DNA from: Dehalococcoidia bacterium
Lineage (GTDB): Bacteria > Chloroflexota > Dehalococcoidia > Lucifugimonadales > GCA-2712585
Direction of reading: 5' to 3'
DNA length: 64,000 nucleotides
Assembly (NCBI GenBank): GCA_965207845.1
Contig: CBDBNU010000002.1
Location: 720,323 to 784,322 of the forward strand
Shown here: piece after piece, positions 1 through 64,000 of the stretch
How positions within the stretch are numbered: position 1 is the stretch's first letter
How the letters are laid out: every line of letters begins with the position of its first letter
Translations under genes and position numbers: made by a program
Notes under the pieces: model-generated
The model's database searches: none
What the model saw: only the letters and a program-made list of their open reading frames with translations
Told to the model about the DNA's origin: nothing

Positions 1-796
1 TCCGCGCGTCCCCGTACAGGCCGGTGACGTATTCCCCCTCGGCGGTGTAGATCTGGACGCGGTTGTTGCCGCAATCGGCTACGTACACGTCCCCGTCCGG
101 GTCGACGGCCACGCCGCTGGGTCGCGTGAGGCCGCCCACCCCGGTGTCGGAAGCGCCGAAGATGTTCAGCAGTTCACCGTCCGGGGCGAACTTCTGCACC
201 CGGTCGTTGCCCCAATCGGCAACGTATACGTTGCCGTCGTTGTCCACGTGGATGCCGTAGGGCATATTCAGCTGACCGGGGCCGGAACCGGCTTCGCCCC
301 AGGTCTCCAGGTGGTTGCCGGACCTGTCGAAGCGCTGAATCCGGTTGTTGCGGCTCTCCGCGATGACAACATTTCCGTCGGGGTCGAAGCGCATTCCGCT
401 GGGTCCGTTCAGCTGACCCGGAGCCGAGCCGGGAGCGCCCCAGCTGCCCAGGTATTCGCCCTCGGTGGTGTAGGTGGAAACGCGGTTGCGCCATTCGTCG
501 GCCTGCAGGACCCGCCCGCCGGCCAGGTCGAGCACGAGGGCCGAGGGCCAGACGATTTCGCGTTCCCCGGTGTCCTCGGAGCGGACGTTGAGGATGAGGG
601 CGTCGTCTTCGAGATTCCACCGCACCCAGCCCTGACCCCTGCCGGGGCGGGCGCCGGGCTCGCTGGCGCGGCACGATACGAAGATCTGTCCCGGCTCTCC
701 CAGGGCCATGTCCACGGGGCCGGAAAAGGCGGTCAGCATGCCAACGTTGTGGCTGTAGCTGTAGGTCCGCTCAACGGCAATCTTTGTTAGGGCCAC
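1..796 (-). CDS. NHL-repeat beta-propeller protein (N-terminal part; gene runs off the left edge of the window)
   Basis: Own minus-strand translation (absent from the ORF track because it is truncated): ...GSWGAPGSAPGQLNGPSGMRFDPDGNVVIAESRNNRIQRFDRSGNHLETWGEAGSGPGQLNMPYGIHVDNDGNVYVADWGNDRVQKFAPDGELL... This is a repeated GxGQLxxPxGhxxDxxGNhhVADxxNxRhQ pattern typical of NHL repeats. In-frame GTG at 796 with GGAG about 8 nt upstream. Confidence 0.7.
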   Translation of the reverse strand, partial: MALTKIAVERTYSYSHNVGMLTAFSGPVDMALGEPGQIFVSCRASEPGARPGRGQGWVRWNLEDDALILNVRSEDTGEREIVWPSALVLDLAGGRVLQADEWRNRVSTYTTEGEYLGSWGAPGSAPGQLNGPSGMRFDPDGNVVIAESRNNRIQRFDRSGNHLETWGEAGSGPGQLNMPYGIHVDNDGNVYVADWGNDRVQKFAPDGELLNIFGASDTGVGGLTRPSGVAVDPDGDVYVADCGNNRVQIYTAEGEYVTGLYGDAR

Positions 797-851
797 TAGA
801 TTAACTCCATTGTTGAAAGATAGGCTCGGCTGATGCCACGTGATGCCACGG

Positions 852-2270
852 CTAGCAGAACTGGTACTCACGGGTGGCGGCGATCAGTTGCATCACCTCG
901 GCAACGCGCCGCCCGAAGGCTGCCCTGTCCTCTTCCGTGGAGCCGCGGGCGATTACCTGGTCCGTGCGGAAGTGGCTCATGATCTCATCCTTGGTGTTCT
1001 GCCCGAGTGTCACACAGCCAAGCAGCTCCAGGCAGGCGTCTACAAGGTCGCTGGGGGTGAAGGAATGCTTCCGGGCCAGCCGGTTGACGATGGCGTCTAT
1101 GCCCGGTGTGGAAACGTCGCTGAGGCTGTCCGCCATGAAGTTCACGCGACGGATGAGCGCACCGGTATCGATCCACTCCTGGCCGTAGTGCCAGCCCTCC
1201 ACGCTGGGCGGGTCGGTCAGCGCCTGCCCCTGGTAGCCGCACTCCAGCGCGAGACTCAGCATTCCCGGCCGCATCGTCTGGTATTCGCCGGTGAGACGCG
1301 CAGTGCTGGCGACGATCTCTGCCGGACTCTTCACGCGGGCGAACCAGGCGCTTTCGTCCTTGAAGAAGTCGGAGTTGAAGATGAACCGCAGAGTCGTGCG
1401 TATGTCGTAGCCGGAGTTGACGAAGGTCTCGGCAATGGCGTCGACAGCTGCCGGGTCTCGAGGCTCTTCGTCCTTCCATCTGGGCACCTGAATCTCGTCG
1501 GCAACGAAGAAGTTATAGAGATGACGCGCCACGAATCGGGCGGTGGCGGGCTGCTGGACGATGATGTCGATGATGTCCTCGCCGTTGAAGCGACCCGAAT
1601 GGCCCAGGAAGGTCTTCTCGCCGTTGTCGTGGTCTTGGGGGAGATAGAGGAACTCCCAGGTGTCCAGGCAGAGGAAGGGGTCCTTCGGCAGCTTGGGCTT
1701 GATGGTCCAGCCCGTGAACGCGCGGGAGGCCTCCCGAACGTCGTCCTCGGTATAATTGCCCTGACCCATCGAAAAGAGTTCCAGCAGTTCCCGGCCCCAG
1801 TTTTCGTTGACGGCGGTCTTGTGGTTCTCGTTGTTGTCGAGCCAGAAGATCATCGCCGGGTCCTTGGAAAGCTTCACCAGCAGCTCCTTGTAGCTGCCCA
1901 TGCCGTACTCGCGGAAGGTGTCCAGTTGGCCGGTCAGTTCGCGGGAGTTCTCCACCTTGGAGTTGCCCGTAGCGAAGATCATGTGCCACAGGAGAGTCAT
2001 CTTCTCCTCCAGCGGACGCCGGGTGGTCAACAGGTAGTACATGAAGGTGAGGGAGCTCTTTTCGGTGCTCGCCTCGGCCTCCGCCAGGGGGTGGTACCTG
2101 TTGAACATGTGAAGGTCCACTTCCGGGATGCCGTGGTCGTCCGGGTTGAGAAGCTCCTCCACGGTTGCTTCGTAGCCGTTGGCGGCGCGGGCTTCCAGCT
2201 CCTCGTAGGAAGCGCCGAAGCCTGCGCGGCGCATCAGGTGGGCCATCAGGGCTATGTCTTTGCTGGGCAT
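852..2270 (-). CDS. DUF1800 domain-containing protein
   Basis: ORF 852..2321. Sequence MPSKDIALMAHLMRRAGFGASYEELEARA... matches the DUF1800 N-terminal motif (RAGFGA). Start moved to the ATG at 2270, which has GGAGGA 8 nt upstream. Confidence 0.8.
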   Translation of the reverse strand: MPSKDIALMAHLMRRAGFGASYEELEARAANGYEATVEELLNPDDHGIPEVDLHMFNRYHPLAEAEASTEKSSLTFMYYLLTTRRPLEEKMTLLWHMIFATGNSKVENSRELTGQLDTFREYGMGSYKELLVKLSKDPAMIFWLDNNENHKTAVNENWGRELLELFSMGQGNYTEDDVREASRAFTGWTIKPKLPKDPFLCLDTWEFLYLPQDHDNGEKTFLGHSGRFNGEDIIDIIVQQPATARFVARHLYNFFVADEIQVPRWKDEEPRDPAAVDAIAETFVNSGYDIRTTLRFIFNSDFFKDESAWFARVKSPAEIVASTARLTGEYQTMRPGMLSLALECGYQGQALTDPPSVEGWHYGQEWIDTGALIRRVNFMADSLSDVSTPGIDAIVNRLARKHSFTPSDLVDACLELLGCVTLGQNTKDEIMSHFRTDQVIARGSTEEDRAAFGRRVAEVMQLIAATREYQFC

Positions 2271-2499
2271 TGCTGTATATCCTCCGGCCGGTGAGGTTAA
2301 TAATTGGTGGCGATTGGGCACACAATCAAGTTTTTAAACATGATAGCACAGAGTCCCAATCTCGTCACCAATGGGAGGGTGGAGAGGGTTATGACCGGCA
2401 TCGGGGTAGTCCGAGGAGATTCTTCTCTTCGGGCAGGACTCATTTGGTGGATGGGAGAAATGAGATTGGAGACTGGAATGCTGCGACTTAGTTGCTAAT

Positions 2500-2632
2500 A
2501 CGAGTGGCAAACGAGTAACTTGTTTCACTAAGATCAGGCGTGACTGAGACTCGTTAGCCAGAACGAGTATCGGGTTGTTTGTGGTCTTCCAGGCGTGGAA
2601 TTGCATGATTCGGGGGGAAATGACTCGTTTCA
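2500..2632. promoter_or_regulatory. Array of AACGAGT/ACTCGTT half-sites (candidate transcription-factor operator cluster)
   Basis: Sites: ACGAGT 2500-2505, AACGAGT 2510-2516, ACTCGTT 2549-2555, AACGAGT 2562-2568 (the last two form a perfect 7-bp inverted repeat with a 6-nt spacer), ACTCGTT 2623-2629. The related 11-mers ACTTGTTTCAC and ACTCGTTTCAC also occur. Lies in the 620-bp divergent intergenic region. Confidence 0.35.
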
Positions 2633-2814
2633 CCGAAAAAGCGGGAATTTTGGATGATCAAATGATAGGCAGTCGCAATATGTTAAGGAAATAGAGTGGA
2701 AGAGGCGTTGAAAGGGTTTGGCAAGCGGATTCATGGGAGAATGATAACGTGACGGGCGATTTCACGGCAACGGAATGTTGTCACAAGGGGAGAAGTGAAA
2801 AGTCGGGTCGTTCC

Positions 2815-2844
2815 TTGACACTGTTTTTGAGCGGGTGCTAGCAT
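2815..2844 (+). promoter_or_regulatory. Candidate sigma70-type promoter for the amidohydrolase gene
   Basis: TTGACA (2815-2820), 18-nt spacer, TAGCAT (2839-2844). About 95 nt upstream of the ATG at 2941. Confidence 0.35.
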
Positions 2845-2940
2845 GGCGTCTATCCCAACCTTGGAACAGATAATTTACCCAACGGAAATAGGGCGGCGAT
2901 GGGGGCTGAATCGGCGTCGCATCGCCAATAGGAGAAAACC

Positions 2941-4119
2941 ATGAACCTTCTCATCAGGAACGTGAGGCTTATTGACGGCAACGGCGGCGACCCCATCCCG
3001 TCGGTGAACGTGGTGGTGGAAAACGGGCTCATCAGCTGGATCGGCGAGGGCAACGTCACGCCTTCGTCCCACCCCCACTACGAGGACATCAACGGCGAGG
3101 ACCTGACCCTCATGCCCGGCACCTTCGACTGCCACGAGCATTTCGCCGGCGACGGCGGCCAGAACGGCGTGATGGCAATGAACGACGAGTCGGAGGAGGT
3201 GCTGCTGGTAAAAGCAGCGGCCAACGCCAAGCGCGCCCTGATGACGGGCCAGACCTCCGCCCGCGACGTTGGTTCCCCCTACGGCATCAGCATTACGCTG
3301 GCGCGGCAGGTGGCCACCGGCGCGCTTCCGGGGCCGCGCATAACCGCCGCGGGACAGTGGATTCAGCGGCCCACCACCTGGCCCTATTCCATGGTCCACA
3401 CCATAGAGACCGCCGAACAGATGCGACAGGTCGTAATGTCCCAGATCGCCCAGGGCGCGGGCCTCATCAAGGTCGGCGCGACGGGCGTCCGGGACGACGG
3501 CACAGACTACGCCACCCTGGGGCCGGAAATCGCCGGCCTCGTGGTGGACCTGGCCCACGTTGCGGGACTGAAGGTCGCCGCCCACTGCACCGGCTTCGTC
3601 GGAGCAACCGAGGCCGTGGAGGCAGGCATCGATTCCATTGAGCACTGCACCAACATCGACGCGCATACGGCGGGCTTGATGGCGGAAAAGGGGACCATTG
3701 CCGTGCCCACCATGTCCACCTGGGACTACCGGCTGGACGCCGCCGTGAGGTGGGGTCTGACCAAGGAGGAGGTCGACGAGTCCGAGTCCCGTAGGGAGGC
3801 CTCCAGGGCCAGCTTCCGCCACATGCTGGAAGCGGGCGTGAAGATTGCCGCCGGTACGGACGCTGGCGGCTCCCCCGTGCGCCACGGGACAATCGTTCAC
3901 GAGATGGAAGTGATGATCGAAGCGGGTTTGACCCCCATGCAGGCCATAATGTCCGCCACTAGCATCGCCGCGGACCTGACAGGGACGCTGGACGAAACGG
4001 GCACGGTGGAGGTCGGCAAGCTGGCGGATCTGATTCTCGTCGACGGCGACCCCCTCTCCGACGTGGGCGCCATCCGAAACGTGTGGGCAGTGTACCAGGG
4101 CGGCCGGAGGATTCGATAA
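2941..4119 (+). CDS. Amidohydrolase family protein (metal-dependent hydrolase)
   Basis: MNLLIRNVRLIDGNGG... then FDCHEHF (HxH metal motif) and AGTDAGG near the C-terminus. AGGAGA RBS 6 nt upstream of the ATG. Confidence 0.85.
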   Translation: MNLLIRNVRLIDGNGGDPIPSVNVVVENGLISWIGEGNVTPSSHPHYEDINGEDLTLMPGTFDCHEHFAGDGGQNGVMAMNDESEEVLLVKAAANAKRALMTGQTSARDVGSPYGISITLARQVATGALPGPRITAAGQWIQRPTTWPYSMVHTIETAEQMRQVVMSQIAQGAGLIKVGATGVRDDGTDYATLGPEIAGLVVDLAHVAGLKVAAHCTGFVGATEAVEAGIDSIEHCTNIDAHTAGLMAEKGTIAVPTMSTWDYRLDAAVRWGLTKEEVDESESRREASRASFRHMLEAGVKIAAGTDAGGSPVRHGTIVHEMEVMIEAGLTPMQAIMSATSIAADLTGTLDETGTVEVGKLADLILVDGDPLSDVGAIRNVWAVYQGGRRIR

Positions 4120-4158
4120 CCGGCGTCGACGAGGCTGCATGGCGAAGGCACGGGGTGG

Positions 4159-4467
4159 TTGACGGTGTCGACTGGGGGTAAATTGCCGAGGCCCTTCAAG
4201 CTGCCGTGGGGCAAGGGCATGGTGGTGGAAGAGGTGTCGGTGGCCCACGAACACTGGCAGCCGACCATTCAGCTGCTGGAGTACGAGGACGGCTCACTGG
4301 GGGTGCGCTTCTGCTTCTATTCGCCCACGGGCCGATTTCGTCGTTCGCCCGCCATCTGGATGGAGGAGGACTTCGACGCCTTCGCCGAAGTGTTGAAGGA
4401 AGCGCCCCGGCTTCAAGCCCTCGTCCAACGCATGGCGGGCGGACCTCAACCGACGGATGCCTGCTAG
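4159..4467 (+). CDS. Hypothetical small protein
   Basis: 102-aa ORF with a TTG start (internal ATG at 4219 is an alternative). Non-repetitive, mixed composition. No recognisable family. Confidence 0.4.
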   Translation: MTVSTGGKLPRPFKLPWGKGMVVEEVSVAHEHWQPTIQLLEYEDGSLGVRFCFYSPTGRFRRSPAIWMEEDFDAFAEVLKEAPRLQALVQRMAGGPQPTDAC

Positions 4468-4493
4468 ATTCTACCCAGGCTGACGAGGACGAC

Positions 4494-5351
4494 GTGGGTC
4501 AGTTGGCTGTTAAAGCGAAATCCGGCGCGGTTTACACCCGTACGCCGCTACGAAGGCTGACGGCTCGGAGCGGCCTCACTTTCCACCTGCGGGAAGCGGC
4601 GCTCATCCTCGGGCTCTGCCTCCTCTACGCCGCGGTCAGCATCCTTCCAAGGGACGGCATCGAACACGTCGCCCGGCAGAACGCCGAAACGCTGATTGCA
4701 TTCGAACGCGGCGTCGGCGTATTCCGGGAGGTGGGGTGGAATGGATGGGTGGCAGGCGTGGGGGGTTGGGTAGCCGCCGCCTTCAGCTGGCTGTACATCC
4801 TCACATTCATGGCGGTGATACCGCTGGCCGCCCTCGCCTACTACGTCGCCGACCGGGGCAGGTACTGCCAGCACAGGAACGTGGTTGTCATAAGCCTTCT
4901 CCTGGCCATCGTCGCCCACGCAATCTTTCCGGTGGCCCCGCCGCGAATGATGACGGAGTTCGGCTTCGTGGATACGATGAAATTCTTCGGCCCCGGCTGG
5001 TATGACATGCGCGACGTAGTCGGCTACTTCAACGCTCACGCCGCGATGCCCAGCCTCCACTTCGCCTGGGCGCTCTTCTTCGGGGTTCTCTTCGTCCGAC
5101 TACGTGGCAAGCTGTTGAAAGTGATGGGCATCGTGTACCCGGCGATTACCCTCGCTTCAATCGTCGTTACCGCCAACCACTACCTGCTGGACGCGGCGGC
5201 GGGAGCGCTGTTGATGGCGCTGGCTTACTGGATACATCACGCCATTGGCAAGACCGCCTCTCTCTCAAAGTGGCGTCCGTCCGTCATAAGGGATACAAAA
5301 GCCTTGCCGTCTCTGGTGAGACGCAGCGAGTCCGTCAAGTCGCGAGGCTGA
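4494..5351 (+). CDS. PAP2 superfamily integral membrane protein
   Basis: ORF 4206..5351, but its first 96 codons overlap ORF 4159..4467 and look non-coding. From the GTG at 4494 the product has multiple TM helices. The C-terminal PSLHFAWA...TANHYLLDAAAGA resembles PAP2_C/inositol-phosphorylceramide-synthase-like motifs. Confidence 0.6.
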   Translation: MGQLAVKAKSGAVYTRTPLRRLTARSGLTFHLREAALILGLCLLYAAVSILPRDGIEHVARQNAETLIAFERGVGVFREVGWNGWVAGVGGWVAAAFSWLYILTFMAVIPLAALAYYVADRGRYCQHRNVVVISLLLAIVAHAIFPVAPPRMMTEFGFVDTMKFFGPGWYDMRDVVGYFNAHAAMPSLHFAWALFFGVLFVRLRGKLLKVMGIVYPAITLASIVVTANHYLLDAAAGALLMALAYWIHHAIGKTASLSKWRPSVIRDTKALPSLVRRSESVKSRG

Positions 5352-5448
5352 CACGGCACTGGTCAGCTTGACACCAATTTCACCGGCTGATAGTTTCGGG
5401 CTGGCCCTTCGGCGCTGCCGCAGGGGTCAACTTTCAGGAGGATTGGGC

Positions 5449-5766
5449 ATGATCTACGACGTTCGGACCTACGATTTGAAGCATGGCAAGGTCAACGACT
5501 ACATGGACGCGGTGAGGGAGGTGGCGCTGCCCCTCCGCAAGGCCTACGGAGTGGAGCTGGCGGGCTGGTTCTACACGATAATCGGGCCCATAACGCAGAT
5601 AATCCACATCTGGCAGTATGAGAGCCTGGCGCACATGGAAGAGGTCAAGGCGAAGGTGGAGGCGGACCCCAAGTGGACCGACGAGTATCTCCCACGAGTG
5701 CAGCCGCTGCTGGTGACGGCCCGCGACCAGATCATGAAGGCGGCAGACTTCGCGCCTCAGGCGTGA
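5449..5766 (+). CDS. NIPSNAP family protein
   Basis: MIYDVRTYDLKHGKVNDYMDAV...IIHIWQYESLAHMEEVKAKVEADPKW is the typical NIPSNAP layout. AGGAGG 7 nt upstream of the ATG at 5449. Confidence 0.8.
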   Translation: MIYDVRTYDLKHGKVNDYMDAVREVALPLRKAYGVELAGWFYTIIGPITQIIHIWQYESLAHMEEVKAKVEADPKWTDEYLPRVQPLLVTARDQIMKAADFAPQA

Positions 5767-5828
5767 GCCGGGGTTAAAGTACGCTTAGCCGCCGCCCGGC
5801 GGTGGGTGGAAATCGCCTACGGTGTCGG

Positions 5829-6053
5829 CTATTTCCGGCGCTTCTTACGAAGCCAACGGTTATACACGAATCCGTAGGCTACGCCGAAAATCGTTCCGAA
5901 TATGAGCGTGTGGCGGACCACCCCGCCCATTGTCAGGTCGTCGCTCAACATGCCGTTGATCACCCCGCTGACAACCCCGGCCGCGAGTCCGACAGGGATG
6001 AACGTCAACAGATCGCGAATCAGCGGTACGCGCGGTTCTTCGTTCATGGCCAT
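5829..6053 (-). CDS. Small membrane protein (two predicted TM helices)
   Basis: 74-aa ORF with hydrophobic segments FIPVGLAAGVVSGVINGM and LIFGTIFGVAYGFVY and a basic tail RKKRRK. Confidence 0.5.
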   Translation of the reverse strand: MAMNEEPRVPLIRDLLTFIPVGLAAGVVSGVINGMLSDDLTMGGVVRHTLIFGTIFGVAYGFVYNRWLRKKRRK

Positions 6054-6059
6054 TGCCCC

Positions 6060-7001
6060 CTAAGCCAGCGGCATCACCCGCTGGGAGAATTCTTCCATCA
6101 CCGCCAACGTCTCCGAAACTTCGTCCCTGCGGAAATCGAAGACCAGGTGGCTCACGCCTGCCTCCGCGAACTCCGCCACGTCCTCCAGAATCTGCTCCGC
6201 AGTCCCCGTGAACGGCTGCGACCTGTCTTCGGCGCTGCCCAGCAAGTATCTCGGCGGCCTGTAGGACACGCCAATGGACGACGGGTCCCTGCCCGCCTTC
6301 TCGGCGTAGCGGGACAGCCGAACCGTCGACCGGCGCATCTGCTCCGCCGTAACCAGCGGAAACCGCGGATTGGAGCCGATGGGATGCCACACGTCGCCCA
6401 GCGCAGCCGCCCGACGCAGCGCCGGCCCGCTCTCTCCGCCTACCCATATTGGCGGATGCGGCTTCTGCACCGGCTTGGGCTCGAACCGGATGTTGGCGAA
6501 GCTGCAATACTTCCCCTGAAAGTTCGGGTCTTCCTGGGTCCACAGCTCCTTGAACGCCAAAAGGTATTCGTTGCCTACGGCGCCCCGTTCCGAAAACGGT
6601 GGAAGCCCCAGGGCTTCGAACTCCTCCCGCAGCCAACCGACGCCTACGCCCACTATCAAGCGCCCCTTCGAAAGCACGTCCATGGTGGCCAGAATCTTCG
6701 CCGTCACCACCGGGTTCCGATGCGGCAGGATGAGCACGCCGGTGCCCAGCCGGATCCGTTCCGTCTTTGCTCCGACGTAGGTGAGCACCGTGAGCTGGTC
6801 CAGCCACTCCCCCGACGCCGCGCCCGTGAATTCGCCCGTAGCGCTGTACGGGTACTCGGAAATGAACGAGTCGGGGATGACCACGTGGTCGCCGACGAAG
6901 GCCGAGTCGAAGCCCAACTCCTCCGCCCGCCGCGCAACCCTCGCCAGATTCTCCGGCGTGGATCCCGGCCCCCGGTTCTGCAAGCTGACGCCAAATTTCA
7001 T
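6060..7001 (-). CDS. LLM-class (luciferase-like) flavin/F420-dependent oxidoreductase
   Basis: MKFGVSLQNRGP...ELGFDSAFVGDHVV...RIRLGTGVLILPHRNPVVTAKILATMDVLSKGRLIVGVGVGW... is characteristic of the luciferase-like monooxygenase family. Confidence 0.85.
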   Translation of the reverse strand: MKFGVSLQNRGPGSTPENLARVARRAEELGFDSAFVGDHVVIPDSFISEYPYSATGEFTGAASGEWLDQLTVLTYVGAKTERIRLGTGVLILPHRNPVVTAKILATMDVLSKGRLIVGVGVGWLREEFEALGLPPFSERGAVGNEYLLAFKELWTQEDPNFQGKYCSFANIRFEPKPVQKPHPPIWVGGESGPALRRAAALGDVWHPIGSNPRFPLVTAEQMRRSTVRLSRYAEKAGRDPSSIGVSYRPPRYLLGSAEDRSQPFTGTAEQILEDVAEFAEAGVSHLVFDFRRDEVSETLAVMEEFSQRVMPLA

Positions 7002-7005
7002 AGTC

Positions 7006-7923
7006 CTAACCTCCCGGTCCCACCGACAGCAGCACTTCCACTCGCACTTCGTCCTCGATGCTCTGCACCGGCCCCACTACCGGCGGCGTAATCTGCAACT
7101 GTTGCCAGGTGAACGTCGTTCTGCCCAGGATGAACACCCGGTCCCCGTCGTCCCGCGCCTCCACGTCAAACACCAACGGCACATTGATCCCTCGAATCTC
7201 CAGGCTTCCTTCCACCTGTGCCGTCACCTCGTCCCCGTCCGCGAACCCGTCTGGCAGATCCGACACCGAAGGCACCGAGAACGTCGCAGTTGGGTAGTCC
7301 GCAAACATCCGCGACCTGACGTATCTGTCCCGGTTTCCCTGGTCACTGGTCATCGAGTGCAGATTGAGCTCTATCAACGTAGCGCCGCCGTCCAGCCGCA
7401 CCTCTCCCGCAAGCACGTCGGTACGCATAACTGCGTCGTTGGGCAGCGAAAGGCGGGCCAGCTTTTCCGTCACCGTAAACGTCGCCTCAGACCCCTCCGA
7501 CACCAGGAACACAATCCCGTCGTACTCACCAATCTGCCGCGACATACCCTCCGAGGTGTCGGCGGCGAGGGGAGTTGCCGTGGCCATGGGCGTGGCCGTC
7601 GCCATCGGTGTTGCCGCCATTGCCGTTGCTGTAGGCATTGGCGTCGCGGTAGCCATGGGGGTTGCGGCCATTGGGGTTGCCGTTGGAAGGGGAGTCGCGG
7701 TAGCCATGGGCGTGGCGGTCGGCACTGCGACAACCGTCTGCGGCGCGGATGGCGGCGGCGTTGCGAACCCCTCCGTGGAAGGCGTCCCGAAACCTTCGTT
7801 GTCGGACACGCCAAACCCCTCCTCCGTAGCCCCGGCGCAACCCGCAATCACCAGGGTCAAGGCCAGCGACGCCAGAATCAACATCGTCCAACCACTCCGC
7901 ATGAAACGCTGAAGTCTATTCAT
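7006..7923 (-). CDS. YceI-like lipoprotein with a Met/Thr/Pro/Ala-rich repeat linker
   Basis: C-terminal two thirds of ORF 7006..8502, starting at the ATG at 7923 (MNRLQRF...). Signal peptide plus lipobox (VIAGC). The C-terminal domain (...TFTVTEKLARLSLPNDAVMRTDVLAGEVRLD...SMTSDQGNRDRYVRSRMF...) resembles YceI. Confidence 0.7.
   Translation of the reverse strand: MNRLQRFMRSGWTMLILASLALTLVIAGCAGATEEGFGVSDNEGFGTPSTEGFATPPPSAPQTVVAVPTATPMATATPLPTATPMAATPMATATPMPTATAMAATPMATATPMATATPLAADTSEGMSRQIGEYDGIVFLVSEGSEATFTVTEKLARLSLPNDAVMRTDVLAGEVRLDGGATLIELNLHSMTSDQGNRDRYVRSRMFADYPTATFSVPSVSDLPDGFADGDEVTAQVEGSLEIRGINVPLVFDVEARDDGDRVFILGRTTFTWQQLQITPPVVGPVQSIEDEVRVEVLLSVGPGG
7564..7722 (-). repeat. Imperfect tandem coding repeat (ATPMAT-type hexapeptide units, about 9 copies)
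   Basis: Protein stretch PTATPMATATPLPTATPMAATPMATATPMPTATAMAATPMATATPMATATPLA. The underlying DNA is an imperfect repeat with an 18-nt period. Confidence 0.7.
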
Positions 7924-8480
7924 ACCGTGCCAACTCCCGTTACCTGAACTATCACAGAATTTCTTGGCGGAAGCTCCAACCGCCCGTCCTCCTGATCGCC
8001 CTGGCCCGCGAGGGCGAATCCCAGCGCGAGGGCGATGGCCGCCGTGGCGAAGGCCAGCCTCCAGGGCAGCGCCCGTCCCATTCGCATGAGGATGAGCGTC
8101 AGCAGCCACGTCACTCCCACGGCGAGGACCGCCAAGGGAAGGATGAAAGACACGGACCTCTCCAGATACGTCTCCAGGGCCAAAGCGGCTGCGATGATGA
8201 TGATGGAGAGGCCCCCCAAGACCACGTTGAAGAACACCAGCCGGCTGTGGCCGCACGCCGACAGCGCCATCCAAAGCAATCCCGCGGCGAACCCAAAGCC
8301 TATCGACGCCAGGGCCACCGACGCAGAGTTGAAGTAGGCGTCGCTCGGCGAAACGAGGGGAATGCTGAATGCAACGGCGACGATTGCCGCAACGGAACCG
8401 GCGAGCAGCCCCGCCGCCGCCGTTCCCGGCTCGTCCGCTAGTACGTCCCTGCGTCTCCCGAAAGGCCCCATTGCCACCAA
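7920..8480 (-). CDS. Integral membrane protein (hypothetical), translationally coupled to the YceI-like gene
   Basis: 186-aa ORF with 5-6 hydrophobic helices. Its stop overlaps the downstream start in an ATGA arrangement (7920-7923). Confidence 0.6.
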   Translation of the reverse strand: MVAMGPFGRRRDVLADEPGTAAAGLLAGSVAAIVAVAFSIPLVSPSDAYFNSASVALASIGFGFAAGLLWMALSACGHSRLVFFNVVLGGLSIIIIAAALALETYLERSVSFILPLAVLAVGVTWLLTLILMRMGRALPWRLAFATAAIALALGFALAGQGDQEDGRLELPPRNSVIVQVTGVGTV

Positions 8481-8601
8481 TTATAACCGCACGACGCCCC
8501 AAAAGGCATCGCCCCCTTTTGTCTGTCTCGCCACCCCCAACCCATACGTCATTGGTCTATACTTGTCGAATTCATTGCCGGTTGACGCCAGGAGGGTTGG
8601 A

Positions 8602-8853
8602 ATGGGCATAGCAGGAATAATCTTCGCCGTTTTGGGCCTGGCCCTAAGCATCATCCCGGCAATCGGGTGGATTCTCACAACCCTTTGCCTCGTGACGGGT
8701 ACGTCGCTTTCCACCGTTGGCCTTTTTATATATCGGAAGGGGACGCAGGACCACAGGACTGCCGTCCTTGGCATTGCGGTTAACGTTGCGATCATCGTCA
8801 TCATGCTCCTCTGGATTTTCGTGTTCCTTGAGTGGGAGGCGCAGGCTGTCTGA
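8602..8853 (+). CDS. Small membrane protein (hypothetical)
   Basis: Start moved to the ATG at 8602 within ORF 8362..8853 (AGGAGGG upstream). MGIAGIIFAVLGLALSIIPAIGWILTTLCLV... gives three hydrophobic helices. Confidence 0.5.
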   Translation: MGIAGIIFAVLGLALSIIPAIGWILTTLCLVTGTSLSTVGLFIYRKGTQDHRTAVLGIAVNVAIIVIMLLWIFVFLEWEAQAV

Positions 8854-8896
8854 CGGTAAGCGTTAGTCTGCGGAGGCTCGATGCATCAACCCAACT

Positions 8897-10270
8897 TCAC
8901 TCCTCCCCCTCGGCCTCAAGCCCCATCGGAATCTCAAACACGAACCGGCTCCCCCCTTCCGGCCTTCGCTCAGCGCGGATGGCCCCACCGTGGGCTTCAA
9001 CCATCTGCCTCGCAATCGTAAGTCCCAGTCCCGTGCCGCCCGTCGCCCTGCTCCGCGATGGGTCCACCCGGTAGAACCGGTCGAAGATCTGCGCAAGCTC
9101 CTCCTCCGGCACACCCTCCCCGGTGTCCGCAACCGACACACGCACCGAACCTTCCGTCTCTTCCACCGACACCGACACCTCACCCCCTTCCGGTGTGTGA
9201 CGCACCGCGTTGTCCAGCAGATTCCCCAGCGCCTGCGCTATCCGCGTCCGGTCCATCCGCGCTATCGGCAGTTCCGACGGCGCCTCAAGCGTCAACGCGA
9301 TCCCCTTCCTCTCCGCCGCCGGGCGGAACGCGGCTACCGACATTGTTGCCAGCTCGGCCATAGACGCTTCCTGGAAGTCCAGCGAGAGCGATCCCGCGTC
9401 CGCCTGGGCGATGAGGCCGAGGTCTTCCACCAGCCGCCCCAGGTGCAGCGCCTGCTGGTGCGCCACGTCGATGGCCGCGGGTGTGGGCGTCAGGACCCCG
9501 TCGCGCATAGCCTCCAGGTAGCCGCGCACGTTCGTCAGCGGCGTTCGCAGCTCGTGGGCCACGTCGGACATGAGCCTCACCCGCTGCTGCTCCGCCCGTT
9601 GCAGCCGGTCCGCCATATTGTTGAACGTCCGACCCAGCTGCCCCACCTCGTCCGATGACGAGACCTCCACCCGCTCCTCCAGGTTGCCCATGCCGAGCCT
9701 CGCCGCCGCGCCCGTCAGCGCCCGCACCGGGGAGAGTATGCGCCCCGAAAGCACCGTCACCAGCAGCACTCCGCCGAGCCAGGCCCCCAGCCCGGCCCAC
9801 ACCAGCGCCCAGTTCACCGACGACACCACCCGGGAGATCGCGGGCTCCGCCACCTCCGTCTCCACCTGGCCCGGGGCCAGCGACAGAAACCCTATCTCCT
9901 GGTTGCCTGTGCGAATGGGCCGGAATCTATCGGGACCCCGCCATGCAACGGGCAACCGGCCGAAGTCCGCTTGGGAGTCGGCAATCAGACGTCCCTGGGG
10001 GTCCCGCACCACTATCCGGCGGTCATACAGGTTGCCCGCCCGCTCCACGAGGGACTGAATGCCGCTCCAGTTTCGGTTTTGCGAGTACGCCAGGGAGATC
10101 ATCTCCTCCACCCGTGCGGCGCGCGCCTCCTCCAGCCGTTCGGAAAACTGGTCCACCTCCCTGTTGGCAGAATACCCGGTGTAGACCCCAACCGCAGCCA
10201 GGGCCAGACCCAGGGCCAGGGTGAAGCCCAGAATCAGTCGAAACTGGAGTCCCTGAAACCACCTAACCAT
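8897..10270 (-). CDS. Sensor histidine kinase (HAMP-HisKA-HATPase_c)
   Basis: H-box SDVAHELRTPLT, N-box LLDNAVRHTP, G-boxes DTGEGV and GGTGLGL. Two TM helices flank a periplasmic loop of about 150 aa. Start taken at the ATG at 10270 (MVRWFQ...), overlapping the response-regulator stop. Confidence 0.85.
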   Translation of the reverse strand: MVRWFQGLQFRLILGFTLALGLALAAVGVYTGYSANREVDQFSERLEEARAARVEEMISLAYSQNRNWSGIQSLVERAGNLYDRRIVVRDPQGRLIADSQADFGRLPVAWRGPDRFRPIRTGNQEIGFLSLAPGQVETEVAEPAISRVVSSVNWALVWAGLGAWLGGVLLVTVLSGRILSPVRALTGAAARLGMGNLEERVEVSSSDEVGQLGRTFNNMADRLQRAEQQRVRLMSDVAHELRTPLTNVRGYLEAMRDGVLTPTPAAIDVAHQQALHLGRLVEDLGLIAQADAGSLSLDFQEASMAELATMSVAAFRPAAERKGIALTLEAPSELPIARMDRTRIAQALGNLLDNAVRHTPEGGEVSVSVEETEGSVRVSVADTGEGVPEEELAQIFDRFYRVDPSRSRATGGTGLGLTIARQMVEAHGGAIRAERRPEGGSRFVFEIPMGLEAEGEE

Positions 10271-10958
10271 CTCCGAATCTGTAACCCACGCCGTAAACTG
10301 TCCGAATGAGACCCCTCTCCTTGCCGTCCCTCCTGTCCGAAATCCGCTTCCTGAGATTCGAAACGTGCACGTCGATGGTCCTGTCGAACCCGTCGAATTC
10401 GTACCCGAAGACACGGTCGATGATCTGGTCCCGCGTAAAGGTCCTGCCCGGCTCCTTCATGAACATGGCCAGAATCCTGAACTCCGTTGGTGTGACGGCG
10501 ACTTCCCTGCCCTGCACCCACAACTTCCGGCTTAGCAGGTCCAGCTTCAGCATGTTGGAATTCAGCGTCGAAGGCCCCGCCTCCGCCCGCTCCCGCGCCG
10601 TCCGACGCAGCACCGCCCGCACCCGTGCCGCCAGCTCCCGCGGACTGAAGGGTTTGGTCACGTAGTCGTCCGCCCCCATGTCCAACCCCTCCAGCCGGTA
10701 GGGCTCGTCCGCCCGCGCCGTCAGCATCACGATGGGCACGTCCGACTCCTCCCGGAGGATGCGGCAGACGCTTATCCCGTCCAGCCTTGGCAGCATCAGG
10801 TCCAACACAATGAGGTCCGGCTGCGCCTCCCGCGCCAGACGCAGACCGTCGATCCCATCTCCCGTGGAAAGCACCTCGTGGCCGTCACGCCCCAGGTAGA
10901 GGCGCAGGAGCTCCACCACGTGGTCGTCGTCCTCAACTATCAGTACCTTGCTTCCCAT
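10263..10958 (-). CDS. OmpR-family DNA-binding response regulator
   Basis: Receiver motifs VLIVEDDD, LIVLDLMLP and TKPF. C-terminal winged helix ...RTVYGVGYRF. Confidence 0.9.
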   Translation of the reverse strand: MGSKVLIVEDDDHVVELLRLYLGRDGHEVLSTGDGIDGLRLAREAQPDLIVLDLMLPRLDGISVCRILREESDVPIVMLTARADEPYRLEGLDMGADDYVTKPFSPRELAARVRAVLRRTARERAEAGPSTLNSNMLKLDLLSRKLWVQGREVAVTPTEFRILAMFMKEPGRTFTRDQIIDRVFGYEFDGFDRTIDVHVSNLRKRISDRRDGKERGLIRTVYGVGYRFGDG

Positions 10959-10989
10959 TCCTCCACCTTCTGATAACCTGCAACTCCCA

Positions 10990-11038
10990 ATCAGGGAAAG
11001 GAAAGGCGGGGAGACCAGGGGGTGATAGTCTCCCCGCC
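10990..11038 (-). terminator. Rho-independent terminator after the 11063..11617 gene
   Basis: Minus-strand stem GGCGGGGAGAC / GTCTCCCCGCC (11005-11015 and 11028-11038), 12-nt loop, followed by TTTCCTTTCCC. Confidence 0.6.
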
Positions 11039-11062
11039 CTTAGTATATCGTTCATCAGCGTC

Positions 11063-11617
11063 TTAGCGCCTAAACTTGCTTCTCCAGGAGGTCTCACTGT
11101 CGGCCCCACCCCGGTCGTCCTTCATTCGTCCTCGTTCCCCTCCCTTGCCCCCGTGACCCCAGCCGCCGAACCGCGGCCCTCCGAACCCTCGATTCATGAA
11201 TCCCGGCCGGCTTTCGAACCACTCGACGTACTCGTCGGCTTCATCCTGGGTTATGAGTTCCTTCTCCACCATTGCGTCCGCCCTGGCCTGCACCGCTTCG
11301 TTAGCCATGTCACCCTTGGCCTGGGCGAGAGCATCCTCCAGGGCCGATTCCTCTACTTCCAGGATTATGGCCACTTCGGCGATGAAGTCTGTGTCCGAGT
11401 CCCAATTCTCCTTGACCGTTGTGAAGGCGTCGGAAACGTCGCTCTCCTCCAGGTTGAGGATCTCCGCCACCCTGGCCGCCAGGCTCTGCCCGTCGGCGGT
11501 GGTCTTTCCGAATCCGCCGCCACCCTTCCCGCCGTGGGCGAGGATCACCCCTCCGCCGATACCCGCCACCATCAGCCCCGCCAGAATTGCCGCTACTATC
11601 CAACCTCTCTTTGACAC
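11063..11617 (-). CDS. Membrane-anchored hypothetical protein with Gly-rich ends
   Basis: N-terminal TM helix, GGKGGGGFG tract, two related acidic helical segments (ARVAEILNLEESDVSDAF and AEVAIILEVEESALEDAL), and a C-terminal GFGGPRFGGWGHGGKGG tract. Sits upstream of the two-component pair on the same strand. Confidence 0.55.
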   Translation of the reverse strand: MSKRGWIVAAILAGLMVAGIGGGVILAHGGKGGGGFGKTTADGQSLAARVAEILNLEESDVSDAFTTVKENWDSDTDFIAEVAIILEVEESALEDALAQAKGDMANEAVQARADAMVEKELITQDEADEYVEWFESRPGFMNRGFGGPRFGGWGHGGKGGERGRMKDDRGGADSETSWRSKFRR

Positions 11618-11764
11618 CTTGCTCCTCCTTGTCGTGTTGTGGGACTCCGCCCTACGGTTATGGAGGATACGATTTGACCTTTAAGAGATTGTGAAGGGCA
11701 TGGCGCCTCATTCCGGGGAAGCCCCGCGACGAAGAATTGCTCCGGCCATCTACGGCTGGGCCGG

Positions 11765-13183
11765 TCAGCTGACGGGCGGTCGCAGGTGCGACCAGGGGCG
11801 GGCTTCTTCAAAGGCCGCCGACGCCCGGAGCACCTTCGCCTCTTCACCTCTGCGCCCCACGATGTGCAGGCCGATGGGCATCCCGTCTTCCGTGAAGCCG
11901 CAGGGGATCGACGCCGCGGGCTGACCCGTCAGGTTGAACACCGGCGTATAGGGCATGTACCCAAGCCGGGGGTCCACTTCCTTGCCGTTGATCACCTTCG
12001 GATGCTGCCCCACCTGAAACGCGGGCACCGACATGGTCGGCGTCAGCAGCAGGTCGTAGTCCTGCATAACGTCGTCCGCCTGGCTCTGGAGCCGCTGATA
12101 GTCGTACATTGCCTTCACGAAGTCCACCCCGCTGGTGGACTCTCCCAAGGCCATGTTCCCGCGCACGTAGCTGGTAAGCAGGTTGCGCTTGTTCTCGTAC
12201 AGCTCCTTGTAGGAGACGTACGCGCCCGTGGAGAAGATGGTCATGAAGTACTCAATGGGATGCTGGAGCGAAATCGGGGGCATCCCCACGTCGCAACCGA
12301 GCTCCTCGAACACCCCGGCGCCCTGGTAGGCGACGTTCGCCACCTCCGGGTCCACGGCGGCATACCCGAGATCGGAGCTCCACGCCACCTTCAAGCCTTC
12401 CACCCCGTCGGCCAGTCCGGCGGAGAAGTCCGGCGGGGTTTCCCGCATCGCGTTGATGTCCCTGGCATCGTAGCCGGCGAGGGCCTGCAGGAGGGCGGCG
12501 GCGTCCCGAACGTTTCGCGCCATCGGACCCGATTGGGACGTGAAGTTTGGCGAGGGATTGCCCACGCCGCCGAACTTCGCCACGCGCCCCAGGGTGGGCT
12601 TGATTCCGTAAACGCCGCAGAAACTGGCGGGAATGCGTATGGACCCGCCACCGTCGCTGCCCGTAGCCAGGGTGCAGAGGCCCGCAACCAACGCCGCCGC
12701 CGCGCCGCCGCTGGAGCCGCCGCTGGTCCGGTCGACGTTCCACGGGTTGCGGCAGGCGTCTCCCAGCCGGTTCTCCGTGGTGCCCAGCAGCCCGAACTCC
12801 GGCGTGTTCGTCTTCCCCAGGATGATCGCGCCGGATTTCCGCACCCGCTCCGAGGTCAGGGAGTCAATCTTCGGCACGTGATTGCGATACACCAGGGAAC
12901 CCATCGTGCTGCGGATGCCCTTCGTCAACTCCAGGTCCTTGATGGAAATCGGAATTCCGAGGAGGGGCATGCCCTTCTCTCCCTTGCCGATCCGCTTGTC
13001 CGCCCGCCGCGCCGACTTCATCGCCTCATCGCCGCAGACCGTCAGGTACGCGTTGATGACGGGGTTAAACTCCTCAATTCGGCCCAGAAACATCTTGGTC
13101 AGCTCCACGGACGACACTTCCCGCGAGTCCAGAAGCTTCCTCAGTTCATATGCCGGAGCAAACGCCAATTCTCCACTGTCCAT
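11765..13183 (-). CDS. Amidase (amidase-signature family)
   Basis: GGSSGGAAAALVAG signature. 472 aa with GatA-like overall layout. Confidence 0.85.
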   Translation of the reverse strand: MDSGELAFAPAYELRKLLDSREVSSVELTKMFLGRIEEFNPVINAYLTVCGDEAMKSARRADKRIGKGEKGMPLLGIPISIKDLELTKGIRSTMGSLVYRNHVPKIDSLTSERVRKSGAIILGKTNTPEFGLLGTTENRLGDACRNPWNVDRTSGGSSGGAAAALVAGLCTLATGSDGGGSIRIPASFCGVYGIKPTLGRVAKFGGVGNPSPNFTSQSGPMARNVRDAAALLQALAGYDARDINAMRETPPDFSAGLADGVEGLKVAWSSDLGYAAVDPEVANVAYQGAGVFEELGCDVGMPPISLQHPIEYFMTIFSTGAYVSYKELYENKRNLLTSYVRGNMALGESTSGVDFVKAMYDYQRLQSQADDVMQDYDLLLTPTMSVPAFQVGQHPKVINGKEVDPRLGYMPYTPVFNLTGQPAASIPCGFTEDGMPIGLHIVGRRGEEAKVLRASAAFEEARPWSHLRPPVS

Positions 13184-13208
13184 TACGATCCCTCCAATTC
13201 AGATTTCC

Positions 13209-14027
13209 TCATCCGTAGACCTGGTGCTGCGCCAGCGGCGTCGACGTGACGGGCGTTGTAACGCTCAACCCGGCGTCCACCGGAATCACCACCCCCGTCA
13301 CCCACCGCGATTCGTCGCTGGCCAGGAACACCGCCGTCCATGCCACGTCCCACGCCGAACCCTCCGTCCCCAGCGGCGCCGATTCCATGCGAGTGCGACG
13401 GAGCGCGTCGTCCACCCGCGGCGCCACCATGGGCGTGAACACCAACCCCGGCGCGATGCAGTTGACGCGGATGTTGTCCCGTCCGTGATCGCCCGCCATG
13501 GAAAATGTCAGGCCGATGACCGCAGCCTTCGACGTGCTGTAGGGTGTGGTGCCGTTGGCCCTGAGTCCCGCGATGGACGAGATGTTGATGATGGACCCGC
13601 CGCCGCTCTCGATCATGGCCGGTATAGAGTAGCGGCTGGTAAGCATGATGCTCTTGACGTTCACTTCCATCACCCTGTCCCACTCCTCTTCCCTCACGTC
13701 CACCACCTTGGCCCGGTGGGATATTCCCACGTTGTTGTCGAGCACGTCCAGCCGCCCGAATTGTTCCACCGCCGCCTCCACCATCGTTCTGCAGTCGTGA
13801 GCAAGGGTAACATCCGCCTCGAAGACCGATGCGACGCCGCCCTCGTCCTGAATCAGCCGGAGCGTCTCCCGGGCGCGGGACGCCACGTTGTCCACAAGCA
13901 GCACCTTCGCCCCCTCCCGGGCGAACAAAATGGCGGTGGCTTTGCCGTTCCCAACCCCCGGCCCGCTGGAACCCGCGCCGGTAACGATGGCTACCTTGCC
14001 TGCCAGACGACCTCTACCCTGTGCCAT
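13209..14027 (-). CDS. SDR-family oxidoreductase
   Basis: Start at the ATG at 14027 (GGAGGAGCA upstream). TGAGSSGPGVGNG cofactor motif, NISS, and YSTSK (YxxxK). Confidence 0.85.
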   Translation of the reverse strand: MAQGRGRLAGKVAIVTGAGSSGPGVGNGKATAILFAREGAKVLLVDNVASRARETLRLIQDEGGVASVFEADVTLAHDCRTMVEAAVEQFGRLDVLDNNVGISHRAKVVDVREEEWDRVMEVNVKSIMLTSRYSIPAMIESGGGSIINISSIAGLRANGTTPYSTSKAAVIGLTFSMAGDHGRDNIRVNCIAPGLVFTPMVAPRVDDALRRTRMESAPLGTEGSAWDVAWTAVFLASDESRWVTGVVIPVDAGLSVTTPVTSTPLAQHQVYG

Positions 14028-14097
14028 TGCTCCTCCACCTGAATGATACGGACTCGCCCAAAATATACCAGCCAACCAACTCTCCCGTCACCCGTCC

Positions 14098-15501
14098 CTA
14101 CCCCACCGGCGGCTTGAATCTGTACCAACCCGTCTCCCGCTCGTAGGCGTGGGCCACCCGCAGCAGCAGTTCCTCCTCCCGGTGCCTGCCCATAATGTGC
14201 ATGCCGATGGGCAGCGGTCCCTCCCCGAATCCGCACGGCACAGAAATCGCCGGCGCCCCCACGTCGGACGCTATCGCCGTGCACGCCAGGCTCAGCGATC
14301 CTGCCGAGATCCGCTGCCCCCGCACATCCGTCACTCCCCGTGTTTCCGGCACCTTCAGCGCCGTCGTCAACGAGGTCGGCGACACCACCACGTCCACCTG
14401 CCGCATCACCCGCGCCACCGCCCGTTTCAGAAGCGCCAACCGCCGCTGCGCGTCCAGGTAGTCGGCCATCGGTATGGCGGCTCCCCGCTCCAGCCGTAGC
14501 TTCATGTCGTCGTCAATTTTCGCCATCCGCTCCGGAGGGAAGGCCTCCCGGTAGTAGACGGCAGACTCCGGCTCGACGATGGTGTTGTGGATGTCCGACA
14601 CCCCCGCCGCCCCTTCGATGGACACCTCATGTACCTCTGCGCCCAGGTCCGATAGCACCGCCACCGCCCGCCGCACCGCCTGCTCCACCTCCTCGGTGCA
14701 CCCTCCGCCAACGAACTCCTCCAGCACCCCCACCTTCACTCCTTCGATGCCGCCCTGCAGCGCCGCCCTGTAGTCCGGGAACGGCCCCCGCAGGCTGACC
14801 GGGTCCTCCGGGTCGTGCACCGCCAGCGACTGCAATGCCAGCGCCGTATCCTCCACCGTTTTGGCCAGGGGCCCCGCCTGGTCGAAGGACCAGGACGGGC
14901 CGAACAGGTTGTGCCTGCTGATGAGTCCGAAGGTTCCGCGCAGCCCCACCACCCCCGTCCACGCCGCCGGAATTCGCACGGACCCGCCCGTGTCCGACCC
15001 GATGGACACCAACCCCATGGACGACGCCACCGCCAGCCCGGACCCCGCGCTGGAGTGCCCCGGCGACCGGCTGACGTCCCACGGGTTGAAGCACGTCACC
15101 GCCACGTCACGCCGGAAGTGGCAGTTCACCTTCCCCACCAGAATCGCACCCGCCCGTTCCATCAGCTCGTGCACCCGCGCGCTGGTGGCGGGCACGTAGT
15201 CCGAGTGGCTCAGGTATCCATAGGTGGTGCGAATCCCCGCCGTGTCAATCAGGTCCTTCAGGGTGTAGGGAATGCCGTGCAGCGGCCCTCGGTATTCGCC
15301 CTTTCGTATCTCCTCTTCCGCCGTCTGCGCCCGCTCAAGGGCGTAGTCGGCGGTAACCGTCGTGAAGCCGTTCAAAGGCCCGTCCACCCTGTCGATGCGG
15401 TCCAGCGTTGCCCGCGTCAACTCCACGGGCGAAACCGCGCCCGACTCCAGCAACTCCGCAAATCCCGCAACCGTGCCATTCGCCAAATCCAGTTTGCTCA
15501 T
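14098..15501 (-). CDS. Amidase (amidase-signature family), second copy
   Basis: Start at the ATG at 15501 (MSKLDLANG...). GHSSAGSGLAVASS is a variant of the AS motif. Conserved C-terminal PLPIGMHIMGR region, similar to the first amidase. Confidence 0.85.
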   Translation of the reverse strand: MSKLDLANGTVAGFAELLESGAVSPVELTRATLDRIDRVDGPLNGFTTVTADYALERAQTAEEEIRKGEYRGPLHGIPYTLKDLIDTAGIRTTYGYLSHSDYVPATSARVHELMERAGAILVGKVNCHFRRDVAVTCFNPWDVSRSPGHSSAGSGLAVASSMGLVSIGSDTGGSVRIPAAWTGVVGLRGTFGLISRHNLFGPSWSFDQAGPLAKTVEDTALALQSLAVHDPEDPVSLRGPFPDYRAALQGGIEGVKVGVLEEFVGGGCTEEVEQAVRRAVAVLSDLGAEVHEVSIEGAAGVSDIHNTIVEPESAVYYREAFPPERMAKIDDDMKLRLERGAAIPMADYLDAQRRLALLKRAVARVMRQVDVVVSPTSLTTALKVPETRGVTDVRGQRISAGSLSLACTAIASDVGAPAISVPCGFGEGPLPIGMHIMGRHREEELLLRVAHAYERETGWYRFKPPVG

Positions 15502-15630
15502 GCCGTTTCCCCCGTTGTTGATAGTCCCTTTCAATAAGCTAGGGTGTGACGCCCATTCAGTCAACGTCGAGGCCGCGCAATTGACAACATTCCCGCTTTC
15601 GGGTGAAATTGCCTTGGAAGGAGGTGCTTC

Positions 15631-16005
15631 TTGGAGAGCGAGCGGAGAGAATACCAGGAAGAAGTCTATAAGGCCCTGACGTCAACCGTCACCGAAATTC
15701 AGCGAGACCACGTCAAGCTGAAGAAGTCTCTGGCCCGCATTGAGGAAGACCAACACCAGTTACGAGCGTTGATAGGCCAGGTGAAGCAGCTGCAGGAAGA
15801 GTTGCGGGAGACCATGTTCGGCGTTCACCAGGACCACACCAATGCCGCGGCGGGCGTGCTGGAACTGCAGAGGTACTGCGTGCGGGTCGATCAGAGGCTG
15901 CATCGTCTCGAGGAGCGACAGGAAGCCATGAAGATCTCGGTTGCCGCCCTGAGCCGGCACGAACCGGACGACGACGATCAGCCCAAGTGGAAGTTCTGGG
16001 CATAG
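15631..16005 (+). CDS. Coiled-coil hypothetical protein
   Basis: 124-aa ORF with a TTG start 6 nt after GGAGGTG. Heptad-like charged sequence (KLKKSLARIEEDQHQLRALIGQVKQLQEELRE). Confidence 0.5.
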   Translation: MESERREYQEEVYKALTSTVTEIQRDHVKLKKSLARIEEDQHQLRALIGQVKQLQEELRETMFGVHQDHTNAAAGVLELQRYCVRVDQRLHRLEERQEAMKISVAALSRHEPDDDDQPKWKFWA

Positions 16006-16035
16006 CCCGAACGCTCCACCGGTCCCCTTCCTTCC

Positions 16036-16824
16036 CTAAAGCACCTCTCTGGCAAAGGCCAGCATCGCCGCGTTGAACTTCTCCTTCTCCGTCCACGGCA
16101 GCAGGTGCCCGCTGTGCTCGAAGTACACCTCCCTCGAGTCCCTAAAGCTCCCAAGCAGCAGCCGCGCCGTCGGCTCGTCGATCACCCCGTACTTCGCCCA
16201 GAAGACCCGGCTGGGCGCTTCCATCCTCTTTAACACCGGACGAAAGTCGGCGAAGTAGGACTCCCACGCCGCCGCCCGGTGCGTCGCCGTCGGCGTCTTC
16301 ATGCACTCGTAGGACATCCAGTCAATCAGTTCGTCGGAGACGTTCGCCTCGGGCCCGAAGTAGTCCACCACCGCCTTGCGATGGTCCGGCAGCCGGTAGT
16401 TCTTGATGGCGTCCAGCTTCTCCAGCAGCCCGTCCAGACCCTGAAACCGGTACGGGCGCTGGTCCACGTCCGCGAACCCCGCCATCCGGTCCTCCCCGTA
16501 TAGCTCCACGTATCGCCAGAGAATGGCGCTGCCCATGGACCACCCCGCCGCCACCACCCGTTCCAGGCCCAGGCTCTCCAGCATGAAGCGGTAGTCGTGG
16601 GCGTATTGGGTCAGGGTGAGCCCCTGGTCCGTCTTGCCCGACTCGCCCCGGCCCCTCACGTCCATGGAGACCACGCGCACCTCCTTCGACATGGGGCCGA
16701 TGTTCTTCTGCCAGAACTTGGTGTTGAAAGGCTCGGCGTGTATGAGGAAGATGGCGGCGTTGTTCCTCGGCCCTTCGTCCTCATAATAGAGCGGCACTCC
16801 GTCCGGCGTTACCAGGTAGGGCAT
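16036..16824 (-). CDS. Alpha/beta-fold hydrolase
   Basis: Nucleophile elbow GWSMG and an HAEPFN oxyanion region. 262 aa. Confidence 0.8.
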   Translation of the reverse strand: MPYLVTPDGVPLYYEDEGPRNNAAIFLIHAEPFNTKFWQKNIGPMSKEVRVVSMDVRGRGESGKTDQGLTLTQYAHDYRFMLESLGLERVVAAGWSMGSAILWRYVELYGEDRMAGFADVDQRPYRFQGLDGLLEKLDAIKNYRLPDHRKAVVDYFGPEANVSDELIDWMSYECMKTPTATHRAAAWESYFADFRPVLKRMEAPSRVFWAKYGVIDEPTARLLLGSFRDSREVYFEHSGHLLPWTEKEKFNAAMLAFAREVL

Positions 16825-16867
16825 GGTGTTCCTCCTCCAAATTGCTTTCCCGCGAGAATATCAGACG

Positions 16868-17854
16868 TCAGTCTTCGTGTCCCCGCTCGATGGCCAGCTT
16901 CAACCGGCGGTACTCCGACGCGATCTCCGCACCCAGGATCAGGATGAAGGCGGAGAAGTAGGCCCACACCATCAGTACCACCACCGAAGCCACGCTGCCG
17001 TACAGTTCGCTGTAGTCTGCGAAGTTGTCCAGGTACCAGATGAAGAGGTGCTTTCCAGCCTCGAACAGGACGGCGGCAACTACGGCGCCCAGCCACAGGT
17101 ATTTCCAGTGGGTCCTGGTGTTGGGCAGGAACTTGTAGATGATCGCAAAGATGAGGAAGTTCACCAGCAGCACCGGAATTTCCATGAGTATCGCCATTCC
17201 CCATCCACCCAGATAGTCCTCCAGTGGGACGCCTCCAATGTTATAGGAAGTCGCCAATCGGAACAGCGAAGTCGTCCCGACGGAGATGAAGAACAGGAGC
17301 GACACGCCCGCTGCCATCAGGAGCTGCCTGGGCTTGTTCTTGTAGAAGGGTGGGTCCTTCTCCACGTCCCACGCCCGGTTGACCGCACGGGTTATGCCGC
17401 CGAAAACGGCGCTGCCAGCCCAGAGCAGGCTGAAGAAGGATACGACTCCGAAGGCGGCGTTGTACCTTGACAGGCTGTCCAGCGTGTCACGCACGAAGGC
17501 CTCCGAACCGGGCAGATAGTCGACGATGAACGCAATCACCTGGTCCTGTCGGTCGGGGGAGTTGGCCACGGTGCTGATGATGGTGCTCAGCCCCAGCACC
17601 AGGGGGAACAGGGAGAGCACGGCGTAGTAGCTGACGCTGGCCGCCATGTGAGTCGCGTCGTCGTCGCCGAGTTCCTGGACTACCCGCACCGTCAGCCGCG
17701 CCACCGTGCTTCTGCCCAGCCTGGTGGCCCCCAGCTCCCGCTTGAGCCTGTCGAGGCCCTGCCCGAAGATCGCAGCCATCAGCTGGAACCTCTGGACCAT
17801 GCGCAGGAACCGACTAGCGGCCGGAACGGATGCGATTTTCTTTCTGGGATTCAT
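16868..17854 (-). CDS. YihY/BrkB family membrane protein
   Basis: ...THMAASVSYYAVLSLFPLVLGL... with six TM helices, the typical YihY (formerly called RNase BN) layout. Confidence 0.8.
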   Translation of the reverse strand: MNPRKKIASVPAASRFLRMVQRFQLMAAIFGQGLDRLKRELGATRLGRSTVARLTVRVVQELGDDDATHMAASVSYYAVLSLFPLVLGLSTIISTVANSPDRQDQVIAFIVDYLPGSEAFVRDTLDSLSRYNAAFGVVSFFSLLWAGSAVFGGITRAVNRAWDVEKDPPFYKNKPRQLLMAAGVSLLFFISVGTTSLFRLATSYNIGGVPLEDYLGGWGMAILMEIPVLLVNFLIFAIIYKFLPNTRTHWKYLWLGAVVAAVLFEAGKHLFIWYLDNFADYSELYGSVASVVVLMVWAYFSAFILILGAEIASEYRRLKLAIERGHED

Positions 17855-18024
17855 ATGTCAATGCGCTCTTGGGGTTTCCGTGTCCACCCACCCAACCGGG
17901 CGTCAACCGCCGAAATCGGAGGCTGAATGCAAGGGGTCAGCCGCCAATTGTTGCTGCGACTGACCCCTGACTGTTTCCGTTTGTCGACGGACTTTCGCCC
18001 GAATCTACCGTGGTTGATGTAGGA

Positions 18025-19386
18025 CTAGCTGTTGCCGTCCTGGTTGAACGGGGCCTTCACCACCACGGCCACGCCGCCGATGGTGCCGGTGACGGCGTTC
18101 CGCACCGTGCGGCCTGCGGAATCGCTGATGGCGGCGGCCGCCTCAACGGTTCCGGTGGCAGCCGCGGATGCCGCATCTTCGACCTTGACGCTGACGGACT
18201 TGGCGCTGTCGATAGCGCCTTCCACCGCGCCACGGGCCGCTGCGCCCAGGTCCCCGCCGATGTCGGAGGTTCCCTGGATGACGCCCCGCGCGCTGTTGGA
18301 AACGGCCGAAGTGACACTTGCGCCGATCTCCTGCGCTCCGTTGGCGCTGCCGACTACGACCGACTTGGCCGTTGCTATCACGTCCGCGCCCACGTCGTGG
18401 GTTGCCTGGATGGCGCCACGGGCCACGCTGGACGCCGCGTCTTCCAGGCTTACGACCACCGACTTGGTGGCGCTGATTGCGCCCTCGGCGGCGCTGCGGG
18501 CCACGCCCGCCACGTCTCCGCCCACGTCGGACGCGCCCTTGATCAGTCCCTGGGCGCTATTACTGATGGCCGAAGTTGCGCTGCCGCCGATCTCCTCGGC
18601 GCCGCTAACGCTGCCGACCACCACGGACTTGGCCGTGCTGCCCAGGTCGCTTCCCACCTCGTGGGTGGCCCTGATGGCCCCGCTGGCGACCTCCTGGGCT
18701 GCGTCTTCCAGGCTTACGGTAAGCGTCTTGGTGGTGGTGATGGCGCCCTCGGCGGCGCTGCGGGCCACTATGGCCACGTCGCCGCCAACTTCCGACGTTC
18801 CCTTGATGAGGCCGCGGGCGCTGTTGGAAATGGCGGAAACGGCGCTGCCGCCAATCTCCTCGGCGCCGTTTACGCTGCCGACGACAACGGACTTGGCCGT
18901 GGTTGTCAGCTCGCTGCCAACCTCGTGGGCGCCGCGAATGGCCCCGCGAGAGACTTCCGTCGCCGCGTCCTCGAGGCTGACGGACAAGGTCTTGGTTGTG
19001 GTGATTGCGCCTTCCGCTGCTCCGCGTCCTGCTTCGGCCACGTCGCCGCCGACTTCGCGCGTGCCCTTGATGGCGGCCCTCACGGTGTCGCTCAGCGTCC
19101 CGGCGGTAACCGTGGTCACTTCGCCGACGCCCTGAATGGTGCCGATGACCGCGCCCTTAGCTGCGCCGCCAACGTCGCCGCCAACTTCTGCGACGCCCTG
19201 CACGACTCCGCCGATAACGTCGGTGATCGCGCCGGTTGCCTCGCCGCTGATGTCGCGGACGCCCTGCAGGGCCTTGACGGTGCTATCTCGCGTGGAATCG
19301 ATGGTTGCGCCAACTATGTCGCCGACGCCCCTGATTGTCCCTACAATACTATTCCTGATGCTGTTTCCAAGATTGCCTAGCGGCAT
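18025..19386 (-). CDS. Repeat protein of unknown function (nested 22-aa / 88-aa repeats, Gly/Ala/Val/Ser/Thr-rich, acidic)
   Basis: ATG at 19386 with GGAGGG 5 nt upstream. Three full 88-aa units and one partial unit (AEGAITTTKTL(S/T)VSLEDAA...), each built from four 22-aa subrepeats. The two long plus-strand ORFs here are composition shadows. Confidence 0.7.
   Translation of the reverse strand: MPLGNLGNSIRNSIVGTIRGVGDIVGATIDSTRDSTVKALQGVRDISGEATGAITDVIGGVVQGVAEVGGDVGGAAKGAVIGTIQGVGEVTTVTAGTLSDTVRAAIKGTREVGGDVAEAGRGAAEGAITTTKTLSVSLEDAATEVSRGAIRGAHEVGSELTTTAKSVVVGSVNGAEEIGGSAVSAISNSARGLIKGTSEVGGDVAIVARSAAEGAITTTKTLTVSLEDAAQEVASGAIRATHEVGSDLGSTAKSVVVGSVSGAEEIGGSATSAISNSAQGLIKGASDVGGDVAGVARSAAEGAISATKSVVVSLEDAASSVARGAIQATHDVGADVIATAKSVVVGSANGAQEIGASVTSAVSNSARGVIQGTSDIGGDLGAAARGAVEGAIDSAKSVSVKVEDAASAAATGTVEAAAAISDSAGRTVRNAVTGTIGGVAVVVKAPFNQDGNS
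18028..19017 (-). repeat. Tandem 264-nt coding repeat, about 3.7 units
   Basis: Units at 19017-18754, 18753-18490 and 18489-18226, with a partial unit at 18225-18028. Derived from protein residues 124-453. Confidence 0.75.
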
Positions 19387-19422
19387 TCTTCCCTCCTGTT
19401 TCGATGTGAGTCTGATATTACA

Positions 19423-19450
19423 ATCTTACCATAGGAAGTCCCATTATCAA
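19423..19450 (-). promoter_or_regulatory. Candidate promoter of the repeat-protein gene
   Basis: Minus strand: TTGATA (19450-19445), 16-nt spacer, TAAGAT (19428-19423). An alternative TAATAT lies at 19420-19415. Confidence 0.35.
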
Positions 19451-19470
19451 TTCTCGCGAAACTTCCTTTA

Positions 19471-20025
19471 CTACTGACCCGTCTTTCCTCCATGCTGCTT
19501 CAGCAGATCCCGGACCTTCGCCCGATTCTTGATGAACTCATCCGCATCCTCCCTGCCGATGAAGGGATTCTCCACGCTGGCCCCGACCAGCGGCGTGTTC
19601 CCCGTGGCGTCGGGGGCGTTTACGTCCGCGCCCTCCTCCAGGAGCAACTCCGCCATGTCGAACAGACCCCAATAGGCGGCCCACATGAGCGGCGTGCTCT
19701 CAAACTCGTCCTTCGCCTCAATCTCGATGTCCGCGCCGTTTTCCAACAGCAGCCGGACGATCTTCCCGTTCCTCTTCAACACCGCGTGGTGCAACGCCGA
19801 CGCTCCGGCGAAAGGGAAACCCTCCGGGATGTACACTTTGTTGGGGTCCGTCCCGTATTCCATGTGACGCCGCACCATTCCCACGTTCTCGAACTCAATT
19901 GATTGCAGCAGCGTGATGTCCGGCGGCGCCTTCTCATCAACGGGCGTAGGGGAGTCCGACCCGCCGCACGTCGCAACGCTCAACGCCGCAAACATCACAC
20001 ATGCCAGCAATGAAAATAGCTTCAA
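19471..20025 (-). CDS. Ankyrin-repeat lipoprotein
   Basis: Signal peptide with lipobox (SVATC). Ankyrin units SALHHAVLKRNGKIVRLLLENGADIE and TPLMWAAYWGLFDMAELLLEEGADVN. Confidence 0.8.
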   Translation of the reverse strand: MKLFSLLACVMFAALSVATCGGSDSPTPVDEKAPPDITLLQSIEFENVGMVRRHMEYGTDPNKVYIPEGFPFAGASALHHAVLKRNGKIVRLLLENGADIEIEAKDEFESTPLMWAAYWGLFDMAELLLEEGADVNAPDATGNTPLVGASVENPFIGREDADEFIKNRAKVRDLLKQHGGKTGQ

Positions 20026-20147
20026 ACTCTGCCCCTCTCCCGCTTAGTTTTCACGCTTCAGAGTATATCACCGCGCCCTCGCCAACCATTGAAAGACCAA
20101 CGGCCTCTCCCCTATCATCATCCCAAATCCTCTCACTGGTGAAGGCA

Positions 20148-21380
20148 ATGCCCCCAACTCTGACCAGAATTCTGCTTCTGACCTTAGCCGTCGGCATCGT
20201 CGTAGCTTGCGGCGGAGACTCCGAACCGGGCCAGGCCGATGACCACCTGAAAATCGGCCTTGTCCTGAACTTCACCGACTCTCCCGAGGCCTCCCAGGCC
20301 CGCCGGATGGCTTTCGACCTGGCCGTCAAACACCTGAACGAGGCCGGCGGCGTCCTCGACAGGGACGTTGAAGGCTTCACCGTGGACGCCACCAGCGATC
20401 CCGTCGTGGCCCTGGAACGCGTCCTCCTGCTCGTCGATGCTGCCCGCGTTCACGCCATCGTCGGCCCCAACGCCAGCTCCGCATCCCTCCCCGTTGCGAG
20501 ACAGGTCTCCGGCCCTCGGCAGGTGCCGACAATCAGCCCCTCCGCCACTTCGCCCCTCCTCTCCGCCGTGGAGGACGACGACTTCTTCTTCCGCACCGCC
20601 CTCTCCGACAGCGCCCAGGGGCCCGTGCTGGCCCAGGTCAACCGCGACCTGGGCTTCGACAACGTGGGCCTCATCTACCAGAACGACGCCTGGGGTCAGG
20701 GTCTCGCCGAGACATTCCAGGAATCCTGGACGGGCCGGGTGGCCGCCGTTTCCGTAGAGCTTGAGCAGGAATCCTTCCTGCCACAGCTGCGGGAAAGCGC
20801 CGCCAACAACCCCCAGTCCCTCGTAGTCATCGCCTCCGAGTCCGTCGCCCTGCCCCTCGTCAAGGAAGCCGTGGACAGCGGCCTCTACGATAACTTCACC
20901 TTTGGCGACGCCGCCAAGCGGTTCAGCCTGCTGGAGACCGTCGGCGCGGATAATCTCGCGGGCATGCTTGGCACCGCCGGGGAGCCTGCGCCCGAAAGCG
21001 AGGCCACTCGCGCCTGGGAGAGGACTTTCATCGACGAGTACGGAAACCTTCCCCACGTGCCCTACACCAAGGAGACCTACGACGCCGTAATCGCCATCGC
21101 CCTCGCTGCCCAGGCAGCCGGCGCCTTGGACGGAGCCGCCATTCGCGACCAACTTCGCGAAATCGGATCGCCGCCGGGCCAGATCGTGTCCGCCACGCCG
21201 GAGGGAATCAAGGAGGCCCTCGACCTTCTAAGAGACGGGGTAGAAATAGATTACGAAGGGGTCGCCGTATCCGCCGACTGGGACGCCAACGGGGACCTGA
21301 GTCGCGGCTACATCGGCGTCTGGCGCTTCACCGCCGACGGCGACATCGAAGACGTCAAGTCCGTCCTCTTCGAATACTAG
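20148..21380 (+). CDS. ABC transporter substrate-binding lipoprotein (Leu/Ile/Val-binding-protein-like fold)
   Basis: Start at the ATG at 20148 (MPPTLTRILLLTLAVGIVVACGG gives a lipobox). Periplasmic-binding-protein type I-like sequence. No permease or ATPase gene is adjacent. Confidence 0.75.
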   Translation: MPPTLTRILLLTLAVGIVVACGGDSEPGQADDHLKIGLVLNFTDSPEASQARRMAFDLAVKHLNEAGGVLDRDVEGFTVDATSDPVVALERVLLLVDAARVHAIVGPNASSASLPVARQVSGPRQVPTISPSATSPLLSAVEDDDFFFRTALSDSAQGPVLAQVNRDLGFDNVGLIYQNDAWGQGLAETFQESWTGRVAAVSVELEQESFLPQLRESAANNPQSLVVIASESVALPLVKEAVDSGLYDNFTFGDAAKRFSLLETVGADNLAGMLGTAGEPAPESEATRAWERTFIDEYGNLPHVPYTKETYDAVIAIALAAQAAGALDGAAIRDQLREIGSPPGQIVSATPEGIKEALDLLRDGVEIDYEGVAVSADWDANGDLSRGYIGVWRFTADGDIEDVKSVLFEY

Positions 21381-21865
21381 CCGCCGGACTTCTTCCTGCG
21401 CTTGGCCGCGGGCCGCCTCTTCCGTGGGCGGCGCGACGCTTCATATACGGCGATCCAGTCCTCCATCGGCATCTTCCCCACCGCTTCGCCGATGAGCTCC
21501 AGCGGCAGGTCGTCGAGCGTTTTGAAGCGTACGCAGGACTTCCCCATGTTCATCCGCTTCCCCGTCGCCTTGTAGCTGTCCACAAACCACTTCTGGGTCT
21601 CCTGGCTGGCGTAGATGTTCATCAGATGCACCGACACGTAGTTCTTCTCTGACGCTATCGCCGCGTACATCAGCGGGTGCCCGTTGTACGTCTTGGGAAC
21701 GACGGATAGAGGCACGACGTAGGCAATCATCCCGAAGTCCATCACCTCCTCGTACCCCTTGGGCAGGTTCGAAAGCACCACCTCCCGCACCGTCGTGACC
21801 GCCTCCCGACGGTCCTCGCTCAGTTCCTCCAGATACTCTTCAACAGTTGAAGCATTGCTCTTCAT
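21377..21865 (-). CDS. DUF1801 domain-containing protein
   Basis: Start at the ATG at 21865 (GGAGG upstream). ...STVEEYLEELSEDRREAVTTVREVV...NYVSVHLM... is typical of YdhG/DUF1801. Basic C-terminal tail. Confidence 0.7.
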   Translation of the reverse strand: MKSNASTVEEYLEELSEDRREAVTTVREVVLSNLPKGYEEVMDFGMIAYVVPLSVVPKTYNGHPLMYAAIASEKNYVSVHLMNIYASQETQKWFVDSYKATGKRMNMGKSCVRFKTLDDLPLELIGEAVGKMPMEDWIAVYEASRRPRKRRPAAKRRKKSGG

Positions 21866-21914
21866 AGCCAGACCTCCAGGAAATTTCAATCATCTATGTG
21901 TTGATGCCCCGCAA

Positions 21915-22316
21915 TCAGGAACGGGGCGGAACCACCATGCTGCAAGCCGGGCCGTAGGCGCGACTGAGCTTCCGGTCCAACGTCGCCAACGGGCAGTCCA
22001 ACGCCTCCGCCAGCGCGACGTACCATGCGTCGTAGCTGGTCAGGTTGGGCCGCAACTCCCACACACGCTCGGCGAAAGGCGCGAAAGGGAACAGTTCGAC
22101 GTCCAGCCGAAGTAAGCCAGCGTGGGCGAGGGTCGCCTCGATGCGAGAAATTTTCTGCTTATTCTCCAACTGCCGTAAGACATTGGTCGCCTCAACCAAT
22201 GCCAACTCAGGCGCGGCCAGACTGTCCTTGGCAATCATCGATTGCGCCCACAGACCATCGCTCTTGTGCTCCACCAGCGCCGCCACGAGTACGGACGCGT
22301 CGACAACAGTCGTCAC
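21915..22316 (-). CDS. vapC: Type II toxin, PIN-domain VapC family
   Basis: MTTVVDASVLVAAL... (N-terminal acidic D), ...SYDAWYVALAEAL..., ...LATLDRKL. The ATGA start overlaps the upstream antitoxin stop. Confidence 0.85.
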   Translation of the reverse strand: MTTVVDASVLVAALVEHKSDGLWAQSMIAKDSLAAPELALVEATNVLRQLENKQKISRIEATLAHAGLLRLDVELFPFAPFAERVWELRPNLTSYDAWYVALAEALDCPLATLDRKLSRAYGPACSMVVPPRS

Positions 22317-22549
22317 CTACGGCCTTCGTCGCGTGCCCGCAGTATATCCTCCGTCGTCACTTGTGAATTGAATAAGGCCTTACGCTCACGTACCTCTTTC
22401 AGCCACGCGTCTATGGAGGGTTTTGAAGCGATGCGCTCCAATTCCCCACGCAGGAACTCCTGCATGGACTGGCGCTGCCGCGCCGCAAGAGCGGCAAGCT
22501 CGTCCCGAACTCCCTCTGGAACGTTTCTTATGGTTATCTGCACAGCCAT
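22313..22549 (-). CDS. vapB: Type II antitoxin (ribbon-helix-helix, FitA/VapB-like)
   Basis: 78 aa. MAVQITIRNVPEGVRDELAALAARQRQSMQEFLR is an RHH-type N-terminus. 4-nt overlap with vapC. Confidence 0.75.
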   Translation of the reverse strand: MAVQITIRNVPEGVRDELAALAARQRQSMQEFLRGELERIASKPSIDAWLKEVRERKALFNSQVTTEDILRARDEGRR

Positions 22550-22592
22550 GACTGCATTATGCCAGCACAGCAGGCAATGTGCAATCCCACCA

Positions 22593-23063
22593 TCAGAACC
22601 CGTCCCAGCCGGGGATTGCCGCCGCCTGGCGCACCCAATCTTCCATCTGGGCTTCGTCGAGCTCTCCCTCGTAGATGTCCACCCAGCGGGCGTCCGGGTC
22701 CTTCCCGGAACCCGGCGGCTCCGGACTCAGCGACGCGCCTTTCAGGAACGTCACCTTCACGTATCGGGCGAACACGTGGTAGCTGACGAACCACCCCATC
22801 CCTTCCACACCGTACCAGGGGGAGTTCCACCTGACAGCCTTCCTGACGTTCGGCGCCGTCCGCGCAATCAAGTCGTCCAGGCGCTGTCCCAACTCCCGCT
22901 TCCACCCCAGCATCAGGCCGATGTAGGCCTGCACGAAAGCGTCACCGTCGCCCTTGGGAATCTGCGGGTTGCCCCCCGAAAGCAGTTTTGGGTTCTTTAC
23001 CGCCTGCTCCAGCAGTTCCTCCGGCGAGGTCTTGGTGGACCTCCTTGTCCTCCTGCGGGCCAT
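22593..23063 (-). CDS. DUF1801 domain-containing protein (second copy)
   Basis: Start at the ATG at 23063. ...RKAVRWNSPWYGVEGMGWFVSYHVFARYVKVTFLKGASL... follows the DUF1801 core pattern. Confidence 0.65.
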   Translation of the reverse strand: MARRRTRRSTKTSPEELLEQAVKNPKLLSGGNPQIPKGDGDAFVQAYIGLMLGWKRELGQRLDDLIARTAPNVRKAVRWNSPWYGVEGMGWFVSYHVFARYVKVTFLKGASLSPEPPGSGKDPDARWVDIYEGELDEAQMEDWVRQAAAIPGWDGF

Positions 23064-23605
23064 GACTCTCACCCCCACCTGACCTGCGCCTTTCAACTCA
23101 TGCAGGCGCAGTCGAAAACTTGGGTAAAGGATATCCGGCAAACGGGGCGAATGCCAGCCAACGACCGCCGGGTCGCTCGGCCCAGATCGACTCGCTGAGC
23201 CTTAACGCTAGTGCTCGTGGGGTGGTTGACTCCCGCCGGGAGCCTCAGCGTCTTCCACTCAACACCCCGGCTCCCCGATGTTCCCGCAGCACTGGCTCCT
23301 GCACCGAATCTTGATGGCCACGTTCCGGACCATCATCCCCAACCGAACGTGCAACGGCCCTGGATGCGTCCGCAGCATCTTCAGGGACCGAAACAGGCCC
23401 TTGATCATGTCAAGAAGCGTATAGAAGATCATGCCGAGAAGAGGATACACAAACGCAGACCGGCTTGTCTTGGGTGGGGTTGGGGGATCTTGGGGGCCGG
23501 GCGGTAGCAGGACACAGAGCTGATGGCTGATAGTGCCATTCCGGTTAAACCAACTTAGGTACAGTTGGTAGTATAATATGGTCAAAACAACTGGTTGGAG
23601 TTGTC

Positions 23606-23857
23606 ATGCGCGAAGTTCAAGCGACCGAAGCCAAGACGCGCTTGGCCGAACTGCTGAGAGCGGTCGAGAGCGGAGAGACTGTTGCCATCACTCGGCACGG
23701 AAGACCCGTTGCTCACCTGGTTCCCGCCCCGGCCCAAAGACGCGCTAACAGCGCTAAAGCGGTGGAGCGGTTCCGCCGACGCCGCGCCGGGTGGAAGCGC
23801 GTGACGTTCTCCACGGAGGAGATACTCGCTGCGCGGCATCAGGGTCATCGCTTATGA
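23606..23857 (+). CDS. Type II antitoxin, Phd/YefM family
   Basis: MREVQATEAKTRLAELLRAVESGETVAITRHGRPVAHLVP is a canonical Phd/YefM N-terminus. TATAAT and short inverted repeats (CCAACT/AGTTGG) lie just upstream. Confidence 0.8.
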   Translation: MREVQATEAKTRLAELLRAVESGETVAITRHGRPVAHLVPAPAQRRANSAKAVERFRRRRAGWKRVTFSTEEILAARHQGHRL

Positions 23858-24261
23858 GCGGGCTGGTTGTGGATGCGTCAGTAGTCATGGCGTGGCTCTT
23901 CGACGATGAGGAGGAGCCGCGGGCGGATAGGGTTCTAGAACTACTAGTAGAGGATGGGGCGATAGTGCCGCACCTGTGGCATCTTGAGACACGCAACACC
24001 CTCCTGGTCGCTGAGCGGAGCGGGCGTCTTTCCGCCGAAGGGGTACAGGAAAGGCTAGATGCTTTGATGGGTTTGCCCATCCAAACGGATCAGGTACCCA
24101 ATTTTCAGTCCGCCTTTGAACTAGCCAGGGTTCACAATCTGTCCTTCTACGACGCCCTATATCTGGAACTTGCCAAGCGGGAAAGTGCAGAACTAGCAAC
24201 GTTGGATCGAGCACTGAGCCGGGCAGCCGTTGCTGAAAGGGTGGGAGTGTCGATAGCGTAG
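23854..24261 (+). CDS. vapC: Type II toxin, PIN-domain VapC family
   Basis: Start at the ATG at 23854 (ATGA overlap with the antitoxin stop). MSGLVVDASVVMAWL..., ...SFYDALYLELA..., ...LATLDRAL. Confidence 0.85.
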   Translation: MSGLVVDASVVMAWLFDDEEEPRADRVLELLVEDGAIVPHLWHLETRNTLLVAERSGRLSAEGVQERLDALMGLPIQTDQVPNFQSAFELARVHNLSFYDALYLELAKRESAELATLDRALSRAAVAERVGVSIA

Positions 24262-24364
24262 CTTTCGGGTATATGACAGCGGGATTCTAAATAGCTGTTG
24301 TTGTCGGCCAGCAATACAGAGTTGGAGAGTCATCAATCCATCACCCCACATGGGCTCGCCTTCA

Positions 24365-24844
24365 CTACGGTAACCGCGTCCCTAAGATTGTCTTAGAGAT
24401 GCCATGAATCACATTGTTCGTAACTGTCTTTGACGAATCTGCCAATGCATCAAAACCGACAATCCTAATGTTGGGTCTGCTCTGATTCTCTCTTCGTAGC
24501 ACGTCCTTTTGCTTGGCGTTCAGTGAGGATTCTCTTCCAACTACCACCAATCCAGTTGATGTCTTAAATTGAGGGAAAGAACCTGATGCTTCCGCCAAGT
24601 GGGAGCTCAAATAATCTTGATATTCAAGAACTTGATCAATTGCATGTGTGGCATCAGCACTCAAATTGCCACGTCTGGTGACTAGCTTTTTGTCAGGAGT
24701 CTCAATTTCGGCTATCACATAATTGTCATCGTAGGTGCGGATGACGAAATCAGGCTCTAATTTGCCATGTAGGTCTGGCCTTCCCCAGACTTGGAATGCT
24801 CTTGAGTCAAGCAATAGTGGATGCTTCTCAAGAAATTTCTGCAA
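24365..24844 (-). CDS. Shedu SduA-like DUF4263 PD-(D/E)xK nuclease domain (C-terminal fragment; frame is open upstream to 25012 without a start codon)
   Basis: LQKFLEKHPLLLD...LEPDFVIRTYDDNYVIAEIETPDKKL...AIDQVLEYQDY...LVVVGRESSLNAKQKDVLRRENQSRPNIRIVGFDAL. The first usable start is the TTG at 24844. A+T-richer than its surroundings. Confidence 0.55.
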   Translation of the reverse strand: MQKFLEKHPLLLDSRAFQVWGRPDLHGKLEPDFVIRTYDDNYVIAEIETPDKKLVTRRGNLSADATHAIDQVLEYQDYLSSHLAEASGSFPQFKTSTGLVVVGRESSLNAKQKDVLRRENQSRPNIRIVGFDALADSSKTVTNNVIHGISKTILGTRLP

Positions 24845-24912
24845 GGCTGACTCCTTGTTTTCTGCTCCGGCTAGCAGTTCGTCGTATTGTGCTAGGACTT
24901 TGGGGCCAACGG

Positions 24913-25458
24913 CTATTGTTCTTTGAGCGAAGGCGTGGCTGAGATTCCCAATAGCACCGGGATCTTGGAGAGAGAGAGAATCATTAGTGATGTTGACACA
25001 TAGATGCCCGCCTCATTGTCGTCGTCAATACTTAGAATCAACTCATGCAGATGGCTACGAGCTGCTAATGATAGATCGCTCCAATTCCCAACGGCCTTCG
25101 ATACAGCTTGCCTCAATTCGGAATCTTTTACCGTTGATTCAATTGACTTGGGCCCATGTCCTGCAGATGTGCTAGAAAGCAATTGCATCGCCAATGAGAA
25201 GTTCGTAGAGGTTGGTTCATTGAAAGCGTTTTCGACTACTGCCTTGAGGCCATCCTGTCTCCATGCTAATAGGCAATAAAGGGCTGGTGCTTTCAAGAAC
25301 AAGCCGAATGCATTCCCACCATAGTCATTGCGAGCTAATAGTTGAACAGCCAACTTGCCTTCTAGGGTTCCAGATGCAACGCAATCAACTAAGAGAGTCG
25401 TAAGTTCTCTTGGATTGCCTCTTTCGACAAACTCGCGTGCTCGGTCAATCAAAGTCAT
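24913..25458 (-). CDS. Hypothetical helical protein; probable N-terminal module of the split Shedu-like gene
   Basis: 181-aa ORF immediately upstream, overlapping the open frame of the nuclease fragment by about 100 nt. No family recognised. Confidence 0.5.
   Translation of the reverse strand: MTLIDRAREFVERGNPRELTTLLVDCVASGTLEGKLAVQLLARNDYGGNAFGLFLKAPALYCLLAWRQDGLKAVVENAFNEPTSTNFSLAMQLLSSTSAGHGPKSIESTVKDSELRQAVSKAVGNWSDLSLAARSHLHELILSIDDDNEAGIYVSTSLMILSLSKIPVLLGISATPSLKEQ
24968..24979 (-). repeat. (TC)6 dinucleotide tract inside the overlap of the two Shedu-like ORFs
   Basis: Plus strand reads gagagagagaga. Removing one unit fuses the frame of 24913..25458 to the frame of 24365..25012. Confidence 0.9.
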
Positions 25459-25590
25459 CGAGTTATCCTGGCTAAGTTTGGGAGTGAACTACCTAATACT
25501 AGGAGTGGCTTCAAATGACTCCTAGCACCGCCGCGGAAACAGTTAGAATTCGCTACTGGGTCAATCTGGCACGTAAATTAACCAAAAACA

Positions 25591-25617
25591 GGCCCGGCAG
25601 GGTCCGAACCCACGACT
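25591..25617 (-). repeat. 27-nt copy of the 3' end of the tRNA-Met gene (att-like direct repeat)
   Basis: ggcccggcagggtCcgaaccCacgac here versus ggcccggcagggtTcgaaccTacgac at 27115-27141. Same orientation, 2 mismatches. The flanking sequence is not tRNA-like. Confidence 0.7.
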
Positions 25618-25696
25618 GATAACGCTGGTCCACCCGAACTGCGGAATGCGTTGCTTCCTCCTTGGAATCGCGGCCTACACCCGCGACCCCATCAAG

Positions 25697-26980
25697 CTAA
25701 CGGTCACGCGCTACCCAGAAGTCATCAGCCTTCTTGTCAAACTTTCCATTTCCTGCCCTATCGTCGAGCCACACCCAGAACTTGTTCAGCCACCTCCACC
25801 GGAAGTTTCGGATAACAAAACGAGGAATGGCGTATATCCTGCGGGGCGGCTTAGTCCATGCACACATGCGGACGCAGGTGCTGCAGGTAGTCCCGACGCG
25901 GTTCTGGAAGGTCATACACTTCTTTGCATCTACCTTCCAAGAAAGTACGCCGGTTGAATTGTGCTCGTTTAAGGCCTCCAAACTTCGGTTCCCGGTTGTG
26001 ATGGCTTTCGTTCCACACTTCGGGACGCATTTCAGACATGCGTTGCAGAACTCTGTGATACCGGAGTCCACCGCGCCTGCGAATTCCAGCGGAAGGTCGG
26101 TGAAGATCTTGGAAATGCGGCAGCGTGCCCCCACCTTTGGGTTGATTAAAAGGCCATGCCTCCCTAGCTGGCCGAGGCCAGCATCGACAGCCAGGGGAAT
26201 GCTTAAGGCAGTGTCATTAGCCGCGGGAATGGCGTTATACCCCATACCTCGTATGAACTCAGCCATCATCCATAGGGTCGGAGCCATCCGGGCATATGCT
26301 AGTGTGCTGAGTCCTTCAGTAAGGAGGGACGGCGCGTGCTCAGTGCCATCTATGTCCTTGCCCCACTCGTGGAGCATCACCACCACATATTTCATTTCCT
26401 TCGGTATGACCCGAGTCCCATCTCCCAGGCGAATGGGCTGGCTGTGCTCTTCATAACCGGGTTCGTCAGAGAACTTGATGGGGTAGTCCTTCTTCGTCTC
26501 CTCATCAAAGTAATGGGAATACACCCAGCGACGGTCCAACTCAGCGAAGCCTACCTGGTCCGCTCCAAGCACTTGGGCGGCCTTGCGCACAATCTGAGAA
26601 GCTTCTTTGGGCGAAAATTCCGGTCGACCAGTAGGCGCGGGCTCAACCTTGGTTTGCCATGCAGTAGCTCTGGAATCCGCCTGATTCTTTGAGAAGCCCA
26701 TAATCGATAGGAGGGAATCTGCTGCAGAGTCCAAGCCCCAGGCGGGGGCCTCGAAACCGGCGCGTCCCTTCTCCGAAAGCTGTCTCTGCTTGTCCTTTAA
26801 CTTCGCTCGTTCATTCTCGAGGTGAGCATCCCAAACCATCTGCGAGCCTATATGATCTTTCTGATTGAACCGCACGTACGAATCTTGCACTCTGTACATT
26901 TCGGCGGCCGTCACCCGCCCATTCGCGTTAGAATTCTTTTCCGACTGAGATTTGGCGTGACGCCTCAGCTTAAGTTTCAT
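25697..26980 (-). CDS. rdhA: Reductive dehalogenase homologue (RdhA-like), no Tat signal
   Basis: C-terminal Fe-S motifs FCNACLKCVPKCG (CxxCxxCxxxC) and C-x10-CSTCVRMCAW. The central region ...NAIPAANDTALSIPLAVDAGLGQLGRHGLLINPKVGARCRISKIFTDLPL is typical of RdhA. The N-terminus MKLKLRRHAKSQ lacks RRxFLK. Confidence 0.75.
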   Translation of the reverse strand: MKLKLRRHAKSQSEKNSNANGRVTAAEMYRVQDSYVRFNQKDHIGSQMVWDAHLENERAKLKDKQRQLSEKGRAGFEAPAWGLDSAADSLLSIMGFSKNQADSRATAWQTKVEPAPTGRPEFSPKEASQIVRKAAQVLGADQVGFAELDRRWVYSHYFDEETKKDYPIKFSDEPGYEEHSQPIRLGDGTRVIPKEMKYVVVMLHEWGKDIDGTEHAPSLLTEGLSTLAYARMAPTLWMMAEFIRGMGYNAIPAANDTALSIPLAVDAGLGQLGRHGLLINPKVGARCRISKIFTDLPLEFAGAVDSGITEFCNACLKCVPKCGTKAITTGNRSLEALNEHNSTGVLSWKVDAKKCMTFQNRVGTTCSTCVRMCAWTKPPRRIYAIPRFVIRNFRWRWLNKFWVWLDDRAGNGKFDKKADDFWVARDR

Positions 26981-27113
26981 GCCACGATTCCTCCTAGCAG
27001 TTAAGGCTTATCACATTCCGGGGTCTGTTCCGCTGTTTTGAAAGCATCCCGGCAACCAAGAATTCAGCCCCACGGTCCTTGAAGACAATTTGGCGTTTGC
27101 CAGCAGAATTTGA

Positions 27114-27185
27114 TGGGCCCGGCAGGGTTCGAACCTACGACCAACCGGTTATGAGCCGGCCGCTCTACCACTGAGCTACGGGCCC
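27114..27185 (-). tRNA. tRNA-Met (anticodon CAT; could alternatively be the lysidine-modified tRNA-Ile2)
   Basis: Minus strand: GGGCCCG TA GCTC AGTGGTA GAGC G GCCGG CTCATAA CCGGT TGGTC GTAGG TTCGAAC CCTGC CGGGCCC A. All four arms pair, the T-loop is TTCGAAC, and CCA is not encoded. The G1-C72 pair and the weak anticodon stem argue against an initiator. Confidence 0.85.
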
Positions 27186-27309
27186 CACCCTTCTAGCCTA
27201 AGCATCCCCTCTGCCACTGTCAACAAATCCCACCCCGCCGACGCCCCTCCCCTTTACACCCAACAACCCGCTTGCTACCCTCATTCCACCTTCAAAATCA
27301 GGAGTAATC

Positions 27310-28650
27310 GTGACTTCCACCTCCCAGTCCGTCACCATGGACAAGGTCCTCTCCCTCGCCAAGCGACGCGGCTTCCTGTTCCAGAGCAGCGAAATCTACG
27401 GCGGCCTCAACGCCACCTGGGACTACGGCCCCCTCGGCGCCCAGCTCAAGCGCAACGTCAAGGACGCCTGGTGGCGCTCCATCCTCCAACATCGTGACGA
27501 CGTGGTCCCCTTCGACGCCGCCATCCTCATGCACCCCGACACATGGCAGGCCAGCGGCCACCTGGGCAGCTTCACCGACCCCCTCGTCGAGTGCCGCTCC
27601 TGCCATCAGCGCTTCCGCGCCGACCATATAGACTCCGACAACTGCCCTAACTGCCAGGGCGAGCTCACCGACCCTCGCCAGTTCAACCTCATGTTCAAGA
27701 CCTTCATGGGCGCCGTCGAAGACACTGCCTCGGAGATCTATCTCCGGCCGGAGACCGCCCAGGGCATCTACGTCAACTTCAAGAACGTCCTCTACACATC
27801 TCGCCGCAAGCTCCCATTCGGCATCGCCCAGATCGGCAAGGCCTTCCGCAACGAAATCACCCCCGGCAACTCCACCTTCCGCACCCGCGAATTCGAAATC
27901 ATGGAGTTGGAGTTCTTCGTCAAGCCCGGCTCCGACGACGACTGGCTTCATTACTGGACCGAGCAGCGTATGGACTGGTTCGTCTCCCTCGGTGTCGACC
28001 GCGACAACCTCCGCCTCCGCAAGCACGAGTCCGACGAACTCGCCCACTACGCCAAGGAGGTCTACGACATCGAGTACCGCTTCCCCTGGGGCTGGGCCGA
28101 GCTGGAGGGCATCGCCAATCGCACCGACTATGACCTGCGGCAGCACGCCGACCACAGCGGCCAGGACCTGACCTACTTCGACGACCAGGCGAAGGAGCGC
28201 TACTACCCATACGTCATCGAACCCTCCTGCGGCGCGGACCGGGCCGCCCTCGTCTTTCTCATCGACGCCTACCGGGAAGAAAAAATTCCTCCCAAGAAGC
28301 CCGGCGGCAAGATCGAGACCCGCAGCGTGTTGAAACTCGACCGCTCCCTCGCTCCTGTCACCGTCGCCGTGCTGCCCCTAAGCCGCAACGAGCGACTCGT
28401 CCCCACCGCCCGTCGCGTCCACGAGATTCTCCGCCAGCGCTTCAACACGATGTTCGACGACGCCCAGAGCATCGGACGCCGCTATCGTCGCCAGGACGAG
28501 ATCGGCACCCCCTTCTGCGTCACTGTGGACTTCGACACCATTGACGACGAACAGGTCACCCTGCGCGACCGGGACACCATGGCCCAGCTTCGCATCCCGG
28601 TCAGCCAGATAGTCGACGCCATAGAAGACAAGCTCCGCCACGGCTGGTAG
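27310..28650 (+). CDS. glyQS: Glycine--tRNA ligase (alpha2 dimeric type)
   Basis: ...MDKVLSLAKRRGFLFQSSEIYGGLNATWDYGPLGAQLKRNVKDAWW... is canonical GlyQS. GTG start 7 nt after AGGAG. Confidence 0.9.
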   Translation: MTSTSQSVTMDKVLSLAKRRGFLFQSSEIYGGLNATWDYGPLGAQLKRNVKDAWWRSILQHRDDVVPFDAAILMHPDTWQASGHLGSFTDPLVECRSCHQRFRADHIDSDNCPNCQGELTDPRQFNLMFKTFMGAVEDTASEIYLRPETAQGIYVNFKNVLYTSRRKLPFGIAQIGKAFRNEITPGNSTFRTREFEIMELEFFVKPGSDDDWLHYWTEQRMDWFVSLGVDRDNLRLRKHESDELAHYAKEVYDIEYRFPWGWAELEGIANRTDYDLRQHADHSGQDLTYFDDQAKERYYPYVIEPSCGADRAALVFLIDAYREEKIPPKKPGGKIETRSVLKLDRSLAPVTVAVLPLSRNERLVPTARRVHEILRQRFNTMFDDAQSIGRRYRRQDEIGTPFCVTVDFDTIDDEQVTLRDRDTMAQLRIPVSQIVDAIEDKLRHGW

Positions 28651-28741
28651 CCCATGCGCGTCATCCACTCGCATGTCATTCTGAGTGCAGCGAAGAATCC
28701 CGCTTCGCTTTGCGGTACGTAGCCCATGCGCGTTATCCACT
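28647..28741 (+). mobile_element. 72-bp mini-insertion at the glyQS/sbcD junction: 49-bp hairpin element flanked by a 23-bp direct duplication
   Basis: gtagcccatgcgcgtCatccact at 28647-28669 and gtagcccatgcgcgtTatccact at 28719-28741. The core between them, cgcatgtcattctgagtgcagcgaagaatcccgcttcgctttgcggtac, contains the GCGAAG/CTTCGC stem. Confidence 0.55.
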
Positions 28742-30006
28742 TTGCCGACCTCCACATAGGCGTCGAGAACTACAGCCGTACCGACCCTGAGACGGGCCTC
28801 TCCACCCGCCTGTTGGATTTCCTCAACGCCCTGGACCAGCTTGTCGAATACGCGTTAACCTACAAGGCCGACCTGGTCCTTCTTGCGGGCGACGCCTACA
28901 AGAGCCGTGACCCCAACCAGACCCAGCAGCGGGAGTTCGCCCGACGTCTTTCGAGACTCTCAGCCGCGGGCATCCCCGTCTTCCTCCTCGTCGGCAACCA
29001 CGACCTCCCCAATGCCATGGGCCGCGCCACCGCCATTGATATCTTCAACACCCTGGATGTCCCCCGCATCTACGTGGGCGACGAAATCAGTAACTATCTC
29101 ATCGATACACCATCCGGCCAGCTTCAGATAACCGCCCTGCCCTGGCCGAAGCGCAGCGCCCTTCTGACCCGCGACGATACCCGCGGCCTCTCCATCGAAA
29201 AGGTCAACGAACGACTCCAGGCCATCCTCACCCGGAAGATCCGCAGCCTTTCAGAAACGCTGAACCCCAACATACCTGCCATCCTTGCCGGTCACGTCAC
29301 GATAAACGGCGCGAAGCTTGGCTCTGAGCGAGCGATGATGCTGGGCCAGGACCACGCCCTCCGCCCCAGCGATCTTCACCTTCCCGCCTACGACTACATC
29401 GCCCTCGGCCACATCCACAAGCACCAGGTGGTGCGCGACAACCCCCTCATGGTCTACGCCGGCAGCCTCCAGCGCGTCGACTTCGGCGAGGAGAACGACG
29501 AAAAGGGCTTCTGCGTCATCGACTTCGACTCCCAACGTCCGCAGGGCCGCCGGGTTGCCTATTTCCGGTTCGAAGAGGTGGCCGCCCGCGTCTTCACCAC
29601 CATCGACGTCAACATGCCCGATGCAACCCCCAACCCCACCGGCGAAGTCCTGCGCGCCATCCGGCGAAGTCCCATCGCCGACGCCATCGTGCGTCTCCGC
29701 ATCACCCTCACCGCCGACCAGTCCGTTCAGCTGCGGATGGGCGAAATCCGGGAAGCGTTGGAACCCGCCCACCATCTGGCGTCCATCCAGACCCAGGTTT
29801 CCGACGAACGTCGCGCCCGCCTACCCGCCGACGCCGCCCGCACCCTCGACACCATCTCCGCCCTCACCCGCTACCTGGAAAGCCGCAACACGGACGCCCC
29901 CCGACGGGAGAAGCTCATCGCCTACGCCAAGGGCCTGATGGGGGACGATGTAGCCGATCGCATTCCCGACCGAGCCTCTTCCCTCCGGCCGGACGATGAG
30001 CCTTAA
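28726..30006 (+). CDS. sbcD: SbcD/Mre11-family DNA repair exonuclease (metallophosphoesterase)
   Basis: MRVIHFADLHIG, LLAGDAYKS, LVGNHDLP and ALGHIHKHQ are the calcineurin-like phosphoesterase motifs in SbcD order. Confidence 0.8.
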   Translation: MRVIHFADLHIGVENYSRTDPETGLSTRLLDFLNALDQLVEYALTYKADLVLLAGDAYKSRDPNQTQQREFARRLSRLSAAGIPVFLLVGNHDLPNAMGRATAIDIFNTLDVPRIYVGDEISNYLIDTPSGQLQITALPWPKRSALLTRDDTRGLSIEKVNERLQAILTRKIRSLSETLNPNIPAILAGHVTINGAKLGSERAMMLGQDHALRPSDLHLPAYDYIALGHIHKHQVVRDNPLMVYAGSLQRVDFGEENDEKGFCVIDFDSQRPQGRRVAYFRFEEVAARVFTTIDVNMPDATPNPTGEVLRAIRRSPIADAIVRLRITLTADQSVQLRMGEIREALEPAHHLASIQTQVSDERRARLPADAARTLDTISALTRYLESRNTDAPRREKLIAYAKGLMGDDVADRIPDRASSLRPDDEP

Positions 30007-30457
30007 CGACGTTCTTTTCCTCGTCATGCGTTGGCTGCACAACCTTGCCGCAGTGGCGTGGGTCGGCGGCGGCATCTACTATCTGCTCATCCTGCGCCCG
30101 CGCCTCCGCCGCTCCCCCGACGACACACCCAACCCAGGCCGCGACTACCTTTCGCTTGTCAACACCGCTTTTGGCGTCCTGCTGGTGACCGGCATCGTCC
30201 TCACCTTCCACCGCGTCACCTCCGGCTTCATCGGCGTTCCCTACGTCGTGGTGCTGGCTGTGAAAGTCCTCCTCGCTTTCAGCATGTTCTACCTGGTGAG
30301 GTTCCTCCCAAACCGCCAGCGTAAAGGCGCGGGACCCCCATCCCGCCGCTGGCTCCCCACCGTCTCCAACGCCACGTCCGTCGTCATTCTCGGGGTCATC
30401 GTCCTCCTCCTCGCCGACGTGCTAAGCTCCCTGTTCGAGCAGGGCCTCAGGGGCTGA
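29996..30457 (+). CDS. Integral membrane protein (hypothetical, 4 TM)
   Basis: 153-aa ORF overlapping the sbcD end by 11 nt. Hydrophobic helices WLHNLAAVAWVGGGIYYLLIL, AFGVLLVTGIVLTF and so on. Confidence 0.55.
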   Translation: MSLNDVLFLVMRWLHNLAAVAWVGGGIYYLLILRPRLRRSPDDTPNPGRDYLSLVNTAFGVLLVTGIVLTFHRVTSGFIGVPYVVVLAVKVLLAFSMFYLVRFLPNRQRKGAGPPSRRWLPTVSNATSVVILGVIVLLLADVLSSLFEQGLRG

Positions 30458-30500
30458 CCGCCACAATGACGCTGCTTCAGTTGGGGCCACTTCATCTTCG

Positions 30501-30539
30501 CCCTTCCCCCTTGATGGGGGAAGGTTCGGATGGGGGTGA
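30501..30539 (+). repeat. REP-like element, family B (copy 1)
   Basis: cccttccccc ttga tgggggaagg ttcggatgggggtga: a 9-bp hairpin plus a G-rich tail. Confidence 0.8.
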
Positions 30540-30575
30540 AGGACGAAAATCCACAAATCCCGAAGGGCAGACAAA

Positions 30576-30761
30576 ATGAGAAGAGAAATCATGGACATCC
30601 TCGCCTGCCCCCAGTGCAAGGGCCGGTTGGATCTGACGGTGGAAGAAGAGCGAGACGAGCGCATCATCACCGGCTCGCTGGAGTGCTCCGTCTGCCCCGA
30701 GACCTACCCCATCCGCGACGCCATCCCCAACCTCCTCCCTCCCCACCTGCGCGCTCTCTAG
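30576..30761 (+). CDS. Trm112 family protein
   Basis: MDILACPQCKGRLD...LECSVCPETYPIRDAIPNLL is the Trm112/UPF0434 zinc-ribbon-like pattern. Confidence 0.75.
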   Translation: MRREIMDILACPQCKGRLDLTVEEERDERIITGSLECSVCPETYPIRDAIPNLLPPHLRAL

Positions 30762-31297
30762 CCCCGGCTCTCTCCCGCCCCGGCCAAGTCCGGCGGCGGT
30801 GCGAACACCCGCACCCCTTCCCACCCCTGCACCCGCTCAGTGAGCTTCGTCATCGTCATCCCCAGCAGCGGATGCTCGAAGTCCGGCGCAATCTGCGCCA
30901 TAGGTATAAGCACAAAGGCCCGCTGCGGTATCCGGGGATGAGGCACAGTCAGATGCGGCAGGTTTACGATGCGACGCCCGTAGAAAAGCAAGTCCGCGTC
31001 GAACACCCGCGGCCCCCATTCAAAGGTAGCCCGCCGCCCCACCCTCTGCTCCGACTCTTTCAGAATCTCCAGCACCCCCTCCGGCGACTCCGACGTTTTT
31101 CCCTCGACGACGCAGTTCAGGAAAGCCGGCTGGTCCTCGAAACCCCACGGCTCAGTCTCATAGATAGACGATGACTGCACCAGCTCCAGACTCTCCCCCA
31201 AGACCCCCAGTCCCCGCTCCAGGTTCTCCATCCTGTCGCCCAGGTTGGATCCCAGACCCAGAAAGATCCTTACCCCACCCAACCCTGCGGCCTCCAT
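30758..31297 (-). CDS. folK: 2-amino-4-hydroxy-6-hydroxymethyldihydropteridine diphosphokinase
   Basis: ...IFLGLGSNLGDR...SSIYETEPWG...QPAFLN...GPRVFDADLL...LTVPHPR...RAFVLIPM are HPPK motifs. The start overlaps the folP end. Confidence 0.85.
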   Translation of the reverse strand: MEAAGLGGVRIFLGLGSNLGDRMENLERGLGVLGESLELVQSSSIYETEPWGFEDQPAFLNCVVEGKTSESPEGVLEILKESEQRVGRRATFEWGPRVFDADLLFYGRRIVNLPHLTVPHPRIPQRAFVLIPMAQIAPDFEHPLLGMTMTKLTERVQGWEGVRVFAPPPDLAGAGESRG

Positions 31298-32100
31298 CCC
31301 CGGACAATTGCGTCGCTCATCCGCGCCACCCGGACCATCTCCCGGACGTCGTGCACCCGCACAATGTCCGCGCCGCCCGCGATGGCGAGGGCCACCGTTG
31401 CCGCCGTACCCTCCAGCCGCTGCTTAACCGGAAGGTCCAGCACCAGACCTATCGTAGATTTTCGCGAAGTGCCCACCAGCAGCGGATACCCCAGCGCCTT
31501 CAATTCCCCCAGCCGGTTCAAAATCTGAAGGTTGTGGTCTGCCGTTTTTCCAAACCCGATACCAGGGTCAAGAATGATTTTTTCCCTCTGCACCCCCGCC
31601 GCCATCGCCGTCTCCGCGGACTGTCGCAGGCTGCTGATAACGTCCGGCACTACGTCGCTGTACTCCGTTCCTAACTGGTTGTGCATCAGCACCAACGGCA
31701 GGCATGACTCTGCCGCCACGTAAGCGATACCCTCGCCCACCCTTGGCCCCCAAACGTCGTTGAGCATCGCCGCTCCGAATTCCACCGCTCGGCGCGCCAC
31801 CTCGGGCTTGTAGGTGTCCGCACTCACCGGAATCGAAACGGCCTCGACTATCCCCTCCAACACCGGCAGCAGCCGCGACAGCTCCTCCTCCACCAACACC
31901 GGCGCGTGCCCCGGCCTCGTCGACTCCGCCCCCACGTCGATGATGTCCGCGCCCTCCGCCTCGAAGGCCAAAGCTTGCTCCACCGCGTCTCGCGTACGCC
32001 CCGCCAGCCCGTCGCCGGAGAACGAGTCCGGCGTCACGTTCACCACCCCCATCACATAGGTGCGGCTGCCCCATCGGAACTCCCGCCCCCCGCAAATCAT
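31270..32100 (-). CDS. folP: Dihydropteroate synthase
   Basis: Start at the ATG at 32100. ...YVMGVVNVTPDSFSGDG...GADIIDVGAESTRPG...LNDVWG...PGIGFGKT...LLVGTSRKS are canonical DHPS motifs. Confidence 0.85.
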   Translation of the reverse strand: MICGGREFRWGSRTYVMGVVNVTPDSFSGDGLAGRTRDAVEQALAFEAEGADIIDVGAESTRPGHAPVLVEEELSRLLPVLEGIVEAVSIPVSADTYKPEVARRAVEFGAAMLNDVWGPRVGEGIAYVAAESCLPLVLMHNQLGTEYSDVVPDVISSLRQSAETAMAAGVQREKIILDPGIGFGKTADHNLQILNRLGELKALGYPLLVGTSRKSTIGLVLDLPVKQRLEGTAATVALAIAGGADIVRVHDVREMVRVARMSDAIVRGWRPQGWVG

Positions 32101-32276
32101 GGCTGCCTTCGTACCTGTAGACTGTTCGCCCAAGTATGCTCTCCAATTCCTGCAATTCTTCCCGCCTGCTGTGTTAGACTTTCCCGCACGCAGGCCCCCG
32201 GCCAGTGTAGCACCCCGGCTGATTTTCTTGCACCACCCAACCCCATCTGATAGCATTCCCCAACCGAGAGACGCAC

Positions 32277-33839
32277 ATGGCCATTGAACACAAATCAGAC
32301 CAGCGGCTCAAGAAACTGGATGAGCTTCGCCACCAGTCCCGCCTTGGCGGCGGACGGCGACGCATCCAGGCCCAGCACGCCAAGGGCAAACTCACCGCCC
32401 GCGAGCGGCTGGAGCTGCTCTTCGACCCCGGCACCTTCGAAGAAGTCGACCCCTTCGCAACCCATCGCACCACCAGCTTCGGCCTGGACAAGAACCGCCC
32501 CCCCGGCGACGCTGTAGTCGCTGGCCACGGCAAAGTAAACGGCCGCCTCGTTTTCTCCTACGCCCAGGACTTCACCGTTCTCGGCGGTTCCGTCTCCGAG
32601 ACCGTCGGCAAGAAGATCTGCAAGGTCATGGACCTGGCCATGAAGGTCGGCGCGCCCGTCATCGGCATCAATGATTCCGGCGGCGCGCGCATCCAGGAGG
32701 GCGTCCTCAGCCTCGCGGCTTACGGCGACATCTTCCTCCGCAACACCATGGCCTCGGGCGTCGTTCCCCAGATATCCGTCATTCTCGGCCCCAGCGCGGG
32801 AGGCGCGGTCTACTCCCCCGGCATCACCGACTTCGTTTTCATGGTGCAGGGCGTGGGCCAGATGTACATCACCGGCCCCGACGTTATCCGGGCGGTCATG
32901 GGCGAAGAGGTCACCCACGAGGAGCTTGGCGGCGCGTCCGCCCACGCCGTTCAGAGCGGCGTGGCCCACTTCGTCTACGAGACCGAAGAGGAGTGCATGC
33001 TGGAGCTTCGACGCCTTCTCTCCTTCCTGCCAAGCAACAACATGGACGATCCCCCATACGGCGAAGCCTTCGATCCCGCTGACCGCACCGATCCGGGCAT
33101 CCTCGACGTTGTGCCCACTGAACCCAACAAGGCCTACGATGTTCGCGAGATCATGGCCCGCGTGGTGGATGATGGCGACCTCATGGAAGTCCACCAGAAC
33201 TTCGCTCCGAACATCGTCGTCGGGTTCGCCCGGATGGCGGGGAAGCCCGTCGGCCTCGTCGGCAACCAGCCCTCCCACCTCGCCGGGGTGCTGGACATCA
33301 ACGCCTCCGTCAAGGCCGCGCGCTTCATCCGCTTCTGCGACGCCTTCAACATCCCCATCGTCACCTTTATCGACGTTCCCGGCTTCCTTCCCGGCACCGA
33401 CCAGGAGCATGGCGGCATCATCCGCCACGGCGCGAAGCTCCTCTACGCCTACGCCGAGGCCACCGTGCCCAAGGTCAGCGTCATGATCCGCAAGGCCTAC
33501 GGCGGCGCCTACATCGTCATGAGCAGCAAGCATCTCCGAGGCGACATTAACCTTGCCTGGCCCACGGTCCAGATCGCCGTCATGGGGCCGGACGGAGCCG
33601 TCAACATCATCTTCCGGGAGGCCATCGCCAACGCCGCGGACCCCGAGAAGGCCAGGGCCGAATTCATCAAGGAGTACGAGGAAGAACTGGCGAATCCGTA
33701 CGTGGCGGCCGGTTTCGGGTTCCTGGACGACGTTATAGACCCCGCCGAGACCCGCCCCCGCATCATCGCTGCCCTGGAGATGCTGAAGGACAAGAAGGAC
33801 ACCCTCCCGCCGAAGAAACACGGGAACATCCCCCTCTGA
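32277..33839 (+). CDS. Acyl-CoA carboxylase carboxyltransferase (beta) subunit, propionyl-/methylmalonyl-CoA type
   Basis: ...[20 protein letters not shown]...[14 protein letters not shown]...DFTVLGGS...[13 protein letters not shown]... 520 aa, the PccB/AccD5/12S family layout. Confidence 0.9.
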
Positions 33840-33867
33840 CCCTTGCATAGCCGTCTTCTCCGCCCCT

Positions 33868-33911
33868 CTTGCCTCCTCTCCCGTCCTGGGAGAGGATTGA
33901 GGTGAGGGTGA
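33868..33911 (+). repeat. REP-like element, family A (copy 1)
   Basis: cttgcctcctctccc gtcc tgggagagg attgaggtgagggtga. Confidence 0.8.
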
Positions 33912-33951
33912 TTTGGGTGGTGGTGGGGCTGAACGGCGGGTTGTCCAAAGG

Positions 33952-33984
33952 TCTCCTTGAGGGAGAGGATTTAGGTGAGGGTGA
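33952..33984 (+). repeat. REP-like element, family A (degenerate half copy)
   Basis: tctccttgagggagaggatttaggtgagggtga. Confidence 0.6.
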
Positions 33985-34184
33985 AAGCACTCCCAACGCA
34001 ATCTACTGGACACCACCGGGCCCCTCTGAAATCCCGTCTTCACAGCAATAACCAAGTTACGCAAAGGTTTCAATAATGGGGGAAGGGGAAATAGGGGTGA
34101 TCCTCTCTTAACACTCACTCCCGGAGAATCCACCGGCCCGCCCCCTGCGTATCACTACCAGAATCTCCAAACAGGCGGAGGATT

Positions 34185-35441
34185 ATGACTAAAACCCCTA
34201 TCTCGACGGCTGCCCTGATCTTCGCTGCTTCCCTACTTGGCCTTACGCTCCTTCTCGTTGCCGCCTGCACGTCAGAGCGCCCCGACACCCCGGCGGCTAC
34301 GTCTGCCGCCGCTCCCATCGCCACGCCCACGGCAGCGCCCGCCCCCGCCACCCCAGTCCCCAACCCCGCGACTCCCGCCCCGACACCAACGCCGCCCCCG
34401 CCCACGGGCCCCATCGCCCCCGAACTGGTCGGCACCCAGGAGTGGGTCAACTCTGCCCCCCTCACCATCGAGAGTCTGCGGGGCAAAGTAGTCCTCATCG
34501 ACTTCTGGACCTACACCTGCGTCAACTGCATCCGCACCCTCCCCTACCTGAAAGTCTGGCACTCCAAGTACGCCGACGACGGACTTGTCATAATCGGCGT
34601 CCACACCCCGGAGTTCAGGTTCGAGCACGACATAGACAACGTCCGGCAGGCCGTCGCCGACTACAGCCTCACCTATCCCGTAGTTCAGGACAACAACTTC
34701 GATACGTGGGACGCCTTCGAAAACCGCTACTGGCCTGCCAAGTACCTCATCGACCAGAACGGGGTCATCCGCTACCAACACTACGGCGAGGGCGCCTACG
34801 ACGAGACCGAGGCGATGATTCGTGAACTGCTGGAGGAAACGGGCGTCAACGTCTCCTCCATCACCCCCCTCAAGGCCCCCGATCAGGACCTGGACTTCGC
34901 CTTCAAGAACTCTATCGGAGCCGAGATAACCGCAGAGCTTTACGGCGGCTACGAGCGTAGCTGCAGCCTCTTCAGCCTGTACTCCAACAGCTACATCGCC
35001 GCCCAGGATTACTGCAAGTCCAGGGACCAGGTAATCGAGTATACCGACGACGGCGCCCGCAAGGACCACGCCCTCTACCTGCAGGGCCCCTGGCTTGGGG
35101 AAAGGGAGAGCCTGAAGCACGCCCGTGAGACCGGCAATTACGAAGACTACATGGCGCTCCGATTTGCCGCCAAGAGCGTGAACGTTGTGCTCACCCCCGA
35201 ACGTGGCGATCCTTTCAAGGTCATGGTCAAGCTCGACGGCGAGTACCTAAACGAATTCAACAAGGGCGAGGACGTGGTCATCGAAGACGATGGCAGGAGC
35301 TTCCTCATCGTAGACCAGCCCCGTCTCTACGCCGTGGTGGAGGCTCCCGAATACGGCACCTACGAACTCGAACTCAGCTCCAACTCCTCCGACTTCGCAC
35401 TCTTCGCCTTCACCTTCGGCGTCTACACCGAGGGCATATAA
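34185..35441 (+). CDS. Thioredoxin-fold (redoxin/DipZ C-terminal-like) lipoprotein
   Basis: Lipobox LLVAAC, then a Pro/Thr/Ala linker, then GKVVLIDFWTYTCVNCIRTLPYL (CxxC) ...GVHTPEF...YPVVQDN...WPAKYLID. Confidence 0.75.
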   Translation: MTKTPISTAALIFAASLLGLTLLLVAACTSERPDTPAATSAAAPIATPTAAPAPATPVPNPATPAPTPTPPPPTGPIAPELVGTQEWVNSAPLTIESLRGKVVLIDFWTYTCVNCIRTLPYLKVWHSKYADDGLVIIGVHTPEFRFEHDIDNVRQAVADYSLTYPVVQDNNFDTWDAFENRYWPAKYLIDQNGVIRYQHYGEGAYDETEAMIRELLEETGVNVSSITPLKAPDQDLDFAFKNSIGAEITAELYGGYERSCSLFSLYSNSYIAAQDYCKSRDQVIEYTDDGARKDHALYLQGPWLGERESLKHARETGNYEDYMALRFAAKSVNVVLTPERGDPFKVMVKLDGEYLNEFNKGEDVVIEDDGRSFLIVDQPRLYAVVEAPEYGTYELELSSNSSDFALFAFTFGVYTEGI

Positions 35442-35447
35442 CTACTC

Positions 35448-35485
35448 CCTTCCCCCTTGATGGGGGAAGGTCAGGATGGGGGTGT
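35448..35485 (+). repeat. REP-like element, family B (copy 2)
   Basis: cccttccccc ttga tgggggaagg tcaggatgggggtg. Confidence 0.8.
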
Positions 35486-35578
35486 GTCCCCTCATCGGCG
35501 CTAAAACCCACTCTTTGAAAGTTACAATACGCCGTGCCCGCCCCTTTACAACCTGAACTGACACGGCATAATGGGGCC

Positions 35579-36592
35579 ATGATATACAAGGCCCTTCTCC
35601 GGCCGCTGCTCTGGTCCCTTCCTCCCGAGCGTGCCCACGCCCTGGGAGAGTGGGCGTTACGCCGAAAGCTCCTCTGGAAGTTTCTTTCCCCACTTTACCG
35701 CACCCGCGATCCCGCCCTGGGCACGAGCCTAGCCGGGATACCTATCGCCAACCCCCTGGGCGTCGCGGCAGGCTCCGACAAGGACTGCGCCTACCTGGAT
35801 TCCCTCATGGGCCTCGGCTTCGGCTACGCGGTGGGCGGCACCGTCACCCTGCACCCCCGTCCCGGGAATCCCCGCCCCCGGCTCCTGCGTCGCCCCCGGC
35901 AGAGCGCCCTCGTCAACGCCCTCGGTTTCCCCAGCCTGGGCATCGACGTCGTCGAATCCAATCTCCGGCGAAGTTCAGTTCGGCCCCTGGTCCTCAGCGT
36001 CTCCGGCCTCACCGTAGACGAGTTCAGTGCATGCTACCGGAGGGCCGCCCCTCTCGCCCGGGGCATCGAGCTGAACGTCAGCTCCCCGAACACCGCCGGA
36101 CTGCGCGTATTCCACGATCCTCCCGCCTTCCGGAAGCTTCTCGAAAGCGTTAACCATCGCCGCACCACTCCCCTGTTCGTCAAGATCCCTCCCTACCACG
36201 GTCCTCGCCAGCAGGAAGAAGTGTTGACCCTGGTCCGCATCGCCCGCGAACTTGGTGTGGACGGCATTACCGCCGCCAACACCCGGCCCGTGGAGGAGCC
36301 CGCCGTGAAGATGGGTCGGGGCGGCCTCAGCGGCAAGCCCCTCCTCCCCGACACCCTCCGCATCGTCGCCGACGTTAGCAGGGAGGTGGGCGAAGCCATG
36401 ACCATCAACGCCTGTGGGGGAATCTCCACCGCCGACGACGTGGTCCAAGCGCTGAAGAGCGGCGCCGACACTGTCCAGGTATACACCGCCCTCGTCTACG
36501 AAGGGCCGGGGCTGGCCAGAAAAATCAATCGGGACCTCAGCCGTCTCCTCCGCCAGCACGCCCTCCCCACCATCCACCGCCTGAAGTCCTGA
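35579..36592 (+). CDS. pyrD: Dihydroorotate dehydrogenase (quinone), class 2
   Basis: Start at the ATG at 35579. MIYKALLRPLL...ERAH...NPLGVAAGSDKD...GFGYAVGGTVT...NALGFPS...NVSSPNT...GGLSG...NACGGI. Confidence 0.85.
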   Translation: MIYKALLRPLLWSLPPERAHALGEWALRRKLLWKFLSPLYRTRDPALGTSLAGIPIANPLGVAAGSDKDCAYLDSLMGLGFGYAVGGTVTLHPRPGNPRPRLLRRPRQSALVNALGFPSLGIDVVESNLRRSSVRPLVLSVSGLTVDEFSACYRRAAPLARGIELNVSSPNTAGLRVFHDPPAFRKLLESVNHRRTTPLFVKIPPYHGPRQQEEVLTLVRIARELGVDGITAANTRPVEEPAVKMGRGGLSGKPLLPDTLRIVADVSREVGEAMTINACGGISTADDVVQALKSGADTVQVYTALVYEGPGLARKINRDLSRLLRQHALPTIHRLKS

Positions 36593-36763
36593 TGCCCCTC
36601 CTCCGAACACCCTTCCGTGCTATCATAAACAAAATCGCTGAAAGGCATACGCTTGTCGTTTCTCAAAGCCGCAATCAGAACCGTCAGACGTACCTTCATC
36701 AACCTTTCAGCTTCCTTGCCCATATCGGAAAAACTGAGACTGTCCATAAAAAACTATTCCATC

Positions 36764-36856
36764 AAGATATTTCGGCTCAGCTGGTGCTGCGGCAACCACG
36801 GCCAGCCTGGATGTTGACGGCCCTCAGACACCTCGCCCGGTCCGGGTGAGCATAAC
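36764..36856 (+). repeat. Diverged direct repeat, copy 1 (two predicted hairpins)
   Basis: aagatatttcgg...gtgctgcggcaaccacggccagcctggatgttga...cctcgcccggtccgggtgagc. Hairpin at 36832-36850 (7 bp, loop GGTCC). Confidence 0.6.
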
Positions 36857-37120
36857 CACTAGAGAATTCTCTCTCTTCGCGAGCCTGCCAGTCCTTCTGG
36901 GCCCAGTGCAGTGAATTCGAAGAATCTCGTCGTCCTACCATCACTCCACATTTCCACAACTCCACGACGTGCCGTGCTATGATTAGGCAACCACTCCGAA
37001 AGGCGCTCCTAAGTTGGAAACTCAAGAACCAAAGAGAAGCCTGAGACAAGCCTTCAAAAACCTGCTGGTCTCCCTACCGCTTCGGCTGAAATCCCGCCTC
37101 TTCGTGGCCAACAACTCCAC

Positions 37121-37213
37121 GAAGATTTTCGGACGCCAATTGTGCTGCGGCAACAACGGCCAGCCCGGTTGTTGAATGCCCCCCGACTCTTCGTCCGGTT
37201 CGGGCGAACACCA
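37121..37213 (+). repeat. Diverged direct repeat, copy 2 (two predicted hairpins)
   Basis: aagattttcgg...gtgctgcggcaacaacggccagcccggttgttga...cttcgtccggttcgggcgaac. Hairpins at 37151-37174 (CAACAAC/GTTGTTG) and 37190-37208 (loop GGTTC). Confidence 0.6.
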
Positions 37214-37347
37214 CCAAAATCACCCCCACCAGCACTGACGACGCGGGTAGAATCCCCCCGCAATCGCGTCCTGATAGGCACCCGGCGAACGCCTCCCAAG
37301 CCTCATGCACTTCGGATCGCCAACTCCAATGTTACCCTTCTTGACTA

Positions 37348-38310
37348 ATGCTGGCTCGAATTAGAAGCGCGCACCTGCGCCGGCCCTGGCTGGCCATCCT
37401 GGTCCTTTCCGTCGCCCTCGCCGCCGCCGTTTCCGCCTGGCTCCTCCTGGACGACCCCGACGCAACCCTGGGCGAAATCCCCCAGTACAATTCCTTCCAC
37501 GGCGCCAGCGAGTTCGTCATGGGCGAGAACCGGTTCCCCTTCGCCCTCGCCTCTTTCGAGGGCGAACCCCTCGCCGACGCGGACGTTTCCGTCAGCTTCT
37601 ACTACCTGAGAGACTCCGAGTGGGAATTCAGATTCCGCCGCGAGGCCGACTACCGCGAGGTCGAAGGAGTCACCCCCCACCTCCACGACGACGGCTTCCT
37701 TCACAAGCACCTGGACGTACGCGGACAGTATGTGGCGAAGGTCAACTTCCAGAGCACGGGCGTCTGGCAGGCTCGGTTCTCGCTTTCCGTTGACGAGGAA
37801 TCAGCCCCAACCGTCGGCGACCTCGCCTTCAACGTCTTAACCGAACCCACCGCGCCCGGCGTGGGAGAACCCGCGCCCCCTATAGAAACTCCTACGATTC
37901 ACGACGTTGCCAGCATCGACGAGATAGAGACCAGAGACCCCCCCGACGACATGCACGACCTCTCCGTAGCCCAAGCTCTCAAGCAGGAAAAGCCGTTCGT
38001 AGTTGTCTGGAGCGCGCCCATGTTTTGCACCAGCGCCATCTGCGGCCCCGTCCTAGACTCCGCCGTTCGGGTTCAGGAGAAGCTCGGCGACAGGGTTAAC
38101 TTCATACACATAGAGCCTTGGGACCTGAAAATCGCCCGCGAGGAAGGCCGCCTGATTCCGATACGCGAGTTCACGGAGTGGGGATTGACAACCGAGCCGT
38201 GGATATTCGTTGTTGACGCGAGGGGGATCGTGTTTGAACGGTTTGAAGGGCTGGTTACCGACGGGGAGTTGGGAAAGGCGGTGATGGGGGTCCTGACGAC
38301 CGCTTCCTAG
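37348..38310 (+). CDS. Membrane-anchored thioredoxin-fold protein (TlpA/SCO-like, hypothetical)
   Basis: N-terminal TM anchor. C-terminal ...KPFVVVWSAPMFCTSAICGPVLD...FIHIEPW... resembles a thioredoxin-like fold with a paired-Cys motif. Confidence 0.55.
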   Translation: MLARIRSAHLRRPWLAILVLSVALAAAVSAWLLLDDPDATLGEIPQYNSFHGASEFVMGENRFPFALASFEGEPLADADVSVSFYYLRDSEWEFRFRREADYREVEGVTPHLHDDGFLHKHLDVRGQYVAKVNFQSTGVWQARFSLSVDEESAPTVGDLAFNVLTEPTAPGVGEPAPPIETPTIHDVASIDEIETRDPPDDMHDLSVAQALKQEKPFVVVWSAPMFCTSAICGPVLDSAVRVQEKLGDRVNFIHIEPWDLKIAREEGRLIPIREFTEWGLTTEPWIFVVDARGIVFERFEGLVTDGELGKAVMGVLTTAS

Positions 38311-39935
38311 ATATCCAGCTGCGCCAGCGCCTCCAGTGATTCGGCGTTTATCTCGCCCAGATGCACGTGCGCCACCCGCCGGTCGATTCCCCGAAGCGCC
38401 CGGTAGTCCGCCAGCGCCTGCGCTTCCAACAAATTCCCGAAGGAATAGTCCCCACCGGGAATTTCCAGGTCCCTTGGACTGTCGCACGTTATCTGAATAA
38501 ACAGTCCTTCGTCGGGCCCGCCCTTGTGCATCTGCCCCGTCGAATGAAGAATCCGCGGCCCGTAGCCCACCGTGACCGGCAAACTGTAGCTCTCGGTGAT
38601 TCTGCGCCTCAGGACGGACAGCGCCTCGTCCATTTGCGGCGTCTTGTGCGCGTACGCCATCACCGCCACGTAGTTGCCCGGCCCAGCCCCGGCCAGCAGC
38701 TGTTCAATGGCAACGCCGGGTTGCCGCGCAGGCAGACTTCCTGCGGCGCGGAAATCCTCCAGCACCGCGTCCGTCATGTCCTTCGCCAGCTGCACGTTGG
38801 GCTGGTCGAAGGGATGAATCCCCATGACGGCTCCCGCAACCGCCGTTGCGAACTGCCACCGGTAGAACTCCGCCCCGATGTCGTAGACGCTGTCGACGAT
38901 TAGCCGCACCCACGGATGCCCCGACCTCTCCACCGTCCTCATCGTCTCGTGCAACGGCGAATCGTAGTCGTCGCGCAGCTGGAGGAACACGAAGAACCTG
39001 TCGTCGCCGTACTTCTCCGGCGGGAGCGGCGGCTCGCCCCTCACCGGAACGATGGCCTTGCCATCTTTCCCTGTACTCTCCGCCAGCATCTGCTCCGCCC
39101 ACAGCCCGAAAGTCTCCAACTCCGGCGACGTCGCCAGCGTCAGCTTGTCCCGCCCCTGTTCCGCCATCACCGCCATCACCGCGCCTAGCCACGCGCCGGC
39201 GTTTTCGTCGATGCTGATTCCGGGCCTGCACTGTTCCGCCATCTCTCCGGCCCCTTCGACGATGCGGGGTACGTCCATGCCCGACAACACCGCAGGCGTC
39301 AGACCAAGCGCAGACAGGACGGAATAGCGGCTTCCCACGTCCTCCGGGTTGTAGATAACCTCCCGGAATCCCTCCTCCCGCGCCAGCAGGTCCAGCGGGG
39401 TACCCGGAGTTGTGATGGCGACGAAGCTGTCGTGGGCCGGAACCACGCCGCTATCCTCGGCCAGCTTTCGGAAGTACCTGTAGAAGCACATCGTCTCCAG
39501 GGTGGAACCGGACTTGGACGAGATGACAAACAGCGTTTTCGTCGGGTCTATCTCCTCCACAATCCCGTTAATCCAGTCGGGGCAGGTGGAGTCGAGGACA
39601 ATCAGCTCAGGATATCCTTCTGTAGCACCCAGAAGCTCTCGCAGCACCACGGACCCCACGATGCTGCCCCCCATGCCGGCCAGCACAATGTGGCGGTACC
39701 CCTCGTCCCGGACATCCTCCGCCAGCCGCTGAAGCTCCGGCAGTTCACGCCTCATCCGGTCCGGGGCGTGAAGCCAGCCCAGCCTGTCCGTTATCTCCGT
39801 GGGGTCAGGACTCCAGACGGTGTGGTCCTTCGCCCACATGCGCGAGACCACGTCCGACGCCTGCATCTTCCGGATAGCAGCTTCTATGGCGGGCGCGTAT
39901 TGACCCAGGTTCGCTCTGTATCCTACTTGCAGCAA
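38307..39935 (-). CDS. pgi: Glucose-6-phosphate isomerase
   Basis: ...HIVLAGMGGS...TLFVISSKSGSTLET... (SKSG[ST]TxE phosphate-binding motif). 542 aa, resembling the PGI half of Tal-Pgi-type enzymes. Confidence 0.8.
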   Translation of the reverse strand: MLQVGYRANLGQYAPAIEAAIRKMQASDVVSRMWAKDHTVWSPDPTEITDRLGWLHAPDRMRRELPELQRLAEDVRDEGYRHIVLAGMGGSIVGSVVLRELLGATEGYPELIVLDSTCPDWINGIVEEIDPTKTLFVISSKSGSTLETMCFYRYFRKLAEDSGVVPAHDSFVAITTPGTPLDLLAREEGFREVIYNPEDVGSRYSVLSALGLTPAVLSGMDVPRIVEGAGEMAEQCRPGISIDENAGAWLGAVMAVMAEQGRDKLTLATSPELETFGLWAEQMLAESTGKDGKAIVPVRGEPPLPPEKYGDDRFFVFLQLRDDYDSPLHETMRTVERSGHPWVRLIVDSVYDIGAEFYRWQFATAVAGAVMGIHPFDQPNVQLAKDMTDAVLEDFRAAGSLPARQPGVAIEQLLAGAGPGNYVAVMAYAHKTPQMDEALSVLRRRITESYSLPVTVGYGPRILHSTGQMHKGGPDEGLFIQITCDSPRDLEIPGGDYSFGNLLEAQALADYRALRGIDRRVAHVHLGEINAESLEALAQLDI

Positions 39936-39963
39936 GGACTCTTCGCCTCCTGGCTCTTGTCTT

Positions 39964-41100
39964 CTAGCTGGGCAGATTATAGAGCCTTACGCAGTTGTCC
40001 CACAATATCTTTTGCTTCGTTTCCCTGCTGAACCCTTCCATGGCCAGAAACTCGTCCAGCGCGTGCGGATACGCCGAATCGTGATGCGGATAGTCCGTCG
40101 AAAGCACCAGATTGTTCGGCCCGAGCTGCTCCACCGTATGCGCGCCGAGGTATTCGTCCACGTCGATAGATGCGAAACCCTGCCGCTGGAAATACTCCGT
40201 CGGCGTCAGATCAAGGTCAGCCGCCTCCCACGGACCGAAAATCTCCCGCTCCTCGTCCAGCCGCCACAGCCACCAGGGCAGCCAACTGCAGTTCCCCTCC
40301 AGGAACCCCACACGCAGGTTAGGATGACGGTCCATCACCCCGCCGCAGATGACCCCGGCCAGGTCAAGCATCAGCTCCATCGGGTGCGTCGCCGCGTGGG
40401 CCACGACGAATGAGTCCAGGAAGCGGTTGCCGATGTGCTGCTGGTACGCGCCGTGAATGCCGTGGAAGCAAACGGGCACGTTCAACTCCTCGGCGGCGGC
40501 CCACAACGGCTCGTAGTAGGGGTGGTACCAGGGCCGCCGGTTGACGGGATTGGACGGCAGCACCAGCGCCACCGCACCCAGGTCCGCAACCGACCGGCGT
40601 GCTTCCGCCACCGCCAGTTCCACGTCCTGCAGCGGCATCTGGGCCGTGCCCTTCAGACGGGCCCGGTCCACGCTGCAGAAGTCGTACAGCCAGTCGTTGA
40701 ATGCGCGGCAGATGGCGGACGCCAGGTCCCCGTCCATTCCGTCGAGGGCTATTACGTGGGCGCCGAATGTCCGAAACAGCACCGCCACGTCGATCCCCTC
40801 TACCTCCAGCGCCTTGAGCTGCGACGGTGCGTCGAAGCGCTTTGCGCGGGCCTCGGCGAACCTGTCCGTGATATTCTCGTGCCGGCCCGCCAGGCTTCCG
40901 GTTCGAGCCTTCGTCTCCGAGTGGGCGGGAAACACCTTCCCCTCCACGTGCCAGCGATTCTGAAACCCCTGGCTCAGCGCGTCCCCCCGAAACTCCGGCG
41001 CTCGCTCCCTGAAGGCGGGGTCAATATAGTTCTGCCACAGGTCGTGCGGCTCCATCACGTGCATGTCGCTGTCCACAACCCTGAATCCGTCCTTTGCCAT
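39964..41100 (-). CDS. Amidohydrolase-2 family protein (ACMSD-like metal-dependent hydrolase/decarboxylase)
   Basis: Start at the ATG at 41100. MAKDGFRVVDSDMHVMEP... (DxH), ...CFHG..., ...STDYPHHD. Confidence 0.8.
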   Translation of the reverse strand: MAKDGFRVVDSDMHVMEPHDLWQNYIDPAFRERAPEFRGDALSQGFQNRWHVEGKVFPAHSETKARTGSLAGRHENITDRFAEARAKRFDAPSQLKALEVEGIDVAVLFRTFGAHVIALDGMDGDLASAICRAFNDWLYDFCSVDRARLKGTAQMPLQDVELAVAEARRSVADLGAVALVLPSNPVNRRPWYHPYYEPLWAAAEELNVPVCFHGIHGAYQQHIGNRFLDSFVVAHAATHPMELMLDLAGVICGGVMDRHPNLRVGFLEGNCSWLPWWLWRLDEEREIFGPWEAADLDLTPTEYFQRQGFASIDVDEYLGAHTVEQLGPNNLVLSTDYPHHDSAYPHALDEFLAMEGFSRETKQKILWDNCVRLYNLPS

Positions 41101-41331
41101 AGGGTTCAATCCACCTTTCTTGCGTTCCCTGCTCTGCTCGGAAATCACCGGCCACAGCCAACAAGGCCACAACCGGCAACCTCCCCATACATTCTATGCC
41201 CTTTCCCGGTCAATTGGCACTGTGGGTTATAGATTTTGCATGTCCATCACTCTTTGCCTCCAACCGCACACTGGCACTTCCCTTCAACCTTCGCGCATAA
41301 TGTCATCGTCGGATCAGAAAGGACTTGGCGC

Positions 41332-42066
41332 ATGCCCCCCTTCAAAACCATCATCTACGAAAAAAGCGACGCTGTCGCCCACATATGTCTCAACCGCCCC
41401 CGCGTCCACAACGCCTACAACACTGCTATGCGGGATGACCTCTTCCAAGCCCTTGAAGCCTCCCGCGACGACCCCGAAGTGGGCGCCGTCCTCCTCTCCG
41501 CCAGGGGCAAGAACTTCTGCGCCGGCGCGGACCTGACCGAATTCGGCTCCGCCCCATCTGTCGTTGCCGCGCGTGACGCCCGATGGAGCCGGGACCTCTG
41601 GGGCCTATTCCTCGACGTTCACAAACCTATCATCGCCGCCATCCACGGTCACTGCATCGGCTCCGGCCTGGAGATGTCCCTCCTCTGCGACATCCGCATA
41701 GCCTCCGCCGACGCCTCTTTCGCCATGCCGGAAGCCCGCCTCGGCCTGATTCCCGCCGCCGGTGGCACCCAGACGCTGCCCCGCATTCTCGGCCCCTCCA
41801 AAGCTCTCCACCTCCTCCTGACGGGCGAACCTATCTCCGCGCAACAAGCCCTCGATAACGGCCTCGTCACCCGGCTCACCTCCCCAACCACGCTGCACAA
41901 GGATGCTCTAACCCTGGCTGGCCGCCTCGCATCCCTCGACTCTCACGCCGTAAAGGCCCTGAAGCAGTCCCTCAACCGCGGCGGCGACCTGCCCCTTCGC
42001 CAAGCCCTTGATCTGGAATCCCGCCTCGCCGCCAAACTCGCCTTAGCCCAGAGCCGTCTTCAATGA
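41332..42066 (+). CDS. Enoyl-CoA hydratase/isomerase (crotonase) family protein
   Basis: Start at the ATG at 41332. ...HICLNRPRVHNAYN...FCAGADL...PIIAAIHGHCIGSGLEMSLLCDIRIAS...MPEARLGLIPAAGGTQ. Confidence 0.85.
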   Translation: MPPFKTIIYEKSDAVAHICLNRPRVHNAYNTAMRDDLFQALEASRDDPEVGAVLLSARGKNFCAGADLTEFGSAPSVVAARDARWSRDLWGLFLDVHKPIIAAIHGHCIGSGLEMSLLCDIRIASADASFAMPEARLGLIPAAGGTQTLPRILGPSKALHLLLTGEPISAQQALDNGLVTRLTSPTTLHKDALTLAGRLASLDSHAVKALKQSLNRGGDLPLRQALDLESRLAAKLALAQSRLQ

Positions 42067-42186
42067 CGTTCCGGCTTGCGGGCGAACAATAGATTTCCGA
42101 CCATCTTCGAAACATGCTATCCTGTTGGATATGCCGGAACGTAAACGGACGGTTGAAATTACAAGATTGATTAGGACAGACTGAGT

Positions 42187-43098
42187 TTGGATAGCGTAAT
42201 TCAAACAGAGAAGATCACCAAGCTCTTCGGCGATGTTGAAGCGGTGGTGGACGTGGACCTGGAGGTTCTGCCGGGAGAGATTTTCGGCTATCTCGGGCCG
42301 AACGGCTCCGGCAAGTCGACCACCATCCGGATGCTGCTGGACCACATCCGGCCCACGCGGGGAAAGGGTTCGATTTTCGGGCTGGACATCCGCAACGACA
42401 GCCGGGAAATCCGGCGAAACATCGGCTACCTCCCTGGCGAATTCGCCCTCTACGACAACATGAACGGACAGGCGATGCTGCAGTATTTCGCGAACCTGCG
42501 CGGAGGCGTCGATTGGAAGTACGTGACCCGCCTGGCGGAGCGCCTCGACGTTAATCTGGACCGGCGATTCTCTCACCTTTCCCGTGGCAACAAGCAGAAA
42601 ATCGGTCTGCTGCAGGCCATGATGCACAAACCGAAGCTCATCATTCTGGACGAGCCTACCGGCGGCCTCGATCCCCTGGTGCAGCACGAGTTCTACGAAC
42701 TCCTCGATGAGGTGAAGTCCGAGGGCCGGACGGTGTTCTTCTCATCCCACGTGCTGCCCGCGGTCCAGCAGGTTTCGGACCGGGTAGGCATTATCAGGAA
42801 TGGCCGTCTCGTAGCTGTCGAAACCGTGGACACCCTCATCAATCGCTCGGCCCTTCAGCGCTTCGAGATAGAGTTCGCGACCGAGGTCGGAGAGTCCGAC
42901 TTCGGACACGTCGAAGGGGCGACGGAGCTTAGCATTGAGGGACGGAAGCTGACGGTGTCTATCACTGGCAGCCCCGACGCCCTCATCAAGGCGGCTGCGG
43001 AGCACGAAATCGTTCGACTTGTGACCCACGAGGCCTCCCTGGACGACATCTTCCTGACTTTCTACAGCGACGACGAGGGGGACGCCGGTGCTCCGTAA
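42187..43098 (+). CDS. ABC transporter ATP-binding protein (ABC-2 exporter type)
   Basis: Walker A GPNGSGKST, signature LSRGNKQK, Walker B LIILDEPT. Confidence 0.9.
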   Translation: MDSVIQTEKITKLFGDVEAVVDVDLEVLPGEIFGYLGPNGSGKSTTIRMLLDHIRPTRGKGSIFGLDIRNDSREIRRNIGYLPGEFALYDNMNGQAMLQYFANLRGGVDWKYVTRLAERLDVNLDRRFSHLSRGNKQKIGLLQAMMHKPKLIILDEPTGGLDPLVQHEFYELLDEVKSEGRTVFFSSHVLPAVQQVSDRVGIIRNGRLVAVETVDTLINRSALQRFEIEFATEVGESDFGHVEGATELSIEGRKLTVSITGSPDALIKAAAEHEIVRLVTHEASLDDIFLTFYSDDEGDAGAP

Positions 43099-43885
43099 CG
43101 TCTATCTCAAGTCGGTCCGAGACCTGCGGCGGCCCATCATCTGGTGGTCGCTCGGACTGTTCCTGTACGCTCTTGTAATTACCCTGTTCTACCCAAGCGT
43201 CCAGGACATCCCGGAACTCAACGAATTCCTGGGAGACGACGATTCGCTCATCCGGGCGTTCACAGGCAACATCGAAGACTTCTCCTCCCCGGAAGGGTTT
43301 CTGACCGCGGAGATGCTGACGTTCACCTTCCCCATGCTCCTCATCGTCTTTAACCTGTGGCTTGGGACAACCTGGTTGGCCGGAGAGGAGCGGCGCGGCT
43401 CTCTCGAAGTGCTGCTCTCGCACCCTGTGCGCCGGTCATCGGTGCTGCTGCAGAAGTTCGCGGCCATAGCAACGGGCTCGGCGGCCCTGTTCCTGGTGAT
43501 ATTTCTTGGGACCCTGACGGGCATATTCGCGATGGACATCGACATCAGCCTGCTGAACGTGGCCCAAGCCTACGTCGCCCTCGCCCTATTCGGCATCCTC
43601 TTTGGCGCTCTTGGCCTCTTCGCCGGAGCGTGGACGGGCAGACCTGGCGTGTCGATAGCCGTCGGCGGCGCTGTAGGAATCATCGGATTTGTTGCGAACT
43701 CCTTCGGCCCCATCGTGGACGGCCTGGAGTGGGCAAAGTACGCCTCTCCCTTCTACTACCTCATCGGCGGCAACCCCATGCTGAACGGCCTCAGCATTGC
43801 CCACGCTTCCGTACTTATCGGGACGACACTGGCGCTCCTTGCAGCGGGCTGCTACCTCTTTGAGCGCCGTGACCTGGCGGTGTGA
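43088..43885 (+). CDS. ABC-2 type transporter permease
   Basis: GTG start overlapping the ATPase end by 11 nt. Six hydrophobic helices. Confidence 0.75.
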   Translation: MLRNVYLKSVRDLRRPIIWWSLGLFLYALVITLFYPSVQDIPELNEFLGDDDSLIRAFTGNIEDFSSPEGFLTAEMLTFTFPMLLIVFNLWLGTTWLAGEERRGSLEVLLSHPVRRSSVLLQKFAAIATGSAALFLVIFLGTLTGIFAMDIDISLLNVAQAYVALALFGILFGALGLFAGAWTGRPGVSIAVGGAVGIIGFVANSFGPIVDGLEWAKYASPFYYLIGGNPMLNGLSIAHASVLIGTTLALLAAGCYLFERRDLAV

Positions 43886-43977
43886 AGACACGTCCGGCTT
43901 CCTAACTGGGAAGGTACAATGGACGGCTTCGAAACCACCCTCAAACACTCGCAATTCAATACTGGAGAAAAACCGAC

Positions 43978-44376
43978 ATGCCCACCGCCCGCGGCAACTT
44001 CAACGTCGAAATCAACCCCGACCCTCCTTACCTGGACGAAGGCGGCATCAAGCTCAACCGCAACCTGGTAACAAAGGAGTACTTTGGCGACATGGTCGGC
44101 TCCGCAGAGGCCCGGATGCTGGCTGCCTACACTTCCACCCCCGGTTCCGCTGGCTACGTGGCCATCGAACGATTCATCGGCTCCCTTGGTGATAGACAAG
44201 GCTCCTTCGTGCTCCAGCACAACGGGGTCATGAACAGGGGCGACGGCCAGCTTTCGGTCGTCATCGTACCCGACTCCGGCACGGGCGAACTCGAAGGCAT
44301 CACCGGCGCTCTGCAGATCGACGTCGAAGAGGGCCAGCACCTCTACACCCTCGAATACGAGTGCCCCGACGGTTAA
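43978..44376 (+). CDS. DUF3224 domain-containing protein
   Basis: ...FGDMVGSAEARMLAAYT...GSAGYVAIERFIGSLGDRQGSFVLQHNG...GTGELEGITG... is the typical DUF3224 layout. Confidence 0.7.
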   Translation: MPTARGNFNVEINPDPPYLDEGGIKLNRNLVTKEYFGDMVGSAEARMLAAYTSTPGSAGYVAIERFIGSLGDRQGSFVLQHNGVMNRGDGQLSVVIVPDSGTGELEGITGALQIDVEEGQHLYTLEYECPDG

Positions 44377-44600
44377 TCAGGACGTTATAGCCCACAAATA
44401 AATTGGCCAGCGCCGGCCTCCTTGTCTCGGGAGACCCGCCTGGCCATGCTACGTCACCCCACAAGGGGATGTGAATCTATAATCGCATTTCACTCCGAAT
44501 CTGTCAATTCCCCATACCCTAATCTTCCCCCGAGATGAAGCGAATATTCTCCCTACCCCCAAATCAGTCTCCAAACCGCTATAATACCCCGCGCAGCGCC

Positions 44601-46181
44601 ATGAACACCCTGGAATACCTCATCATCGCCAGCGCCATCGTCCCGGACCGTCCGGCCATCGTTTTCGAAGGCCGCCGCATCGCCTTTGGAGAGCTGCAGC
44701 AGCGGGTCAACCGCCTGGCCAACTCCCTCTCAGGCTTGGGTTTGCAGCCGGGCCAGCGCGTCGCCTTCATGGACGTCAACACCCCCGAACTCATCCAGAC
44801 CTACCTCGCCTGCGCCCAGCTGGACGCCATTTTTGTCCCCCTCAACTACCGCGCCCGTCCCCAGGAAATCTCCCAGATGCTCCAAAGCTGCCAGCCCTCC
44901 CTGCTGATGGTCGGCAGCAGATACCAGGACATCGTCGCTTCCATTATCGACGGCGTGCCCTCCCTCCGCCACATCATCGCTATGGAGCAGCGCTCCGACA
45001 ACGACTGGCTCTTCTTCGACGACCTGATTGCCGCCGCCACCGACGACGAGCTCCACTTCCCCACCACCGATGACGCCGACACAACGCTGCTCCTGTTCAC
45101 CTCCGGCACCACGTCGACCCCCAAGGCAGTGAAGCTCACCCACGACAGCTTCAGTTCCTACATGCTCTCCAGCATCCCGCCCGCCGACCCTGATGTCGAA
45201 GAGCGGAACCTCCTCTCCCTGCCCATGTATCACGTCGCCGGCATGCAGTCTGCCCTGGCCGCCATCTATGGCGGACGCACCCTGCTTCTGGCCCGCCAGT
45301 TCGAAGCCCAGCAGTGGATGGAACTCGTCCAAAGCGAAAAAGCCCACCGTGCCGGTATGGTACCCACCATGCTCAAGCAGGTCCTCGACCACCCCCAATT
45401 CCCTGACTATGACCTCTCCAGCCTGCGGATTATCAGCTACGGCGCCGCTCCCATGCCCCTGGAGGTGGTCCGGAAGGCCATCGATCTCCTCCCCCACGCC
45501 CGCTTCATCAACGCCTTCGGCCAGACCGAGACCGCCTCCACAATCACCATGCTCTCCCCGGAGGACCATGTACTCGAGGGCGACCCCGACGAAATCGAAA
45601 AACGTCTCCGCCGCCTGACCTCCGTCGGCAAACCCCTTGACGACGTGGAAATCGCCATTCTGTACGATGACGGCTCCCCCCTAACCACGGGACAGGATGG
45701 CGAAGTCGCGGCCCGCGGCCCCCGCCTCATGTCCGGCTATTGGGGCGACGAAAGCGCCACCCGTGACGCCTTTCATGACGGTTGGCTCCTCACCGGCGAT
45801 CGCGGCTATCTGGACGACGACGGCTATCTCTTCCTGACCGGGCGCTCCAAGGACTTCATCAAGCGCGGCGGCGAAATGATCTCCCCCCAGGAGGTGGAAG
45901 ACATCCTCCTCTCCCATCCCGCCGTCCAGGAGGTCGCCGTCATCGGCGTACCCGACGTCCAGTGGGGCGAGCGCGTCCGCGCCCTCGTCGTACCCGCTCC
46001 CGCCGGTCGCGCCACCCCTGAGGACCTCATCGAGCACTGCCGCCACCGCCTCGCCGGCTTCAAGCGTCCTGAGTCGGTCGTATTCGTTGCGAATATCCCC
46101 AAGAACCCGATGGGCAAAGTCCTGAAGCGCGTCCTTCGAGACGAATACGGCTCCCCCATAGATGGTCCGGGTTCCGAATGA
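44601..46181 (+). CDS. AMP-dependent acyl-CoA synthetase/ligase
   Basis: Start at the ATG at 44601. AMP-binding motif LLFTSGTTSTPKAV, then ...GQTE..., ...GDRGYLDDDGYLFLTGRSKDFIKRGGE.... Confidence 0.85.
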   Translation: MNTLEYLIIASAIVPDRPAIVFEGRRIAFGELQQRVNRLANSLSGLGLQPGQRVAFMDVNTPELIQTYLACAQLDAIFVPLNYRARPQEISQMLQSCQPSLLMVGSRYQDIVASIIDGVPSLRHIIAMEQRSDNDWLFFDDLIAAATDDELHFPTTDDADTTLLLFTSGTTSTPKAVKLTHDSFSSYMLSSIPPADPDVEERNLLSLPMYHVAGMQSALAAIYGGRTLLLARQFEAQQWMELVQSEKAHRAGMVPTMLKQVLDHPQFPDYDLSSLRIISYGAAPMPLEVVRKAIDLLPHARFINAFGQTETASTITMLSPEDHVLEGDPDEIEKRLRRLTSVGKPLDDVEIAILYDDGSPLTTGQDGEVAARGPRLMSGYWGDESATRDAFHDGWLLTGDRGYLDDDGYLFLTGRSKDFIKRGGEMISPQEVEDILLSHPAVQEVAVIGVPDVQWGERVRALVVPAPAGRATPEDLIEHCRHRLAGFKRPESVVFVANIPKNPMGKVLKRVLRDEYGSPIDGPGSE

Positions 46182-46317
46182 CCGCAGTGTCTCCATCCAA
46201 CGATTCGCACCCGCCTGTCATCCCAATGATTTCCGCAAATCTTTCCGTTGACAGGGCTTGGCGACCTGTCTAAACTCACAAACCGCAATCACAGGCAATG
46301 TTAGGAGTGTTCCGCTA

Positions 46318-46998
46318 GTGCCCGTCACGAACATACTCGCCGAGAGCCCCACGACTTTCCCCTCAGCCCTATTTGAACCTTCCAAACCCACCAAGTCCCT
46401 CATCATCCTGCTCGCCGGCGTCCCGGGCACGGGCAAGACCACCCTTGGCAACGCCCTGCTCGGGCATCTCGGCCTTACCCACCACATCAGCACCGGCTTC
46501 CTGCGCGCCGCCATCGACCCCTATCTCCCAACGCACCAGTCCCGCCTGCTCCGTCGTCACGCTTTCGACGCCTACGAACTTCTGGACCCCTCTACGTTGC
46601 GTCCCGACGACTACGTAATCCAGGGCGCCATCGCTCAAACCGACCTGCTCCGCCGCGTCATATGCACCTGCCTCGCCCGCGCCCGCAGAGAGGGGATCGG
46701 ACTCATCATGGAGGGCAGCCACTTCATACCCGGCATCATCGACCCCAAGGAATTTGGCGCCGACCTCCTCTGCGTCCTGGACGTCCCCAACCGCAACGAT
46801 CTGAAAGCCCGCGCCCTCAGCCCGAACCATCAGAACCGCCACCTGTCGACGTGGGACCTGGAGCGGCTGGTAGTTCTTCAGGATCAGCTTCTATCGATGG
46901 CCCGCCGCCACGACCACCCCATCGTCGCCAACGTCGACCTCGATCGCGCCGTGAAGGAAGTGACAAACCTGGCGCTCAACAACAACGTCTCCGACTAA
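46318..46998 (+). CDS. P-loop kinase-like protein (2-phosphoglycerate-kinase-like)
   Basis: Walker A LLAGVPGTGKTT followed by ...HHISTGFLRAAI... and ...GLIMEGSHFIPG. The ORF opens at 46258; the GTG at 46318 follows AGGAG. Start uncertain. Confidence 0.55.
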   Translation: MPVTNILAESPTTFPSALFEPSKPTKSLIILLAGVPGTGKTTLGNALLGHLGLTHHISTGFLRAAIDPYLPTHQSRLLRRHAFDAYELLDPSTLRPDDYVIQGAIAQTDLLRRVICTCLARARREGIGLIMEGSHFIPGIIDPKEFGADLLCVLDVPNRNDLKARALSPNHQNRHLSTWDLERLVVLQDQLLSMARRHDHPIVANVDLDRAVKEVTNLALNNNVSD

Positions 46999-47114
46999 CC
47001 GCCCCCACCCTCGGTCAAGGGGCTCGCACTGGAATCTCTTGCCGCAAGCGTATCCATGTGCTAAACTAATGCTCGAATCAAAAATCCACTAGTTTATGTT
47101 GGAGGAAAGCAACT

Positions 47115-47870
47115 ATGGGAAACCCGGTAGTGCACTTCGAAATCGCGGGCCCGGATGGACCTGCTCTGCAGCAGTTCTATCGTGATCTGTTTGGATGGAA
47201 TATCGACGTGCTGGGCAAAGAGATGCTCAACTACGGACTGGTGCAGGCAAACGAAGGCGGCATCGGTGGCGGCCTGTTTCCTACACCCGACGATATGGAG
47301 CCTCGCAGCTACGTTACCTTCTATGTGCAGGTTGACGATCTTCAGGCAGCGCTGGATAAGCTGGCCGGAATGGGCGGGACTCCCATCATGCAACCCACCG
47401 AGATAGCCCCGGGCATGGGCTCGGTTGCCATGTTCGTAGACCCCGGCGGCAACACCATCGGGCTGTATTCGCTCCCCGCGGAATCGGACGTGGAGTCGTC
47501 CCCAAAGGGCGACGCTCCCCCGGTGGTGCACTTCGAAGTTGGGTCTAGCGACGGAGCCGCGCTTACCGAGTTCTACACCGGAATGTTCGGCTGGGAAGTG
47601 ATGCTTCATGAGGAGATGAACTACCGTCTTGTCCAGCAAGAGTCCGGCGGGATCGGCGGCGGCATCTTCGAGCACACGGAGGGTATGCCGCCCAATCATC
47701 CGTCCGTCGCCGTGATGGTCGACGACCTGCAAGCCTATCTTGACAGGGCTGTAACTCTGGGCGGCCAGATCATGATGCAGCCTACGGAAATCCCCGGCGG
47801 ATTTGGTTCCTTTGCCCTGTTCACTGACATCGCCGGCAACCGCATCTCGCTCTTCAAGAATCCCCGGTAA
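47115..47870 (+). CDS. VOC (glyoxalase/bleomycin-resistance/dioxygenase) family protein, two-domain
   Basis: Duplicated module VVHFEI(A/V)G...FY...FGW... ...PGG..IGL. GGAGGAAA RBS. Confidence 0.85.
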   Translation: MGNPVVHFEIAGPDGPALQQFYRDLFGWNIDVLGKEMLNYGLVQANEGGIGGGLFPTPDDMEPRSYVTFYVQVDDLQAALDKLAGMGGTPIMQPTEIAPGMGSVAMFVDPGGNTIGLYSLPAESDVESSPKGDAPPVVHFEVGSSDGAALTEFYTGMFGWEVMLHEEMNYRLVQQESGGIGGGIFEHTEGMPPNHPSVAVMVDDLQAYLDRAVTLGGQIMMQPTEIPGGFGSFALFTDIAGNRISLFKNPR

Positions 47871-47982
47871 GGGTCGCAACGTTCCCAGGCTCGGAACCAA
47901 CGCAGACTCGCCGCAGAGGAGGCTGGCGAGAAGTTCGACGAACCTCCCCCCTCCCTCAACAACCTCTCCTGACCCACGATCC

Positions 47983-49680
47983 CTACACCGTCGGCCGCTT
48001 GTCCTTCAACACGTCCGCAGCCCGCGCCGGGTACGGCAGCTCGTCCGGGTCCACCGGAATCTCGATCAGCGTCGGCCCGCCCGACGCCAACGCCTCCGAC
48101 ATGGCCTCCGTCAGTTCTCGTTCGTCCGACGCGTAGAACCCCTTGCCCCCAAACAGGTCCATCAGCTTGTCCAGCCGTGGGTTGGTGATATCCGCCTCGA
48201 TGTACCGCTCCCCGTAGAAGAACTTCTGGTACGCCTTCTCGGACCCCCACGAGTTGTTGTTCATCACAATCGCCACCACCGGAATGTTCCACCGCACCGC
48301 CGTCTCCATCTCCTGCACGTTCATCAGGAAACCCCCGTCGCCGTTGATGCTTATCACCGGCCTGTCGGGACACCCCATCTTCACCCCCAACGCCATCGGA
48401 TAGCTGATTCCGATGCACCCCAGGTCCAGCGGGCTGGTCAGGCTGTACGGACGATTGAAGTCCAGCCTGTCGTAGGCGTATCCCGAAGCCGCTCCCGCCT
48501 CGATAACCGTCAGCGCGTCAGCGGGATAGACTCGACGCAGCACGTGATAGACCTCCTGCGGCTTCAGTATCTTCCCGGCCCGAGGCCGTTCCCCATCCAG
48601 CCGATCTCGCCGCTGCCGCCGAAGCTTCGACGCCACGCCCAAGCGCGCCTCTCCGCCCGGCGGCGCTCCCAACTCCCCCACCAACTCCAACAGCGCCCGC
48701 GACGCCGCCCCCACGTCCCCCAGAATCCCCACCTCAACAGGATGATTCCTGCCAAGCTCCTCCTCGTCTATCTCCACCTGCACAATCTTCGCTTCCCGCG
48801 GTATGAACCTGTTGTCGTAGAACGTCGTGAAGTGCGATAGCCGCGTCCCCAGCGCCAGCACCACGTCCGCCTGCTGCACCAGTTCCGCCGCCTCCGGCGC
48901 CCCCGCCCGACCCAGCATCCCCACGTACAACCTCTCGTCGTTGGGCATCGAGTCCACCCGCCCGTAGGACGCCACCATCGGCGCGGCCAGCGCCTCCGCC
49001 AATGCGACGACCTCCTCGTGGGCTCGGCTCCATTTCACTCCCCCACCCACCACAATTACAGGAAACTTCGCGTCCCGCAACACCTCGGCCGCCCGACGCA
49101 GCAACGCCGGGTCTCCAGCCGATGCCTGCGCCTGACGCACTGGCCCCAGCATCCCCTCGTCCGCCTCCACCGCCGTCTCATTCTGAATGTCCCGCGGAAT
49201 GTCCACCACCACCGGCCCCATTTTCCCCGACTTCGCAACCCGAAACGCATGCAGCAGCGTGTCCGGTATCCGCCCCGCGTTCGGAGCCATCACCGACGCT
49301 TTCGCCACCGGACGAAACACCCCCACGTGGTCCACCTCCTGAAACGACCCGCGCCCCATGTGCTCCGTCGAAATCCCGCCAATCATCGCCACCATCGGCG
49401 CGTGGGTCACCTGCGCCCCCGCCACCGGCGTCACCAGGTTCGTCGCCCCAGGCCCGTTCGTCACCAGGCACACCCCCGGTTTGCCCGTCGCGTGGGCGTA
49501 CCCCAGCGCCATAAACCCCGCCCCCTGCTCGTGACGCGTCCCTACGTACTGAATGTCCTCCAACCCGTACATCGCGTCCATAATCTCCAGAAAAGCCGAG
49601 CCCACGACTCCGTAAACGTAGCGCACCCCCTGAGACCGCAGCACCTCCACCACCCACTGACCCGCCGACATCTTGACCAT
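47983..49680 (-). CDS. Thiamine-diphosphate-dependent enzyme (acetolactate-synthase-like large subunit family)
   Basis: Start at the ATG at 49680 (GGAGGGAGCAAAG upstream). ThDP motif GDGGFLMN-x22-NNN. N-terminal pyrimidine-binding domain ...GTRHEQGAGFMALGYA.... Confidence 0.85.
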   Translation of the reverse strand: MVKMSAGQWVVEVLRSQGVRYVYGVVGSAFLEIMDAMYGLEDIQYVGTRHEQGAGFMALGYAHATGKPGVCLVTNGPGATNLVTPVAGAQVTHAPMVAMIGGISTEHMGRGSFQEVDHVGVFRPVAKASVMAPNAGRIPDTLLHAFRVAKSGKMGPVVVDIPRDIQNETAVEADEGMLGPVRQAQASAGDPALLRRAAEVLRDAKFPVIVVGGGVKWSRAHEEVVALAEALAAPMVASYGRVDSMPNDERLYVGMLGRAGAPEAAELVQQADVVLALGTRLSHFTTFYDNRFIPREAKIVQVEIDEEELGRNHPVEVGILGDVGAASRALLELVGELGAPPGGEARLGVASKLRRQRRDRLDGERPRAGKILKPQEVYHVLRRVYPADALTVIEAGAASGYAYDRLDFNRPYSLTSPLDLGCIGISYPMALGVKMGCPDRPVISINGDGGFLMNVQEMETAVRWNIPVVAIVMNNNSWGSEKAYQKFFYGERYIEADITNPRLDKLMDLFGGKGFYASDERELTEAMSEALASGGPTLIEIPVDPDELPYPARAADVLKDKRPTV

Positions 49681-49822
49681 CTTTGCTCCCTCCATCACTC
49701 TTCGCTCTCTTGGTTCTACAACATACCGAGGGGAACCTCAAGAGGAAATCAAGAATCATCTGCATCGAGGCCGACTTTGGACTAGCCGCGCCAGCCCCAA
49801 CACCGCGGCACCATGAACCAGA

Positions 49823-52312
49823 TTACTCTTCTGGACTACAGCGCAGCAGGCCTGTTTTTCTTACCCAAATCTCCGGGAGTTCCTGCGCAATACAGCCCGT
49901 GAAATGATTCCCGTTTAGCCATAACGTCTCCAGCTTGGTAAGGCTGGCTAGTTCCGCAGGAATATCTCCACTTAGTTGGTTGCCCTGGAGCATCAATGTT
50001 GAAAGTTTCGTGAGGTTGCCAAGCTCCGCAGGTATCTCTCCCGTTAGCTGGTTATTGCCCAGATTCAATGTCACGAGCTCAGTCAGGTTTCCCAGCTCTG
50101 ACGGTATCTCCCCAGTCAGCCGATTCAAACGCAGGACCAATTGATCGAGATTGGTGAGATTGCCTAGCTCCGCAGGTATCTCTCCGGTCAATTCATTCTC
50201 TCGCAAAATCAGTCCAATTAGGCTGGAGAGGTTTCCTAATTCCGATGGAATGGGGCCTGCGAGAGCGTTCTCGGCGAGCTCCACCCCGGTAACCTGGCCC
50301 ATCGTGTTAGTAAACACCCCGTGCCATGCACCCAACGGCACGGCGCTGACCCAGTCTCTGTTGTTTACCCAATTCTCTCCCCCGGTGGCGTTGTAAAGCG
50401 CGACCAACGGGGGCAAGTCCGGCGAATCCTCTAGTACCCGGTCGATTAAGGGACTGCCGTGATATCGACGCCAGGCCGAGTCAAATTCCACTTCTCTTCC
50501 AGGTGGCACGTTGGAATTAAACGCATGAAATACGCTGTCGTGGTTTGGATTCTCAAAAATCAGTCCCTGCGCATGAAGATCTCTCATGGCCGCAGCCGCT
50601 GCCTCTGGTCCCAACGCCTCATACATTCCCAGCATAAACCTTTCGCCAAGCCTGTAATCGCAAATCCCTCCCCTGTAGGGATTTACATGTTCCCAGATGT
50701 TCTCCGCGCATCCCCCGGTGGATTCTAGTCCCTCTAACCGATCTTCCAGCTCTTCTCCGCCGGATTGGGCCTTAGTGTAGGCCTCCAGGAAATTTGCTGT
50801 TCCCTCCGTTAGCCATCTCGATCCTGCCTGAATATAGTAGTGGCCGAGTTCGTGAAAGAGCGTACCCACGGGAGGGCCCGTCTCCCGGTTTTCTACCAGA
50901 ATTATCGATGTCAAATAGCACGGATCCACGTTGCCCCCGCCCGCGCAAAACAAACGGTTCTCCCCACTGCCCGAAATCTCCCAGAATTCCGGCTCAACTA
51001 GAAGAACTATTACATCGCTTAGCGGCAACTCCGCCCCCATGAAGTCTTCCATTACTCGTATCCCATGCGCCAACGCCGACAGCGCATAATCGTCAGGAGG
51101 GAACGGAGTATGCCTGACCACGCTAATTCCCACGTCTCCCGACAAAGGGAGGGTAACGAACGCCGACGCTACATGGTTGGTCTCAATCAGGGCTTGTTGA
51201 AATTCGTCATCGGTATCGCCTATCGCGTGCAACAGCGCCGCTTCATCATCATCCAAACCGTCTTGGAACCATGGTTGACTGACAACCCGAGACAAGACTT
51301 CTGAATCTCCTTCGTACAAGCTCCAACCTGTGCTGGAGTCTTCATCGGGGCCAACTATATTTGCCGGCGGGCCTGACAGAGACCAAAGATACAATGATTC
51401 CAGCGCATACTCGTCTCTCTGTCGAAATGGCGACTCGACCACATGCCACGCAAATTCCAGGTTGCTTTCGGATAAATCTCGAACAGCCACCAGGGATTTG
51501 AGCTTTGCCTCTGTTATTCCGTCCCCAACCCACGAATATCCTAGCACTCGCTGGAACAAATCAGGGTCCACATACTGTATTTCTGCTAAGACTCCAATGG
51601 CCTCCAACTCAAGAACGGCTGGTTCGCTGTCCTCAATCCAGGGAACACTCATCAGCAACGCCGTAGACTCCTCATCAGTTACGGATATGTTCCAAAGCCC
51701 CTGCGCGGCATATTTCTCAATTTCTGTGACCCCGTCCGCCATCCACGGCAGCGCTTCCACTGCCTCCCGGCTCCCAGGCCCCGGCGTCGGCTCAGGAGTT
51801 GGTTCCGGCATTGGCATCGGCGTGGGTGCGGGCGTAGGCGAAGGCTCAGGCGTTGGCGCCACGGCAATGGAAGCCGTATGCTTTGGAGTAGGGGCGGGCG
51901 CTGCCTCCGGACTTGGCGTTTGCGTGGCTGTTGGTGCAGGCGCGGGCGTAGGGGTTGGCGTCGATACAGGCATCGGGGTGGCTTGCGACGAAGGGTCAGG
52001 CGTAGGTGTAAGTGTAGGTGTTGCCTGTGGAGTAGGCTCAGGCGTCGACTCGGACGGAGAAGCAGGTGTCGGCTCCGCCGTGGGCGGTGCCGTAGGTGCC
52101 GGAGTGGGCCCCGGGATTTGCTCCGGCATCTCCATCTGTATGGGAATTGGTGTCGAGGTCGATACTAGGTCTGAATTGGATGTGTCTCTCGGTACAACAG
52201 TACCTGTGGGTGGGAGATCATTCTCGCAGGCTGCAAATACAATCAATGCCAACAATTGCAACAAACAAACAACAACTATATGCGGAATACGCCTTCTCAT
52301 GCCAATTAACAT
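49823..52312 (-). CDS. Lipoprotein: Pro/Thr-rich linker + peptidase-MA-like (HExxH) core + C-terminal plant-type leucine-rich repeats (copy B, HExxH intact)
   Basis: Signal peptide plus lipobox (LIVFAAC). About 130 aa of PTPEP-type linker. TLFHELGHYY...WLTEGTANFLE (gluzincin-like). Then six or more 24-aa LRRs of the form LxxLxxLxLxxNxLTGEIPxELGN. Confidence 0.75.
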   Translation of the reverse strand: MLIGMRRRIPHIVVVCLLQLLALIVFAACENDLPPTGTVVPRDTSNSDLVSTSTPIPIQMEMPEQIPGPTPAPTAPPTAEPTPASPSESTPEPTPQATPTLTPTPDPSSQATPMPVSTPTPTPAPAPTATQTPSPEAAPAPTPKHTASIAVAPTPEPSPTPAPTPMPMPEPTPEPTPGPGSREAVEALPWMADGVTEIEKYAAQGLWNISVTDEESTALLMSVPWIEDSEPAVLELEAIGVLAEIQYVDPDLFQRVLGYSWVGDGITEAKLKSLVAVRDLSESNLEFAWHVVESPFRQRDEYALESLYLWSLSGPPANIVGPDEDSSTGWSLYEGDSEVLSRVVSQPWFQDGLDDDEAALLHAIGDTDDEFQQALIETNHVASAFVTLPLSGDVGISVVRHTPFPPDDYALSALAHGIRVMEDFMGAELPLSDVIVLLVEPEFWEISGSGENRLFCAGGGNVDPCYLTSIILVENRETGPPVGTLFHELGHYYIQAGSRWLTEGTANFLEAYTKAQSGGEELEDRLEGLESTGGCAENIWEHVNPYRGGICDYRLGERFMLGMYEALGPEAAAAAMRDLHAQGLIFENPNHDSVFHAFNSNVPPGREVEFDSAWRRYHGSPLIDRVLEDSPDLPPLVALYNATGGENWVNNRDWVSAVPLGAWHGVFTNTMGQVTGVELAENALAGPIPSELGNLSSLIGLILRENELTGEIPAELGNLTNLDQLVLRLNRLTGEIPSELGNLTELVTLNLGNNQLTGEIPAELGNLTKLSTLMLQGNQLSGDIPAELASLTKLETLWLNGNHFTGCIAQELPEIWVRKTGLLRCSPEE

Positions 52313-52364
52313 ACATCATCCACGTACAGTGAAAGAACCCCTCTCCCTCCCCCAAAGACCCTTC

Positions 52365-52901
52365 TTACAACGCCGGCGGCACCACTTCCGAACCCCTCAT
52401 CACCTCATCCCGCGTTAACAGCGGTACGTCATGCACAACGCTCGTCGCCGCGATTATCTCACCCGCCGGGCTCCCCCTGAAATCCAGACGCGTCGACGCC
52501 ACCGACACCGCAAGATCAATAGGCCACACCTGAATTCGACCCAACACGCGCACCACCTCCTGAAACGACCCTCTACCCATGTGTTCCGTCGAAATCTCGC
52601 CAATCATCGCCACCATCGGCGCGTGGGTCACCTGCGCCCCCGCCACCGGCGTCACCAGGTTCGTCGCCCCCGGCCTGTTCGTCACCAGGCACACCCCCGG
52701 CCTGCCGGTCGCGTGGGCGTACCCCAGCGCCATAAACCCCGCCCCCTGCTCGTGACGCGTCCCCACGTACTGAATGTCCTCCAACCCGTACATCGCGTCC
52801 ATAATCTCCAGAAACGCAGACCCCACGACCCCGTAAACGTAGCGCACCCCCTGAGACCGCAGCACCTCCACCACCCACTGACCCGCCGACATCTTAACCA
52901 T
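52365..52901 (-). pseudogene. Chimeric ORF created by tandem duplication: first 115 codons of the ThDP enzyme fused to the last about 63 codons of a PIN/VapC gene
   Basis: MVKMSAGQ...GRGSFQEV differs from the intact gene at 49680 at 3 of 115 residues. It is joined to VRVLGRIQVWPIDLAVS...VVPPAL, near-identical to 55472..55659. Junction at CCACC, 52553-52557. Confidence 0.75.
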
Positions 52902-53025
52902 CTTTGCTCTCCTTAACCTTGCCGTTTTCAGCCACGCCAAACCGGCTATTTCCCAAAATACCCTCGCCAAACGGACTTGCTGGGAGAGACTATGGATGAG
53001 GTGCCTTATTCGGAGCAACTAATGC

Positions 53026-55419
53026 CTATGAGCCTGCCTCGGCTTCTGTTGTGCATCGTGCCAAGCGCGATTTCTCGACCCATATTTCGGGAAGCTCTTC
53101 CGCAATGCAGCCAGTGAATTCGTTAACCCCAAGATCCAAGCTTCTGAGATTCACCAGATTGGCAAGCTCTGATGGTATCTCGCCGCTAAAGAAATTCCCC
53201 GAGACATCCAACTTCCTGAGCTTCACCAAGTTTCCCAGTTCGGCCGGTATCTCGCCGGTGAGGTCGTTACCCTGAAGTTCCAATATCTCCAATTTCACCA
53301 ATCGGCCGAACTGAGGAGGTATCTCCCCCACCAGACGATTTGCTCTCAAGTCCAAATCCAACAGGCTTGTGAGATTGCCCAACTCAGGGGGAATGGTTCC
53401 AGTCAATCTATTGCTCCCGAGACTCAATTTCGTTAAGTGGGCGAGGCCCCCCAATTCCGGCGGGATATCACCTGCAAGACCGCTGGCAAAGAGTTCTACC
53501 TGTACAGCCCTCCCAAAGGCATCCGTGGACACTCCGTACCAGGCCCCCGGTGGCGCGTCGCTGGCCCAGTTCCTGCTATATAGCCAGTTCTCTCCAAGAG
53601 TGGCGTCGTAGAGCGCTAAGAGCGGTGGCAAATCCGGTGAGTTTGCCCAGTCTTGGTCAGCAATAGGCCCGCCATGATACTGTCGATAGACAGCACGGAA
53701 TTCTTCCTCGTTCCCCTCCGGGACATTCTTCAAAAACGCATAGAAGATGTGGTCCTCACTATGGTCCAGGAACAAATACCTCTGACCATACAATTCCCGC
53801 AATCCCCCGGATACTGCCCCCGCTCCCAGGACAGAATTTATCCCCAGCAGGAATCGTTCCCCCAGCAATTGGTCGCAGTCCCTGCCGCCAAACAAGGAAA
53901 TGTGAAGCCAGAGACTCTCCCCACATACTCCGTCGGATTCGATGCTTGCCAATCGCTCTTCAAGTGATTCTCCACCCATTTCAGCTTCAACGTGCGCTTT
54001 CAGAAATCTCGCTGTCGCCGTATTGAGCCACCATGGTTCCGGAACTGCGTAGTATTCCCCAATCACCTCCAAGAGTGCCTCCCTCGAAGGTCCCTCTTCA
54101 GGATTCTCCGCCCACAAAATCGACCTTAGATAGCATTGGTCCAATCTGCTGCCGCTACATGAACTATCATTAAACGCCGCGTGTCTGGCATTCCAGAATT
54201 CCGGCTCGACTAGGAGGAGAATCACGTCGCCAAGGGGCAGCGGCACTTCCATAAATCCTTCCATCGCTCGCAACCCTTCATCTAGAGTCGCCAACGTGTC
54301 GTCGTCCGAGAGAATTGGAGTCTGACTGACAACGGCAAGTCCCACTGAGCCGGACAAGGGAAGCTCAATAGTAGTGGATACAACGTAGTGTTCCTCAACC
54401 AGCGCCATGGTAAATGCACCTAGACCCCTGCTTTCGTGAATTGCATATATCAGCGCCGCTTCTAGATCATCCAAACCATCCTCAAACCACGCCTGGTTGT
54501 TCAATTTGTCCAATAATTCAGCATCTTCCTGCTGGCCGGATAGATGCATGATATGCAGAGAATTCAAAGCATCCGCATCTCTTTGCATAAACGGCGCATC
54601 CATGAAAGGTGACCTCACTACATGCCAGGTCAATACCATGTCATACTGGGCAAGACGCTCAATACTACCTATCGCCCTGGACTCTGCCGCCGTAATCCCA
54701 TCCAGGGCCCACGAGAAGCCTAGAACTGCCTGCGCCAACTCCGGGTCATGGTTCCATAACCTTGGTATCGTGGCAATCACGGATAATTCACTATTCGAAA
54801 TCTCGGCATTGTCTACCCACGGAAAACTCAGTACTAATGATGTTAGTTCCATGTCGATATACCATAAGGCAGTTAGCGCCTCGACGGGATATGCTTCTTC
54901 AACGGTTATCCCATCTGCAACCCAGGGCAACGCATATACTGCAGCCGGACTCCCAGGTTCCGGGGTCGGCTCAGGAGTCGGTTCCGGCGTCGGCTCTGGC
55001 GTGGGCTCAGGTGTTGGTGCTGGTGCCGGCTCAGGCGTCGGCTCTGGCGTGGGCTCAGGTGTTGGTGCTGGTGCCGGCTCAGGCGTCGGCGTAGGCTCAG
55101 GAGTTGATTCCGGTGTCGGCTCCGGCGTAGGCTCAGGCGTAGGTGTCGGCGTTGATTCCGGTGTCGGCTCAGTCGTCGGCTCCGCCGTGGGCGGTGCCGT
55201 TGGTGCCGGCGTAGACTCCGGGGTTTGCTCCGGCATCTCCATCAGTATGGGAGATGGTGTCGAGGTCGATACTAGGTCTGAATTGGATGAGTCTCTCGGT
55301 ACAACAGTACCGGTGGGTGGGAGATCATTCTCGCAGGCTGCAAATACAATCAATGCCAACAATTGCAACAAACAAACAACAACTATATGCGGAATACGCC
55401 TTCTCATGCCAATTAACAT
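53026..55419 (-). CDS. Lipoprotein paralogue: Pro/Thr/Glu linker + degenerate peptidase-MA-like core + plant-type LRRs (copy A, HExxH lost)
   Basis: The first 80 aa or so are nearly identical to copy B, after which the two diverge strongly. The position equivalent to FHELGHYY reads LEVIGEYY, and WLTEGTA reads WLNTATA. C-terminal LRRs of the form NxLTG(T/E)IPPELGN. Confidence 0.75.
54989..55084 (-). repeat. Perfect 48-nt tandem duplication inside the Pro/Thr/Glu linker of copy A
   Basis: The unit gtcggctctggcgtgggctcaggtgttggtgctggtgccggctcaggc occurs twice (54989-55036 and 55037-55084). It encodes repeated [16 protein letters not shown]. Confidence 0.8.
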
Positions 55420-55471
55420 ACATCATCCACGTACAGTGAAAGAACCCCTCTCCCTCCCCCAAAGACCCTTC

Positions 55472-55839
55472 TTACAACGCCGGCGGCACCACCTCCGAAC
55501 CCCTCATCACCTCATCCCGCGTTAACAGCGGTACGTCATGCACAACGCTCGTCGCCGCGATGATCTCGTCCGCTGGATCTCCCCTGAAATCCAGACGCGT
55601 CGACGCCACCGACACCGCAAGATCAATAGGCCACACCTGAATTCGACCCAACACGCGCACCACCACCCGATCATCCAGGTCTAATTCCACCCGACCCAAC
55701 TCACCAGCTTCGCCAATTCCCACAAGACTATCGACGATACCGACCATCTCCTCCGAGACAATAGACTCCGTTCCTTCAGCCTCAATTCGTCCCTCAATGC
55801 GAATAGGAGGATGTGCGTGTCAAGATTGATCATGCGCAT
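55472..55839 (-). pseudogene. vapC: PIN-domain VapC toxin gene interrupted by a 1-nt frameshift
   Basis: The N-terminal frame from the ATG at 55839 or 55833 reads (MR)MINLDTHILLFALRDELRLKERSLLS...IVLWELAKLVS and stops at 55681-55683. The C-terminal frame is ORF 55472..55747 (...ELGRVELDLDD...PIDLAVSVASTRL...PADEIIAATSVVHDVPLLTRDE). The frames meet near 55700. Confidence 0.65.
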
Positions 55840-56044
55840 CCCAACTTAGACCCGTCGAGAAAACATCCCCTCTCACCCTCAGCTTGTCCCGCAGACTCCC
55901 AATAAGGTCCGCCTCCCCGCTATCGTACGGAAGGACTCTGGCCACCGGCTTGCCCCGCTTGGTGACCACTAGGCCATCGGCGTCCAGTTGGTCCAGCAAC
56001 GCCAGGCAATGCTCCTTGAACTTCGCTGCTCCAATCCTTCTCAT
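55820..56044 (-). CDS. Type II antitoxin, Phd/YefM-like
   Basis: 74 aa. MRRIGAAKFKEHCLALLDQLDADGLVVTKRGKPVARVLP. Its end overlaps the 5' end of the vapC pseudogene. Confidence 0.7.
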   Translation of the reverse strand: MRRIGAAKFKEHCLALLDQLDADGLVVTKRGKPVARVLPYDSGEADLIGSLRDKLRVRGDVFSTGLSWDAHDQS

Positions 56045-56332
56045 GCGTGCGCCCCTCTACTTATATATGGACATATCGAATGACTGGTTGCTTTTCTAGT
56101 CCATAATTTGCTTCAAAGTATTCCAGCCCCTGTCACCTTCATCGGTTATTCCAATGACGACAAGAGTCCAATACTTCTCTCCCCCATCATCAAGCTGAGA
56201 ACCCCCCACACCCCAAACTGCCATTTTGCCCCTTCCCCATATCCCTCTCCTATGCTACCCTCCCTCCATGCAATTAACAGAACGTTTGCGTCAACAAATG
56301 CCCTCCCCAAAATCTTCCCTGCGGCCAACATT

Positions 56333-56374
56333 TCCCATCCAATATTTTTCCAATCCCATCCAATATTTTTCCAA
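56333..56374 (+). repeat. Perfect 21-bp tandem duplication in a G-poor non-coding region
   Basis: tcccatccaatatttttccaa occurs twice, at 56333-56353 and 56354-56374. Confidence 0.85.
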
Positions 56375-56622
56375 ACAATTCAATTCTCCATTTCACCCTT
56401 TCTCAGGCGTGAAATCCACCAAAAGCAACCCGAATTGTTTCCAAAACAATTTCCTCTCAGGCACGGACTCCGGGAATCAATTCCGAATCAACTACGCGCA
56501 ATCCCCCATTGATTTCGAGACAATCCCCACTACCCACCCATACCCCATTCCCCCTATAATGTCCCCAATCACCCCGTAGGGGCCTCCCCTTAACCTCTTC
56601 CCCCTCTATGAGGCAAGCCGTT

Positions 56623-56666
56623 CTTGCCTCCTCTCCCATCGTGGGAGAGGATTGAGGTGAGGGTGA
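56623..56666 (+). repeat. REP-like element, family A (copy 2)
   Basis: cttgcctcctctccc atcg tgggagagg attgaggtgagggtga. Confidence 0.8.
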
Positions 56667-56706
56667 GATCCCACCATCAACCCACCCACACAAAGGAGCA
56701 TAAGAT

Positions 56707-57444
56707 ATGCGACTCAAAGGCAAAGTCGCCCTCATATCCGGCGCCGCCCGCGGCATGGGCGCCACCGAAGCCCGTCTCTTCGCCAGCGAAGGCGCCCAAG
56801 TCGTCCTCGGCGACGTCCTCCACCAGCAAGCCCAGGCCGTCGCCGACGAAATCAACAATTCCGGCGGCCAGGCCCTCTTTGTACCCCTCGACGTTACCAG
56901 CGAGGACAGCTGGCGCGAGGCCGTCAACGCCGCCGAGCAGCACTTCGGCAACATCAGCGTCCTCGTCAACAACGCGGGCATCCTCGTCCGCGAGGAACTC
57001 GAAGAGGGCACCGACCCCGGCTGGGACAGCACCATGAATGTCAACGCCAAGGGCGTCTACCTCGGCATGAAGCAGGCCGTCCCCTCCATGCTCCGGGCCG
57101 GCGCCGGCTCCATCATCAATATCTCCAGCATCTCCGGCATCGTCTCCCTCGGCTACCCCGCCTACAACGCCTCCAAGGGCGCCGTCCGCATCGTCACCAA
57201 GACCGTGGCCATGGAATATGCCGACAAAAACATCCGTGTGAACTCCATCCACCCCGGCGTCATCAACACGGACATGATGGGCGGCGACACCCGCGCCGCC
57301 GAGGATTGGGACCGTCTTATCCCCCTGGGCCGTTTTGCCGAACCCATCGAGGTCGCCTATGGCGCCCTCTTCCTCGCCTCCGACGAATCATCCTTCATGA
57401 CCGGCTCAGAACTCGTAATCGACGGCGGCTTCACCGCCCAATAA
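56707..57444 (+). CDS. SDR-family oxidoreductase (classical, glucose/3-oxoacyl-reductase-like)
   Basis: ISGAARGMG (TGxxxGxG variant), NNAG, SSISG, YNASK. AAAGGAG RBS. Confidence 0.9.
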   Translation: MRLKGKVALISGAARGMGATEARLFASEGAQVVLGDVLHQQAQAVADEINNSGGQALFVPLDVTSEDSWREAVNAAEQHFGNISVLVNNAGILVREELEEGTDPGWDSTMNVNAKGVYLGMKQAVPSMLRAGAGSIINISSISGIVSLGYPAYNASKGAVRIVTKTVAMEYADKNIRVNSIHPGVINTDMMGGDTRAAEDWDRLIPLGRFAEPIEVAYGALFLASDESSFMTGSELVIDGGFTAQ

Positions 57445-57457
57445 CCCATTCCCCTCT

Positions 57458-57501
57458 CTTGCCTCCTCTCCCGTCGTGGGAGAGGATTGAGGTGAGGGTG
57501 A
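57458..57501 (+). repeat. REP-like element, family A (copy 3)
   Basis: cttgcctcctctccc gtcg tgggagagg attgaggtgagggtga. Confidence 0.8.
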
Positions 57502-57514
57502 ATCCCTTCTTGTC

Positions 57515-57552
57515 TCTTCCCCCTCGATGGGGGAAGATTAAGATGGGGGTGA
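57515..57552 (+). repeat. REP-like element, family B (copy 3)
   Basis: tcttccccc tcga tgggggaaga ttaagatgggggtga, directly following a family A copy. Confidence 0.8.
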
Positions 57553-57595
57553 CTCCCCAGCACCAACAACCAACCACCGCACCCAAAGGAGAAAA

Positions 57596-58336
57596 ATGCG
57601 ACTCCAAGACAAGGTAGCCATCATCACCGGCGCCGCCCGCGGCATGGGCGCCGCCGAAGCCCGTCTCTTCGCCAAAGAGGGCGCTAAGGTCGTCGTCGCC
57701 GACGTTCAGGTCGAAGACGGCCGGAGCGTCACCAACGAAATCAACGACGCCGGCGGCACGGCAGTCTTCGTGGAAATGGACGTCAGCAGCCAGGCCGACT
57801 GGGACCGCACCATCGACGCCGCCATCTCCAACTTCGGCAAGATCAACGTCCTCGTCAACAACGCCGGCATCATCGAGCGTGAAACCCTGGAGGAGACCTC
57901 CGAGGAGACCTGGGACGGCATCATGGCCGTCAACGCCAAGGGCGTCTTCCTCGGCACCAAGGCCGTCATTCCCCACATGAAGGCTGCTGGCGGCGGATCC
58001 ATCGTCAACATCTCCAGCATCTCCGGCATGATCTCCGTCGGCTACCCCGCCTACAACGCCTCCAAGGGCGCCATCCGCGTCTTCACCAAGAGCGCCGCGG
58101 TGGAATTCGCCCGCGACAACATTCGCGTCAATTCCATCCATCCCGGCACCATCTGGACCTCCATGTCCACCTACAAGCGGGCCTTCACCCGCGAGGAGAG
58201 GGCCCAGACCATCCCCATGAAGAGGGTCGCCGAGCCCATCGAAATCGCCTACCCCGCCCTCTTCCTAGCCTCCGACGAGTCCTCCTACATGACGGGCAGC
58301 GAAGTCGTCATCGATGGCGGCGTTACCGCGGAATAA
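57596..58336 (+). CDS. SDR-family oxidoreductase, tandem paralogue
   Basis: ITGAARGMG, NNAG, SSISG, YNASK. By eye roughly 60 percent identical to the upstream SDR. Confidence 0.9.
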   Translation: MRLQDKVAIITGAARGMGAAEARLFAKEGAKVVVADVQVEDGRSVTNEINDAGGTAVFVEMDVSSQADWDRTIDAAISNFGKINVLVNNAGIIERETLEETSEETWDGIMAVNAKGVFLGTKAVIPHMKAAGGGSIVNISSISGMISVGYPAYNASKGAIRVFTKSAAVEFARDNIRVNSIHPGTIWTSMSTYKRAFTREERAQTIPMKRVAEPIEIAYPALFLASDESSYMTGSEVVIDGGVTAE

Positions 58337-58337
58337 C

Positions 58338-58501
58338 CCATGCCCACCCCTGAATCCACTATCCCGTTCCCTCGCGAACGCGGGGGCCCACTCTTCTCCC
58401 TCTAACCAAATGTCATTCTGAGGAGGCTCCGCGACGAAGAATCTCGCTCCCATTCCGCCCCATCCCAACCCACAGGATAATCAACCATGCCCACCCCTGA
58501 A
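58338..58501 (+). mobile_element. 147-bp insertion at the SDR/methyltransferase junction flanked by a perfect 17-bp duplication that includes the downstream start codon
   Basis: ccatgcccacccctgaa at 58338-58354 and again at 58485-58501. The insert carries the same core as at 28670-28718: atgtcattctgagg...cgaagaatctcgct (about 58410-58450). Confidence 0.55.
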
Positions 58502-59311
58502 ACTGCCCAGGAATGGCTCGCCATGATCCGCGCCGAACACGCCCAGACCGAACGCCTCCGTGACCAACCCAACCCCCACGACGACCACTGGCACGGCATG
58601 ACCGTCAGCTTCCGGTCCGACCCCCATCGCACCGACGACGCCCTCCTGAATCGCCTCCTGCATCTGGTGAACCCCGGCCACACAATTATGGACGTTGGCG
58701 CAGGCCCCGGCCGCCTCGCCCTCCCCCTCGCCCTGCGGTGCAGTCACCTCACTGCCGTCGAACCCTCCCCCGCCATGGCCCAGGCCTTCCGGGAGGAAGC
58801 AGACAATCACGACATCCGTAACGTCACCCTCGTCGAGTCCACCTGGGAAGACGCCGAAGTCGAACCCGCCGACATAGTTCTCTGCTCTCACGTCGTCTAC
58901 ACCGCCCGCCGCATAGACACATTCCTCCAGAAGCTCACCGACCACGCCAGGGAATGCGTCCTCGTCATCCTCCACTGGGACCCACCCCAGCACCGCGCCT
59001 ACCCCCTCTGGCCCTATATCCACGGCGAAACCCGCCTCCCCCTGCCCGCGGGTCCCCAACTCCTTGAAGTGCTGGACGAAATGAACATCTCCTACACCCT
59101 CGAAGACCTCCCGACGCCGGAGCTCCACGGCTTCCAGACCCCCGACGAAGCGTGGCAGCAGACAAGGGGGATGCTCTTCCTCACCGAAGGCAGCGAAAAG
59201 GATAACCTCCTCCGGTCCACCATCGAAGACCACCTGGAACAGCGAGACGGCGAACTCTACCTCAAAGACGCCAAACCCATGCGCCCCGTCCTAATCACCT
59301 GGCGCCCCTAG
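58487..59311 (+). CDS. Class I SAM-dependent methyltransferase
   Basis: Motif I IMDVGAGPGRLALPLA and post-I LTAVEPS. Confidence 0.8.
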   Translation: MPTPETAQEWLAMIRAEHAQTERLRDQPNPHDDHWHGMTVSFRSDPHRTDDALLNRLLHLVNPGHTIMDVGAGPGRLALPLALRCSHLTAVEPSPAMAQAFREEADNHDIRNVTLVESTWEDAEVEPADIVLCSHVVYTARRIDTFLQKLTDHARECVLVILHWDPPQHRAYPLWPYIHGETRLPLPAGPQLLEVLDEMNISYTLEDLPTPELHGFQTPDEAWQQTRGMLFLTEGSEKDNLLRSTIEDHLEQRDGELYLKDAKPMRPVLITWRP

Positions 59312-59314
59312 TAT

Positions 59315-59376
59315 CCCTTCCCCCTTGATGGGGGAAGGTTAGGCCTGTCCTGAGCCTGCCGAAGGGATGGGGGTGA
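59315..59376 (+). repeat. REP-like element, family B (copy 4, with a 22-nt internal insertion)
   Basis: cccttccccc ttga tgggggaagg ttagg [cctgtcctgagcctgccgaagg] gatgggggtga. Confidence 0.75.
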
Positions 59377-59382
59377 TTTCCC

Positions 59383-60849
59383 CTAAACCGCCGCCTCAGC
59401 CTCCGCCCGCTCCTTAATCCCCCGCATCATCCGGTAGATGAAGAACGCCCCCATGCAGAAAGCCACCGCACATATCAGCAGCATCACGTAGTACCCCGAA
59501 TGCTGCTGTATGCCGTTCAGAAAGTCCACCAGCGGGCCCCCCAGCCGAGAAGCCGCCAGTCCCCCCACCAGCGCGAAGTTCGCCAGCCCCATCTGCAGCG
59601 CCGCCCGGTTCTCCGAAACCATGTCCGTTATCAACGCTCGCCCCGCCGAGAAGAACAGCCCCGCCGCCACCCCCAGCACTATCCCAATCAGCACCACGTG
59701 CACCAGGTTCTGGGCCAGGTAGAATACCAGCGTACCCCCGGCTCCCAGCACCGACGACACGTACAACAGCGGCGCTCTCCCCACCCTGTCCGCCAGCACT
59801 CCCGCCGGCCACAGCGTCAGAATGATGGCCAGCCCCGCCGTCGCTGCCAGCCACGACATCCCGGAGGCCGGCTTCTCCAGCGCCACCACGTCCTGCAGGA
59901 AGTAAAACGTGTACGCCATCAGAATGCCGCCCGCCAGCGTGTAGGAGAATGCCGCCGAAAGCATTGTCATATTGCGCCTTGTGACGCCCAACGCCGTAAT
60001 GGCAGACCGGAGTCTTCCCCCCGCGACGGGCGTCCCCTCCGAGGCCTTGCTGGCAGCCGATTTTGCCCTCTCTTCTTCTTCAGCCTTTCTCGCCGCAGCC
60101 CTCTGTTCAGTCGTTGGCTGCCTGTCCCTGACCAACAACAACGTCCAGACCGCCGTAATTGCCAGCACCCCCGTAGGCAGCCCCAGCGAAATCCACAGCC
60201 ACACGTCCCGGCTTCCCTTTACGTGGTGGTCCATGATGAAGCCCGTGATAAGCAGCAACAGCACCGCACCCGCCGCTCCGGCGATGGCCCGAACCGACGC
60301 CATCTTCCCCCGCTGATTGTGCGGCACCTGGTCCTTCAGCATCGCGTCGTAGGGCGTCTGCGAAACGTTTATGAAGAACTGCACCAGCACCGCCGATATG
60401 AGCAGTCCGACGAAGTTTACCGCCGCCCCAACTCCGACCATCAGCCCCGTCGCGACCAACGACCCCACGGCAATGTATGGCCGACGCCTCCCCCATCCCC
60501 ACGTGGTTTTGTCGCTCAGATACCCCACCACCGGCTGAATCAGCATCGCGCCGCCCATGCCGATGAATGTGAGTATCCCCAGGTAGGTGTTCTTCAAAGA
60601 CTCCGGCGCCACGTCCAATACGCGCAGCGGCAGAATGATGTACCCCAGGCTGGTGGAAATAGCCGCGATGCCGAAGGCCAGAGTGCTGAAGTTCACATAA
60701 CCCACAACCCCCGAGATACCCTTGCCGTCCGGTCCCTCCGCTTCCCCGTTCCCCGCCTCCCCAACGCTGCCTTTGCGAGAGGCAGCATCGTTCCCCGTCT
60801 CTATGGTGTCCACCGACGGTTTGCTATCTCCTAGGGTGCTATCGTCCAT
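59383..60849 (-). CDS. MFS transporter
   Basis: 488 aa, 12 hydrophobic helices with a long central loop, MFS-like DRVGR motif. Confidence 0.85.
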   Translation of the reverse strand: MDDSTLGDSKPSVDTIETGNDAASRKGSVGEAGNGEAEGPDGKGISGVVGYVNFSTLAFGIAAISTSLGYIILPLRVLDVAPESLKNTYLGILTFIGMGGAMLIQPVVGYLSDKTTWGWGRRRPYIAVGSLVATGLMVGVGAAVNFVGLLISAVLVQFFINVSQTPYDAMLKDQVPHNQRGKMASVRAIAGAAGAVLLLLITGFIMDHHVKGSRDVWLWISLGLPTGVLAITAVWTLLLVRDRQPTTEQRAAARKAEEEERAKSAASKASEGTPVAGGRLRSAITALGVTRRNMTMLSAAFSYTLAGGILMAYTFYFLQDVVALEKPASGMSWLAATAGLAIILTLWPAGVLADRVGRAPLLYVSSVLGAGGTLVFYLAQNLVHVVLIGIVLGVAAGLFFSAGRALITDMVSENRAALQMGLANFALVGGLAASRLGGPLVDFLNGIQQHSGYYVMLLICAVAFCMGAFFIYRMMRGIKERAEAEAAV

Positions 60850-60944
60850 GCCCCGTCCAACTCATCCTTCGCCCGTTCTACATACCCGGGATCGCCCCAA
60901 TGAATCTAAGTGAATCCGCTCCCAGATGCAAGCCAACCCCCCTC

Positions 60945-60993
60945 GTGACACGTTTGACGTGCCAACCGGCCCCTTCTCCCCTATAATAGCCCC
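60945..60993 (+). repeat. 49-bp direct repeat, left copy (carries a promoter-like sequence)
   Basis: gtgacacgtttgacgtgccaaccGgccccttctcccctataatagcccc. It differs at one position from the copy at 61912-61960. Confidence 0.85.
60959..60987 (+). promoter_or_regulatory. Candidate promoter inside the left repeat (drives the PLD-like gene)
   Basis: Perfect TATAAT at 60982-60987. GTGCCA lies 17 nt upstream (4/6 to TTGACA). A better TTGACG at 60954-60959 is 22 nt away. The ATG is 42 nt downstream. Confidence 0.4.
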
Positions 60994-61028
60994 ATCCTCG
61001 GGACCTCAACCCAATTACTGGAGAAATC

Positions 61029-61889
61029 ATGGCAGAATTCCTTACTACGTCCGGCGTATCGGACTGGCTTGAGAGAATAATAAAAGAAGCCAATAGTCGG
61101 TTAATACTAATCAGCCCTTATCTCCAAGTGAACCCGAAGATCAAAAAGCTTTTGCAAGCCAAGAACCATGAAATCCAAACCATGGAGGAGTCGCGTTTTT
61201 CTAAAGCAATTTCGATTTTCAAGGGCGGAGATACTACATCGAAAATGCAAGTCCAAATCATTCATCGGAGAGACGCAGTTAGGGCTAATGAAATATCTTG
61301 GTTGCAAGATCTCAGTTCAATAGAAGCCATATCATTGGAAAACTTGCACGCCAAATGCTACCTGAACGAGAACCATGCACTAATTACCTCAATGAATCTA
61401 TATCAACACTCGCAAGTACATAACTATGAGATGGGCATCTTGGCAACCCGGAGCGGAGGCTGGGGCGATGGTGGTAGTGAACTCTACAAAGCAATAGTGA
61501 AACATGCCGAGGAATTGATTACGCATGCCAAGATGGAAAATCCAATAGTCGGCCCAGTTAGGCCATCCCCTGAATCTCAAGCAAACAGTGTGACCGTGTC
61601 AGCAGAGTCTAACGCTCCAAAGCGTTCCGTTGGCCGCAACAGAAAAGCGTCCACAGCAACTCTGGAACGTCCATCAACCGGCTACTGCATCCGTTGCGGC
61701 GAGTCAATCCCAGAGTCCGCAGAATCCAAGCCGTTCTGCGCGAAAGACTGGCGCACGTGGAACCGGTTCAAGAGAGATGATTTTGCAGAGAAATTCTGCC
61801 ATTTCTGCGGTCAACCGTCCGAGACCTCGAAAGGCAAGCCGCTCTGCTTGGACTGCTTCCGCAAGTTTAAGAGCATTCTGAATTTCTAA
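61029..61889 (+). CDS. PLD/HKD-superfamily (Nuc-like) protein with a C-terminal double zinc ribbon
   Basis: A single HKD-type motif LHAKCYLNENHALITSMN (HxK-x4-[D/E]-x6-[G/T]SxN). The C-terminus has CIRCG-x13-C and CHFCG-x11-CLDC. The gene is clearly A+T-richer than its neighbours. GGAGAAATC RBS. Confidence 0.7.
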   Translation: MAEFLTTSGVSDWLERIIKEANSRLILISPYLQVNPKIKKLLQAKNHEIQTMEESRFSKAISIFKGGDTTSKMQVQIIHRRDAVRANEISWLQDLSSIEAISLENLHAKCYLNENHALITSMNLYQHSQVHNYEMGILATRSGGWGDGGSELYKAIVKHAEELITHAKMENPIVGPVRPSPESQANSVTVSAESNAPKRSVGRNRKASTATLERPSTGYCIRCGESIPESAESKPFCAKDWRTWNRFKRDDFAEKFCHFCGQPSETSKGKPLCLDCFRKFKSILNF

Positions 61890-61911
61890 GCCTGTCCCTC
61901 GTCTCCCCCTT

Positions 61912-61960
61912 GTGACACGTTTGACGTGCCAACCCGCCCCTTCTCCCCTATAATAGCCCC
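61912..61960 (+). repeat. 49-bp direct repeat, right copy
   Basis: gtgacacgtttgacgtgccaaccCgccccttctcccctataatagcccc, 967 bp from the left copy. Confidence 0.85.
61926..61954 (+). promoter_or_regulatory. Candidate promoter inside the right repeat (drives the hydantoinase gene)
   Basis: TATAAT at 61949-61954, 34 nt upstream of the ATG at 61988. Confidence 0.4.
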
Positions 61961-61987
61961 CACATCATGAACCACGGGAGGCGCACT

Positions 61988-63406
61988 ATGGCAGACATTC
62001 GAGTGGACACAATCATTGCAGGCGGTAAGGTCGTCACCTCCTCCGACGTTTTCGACGCCGCCATTGCCATTTCAGGCGACAAGATTGCCGCCATCGGCCC
62101 CGAGCATCTCCTCCCACCCGCCGACCGCTACATCGACGCCTCTGGCAAGTTCATCCTTCCCGGCCTTATCGATTGCCACGTCCACCTCGACCGCTGCGAC
62201 TCCTACGAGCTTGGCTCCGTCGCCGCCGCCCACTCCGGTCTCACCACCCTGCTGCCCTTCGGCACCTACGACGTCGAAGCCGAAGAGACCCTCCCTTCCG
62301 CAATCAATCGACATCGCGAAGAAATCGAATCAACCGCCGTCGTCGATTTCGCCTTCCACTACATCTTGAACAACCGACCCTACATCCTGAAGAGCCTCCC
62401 CCAGGCCCTCGAAATGGGCGTCACCTCGTTCAAGATGTTCATGTCCTACAAGAAGAACCAGGTCCGCATGTGCACCGACGACTTTATCTGCCAGGTCATG
62501 GAGACCGTGTCCAAGGCCGGTGGCATCGTCCAGCTTCACTGCGAAAGCGGGAACATCATCGACTACCTGGAAAATCAGCTCATCGACCAGGGCTGCGTCC
62601 ACCCCACCGATTTCCCCTCCGCCTGTCCCGACTGGGCCGAAGAAGAAGCAATCAACCGCGCCATCAAGATGGGCGGCGTCACCAACTGCCCCGTCTACGT
62701 CGTCCACCTAAGCACCCACGTCGGCATGGAGCGGATCAAGCAGGCTCAGGCCGAGGGACAGCGTGTCTGGACCGAGACCTGTCCCCAGTACCTCCTCCTG
62801 TCCGACGAGGAGATGGCCAAGGTGGGACCCCTCGCCAAAATCGGCCCGCCCCTTCGTCCCAAGGACGGCCCCGACCAGCCCGCCATGTGGAAGGGACTGG
62901 AGCTTGGCTACATCTCCACCCTCGGCAGCGACCACGCCCCTCACTTCAAACACCTCAAGGCCCCCGGCTGGAAAAACATTTTCGTAAACCCGGATGGTAG
63001 CCCCGTCCCCTTCGGCTCTCCCGGCGTCGAGACCATCGCCCCCCTTGCCTTCAGCGAAGGCGTCCTGGGACGGGACCTCCCCGTCACCTGGCTCGCCCGC
63101 ATCATGTCGGAAAACCCCGCCCGCATCTTCGGCATCTACCCTGAGAAGGGTTCCCTCCAGGTGGGCACCGACGCCGACATCACGATTCTCGACCCCGAGG
63201 GCGAAACCATAGTCCGCGCGGAGGACCATCACGGCAACTCCGGCTTCACCCTCTACGAGGGCTGGAAGGTGAACGGCAAGCCGTGGATGACATTCCTTCG
63301 AGGTCAGGTCCTCTTTAACCAGGGTCGTCTCGAGCAGAAACCCGGCTACGGACGCTTCCTCAAAAGCGGCAGCCCCACTCCGCCCCTTGGCGGCCCCGTC
63401 CGCTAA
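61988..63406 (+). CDS. Dihydropyrimidinase/hydantoinase-type cyclic amidohydrolase
   Basis: Start at the ATG at 61988 (GGGAGG upstream). GLIDCHVHL (HxH), FKMFMSYK (carboxylated-Lys region), VQLHCE, VYVVHLS, GSDHAP. Confidence 0.85.
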   Translation: MADIRVDTIIAGGKVVTSSDVFDAAIAISGDKIAAIGPEHLLPPADRYIDASGKFILPGLIDCHVHLDRCDSYELGSVAAAHSGLTTLLPFGTYDVEAEETLPSAINRHREEIESTAVVDFAFHYILNNRPYILKSLPQALEMGVTSFKMFMSYKKNQVRMCTDDFICQVMETVSKAGGIVQLHCESGNIIDYLENQLIDQGCVHPTDFPSACPDWAEEEAINRAIKMGGVTNCPVYVVHLSTHVGMERIKQAQAEGQRVWTETCPQYLLLSDEEMAKVGPLAKIGPPLRPKDGPDQPAMWKGLELGYISTLGSDHAPHFKHLKAPGWKNIFVNPDGSPVPFGSPGVETIAPLAFSEGVLGRDLPVTWLARIMSENPARIFGIYPEKGSLQVGTDADITILDPEGETIVRAEDHHGNSGFTLYEGWKVNGKPWMTFLRGQVLFNQGRLEQKPGYGRFLKSGSPTPPLGGPVR

Positions 63407-63417
63407 CTGCTCACTGC
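63355..63417 (+). repeat. About 63-bp direct repeat, left copy (the last 16 codons and stop of the hydantoinase gene)
   Basis: cttcctcaaaagcggcagccccactccgCCCCtTggcggccccgtccgctaactgctcactg. It recurs exactly 480 bp downstream with about 5 mismatches. Confidence 0.85.
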
Positions 63418-63482
63418 AACTGTTGCACTGAGAAGCCAGCGTGCGATACAATTGTTTTGCAATTGTAAAGGAGCGTGGGTTT

Positions 63483-63668
63483 ATGGCGACTGTTGAGGAA
63501 CGGCTGAGTAGACTGGAAGGGGCTTACGAGCACTTGGCTACCAAATCGGACATAGCCAACCTGGACGTCAAGATTGCGACTCTCAAGGCTGATCTCATCA
63601 AGTGGATGGTCGGTACACTGCTGGTCGGTATCGTCGCCACGGCAACCATCGTCAGAACCATAAGTTAG
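63483..63668 (+). CDS. Small coiled-coil protein with a C-terminal TM anchor (DUF1640-like, hypothetical)
   Basis: Start at the ATG at 63483 (AAGGAG upstream). MATVEERLSRLEGAYEHLATKSDIANLDVKIATLKADLIKWMVGTLLVGIVATATIV. An 8-bp inverted repeat TACAATTG/CAATTGTA lies at 63447-63467, just upstream. Confidence 0.5.
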   Translation: MATVEERLSRLEGAYEHLATKSDIANLDVKIATLKADLIKWMVGTLLVGIVATATIVRTIS

Positions 63669-63698
63669 AAACTGAGTATTCACTGAATCCGACAACGG

Positions 63699-63725
63699 CG
63701 GGCCAATTGGCCCGTCATTCCTTTC
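63699..63725 (+). terminator. Candidate terminator hairpin after the small gene
   Basis: CGGGCC AATT GGCCCG (63699-63714) followed by tcattcctttcc. Confidence 0.4.
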
Positions 63726-63834
63726 CTGATATCTCTCCGACGGTGAAAGGGAACTCACGTGAAATGGCAAGAATTCTGGTCAAAGACCGCTTCATTGACA
63801 AGACCAGGTCAGGAAGGGTTCGAGGGCTCCTAGC

Positions 63835-63897
63835 CTTCCTCAAAAGCGGCAGCCCCACTCCGACTCTCGGCGGCCCCGTCCGCTAACTGCTCACTGG
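63835..63897 (+). repeat. About 63-bp direct repeat, right copy
   Basis: cttcctcaaaagcggcagccccactccgACTCtCggcggccccgtccgctaactgctcactg. Weaker similarity continues for about 10 nt. Confidence 0.85.
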
Positions 63898-64000
63898 AAA
63901 TGTTGACAGCCGGCAGGCAAAACTGGGAAAATCCCGTGAGTCTCTTTTGAGATTCAATCGCAATCTTTGGCTCATCGGCTGAAACACTGTGACGGCCGTT

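Follow-up and report, generated by a model that had tools for sequence, protein, structure and literature searches.

The locus lies in a 64,000-nt stretch (the window) of a Dehalococcoidia bacterium (GCA_965207845.1, contig CBDBNU010000002.1, positions 720,323-784,322 of the forward strand; GTDB lineage Chloroflexota; Dehalococcoidia; Lucifugimonadales; GCA-2712585), evidently a metagenome-assembled genome (MAG). A gene for a PLD-family protein with zinc ribbons stands between a gene for an MFS transporter and a hydantoinase gene, in a cassette bracketed by two copies of a direct repeat (Table 1). The cassette consists of a single ORF, and the ORFs near it are the MFS gene, a methyltransferase gene, SDR genes and the hydantoinase gene, whose orthologues display 93-98% protein identity. 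Look-ups of the exact proteins returned no record for either the PLD or the hydantoinase product.

Table 1. Features at the PLD cassette and its flanks (window coordinates)
Feature	Position	Strand	Support
MFS transporter gene, conserved left flank, divergently transcribed	59383..60849	-	Pfam MFS_1 1.1e-30; orthologous in all related loci
Left repeat copy, promoter copy 1; -35-like GTGCCA 60959-60964, -10 TATAAT 60982-60987	60938..60993	+	
Leader of the PLD gene, 35 nt; RBS GGAG 61020-61023	60994..61028	+	no kinship to the hydantoinase leader in this genome
Cargo gene, 286 aa, predicted Nuc-like PLD-family nuclease with two zinc ribbons	61029..61889	+	
Spacer of 15 nt, PLD stop codon to right repeat; no terminator	61890..61904	+	
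Right repeat copy, promoter copy 2; -35-like 61926-61931, -10 TATAAT 61949-61954	61905..61960	+	
Hydantoinase/dihydropyrimidinase-like amidohydrolase, resident gene; leader with RBS 61976-61981, CDS 61988-63406	61961..63406	+	Amidohydro_1 2.4e-19
Second duplication-bracketed structure, small coiled-coil/TM protein gene	63355..63905	+	71-nt direct repeat

A sequence-only reading of this DNA had described a 49-nt direct repeat (60945-60993 and 61912-61960, a single G/C difference). This repeat is confirmed and extends to 56 nt (60938-60993 and 61905-61960), with 54 of the 56 positions identical and a spacing of 967. The window holds only these two copies of the 49-mer at up to 3 mismatches, where shuffled sequences lead to an expectation of 0. 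The 23-nt window-specific part of the repeat has no match in 185,579 representative genomes, and its single metagenome match is an unrelated contig with 24 nt in common; these results rule out the 49-mer as a dispersed repeat. As first described, the cassette has neither terminal inverted repeats (none that is convincing at its ends) nor a recombinase among the scanned ORFs. A structured RNA or riboswitch in the repeat is also rejected, Rfam models matching only a tRNA-Met in the window.

Each repeat copy carries a predicted sigma-70-like promoter (GTGCCA-17 nt-TATAAT; 10 of 12 consensus matches), promoter activity being a prediction from these consensus matches alone; the region counts 7 promoter-like sites for 1.2 expected. 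The TATAAT boxes seen earlier upstream of both genes end at distances of 41 nt (PLD) and 33 nt (hydantoinase) from the ATG they precede, and ribosome-binding sites precede both starts (GGAG for the PLD gene, GGGAGG for the hydantoinase gene). The 3' end of the left copy lies close to the expected transcription start, and this copy is homologous to the single hydantoinase promoter of relatives that lack the PLD gene. The promoter segment has been duplicated, leaving one copy to each gene as had been proposed, and we infer that each gene is transcribed from its own copy. Since the 15-nt spacer contains no terminator, PLD transcripts should also read through into the hydantoinase gene. The hydantoinase and PLD genes begin with the same 8 nt, ATGGCAGA. 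The insert is A+T-rich, as had been noticed, with a GC content of 0.476 (60994-61904) against 0.625 and 0.617 in the flanks; the codon-usage check proposed at the time yields a GC3 of 0.53 for the PLD gene, where the hydantoinase and MFS genes reach 0.81 and 0.80.

In the 286-residue protein, a variable linker connects an N-terminal single-HKD PLD (Nuc-like) domain to a C-terminal pair of CxxC...C..C zinc ribbons. A catalytic motif of the HxK(x)4D(x)6GSxN type is present as LHAKCYLNENHALITSMNL, with N/E in place of the canonical D, and residues H107, K109, N113, S121, and N123 are invariant in an alignment of 26 homologues. The match to PF13091 (1.7e-5) reaches 25.1 bits for a gathering cutoff of 27 bits; most homologues have a precomputed match to the same Pfam family, and phrog_9329 matches the protein at 5.6e-36. 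The AlphaFold2 model of the N-terminal domain has pLDDT values mostly above 80, and its top Foldseek matches are Nuc (1byr), NucT, Zucchini, PLD3, and BfiI (E-values 2.5e-6 to 3e-5). The search against sequences of solved structures returned a sole match, a marginal one to the DksA zinc finger. Identities of 28-40% are found with genes annotated as "phospholipase D family protein" in conjugative plasmids and Vibrio inoviruses, and the more than 2,900 homologues that were identified are spread over chromosomes, conjugative plasmids, and inoviruses. In nearly all of ~75 loci across phyla, the GC content of the family member is below that of its own flanks. The 74 loci surveyed for gene neighbours have none that is conserved, and a conserved partner (R-M, DISARM, or similar) is rejected on the same survey; the methyltransferase gene near the window cassette is a conserved neighbour that also occurs where the PLD gene is absent. 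Judging from the modelled fold, the protein is most likely a metal-independent DNA/RNA nuclease for defence or competition, this putative role resting also on the occurrence of the family on plasmids and inoviruses.

The empty site predicted for relatives (MFS gene, single promoter copy, hydantoinase gene) occurs in the closest relative (L001) and at four other loci (L002, L003, L008, and L054), always with a clean single promoter copy. Composition and empty-site relatives therefore agree with the earlier view of a foreign gene placed between the hydantoinase promoter and its coding sequence. Six other loci in five MAGs (L004, L005, L006, L007/L053, and L177) are filled in the order promoter-PLD-promoter-hydantoinase with divergent alleles, and all filled hydantoinase sites possess two homologous promoter copies. 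The window cassette is not a private one-off insertion, as these six related loci share its layout. Mis-joined reads from different populations would be one way to produce such a layout in an assembly, and both the MAG source and frameshifts typical of long-read errors in a related MAG (L053) could be quoted in favour of an artefact. However, seven independent assemblies share this architecture at the hydantoinase site and six at a second site (see below), the repeat copies differ at 2 positions, and the reading frames are intact, so an artefact is almost certainly not the explanation.

The arrangement is old in the clade, since the six related loci are filled, including the deepest-branching one (L007). 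This locus is also the main argument for a purely vertical history, in which the arrangement is ancestral, the empty sites are all secondary deletions, and allele divergence reflects fast diversifying evolution: its allele is nearly ameliorated (GC3 of 0.73 vs 0.75), loss by recombination between the repeats would be easy, and the alignment suggests a similar position of the right junction in the window and L004. The locus persists as one whose gene is present or absent and whose alleles are swapped, and the observation under which the insertion view was to be abandoned, an ancestral PLD gene of host-like composition in relatives, has thus in part been made. Against a vertical history, the window allele is the least ameliorated of all (GC3 of 0.53). 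Synonymous divergence further opposes it, some pairs lying far above and others far below the host gene: the PLD dS is 0.50-0.84 where that of the hydantoinase gene is 0.20-0.21 (L004/L005/L006), and 0.54 where the latter is 1.00 (L005-L007). Because PLD divergence does not track the host gene, the alleles appear to move horizontally. They are also mosaic; over its 3'-terminal 180 nt, the window allele shares 89-92% identity with L004, compared with 87% for the hydantoinase gene. In addition, both repeat copies carry a sequence variant specific to the window, which the closest relative lacks, and the 53-nt repeat of L007 covers a different, more upstream segment, with boundaries unlike those of the window. 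A purely vertical history is consequently very unlikely, although ancestral presence followed by several losses accounts for the distribution of filled and empty sites no less well than gains. Omega values of 0.16-0.38 indicate that the PLD gene is functional.

Repeat lengths vary among PLD cassettes (48, 56, 78, 121, and ~145 nt), and the two copies are never identical. The L006 repeat is 78 nt long and runs through the ATG, and the L007 duplication spans ~145 nt; the segment originally copied probably exceeded the present one in length. In L004 and L005, the left copies are similar between the two loci and unlike the right copies, which points to an old duplication, while the likeness of left and right copies in the window and L006 points to a renewed one. 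The left promoter copy of a further locus (L185) belongs to a type seen in another lineage, and appears to travel with the gene. Such observations could be accommodated by a cycle driven by homology, in which a circle with the PLD gene and one promoter copy pops out and re-enters the empty site of a relative by a single RecA-dependent Campbell-type crossover; the promoter would then act, in effect, as an attachment site, with the repeat formed anew at every entry. The fresh, near-identical repeats indeed coincide with a different allele type (window and L006) where the L004 and L005 copies are old and diverged, and the clean empty sites and the L185 promoter copy would follow as well. On the other hand, imperfect homology over 50-80 nt does not favour a single crossover, exchange through the far longer MFS and hydantoinase flanks accounts for allele turnover equally well, and the founding event at each locus is left unexplained. 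This cycle is therefore unlikely, if worth keeping in mind.

The layout is found again at a second, unrelated site, where promoter-PLD-promoter precedes an aroE-like gene in the six assemblies mentioned above, the closest relatives being empty. The aroE-site and hydantoinase-site repeats are unrelated and contain locus-specific promoters, and the PLD genes at both sites have brought along their own RBS region. The left junction falls a few nt from the expected transcription start at both loci, which is more regular than random illegitimate recombination predicts, unless selection filters strongly. These features would suit a dedicated promoter-targeting cassette, placed immediately after promoters by a trans-acting factor or, in a homing-like manner, by its own nuclease, with target duplications of ~50-150 nt. 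The cassettes are promoterless yet RBS-bearing, one layout occurs at two independent loci, and the cargo itself is a predicted nuclease with a putative DNA-binding zinc-ribbon domain; patchy presence, empty closest relatives, and discordant allele and host phylogenies are also as in homing endonuclease genes. Against such a cassette, however, repeat length and boundaries are variable (48 to ~145 nt), copies are not identical in any case, and terminal inverted repeats or conserved end motifs are missing. The ~75 other family loci have no flanking repeats above control level, and flanking repeats are accordingly discarded as a hallmark of the PLD family (76 loci vs a composition-matched control, no enrichment except L138). 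PLD is not known as a homing-endonuclease or transposase fold. Duplications of the same kind around nuclease-free cargo, at both 3' and 5' gene ends, weigh in the same direction, and a dedicated promoter-targeting cassette is quite improbable. It is likewise doubtful that the PLD/zinc-ribbon gene is the cargo, perhaps the agent, of an unrecognised promoter-seeking single-gene cassette that enters immediately after an active promoter, duplicates ~50-150 nt so that its own gene and the resident one are both expressed, and cycles between relatives using the duplicated promoter as its attachment site. In the wider form of this doubtful reading, the genomes would possess a dedicated route for the insertion of accessory genes with long target duplications.

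The nearest of these other insertions follows the hydantoinase gene in the window itself. A 71-nt direct repeat (63355-63425 and 63835-63905, 93% identical) duplicates the last 16 codons of the hydantoinase gene, its stop codon, and 20 nt, and brackets a small gene (63483-63668) for a 61-residue coiled-coil/TM protein with its own terminator (63697-63716). Beyond the right copy, the sequence matches the hydantoinase downstream flank of L008, and the junction displays 1-3 nt of microhomology together with a carried-over remnant of the hydantoinase stop region. Besides this small gene, the bracketed cargo includes a MazF-type toxin cassette and a TM protein, within 40-141-nt duplications of gene ends whose copies differ by 1-12%. 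Overall, repeat-bracketed insertions amount to roughly 1 per 100 kb. The idea that PLD genes promote such insertions nearby is unconvincing, with 6 in 423 kb of PLD-centred sequence vs 6 in 557 kb and 2 in 570 kb of controls. A transposase with long target duplications acting in trans (IS1182/IS1634-type) is unsupported too: the IS1182-like element within the L006 cassette is bordered by 20-nt inverted repeats and duplicates just 4-5 nt.

Among the mechanisms listed in the sequence-only reading, microhomology-driven insertion fits best, given the variable duplication, the varied cargo, and the lack of element machinery. We somewhat favour the reading that the PLD gene is an accessory gene, present or absent, which arrived by ordinary illegitimate and homologous recombination and not with a new mobile element. 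Foreign DNA would have been joined illegitimately at the hydantoinase start region, guided by microhomology such as ATGGCAGA, common to both genes; in the founding PLD event, junction microhomology is readable on one side only. Two junctions overlapping by ~50-150 nt of host sequence would have duplicated promoter and leader, possibly through template switching during replication or through homology-facilitated illegitimate recombination between co-resident relatives. Selection could have kept the event since both genes retained a promoter, and the locus would then have become a polymorphic accessory slot. Homologous recombination, either in the flanks or in the promoter copies, may carry alleles with their left promoter copy from one of the related Dehalococcoidia to another. 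Gene conversion, which is assumed to act between the 50-80-nt repeats, or re-insertion would renew the similarity of the copies, as in the window and L006, while recombination between the two promoter copies would delete the cassette and restore an empty site.

With its empty sites and several alleles, the locus shows how a compact genome can take up a foreign gene and leave the resident gene undisturbed. The copied resident promoter would serve both genes, and the resulting repeats permit later clean loss or exchange. Sponge-associated and marine Dehalococcoidia offer a possible system for weighing illegitimate and homologous recombination against classical mobile elements in accessory-gene turnover, because the layout appears twice independently for one nuclease family and similar duplications surround other cargo. 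The widespread and uncharacterised Nuc-like zinc-ribbon nuclease is furthermore a candidate stand-alone defence or competition gene.

No direct precedent was found in the literature on this protein architecture and on promoter-duplicating insertions in prokaryotes. Nuc, NucT, Zucchini, and BfiI have in common with the N-terminal 170 residues the fold seen in the model (Foldseek 1byr, TM 0.72 over the target; 6ehi, 4ggj, and 2c1l), and their H-x-K...N...S-x-N residues are invariant in the alignment described above. Nuc is periplasmic. BfiI resembles the PLD protein in the fusion of its catalytic domain to a separate putative DNA-binding domain, which is B3-like in BfiI and replaced here by a CxxC zinc-ribbon pair on a low-complexity linker. 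DrmC of DISARM provides the best named HMM matches over the PLD domain (PADLOC DrmC models, NCBIfam NF038319), but a DISARM component is rejected at 27.4 bits for a 133-bit cutoff and with no drmA, drmB, drmMI, or drmE neighbours. Phage morons and single-gene defence islets are, as here, small AT-rich accessory genes between undisturbed conserved genes, and members of the PLD family are also found in phage and plasmid genomes. Morons usually carry their own promoter and terminator, whereas the present cassette depends on a copied host promoter and lacks a terminator.

Among mobile elements, integron cassettes are similar in being a single promoterless ORF with its own RBS, behind an upstream promoter, and present or absent among relatives. 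They differ by their attC imperfect palindrome and by the intI, attI, and Pc platform with its arrays; here, just 15 nt without an inverted repeat separate the stop codon from the repeat, the cassette is single, and the repeats are locus-specific host sequence, so that the integron-like capture considered earlier is unsupported. IS, transposons, and MITEs have terminal inverted repeats and a short duplication of fixed length, in contrast to the 48 to ~145 nt and the bare ends of the PLD cassettes. The att-type site suggested at first fares no better: an att-flanked island encodes an integrase within the element and has the same att core everywhere, whereas the only ORF here is the PLD gene, and no core is common to the hydantoinase and aroE sites. 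An integrase may still act in trans on a site-specific element. Free-standing homing endonuclease genes offer a parallel, with a nuclease gene at one intergenic site, present or absent, and of a phylogeny discordant with the host, as observed here; strict site specificity is nonetheless made less likely by the unrelated surroundings of most PLD family members.

The footprint of illegitimate or homology-facilitated recombination, namely a duplication of variable length, varied cargo, and no element-encoded machinery, is that of the loci described here. Comparative surveys describe repeat-bounded indels (PMC2884548; PMC3119063), and the first of these (PMC2884548) cites work in which homology-facilitated illegitimate recombination was described for Acinetobacter, Pseudomonas stutzeri, and Streptococcus pneumoniae. 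In repeat-bounded indels, a strain-variable segment lies between duplicated host pieces, with one copy left in the empty alleles, as is the case here. Junction microhomology without mobile-element machinery characterises them as well as homology-facilitated events; in the present loci, the candidate microhomologies are the 8-nt ATGGCAGA at the two gene starts and the 1-3 nt at the small-gene junction. The bounding repeats in the surveys (PMC2884548; PMC3119063) are mostly shorter than 20-30 bp, compared with 40-141 nt in the present genomes. Finally, the duplicated piece is here a predicted functional promoter serving two genes, and a single gene family has been accommodated in this way at two loci.

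The direct repeat around the PLD-family gene is present as claimed in the sequence-only reading, a 49-mer at 60945-60993 and 61912-61960 whose copies differ at one G/C position. Its true extent is 56 nt (60938-60993 and 61905-61960; identity 54/56, spacing 967 nt). Allowing up to three mismatches, no further copy of the 49-mer occurs in the window, none being expected by chance, which disposes of the objection that it might be a common dispersed repeat. Both copies harbor a predicted sigma-70-like promoter (GTGCCA-17 nt-TATAAT, 10/12 matches), one for the PLD gene and one for the hydantoinase gene. The proposal that a foreign, A+T-richer gene was inserted with duplication of the promoter is supported by composition: GC is 0.476 between the repeats vs. 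0.625 and 0.617 in the flanks, and GC3 is 0.53 in the PLD gene vs. 0.81 in the hydantoinase gene and 0.80 in the MFS gene. The PLD stop codon is 15 nt from the right repeat, and this spacer contains no terminator. In agreement with the initial description, the cassette ends display no convincing inverted repeats, and no recombinase was found. The + strand GC skew is negative (C over G) nearly throughout ~6000-64000, regardless of gene orientation, and falls to about zero within the PLD cassette.

The 286-residue protein matches Pfam PLDc_2 (25.1 bits, cutoff 27) and the DrmC models only weakly, and phrog_9329, an uncharacterised phage family, strongly (5.6e-36). It has ~2,900 homologues in a large protein collection; in the alignment of 26 homologues, the H-x-K...N...S-x-N set is invariant, the linker varies, and two CxxC...C..C zinc ribbons are present. 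The N-terminal domain of its AlphaFold2 model is confident, and the structural matches of the model (Nuc, NucT, Zucchini, PLD3/4, SauUSI, and BfiI) are nucleases, one branch of the PLD superfamily. Related genes, annotated as "phospholipase D family protein", are carried by hundreds of conjugative plasmids, and others are found in Vibrio inoviruses. Since, in addition, no neighbour is conserved across 74 chromosomal loci and its GC is below that of the surroundings almost everywhere, the PLD gene is an accessory gene that is nuclease-like, stands alone and moves horizontally. A role of the protein in defence or competition may be envisaged.

Judged by its hydantoinase gene, the host belongs to an uncultured lineage of Dehalococcoidia. 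The empty sites anticipated by the insertion reading (MFS, one promoter copy, hydantoinase) exist at five related loci (L001, L002, L003, L008, and L054), including that of the closest relative, L001, with 92% nt identity in the hydantoinase gene. Other relatives (L004, L005, L006, L007/L053, and L177) have this site occupied by a PLD-family gene, with a second hydantoinase promoter copy upstream of it at every filled site. The insertion therefore stands, but a private or recent origin does not. How long and how fresh the repeat is differs between filled sites (see the table); in L007, the duplicated span reaches ~145 nt once diverged promoter copies are counted. The PLD and hydantoinase genes share the start ATGGCAGA, which may plausibly have served as microhomology when the left junction first formed. 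In L005, L006, and L177, REP-like elements related to the window's family are inserted beside the PLD cassette.

By hydantoinase identity, L004, L005, and L006 form one group (95%), the window and L001-L003 another (89-92%), and L007 is an outgroup (~81%). This grouping is not followed by the PLD alleles, which are of two types (258 and 286 residues). Within L004-L006, PLD dS is 0.50-0.84 vs. 0.20-0.21 for hydantoinase; between L005 and L007, the values are 0.54 and 1.00, respectively. The window allele is a mosaic, its last 180 nt sharing 89-92% identity with the L004 allele, against 49-79% for the remainder. An omega of 0.16-0.38 shows purifying selection on the PLD gene. In L004 and L005, the left promoter copies have derived states in common and are unlike the right copies, hence a duplication that is old and has not undergone conversion. 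The left copies of L006 and the window each match the right copy of their own genome, and a window-specific variant, GTGACACGTTTGACGTG, is present in both repeat copies and absent from L001. Taken together, these data suggest that alleles are exchanged horizontally and that the repeat is renewed now and then via gene conversion or re-insertion. The objection that the PLD gene might be ancestral is borne out to the extent that the promoter-PLD-promoter arrangement is old in the clade. An empty site may never have been filled, or its cassette may have been cleanly deleted between the repeats. It is plausible that RecA-dependent pop-out and re-entry, with the promoter as de facto attachment site, spreads the cassette. 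On these comparisons, the hydantoinase-PLD locus is read as an old, polymorphic, allele-swapping accessory locus.

An independent replicate of this layout is found upstream of an aroE-like gene. Loci L138/L179 have a PLD-family gene bracketed by a duplicated 48-51-nt segment that includes TTGCTATACT; directly downstream is a 288-residue ORF that reads as a putative shikimate dehydrogenase. Their closest relatives, L180 and L181 (94-95% nt identity across the first 422 nt of the aroE region), have an empty site and a single promoter copy; L187 and L188 are also empty. More distant loci, L182-L186 (~76-80% nt), are filled with divergent PLD alleles and two promoter copies, which retain only a 12-35-nt core. 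The aroE-site cassettes bring their own RBS, and at both sites the left junction falls a few nt past the -10 box. In L185, the left copy is of the promoter sequence type seen in another lineage, which suggests that the left copy travels together with the PLD gene. The same layout at two loci for one gene family leaves some room for a dedicated promoter-targeting or homing-like mechanism, a minority reading. At 76 other PLD-family loci, upstream/downstream matches are no longer than those of controls, L138 excepted.

Among ~1.4 Mb of high-GC loci screened, other two-copy repeats of 40-141 nt surround lower-GC inserts with different cargo. Within a pair, the copies usually diverge by 1-12%, the background is roughly 0.4-1.4 per 100 kb, and no convincing excess occurs near PLD genes. 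In locus L104, the 141-nt duplication directly follows a PLD-family gene, and the ATG of its left copy is mutated to ATA. The window itself harbors a second such insert, with a small coiled-coil/TM protein gene. Its 71-nt repeat (63355-63425 and 63835-63905, 93% identical) copies the last 16 codons of hydantoinase, the stop codon and 20 nt, and the sequence beyond the right copy corresponds to that found downstream of the hydantoinase gene in L008. In L004-L006, the small gene sits within a duplication, 68-72 nt long, that copies a PrpD-like gene's RBS and first 13 codons; at the small gene's left end, the hydantoinase stop-codon region (CCGCTAAC...) persists, with 1-3 nt of microhomology at the junction. 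The order in L002, hydantoinase, small gene, PrpD, is presumably ancestral. The small gene has several copies or has moved in L002, L004-L006, and L177. The inverted repeats of the IS1182-like element of L006 are perfect over 20 nt (CTAGGAGTGTGTCCGAGTAA), and its target duplication is only 4-5 nt.

Elsewhere in the window, 25591-27185 looks like a small tRNA-targeted island, with no integrase visible, adjoined by a low-GC stretch (0.46-0.55) at 24000-27000. The ORF with a Shedu SduA domain in this stretch may be a truncated defence gene. A 3.2-kb tandem duplication, which carries the two leucine-rich-repeat protein genes, lies within 47983-55423; there, the TPP-enzyme fragment repeats the beginning of the intact gene (47983-49698), with 94% identity over 300 nt or more. 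A dispersed family of ~43-45-nt palindromic, intergenic REP-like elements (CTTCCCCCTTGATGGGGGAAGGTT.GGATGGGGGTG, with GGGAGAGGATTGAGGTGAGGGTG as a variant) extends over 30495-59352.

Coordinates of features in the window and at related loci
Feature	Locus	Position	Strand	Description
Three tandem 264-nt units	window	18170-18961		67-79% identical; internal 132-nt sub-periodicity; in coding region
ORF with Shedu SduA C-terminal domain	window	24365-24844	minus	3e-17
Reductive-dehalogenase-like gene	window	25697-26980	minus	TIGR02486, 2e-50; between tRNA-Met and its partial copy
tRNA-Met	window	27114-27185	minus	26-nt partial copy of 3' end at 25591-25616
REP-like element examples	window	30496-30538, 35442-35484, 56622-56666, 57457-57552, 59310-59352		
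Leucine-rich-repeat protein genes	window	49823-52312, 53026-55419	minus	two paralogues
12-nt-period repeat arrays	window	51775-52103, 54954-55270		in leucine-rich-repeat genes
TPP-enzyme gene 5' fragment	window	52365-53018		217 aa; between leucine-rich-repeat genes
Tandem short-chain dehydrogenase paralogues	window	56707-57444, 57596-58336		~75% identical; spacing 889 nt
PLD ORF	window	61029-61889		286 aa; RBS GGAG; ATG 41 nt downstream of left promoter copy
Hydantoinase/dihydropyrimidinase-type amidohydrolase	window	61988-63406		RBS GGGAGG; ATG 33 nt downstream of right promoter copy
Second duplication-bracketed insert	window	63355-63905		other side of hydantoinase gene from PLD cassette
Coiled-coil/TM protein gene	window	63483-63668		61 aa; weak DUF2730 and XhlA-like matches
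Own terminator of 61-aa protein gene	window	63697-63716		
Repeat	L004			48 nt, 85%
Repeat	L005			23 nt, exact
Repeat	L006			78 nt, 94%; extends through RBS to ATG
Repeat	L007			53 nt, 94%; further upstream, overlapping another upstream ORF at its 3' end
Repeat	L177			121 nt, 83%
IS1182-like element	L006	9897-11453		inside small-gene cassette; 491-aa DDE transposase, DUF772 + DDE_Tnp_1_6
141-nt duplication of SDR gene 5' end	L104	5001-8485		2.4-kb insert with MazF/PemK toxin gene
141-nt duplication	L131			brackets TM-protein gene

The variable duplication length, varied cargo and non-identical copies, the junction microhomology and carried-over remnant of a previous neighbour, and the absence of terminal repeats, identifiable recombinase and attC-like structure at the cassette indicate that repeat-bracketed inserts would result from illegitimate, microhomology-guided recombination. 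A foreign gene would enter by this route, possibly homology-facilitated, between co-resident related genomes; selection would retain the events leaving the resident gene intact, and ordinary homologous recombination would follow. Repeat-bounded variable segments are known from comparative surveys, in which many are ascribed to illegitimate or homology-assisted recombination and the bounding repeats are mostly <20-30 bp (PMC2884548, PMC3119063). In contrast, the duplications at the window's and relatives' loci are long, the duplicated piece is a predicted working promoter, now serving two genes, and one gene family displays the same layout at two loci.
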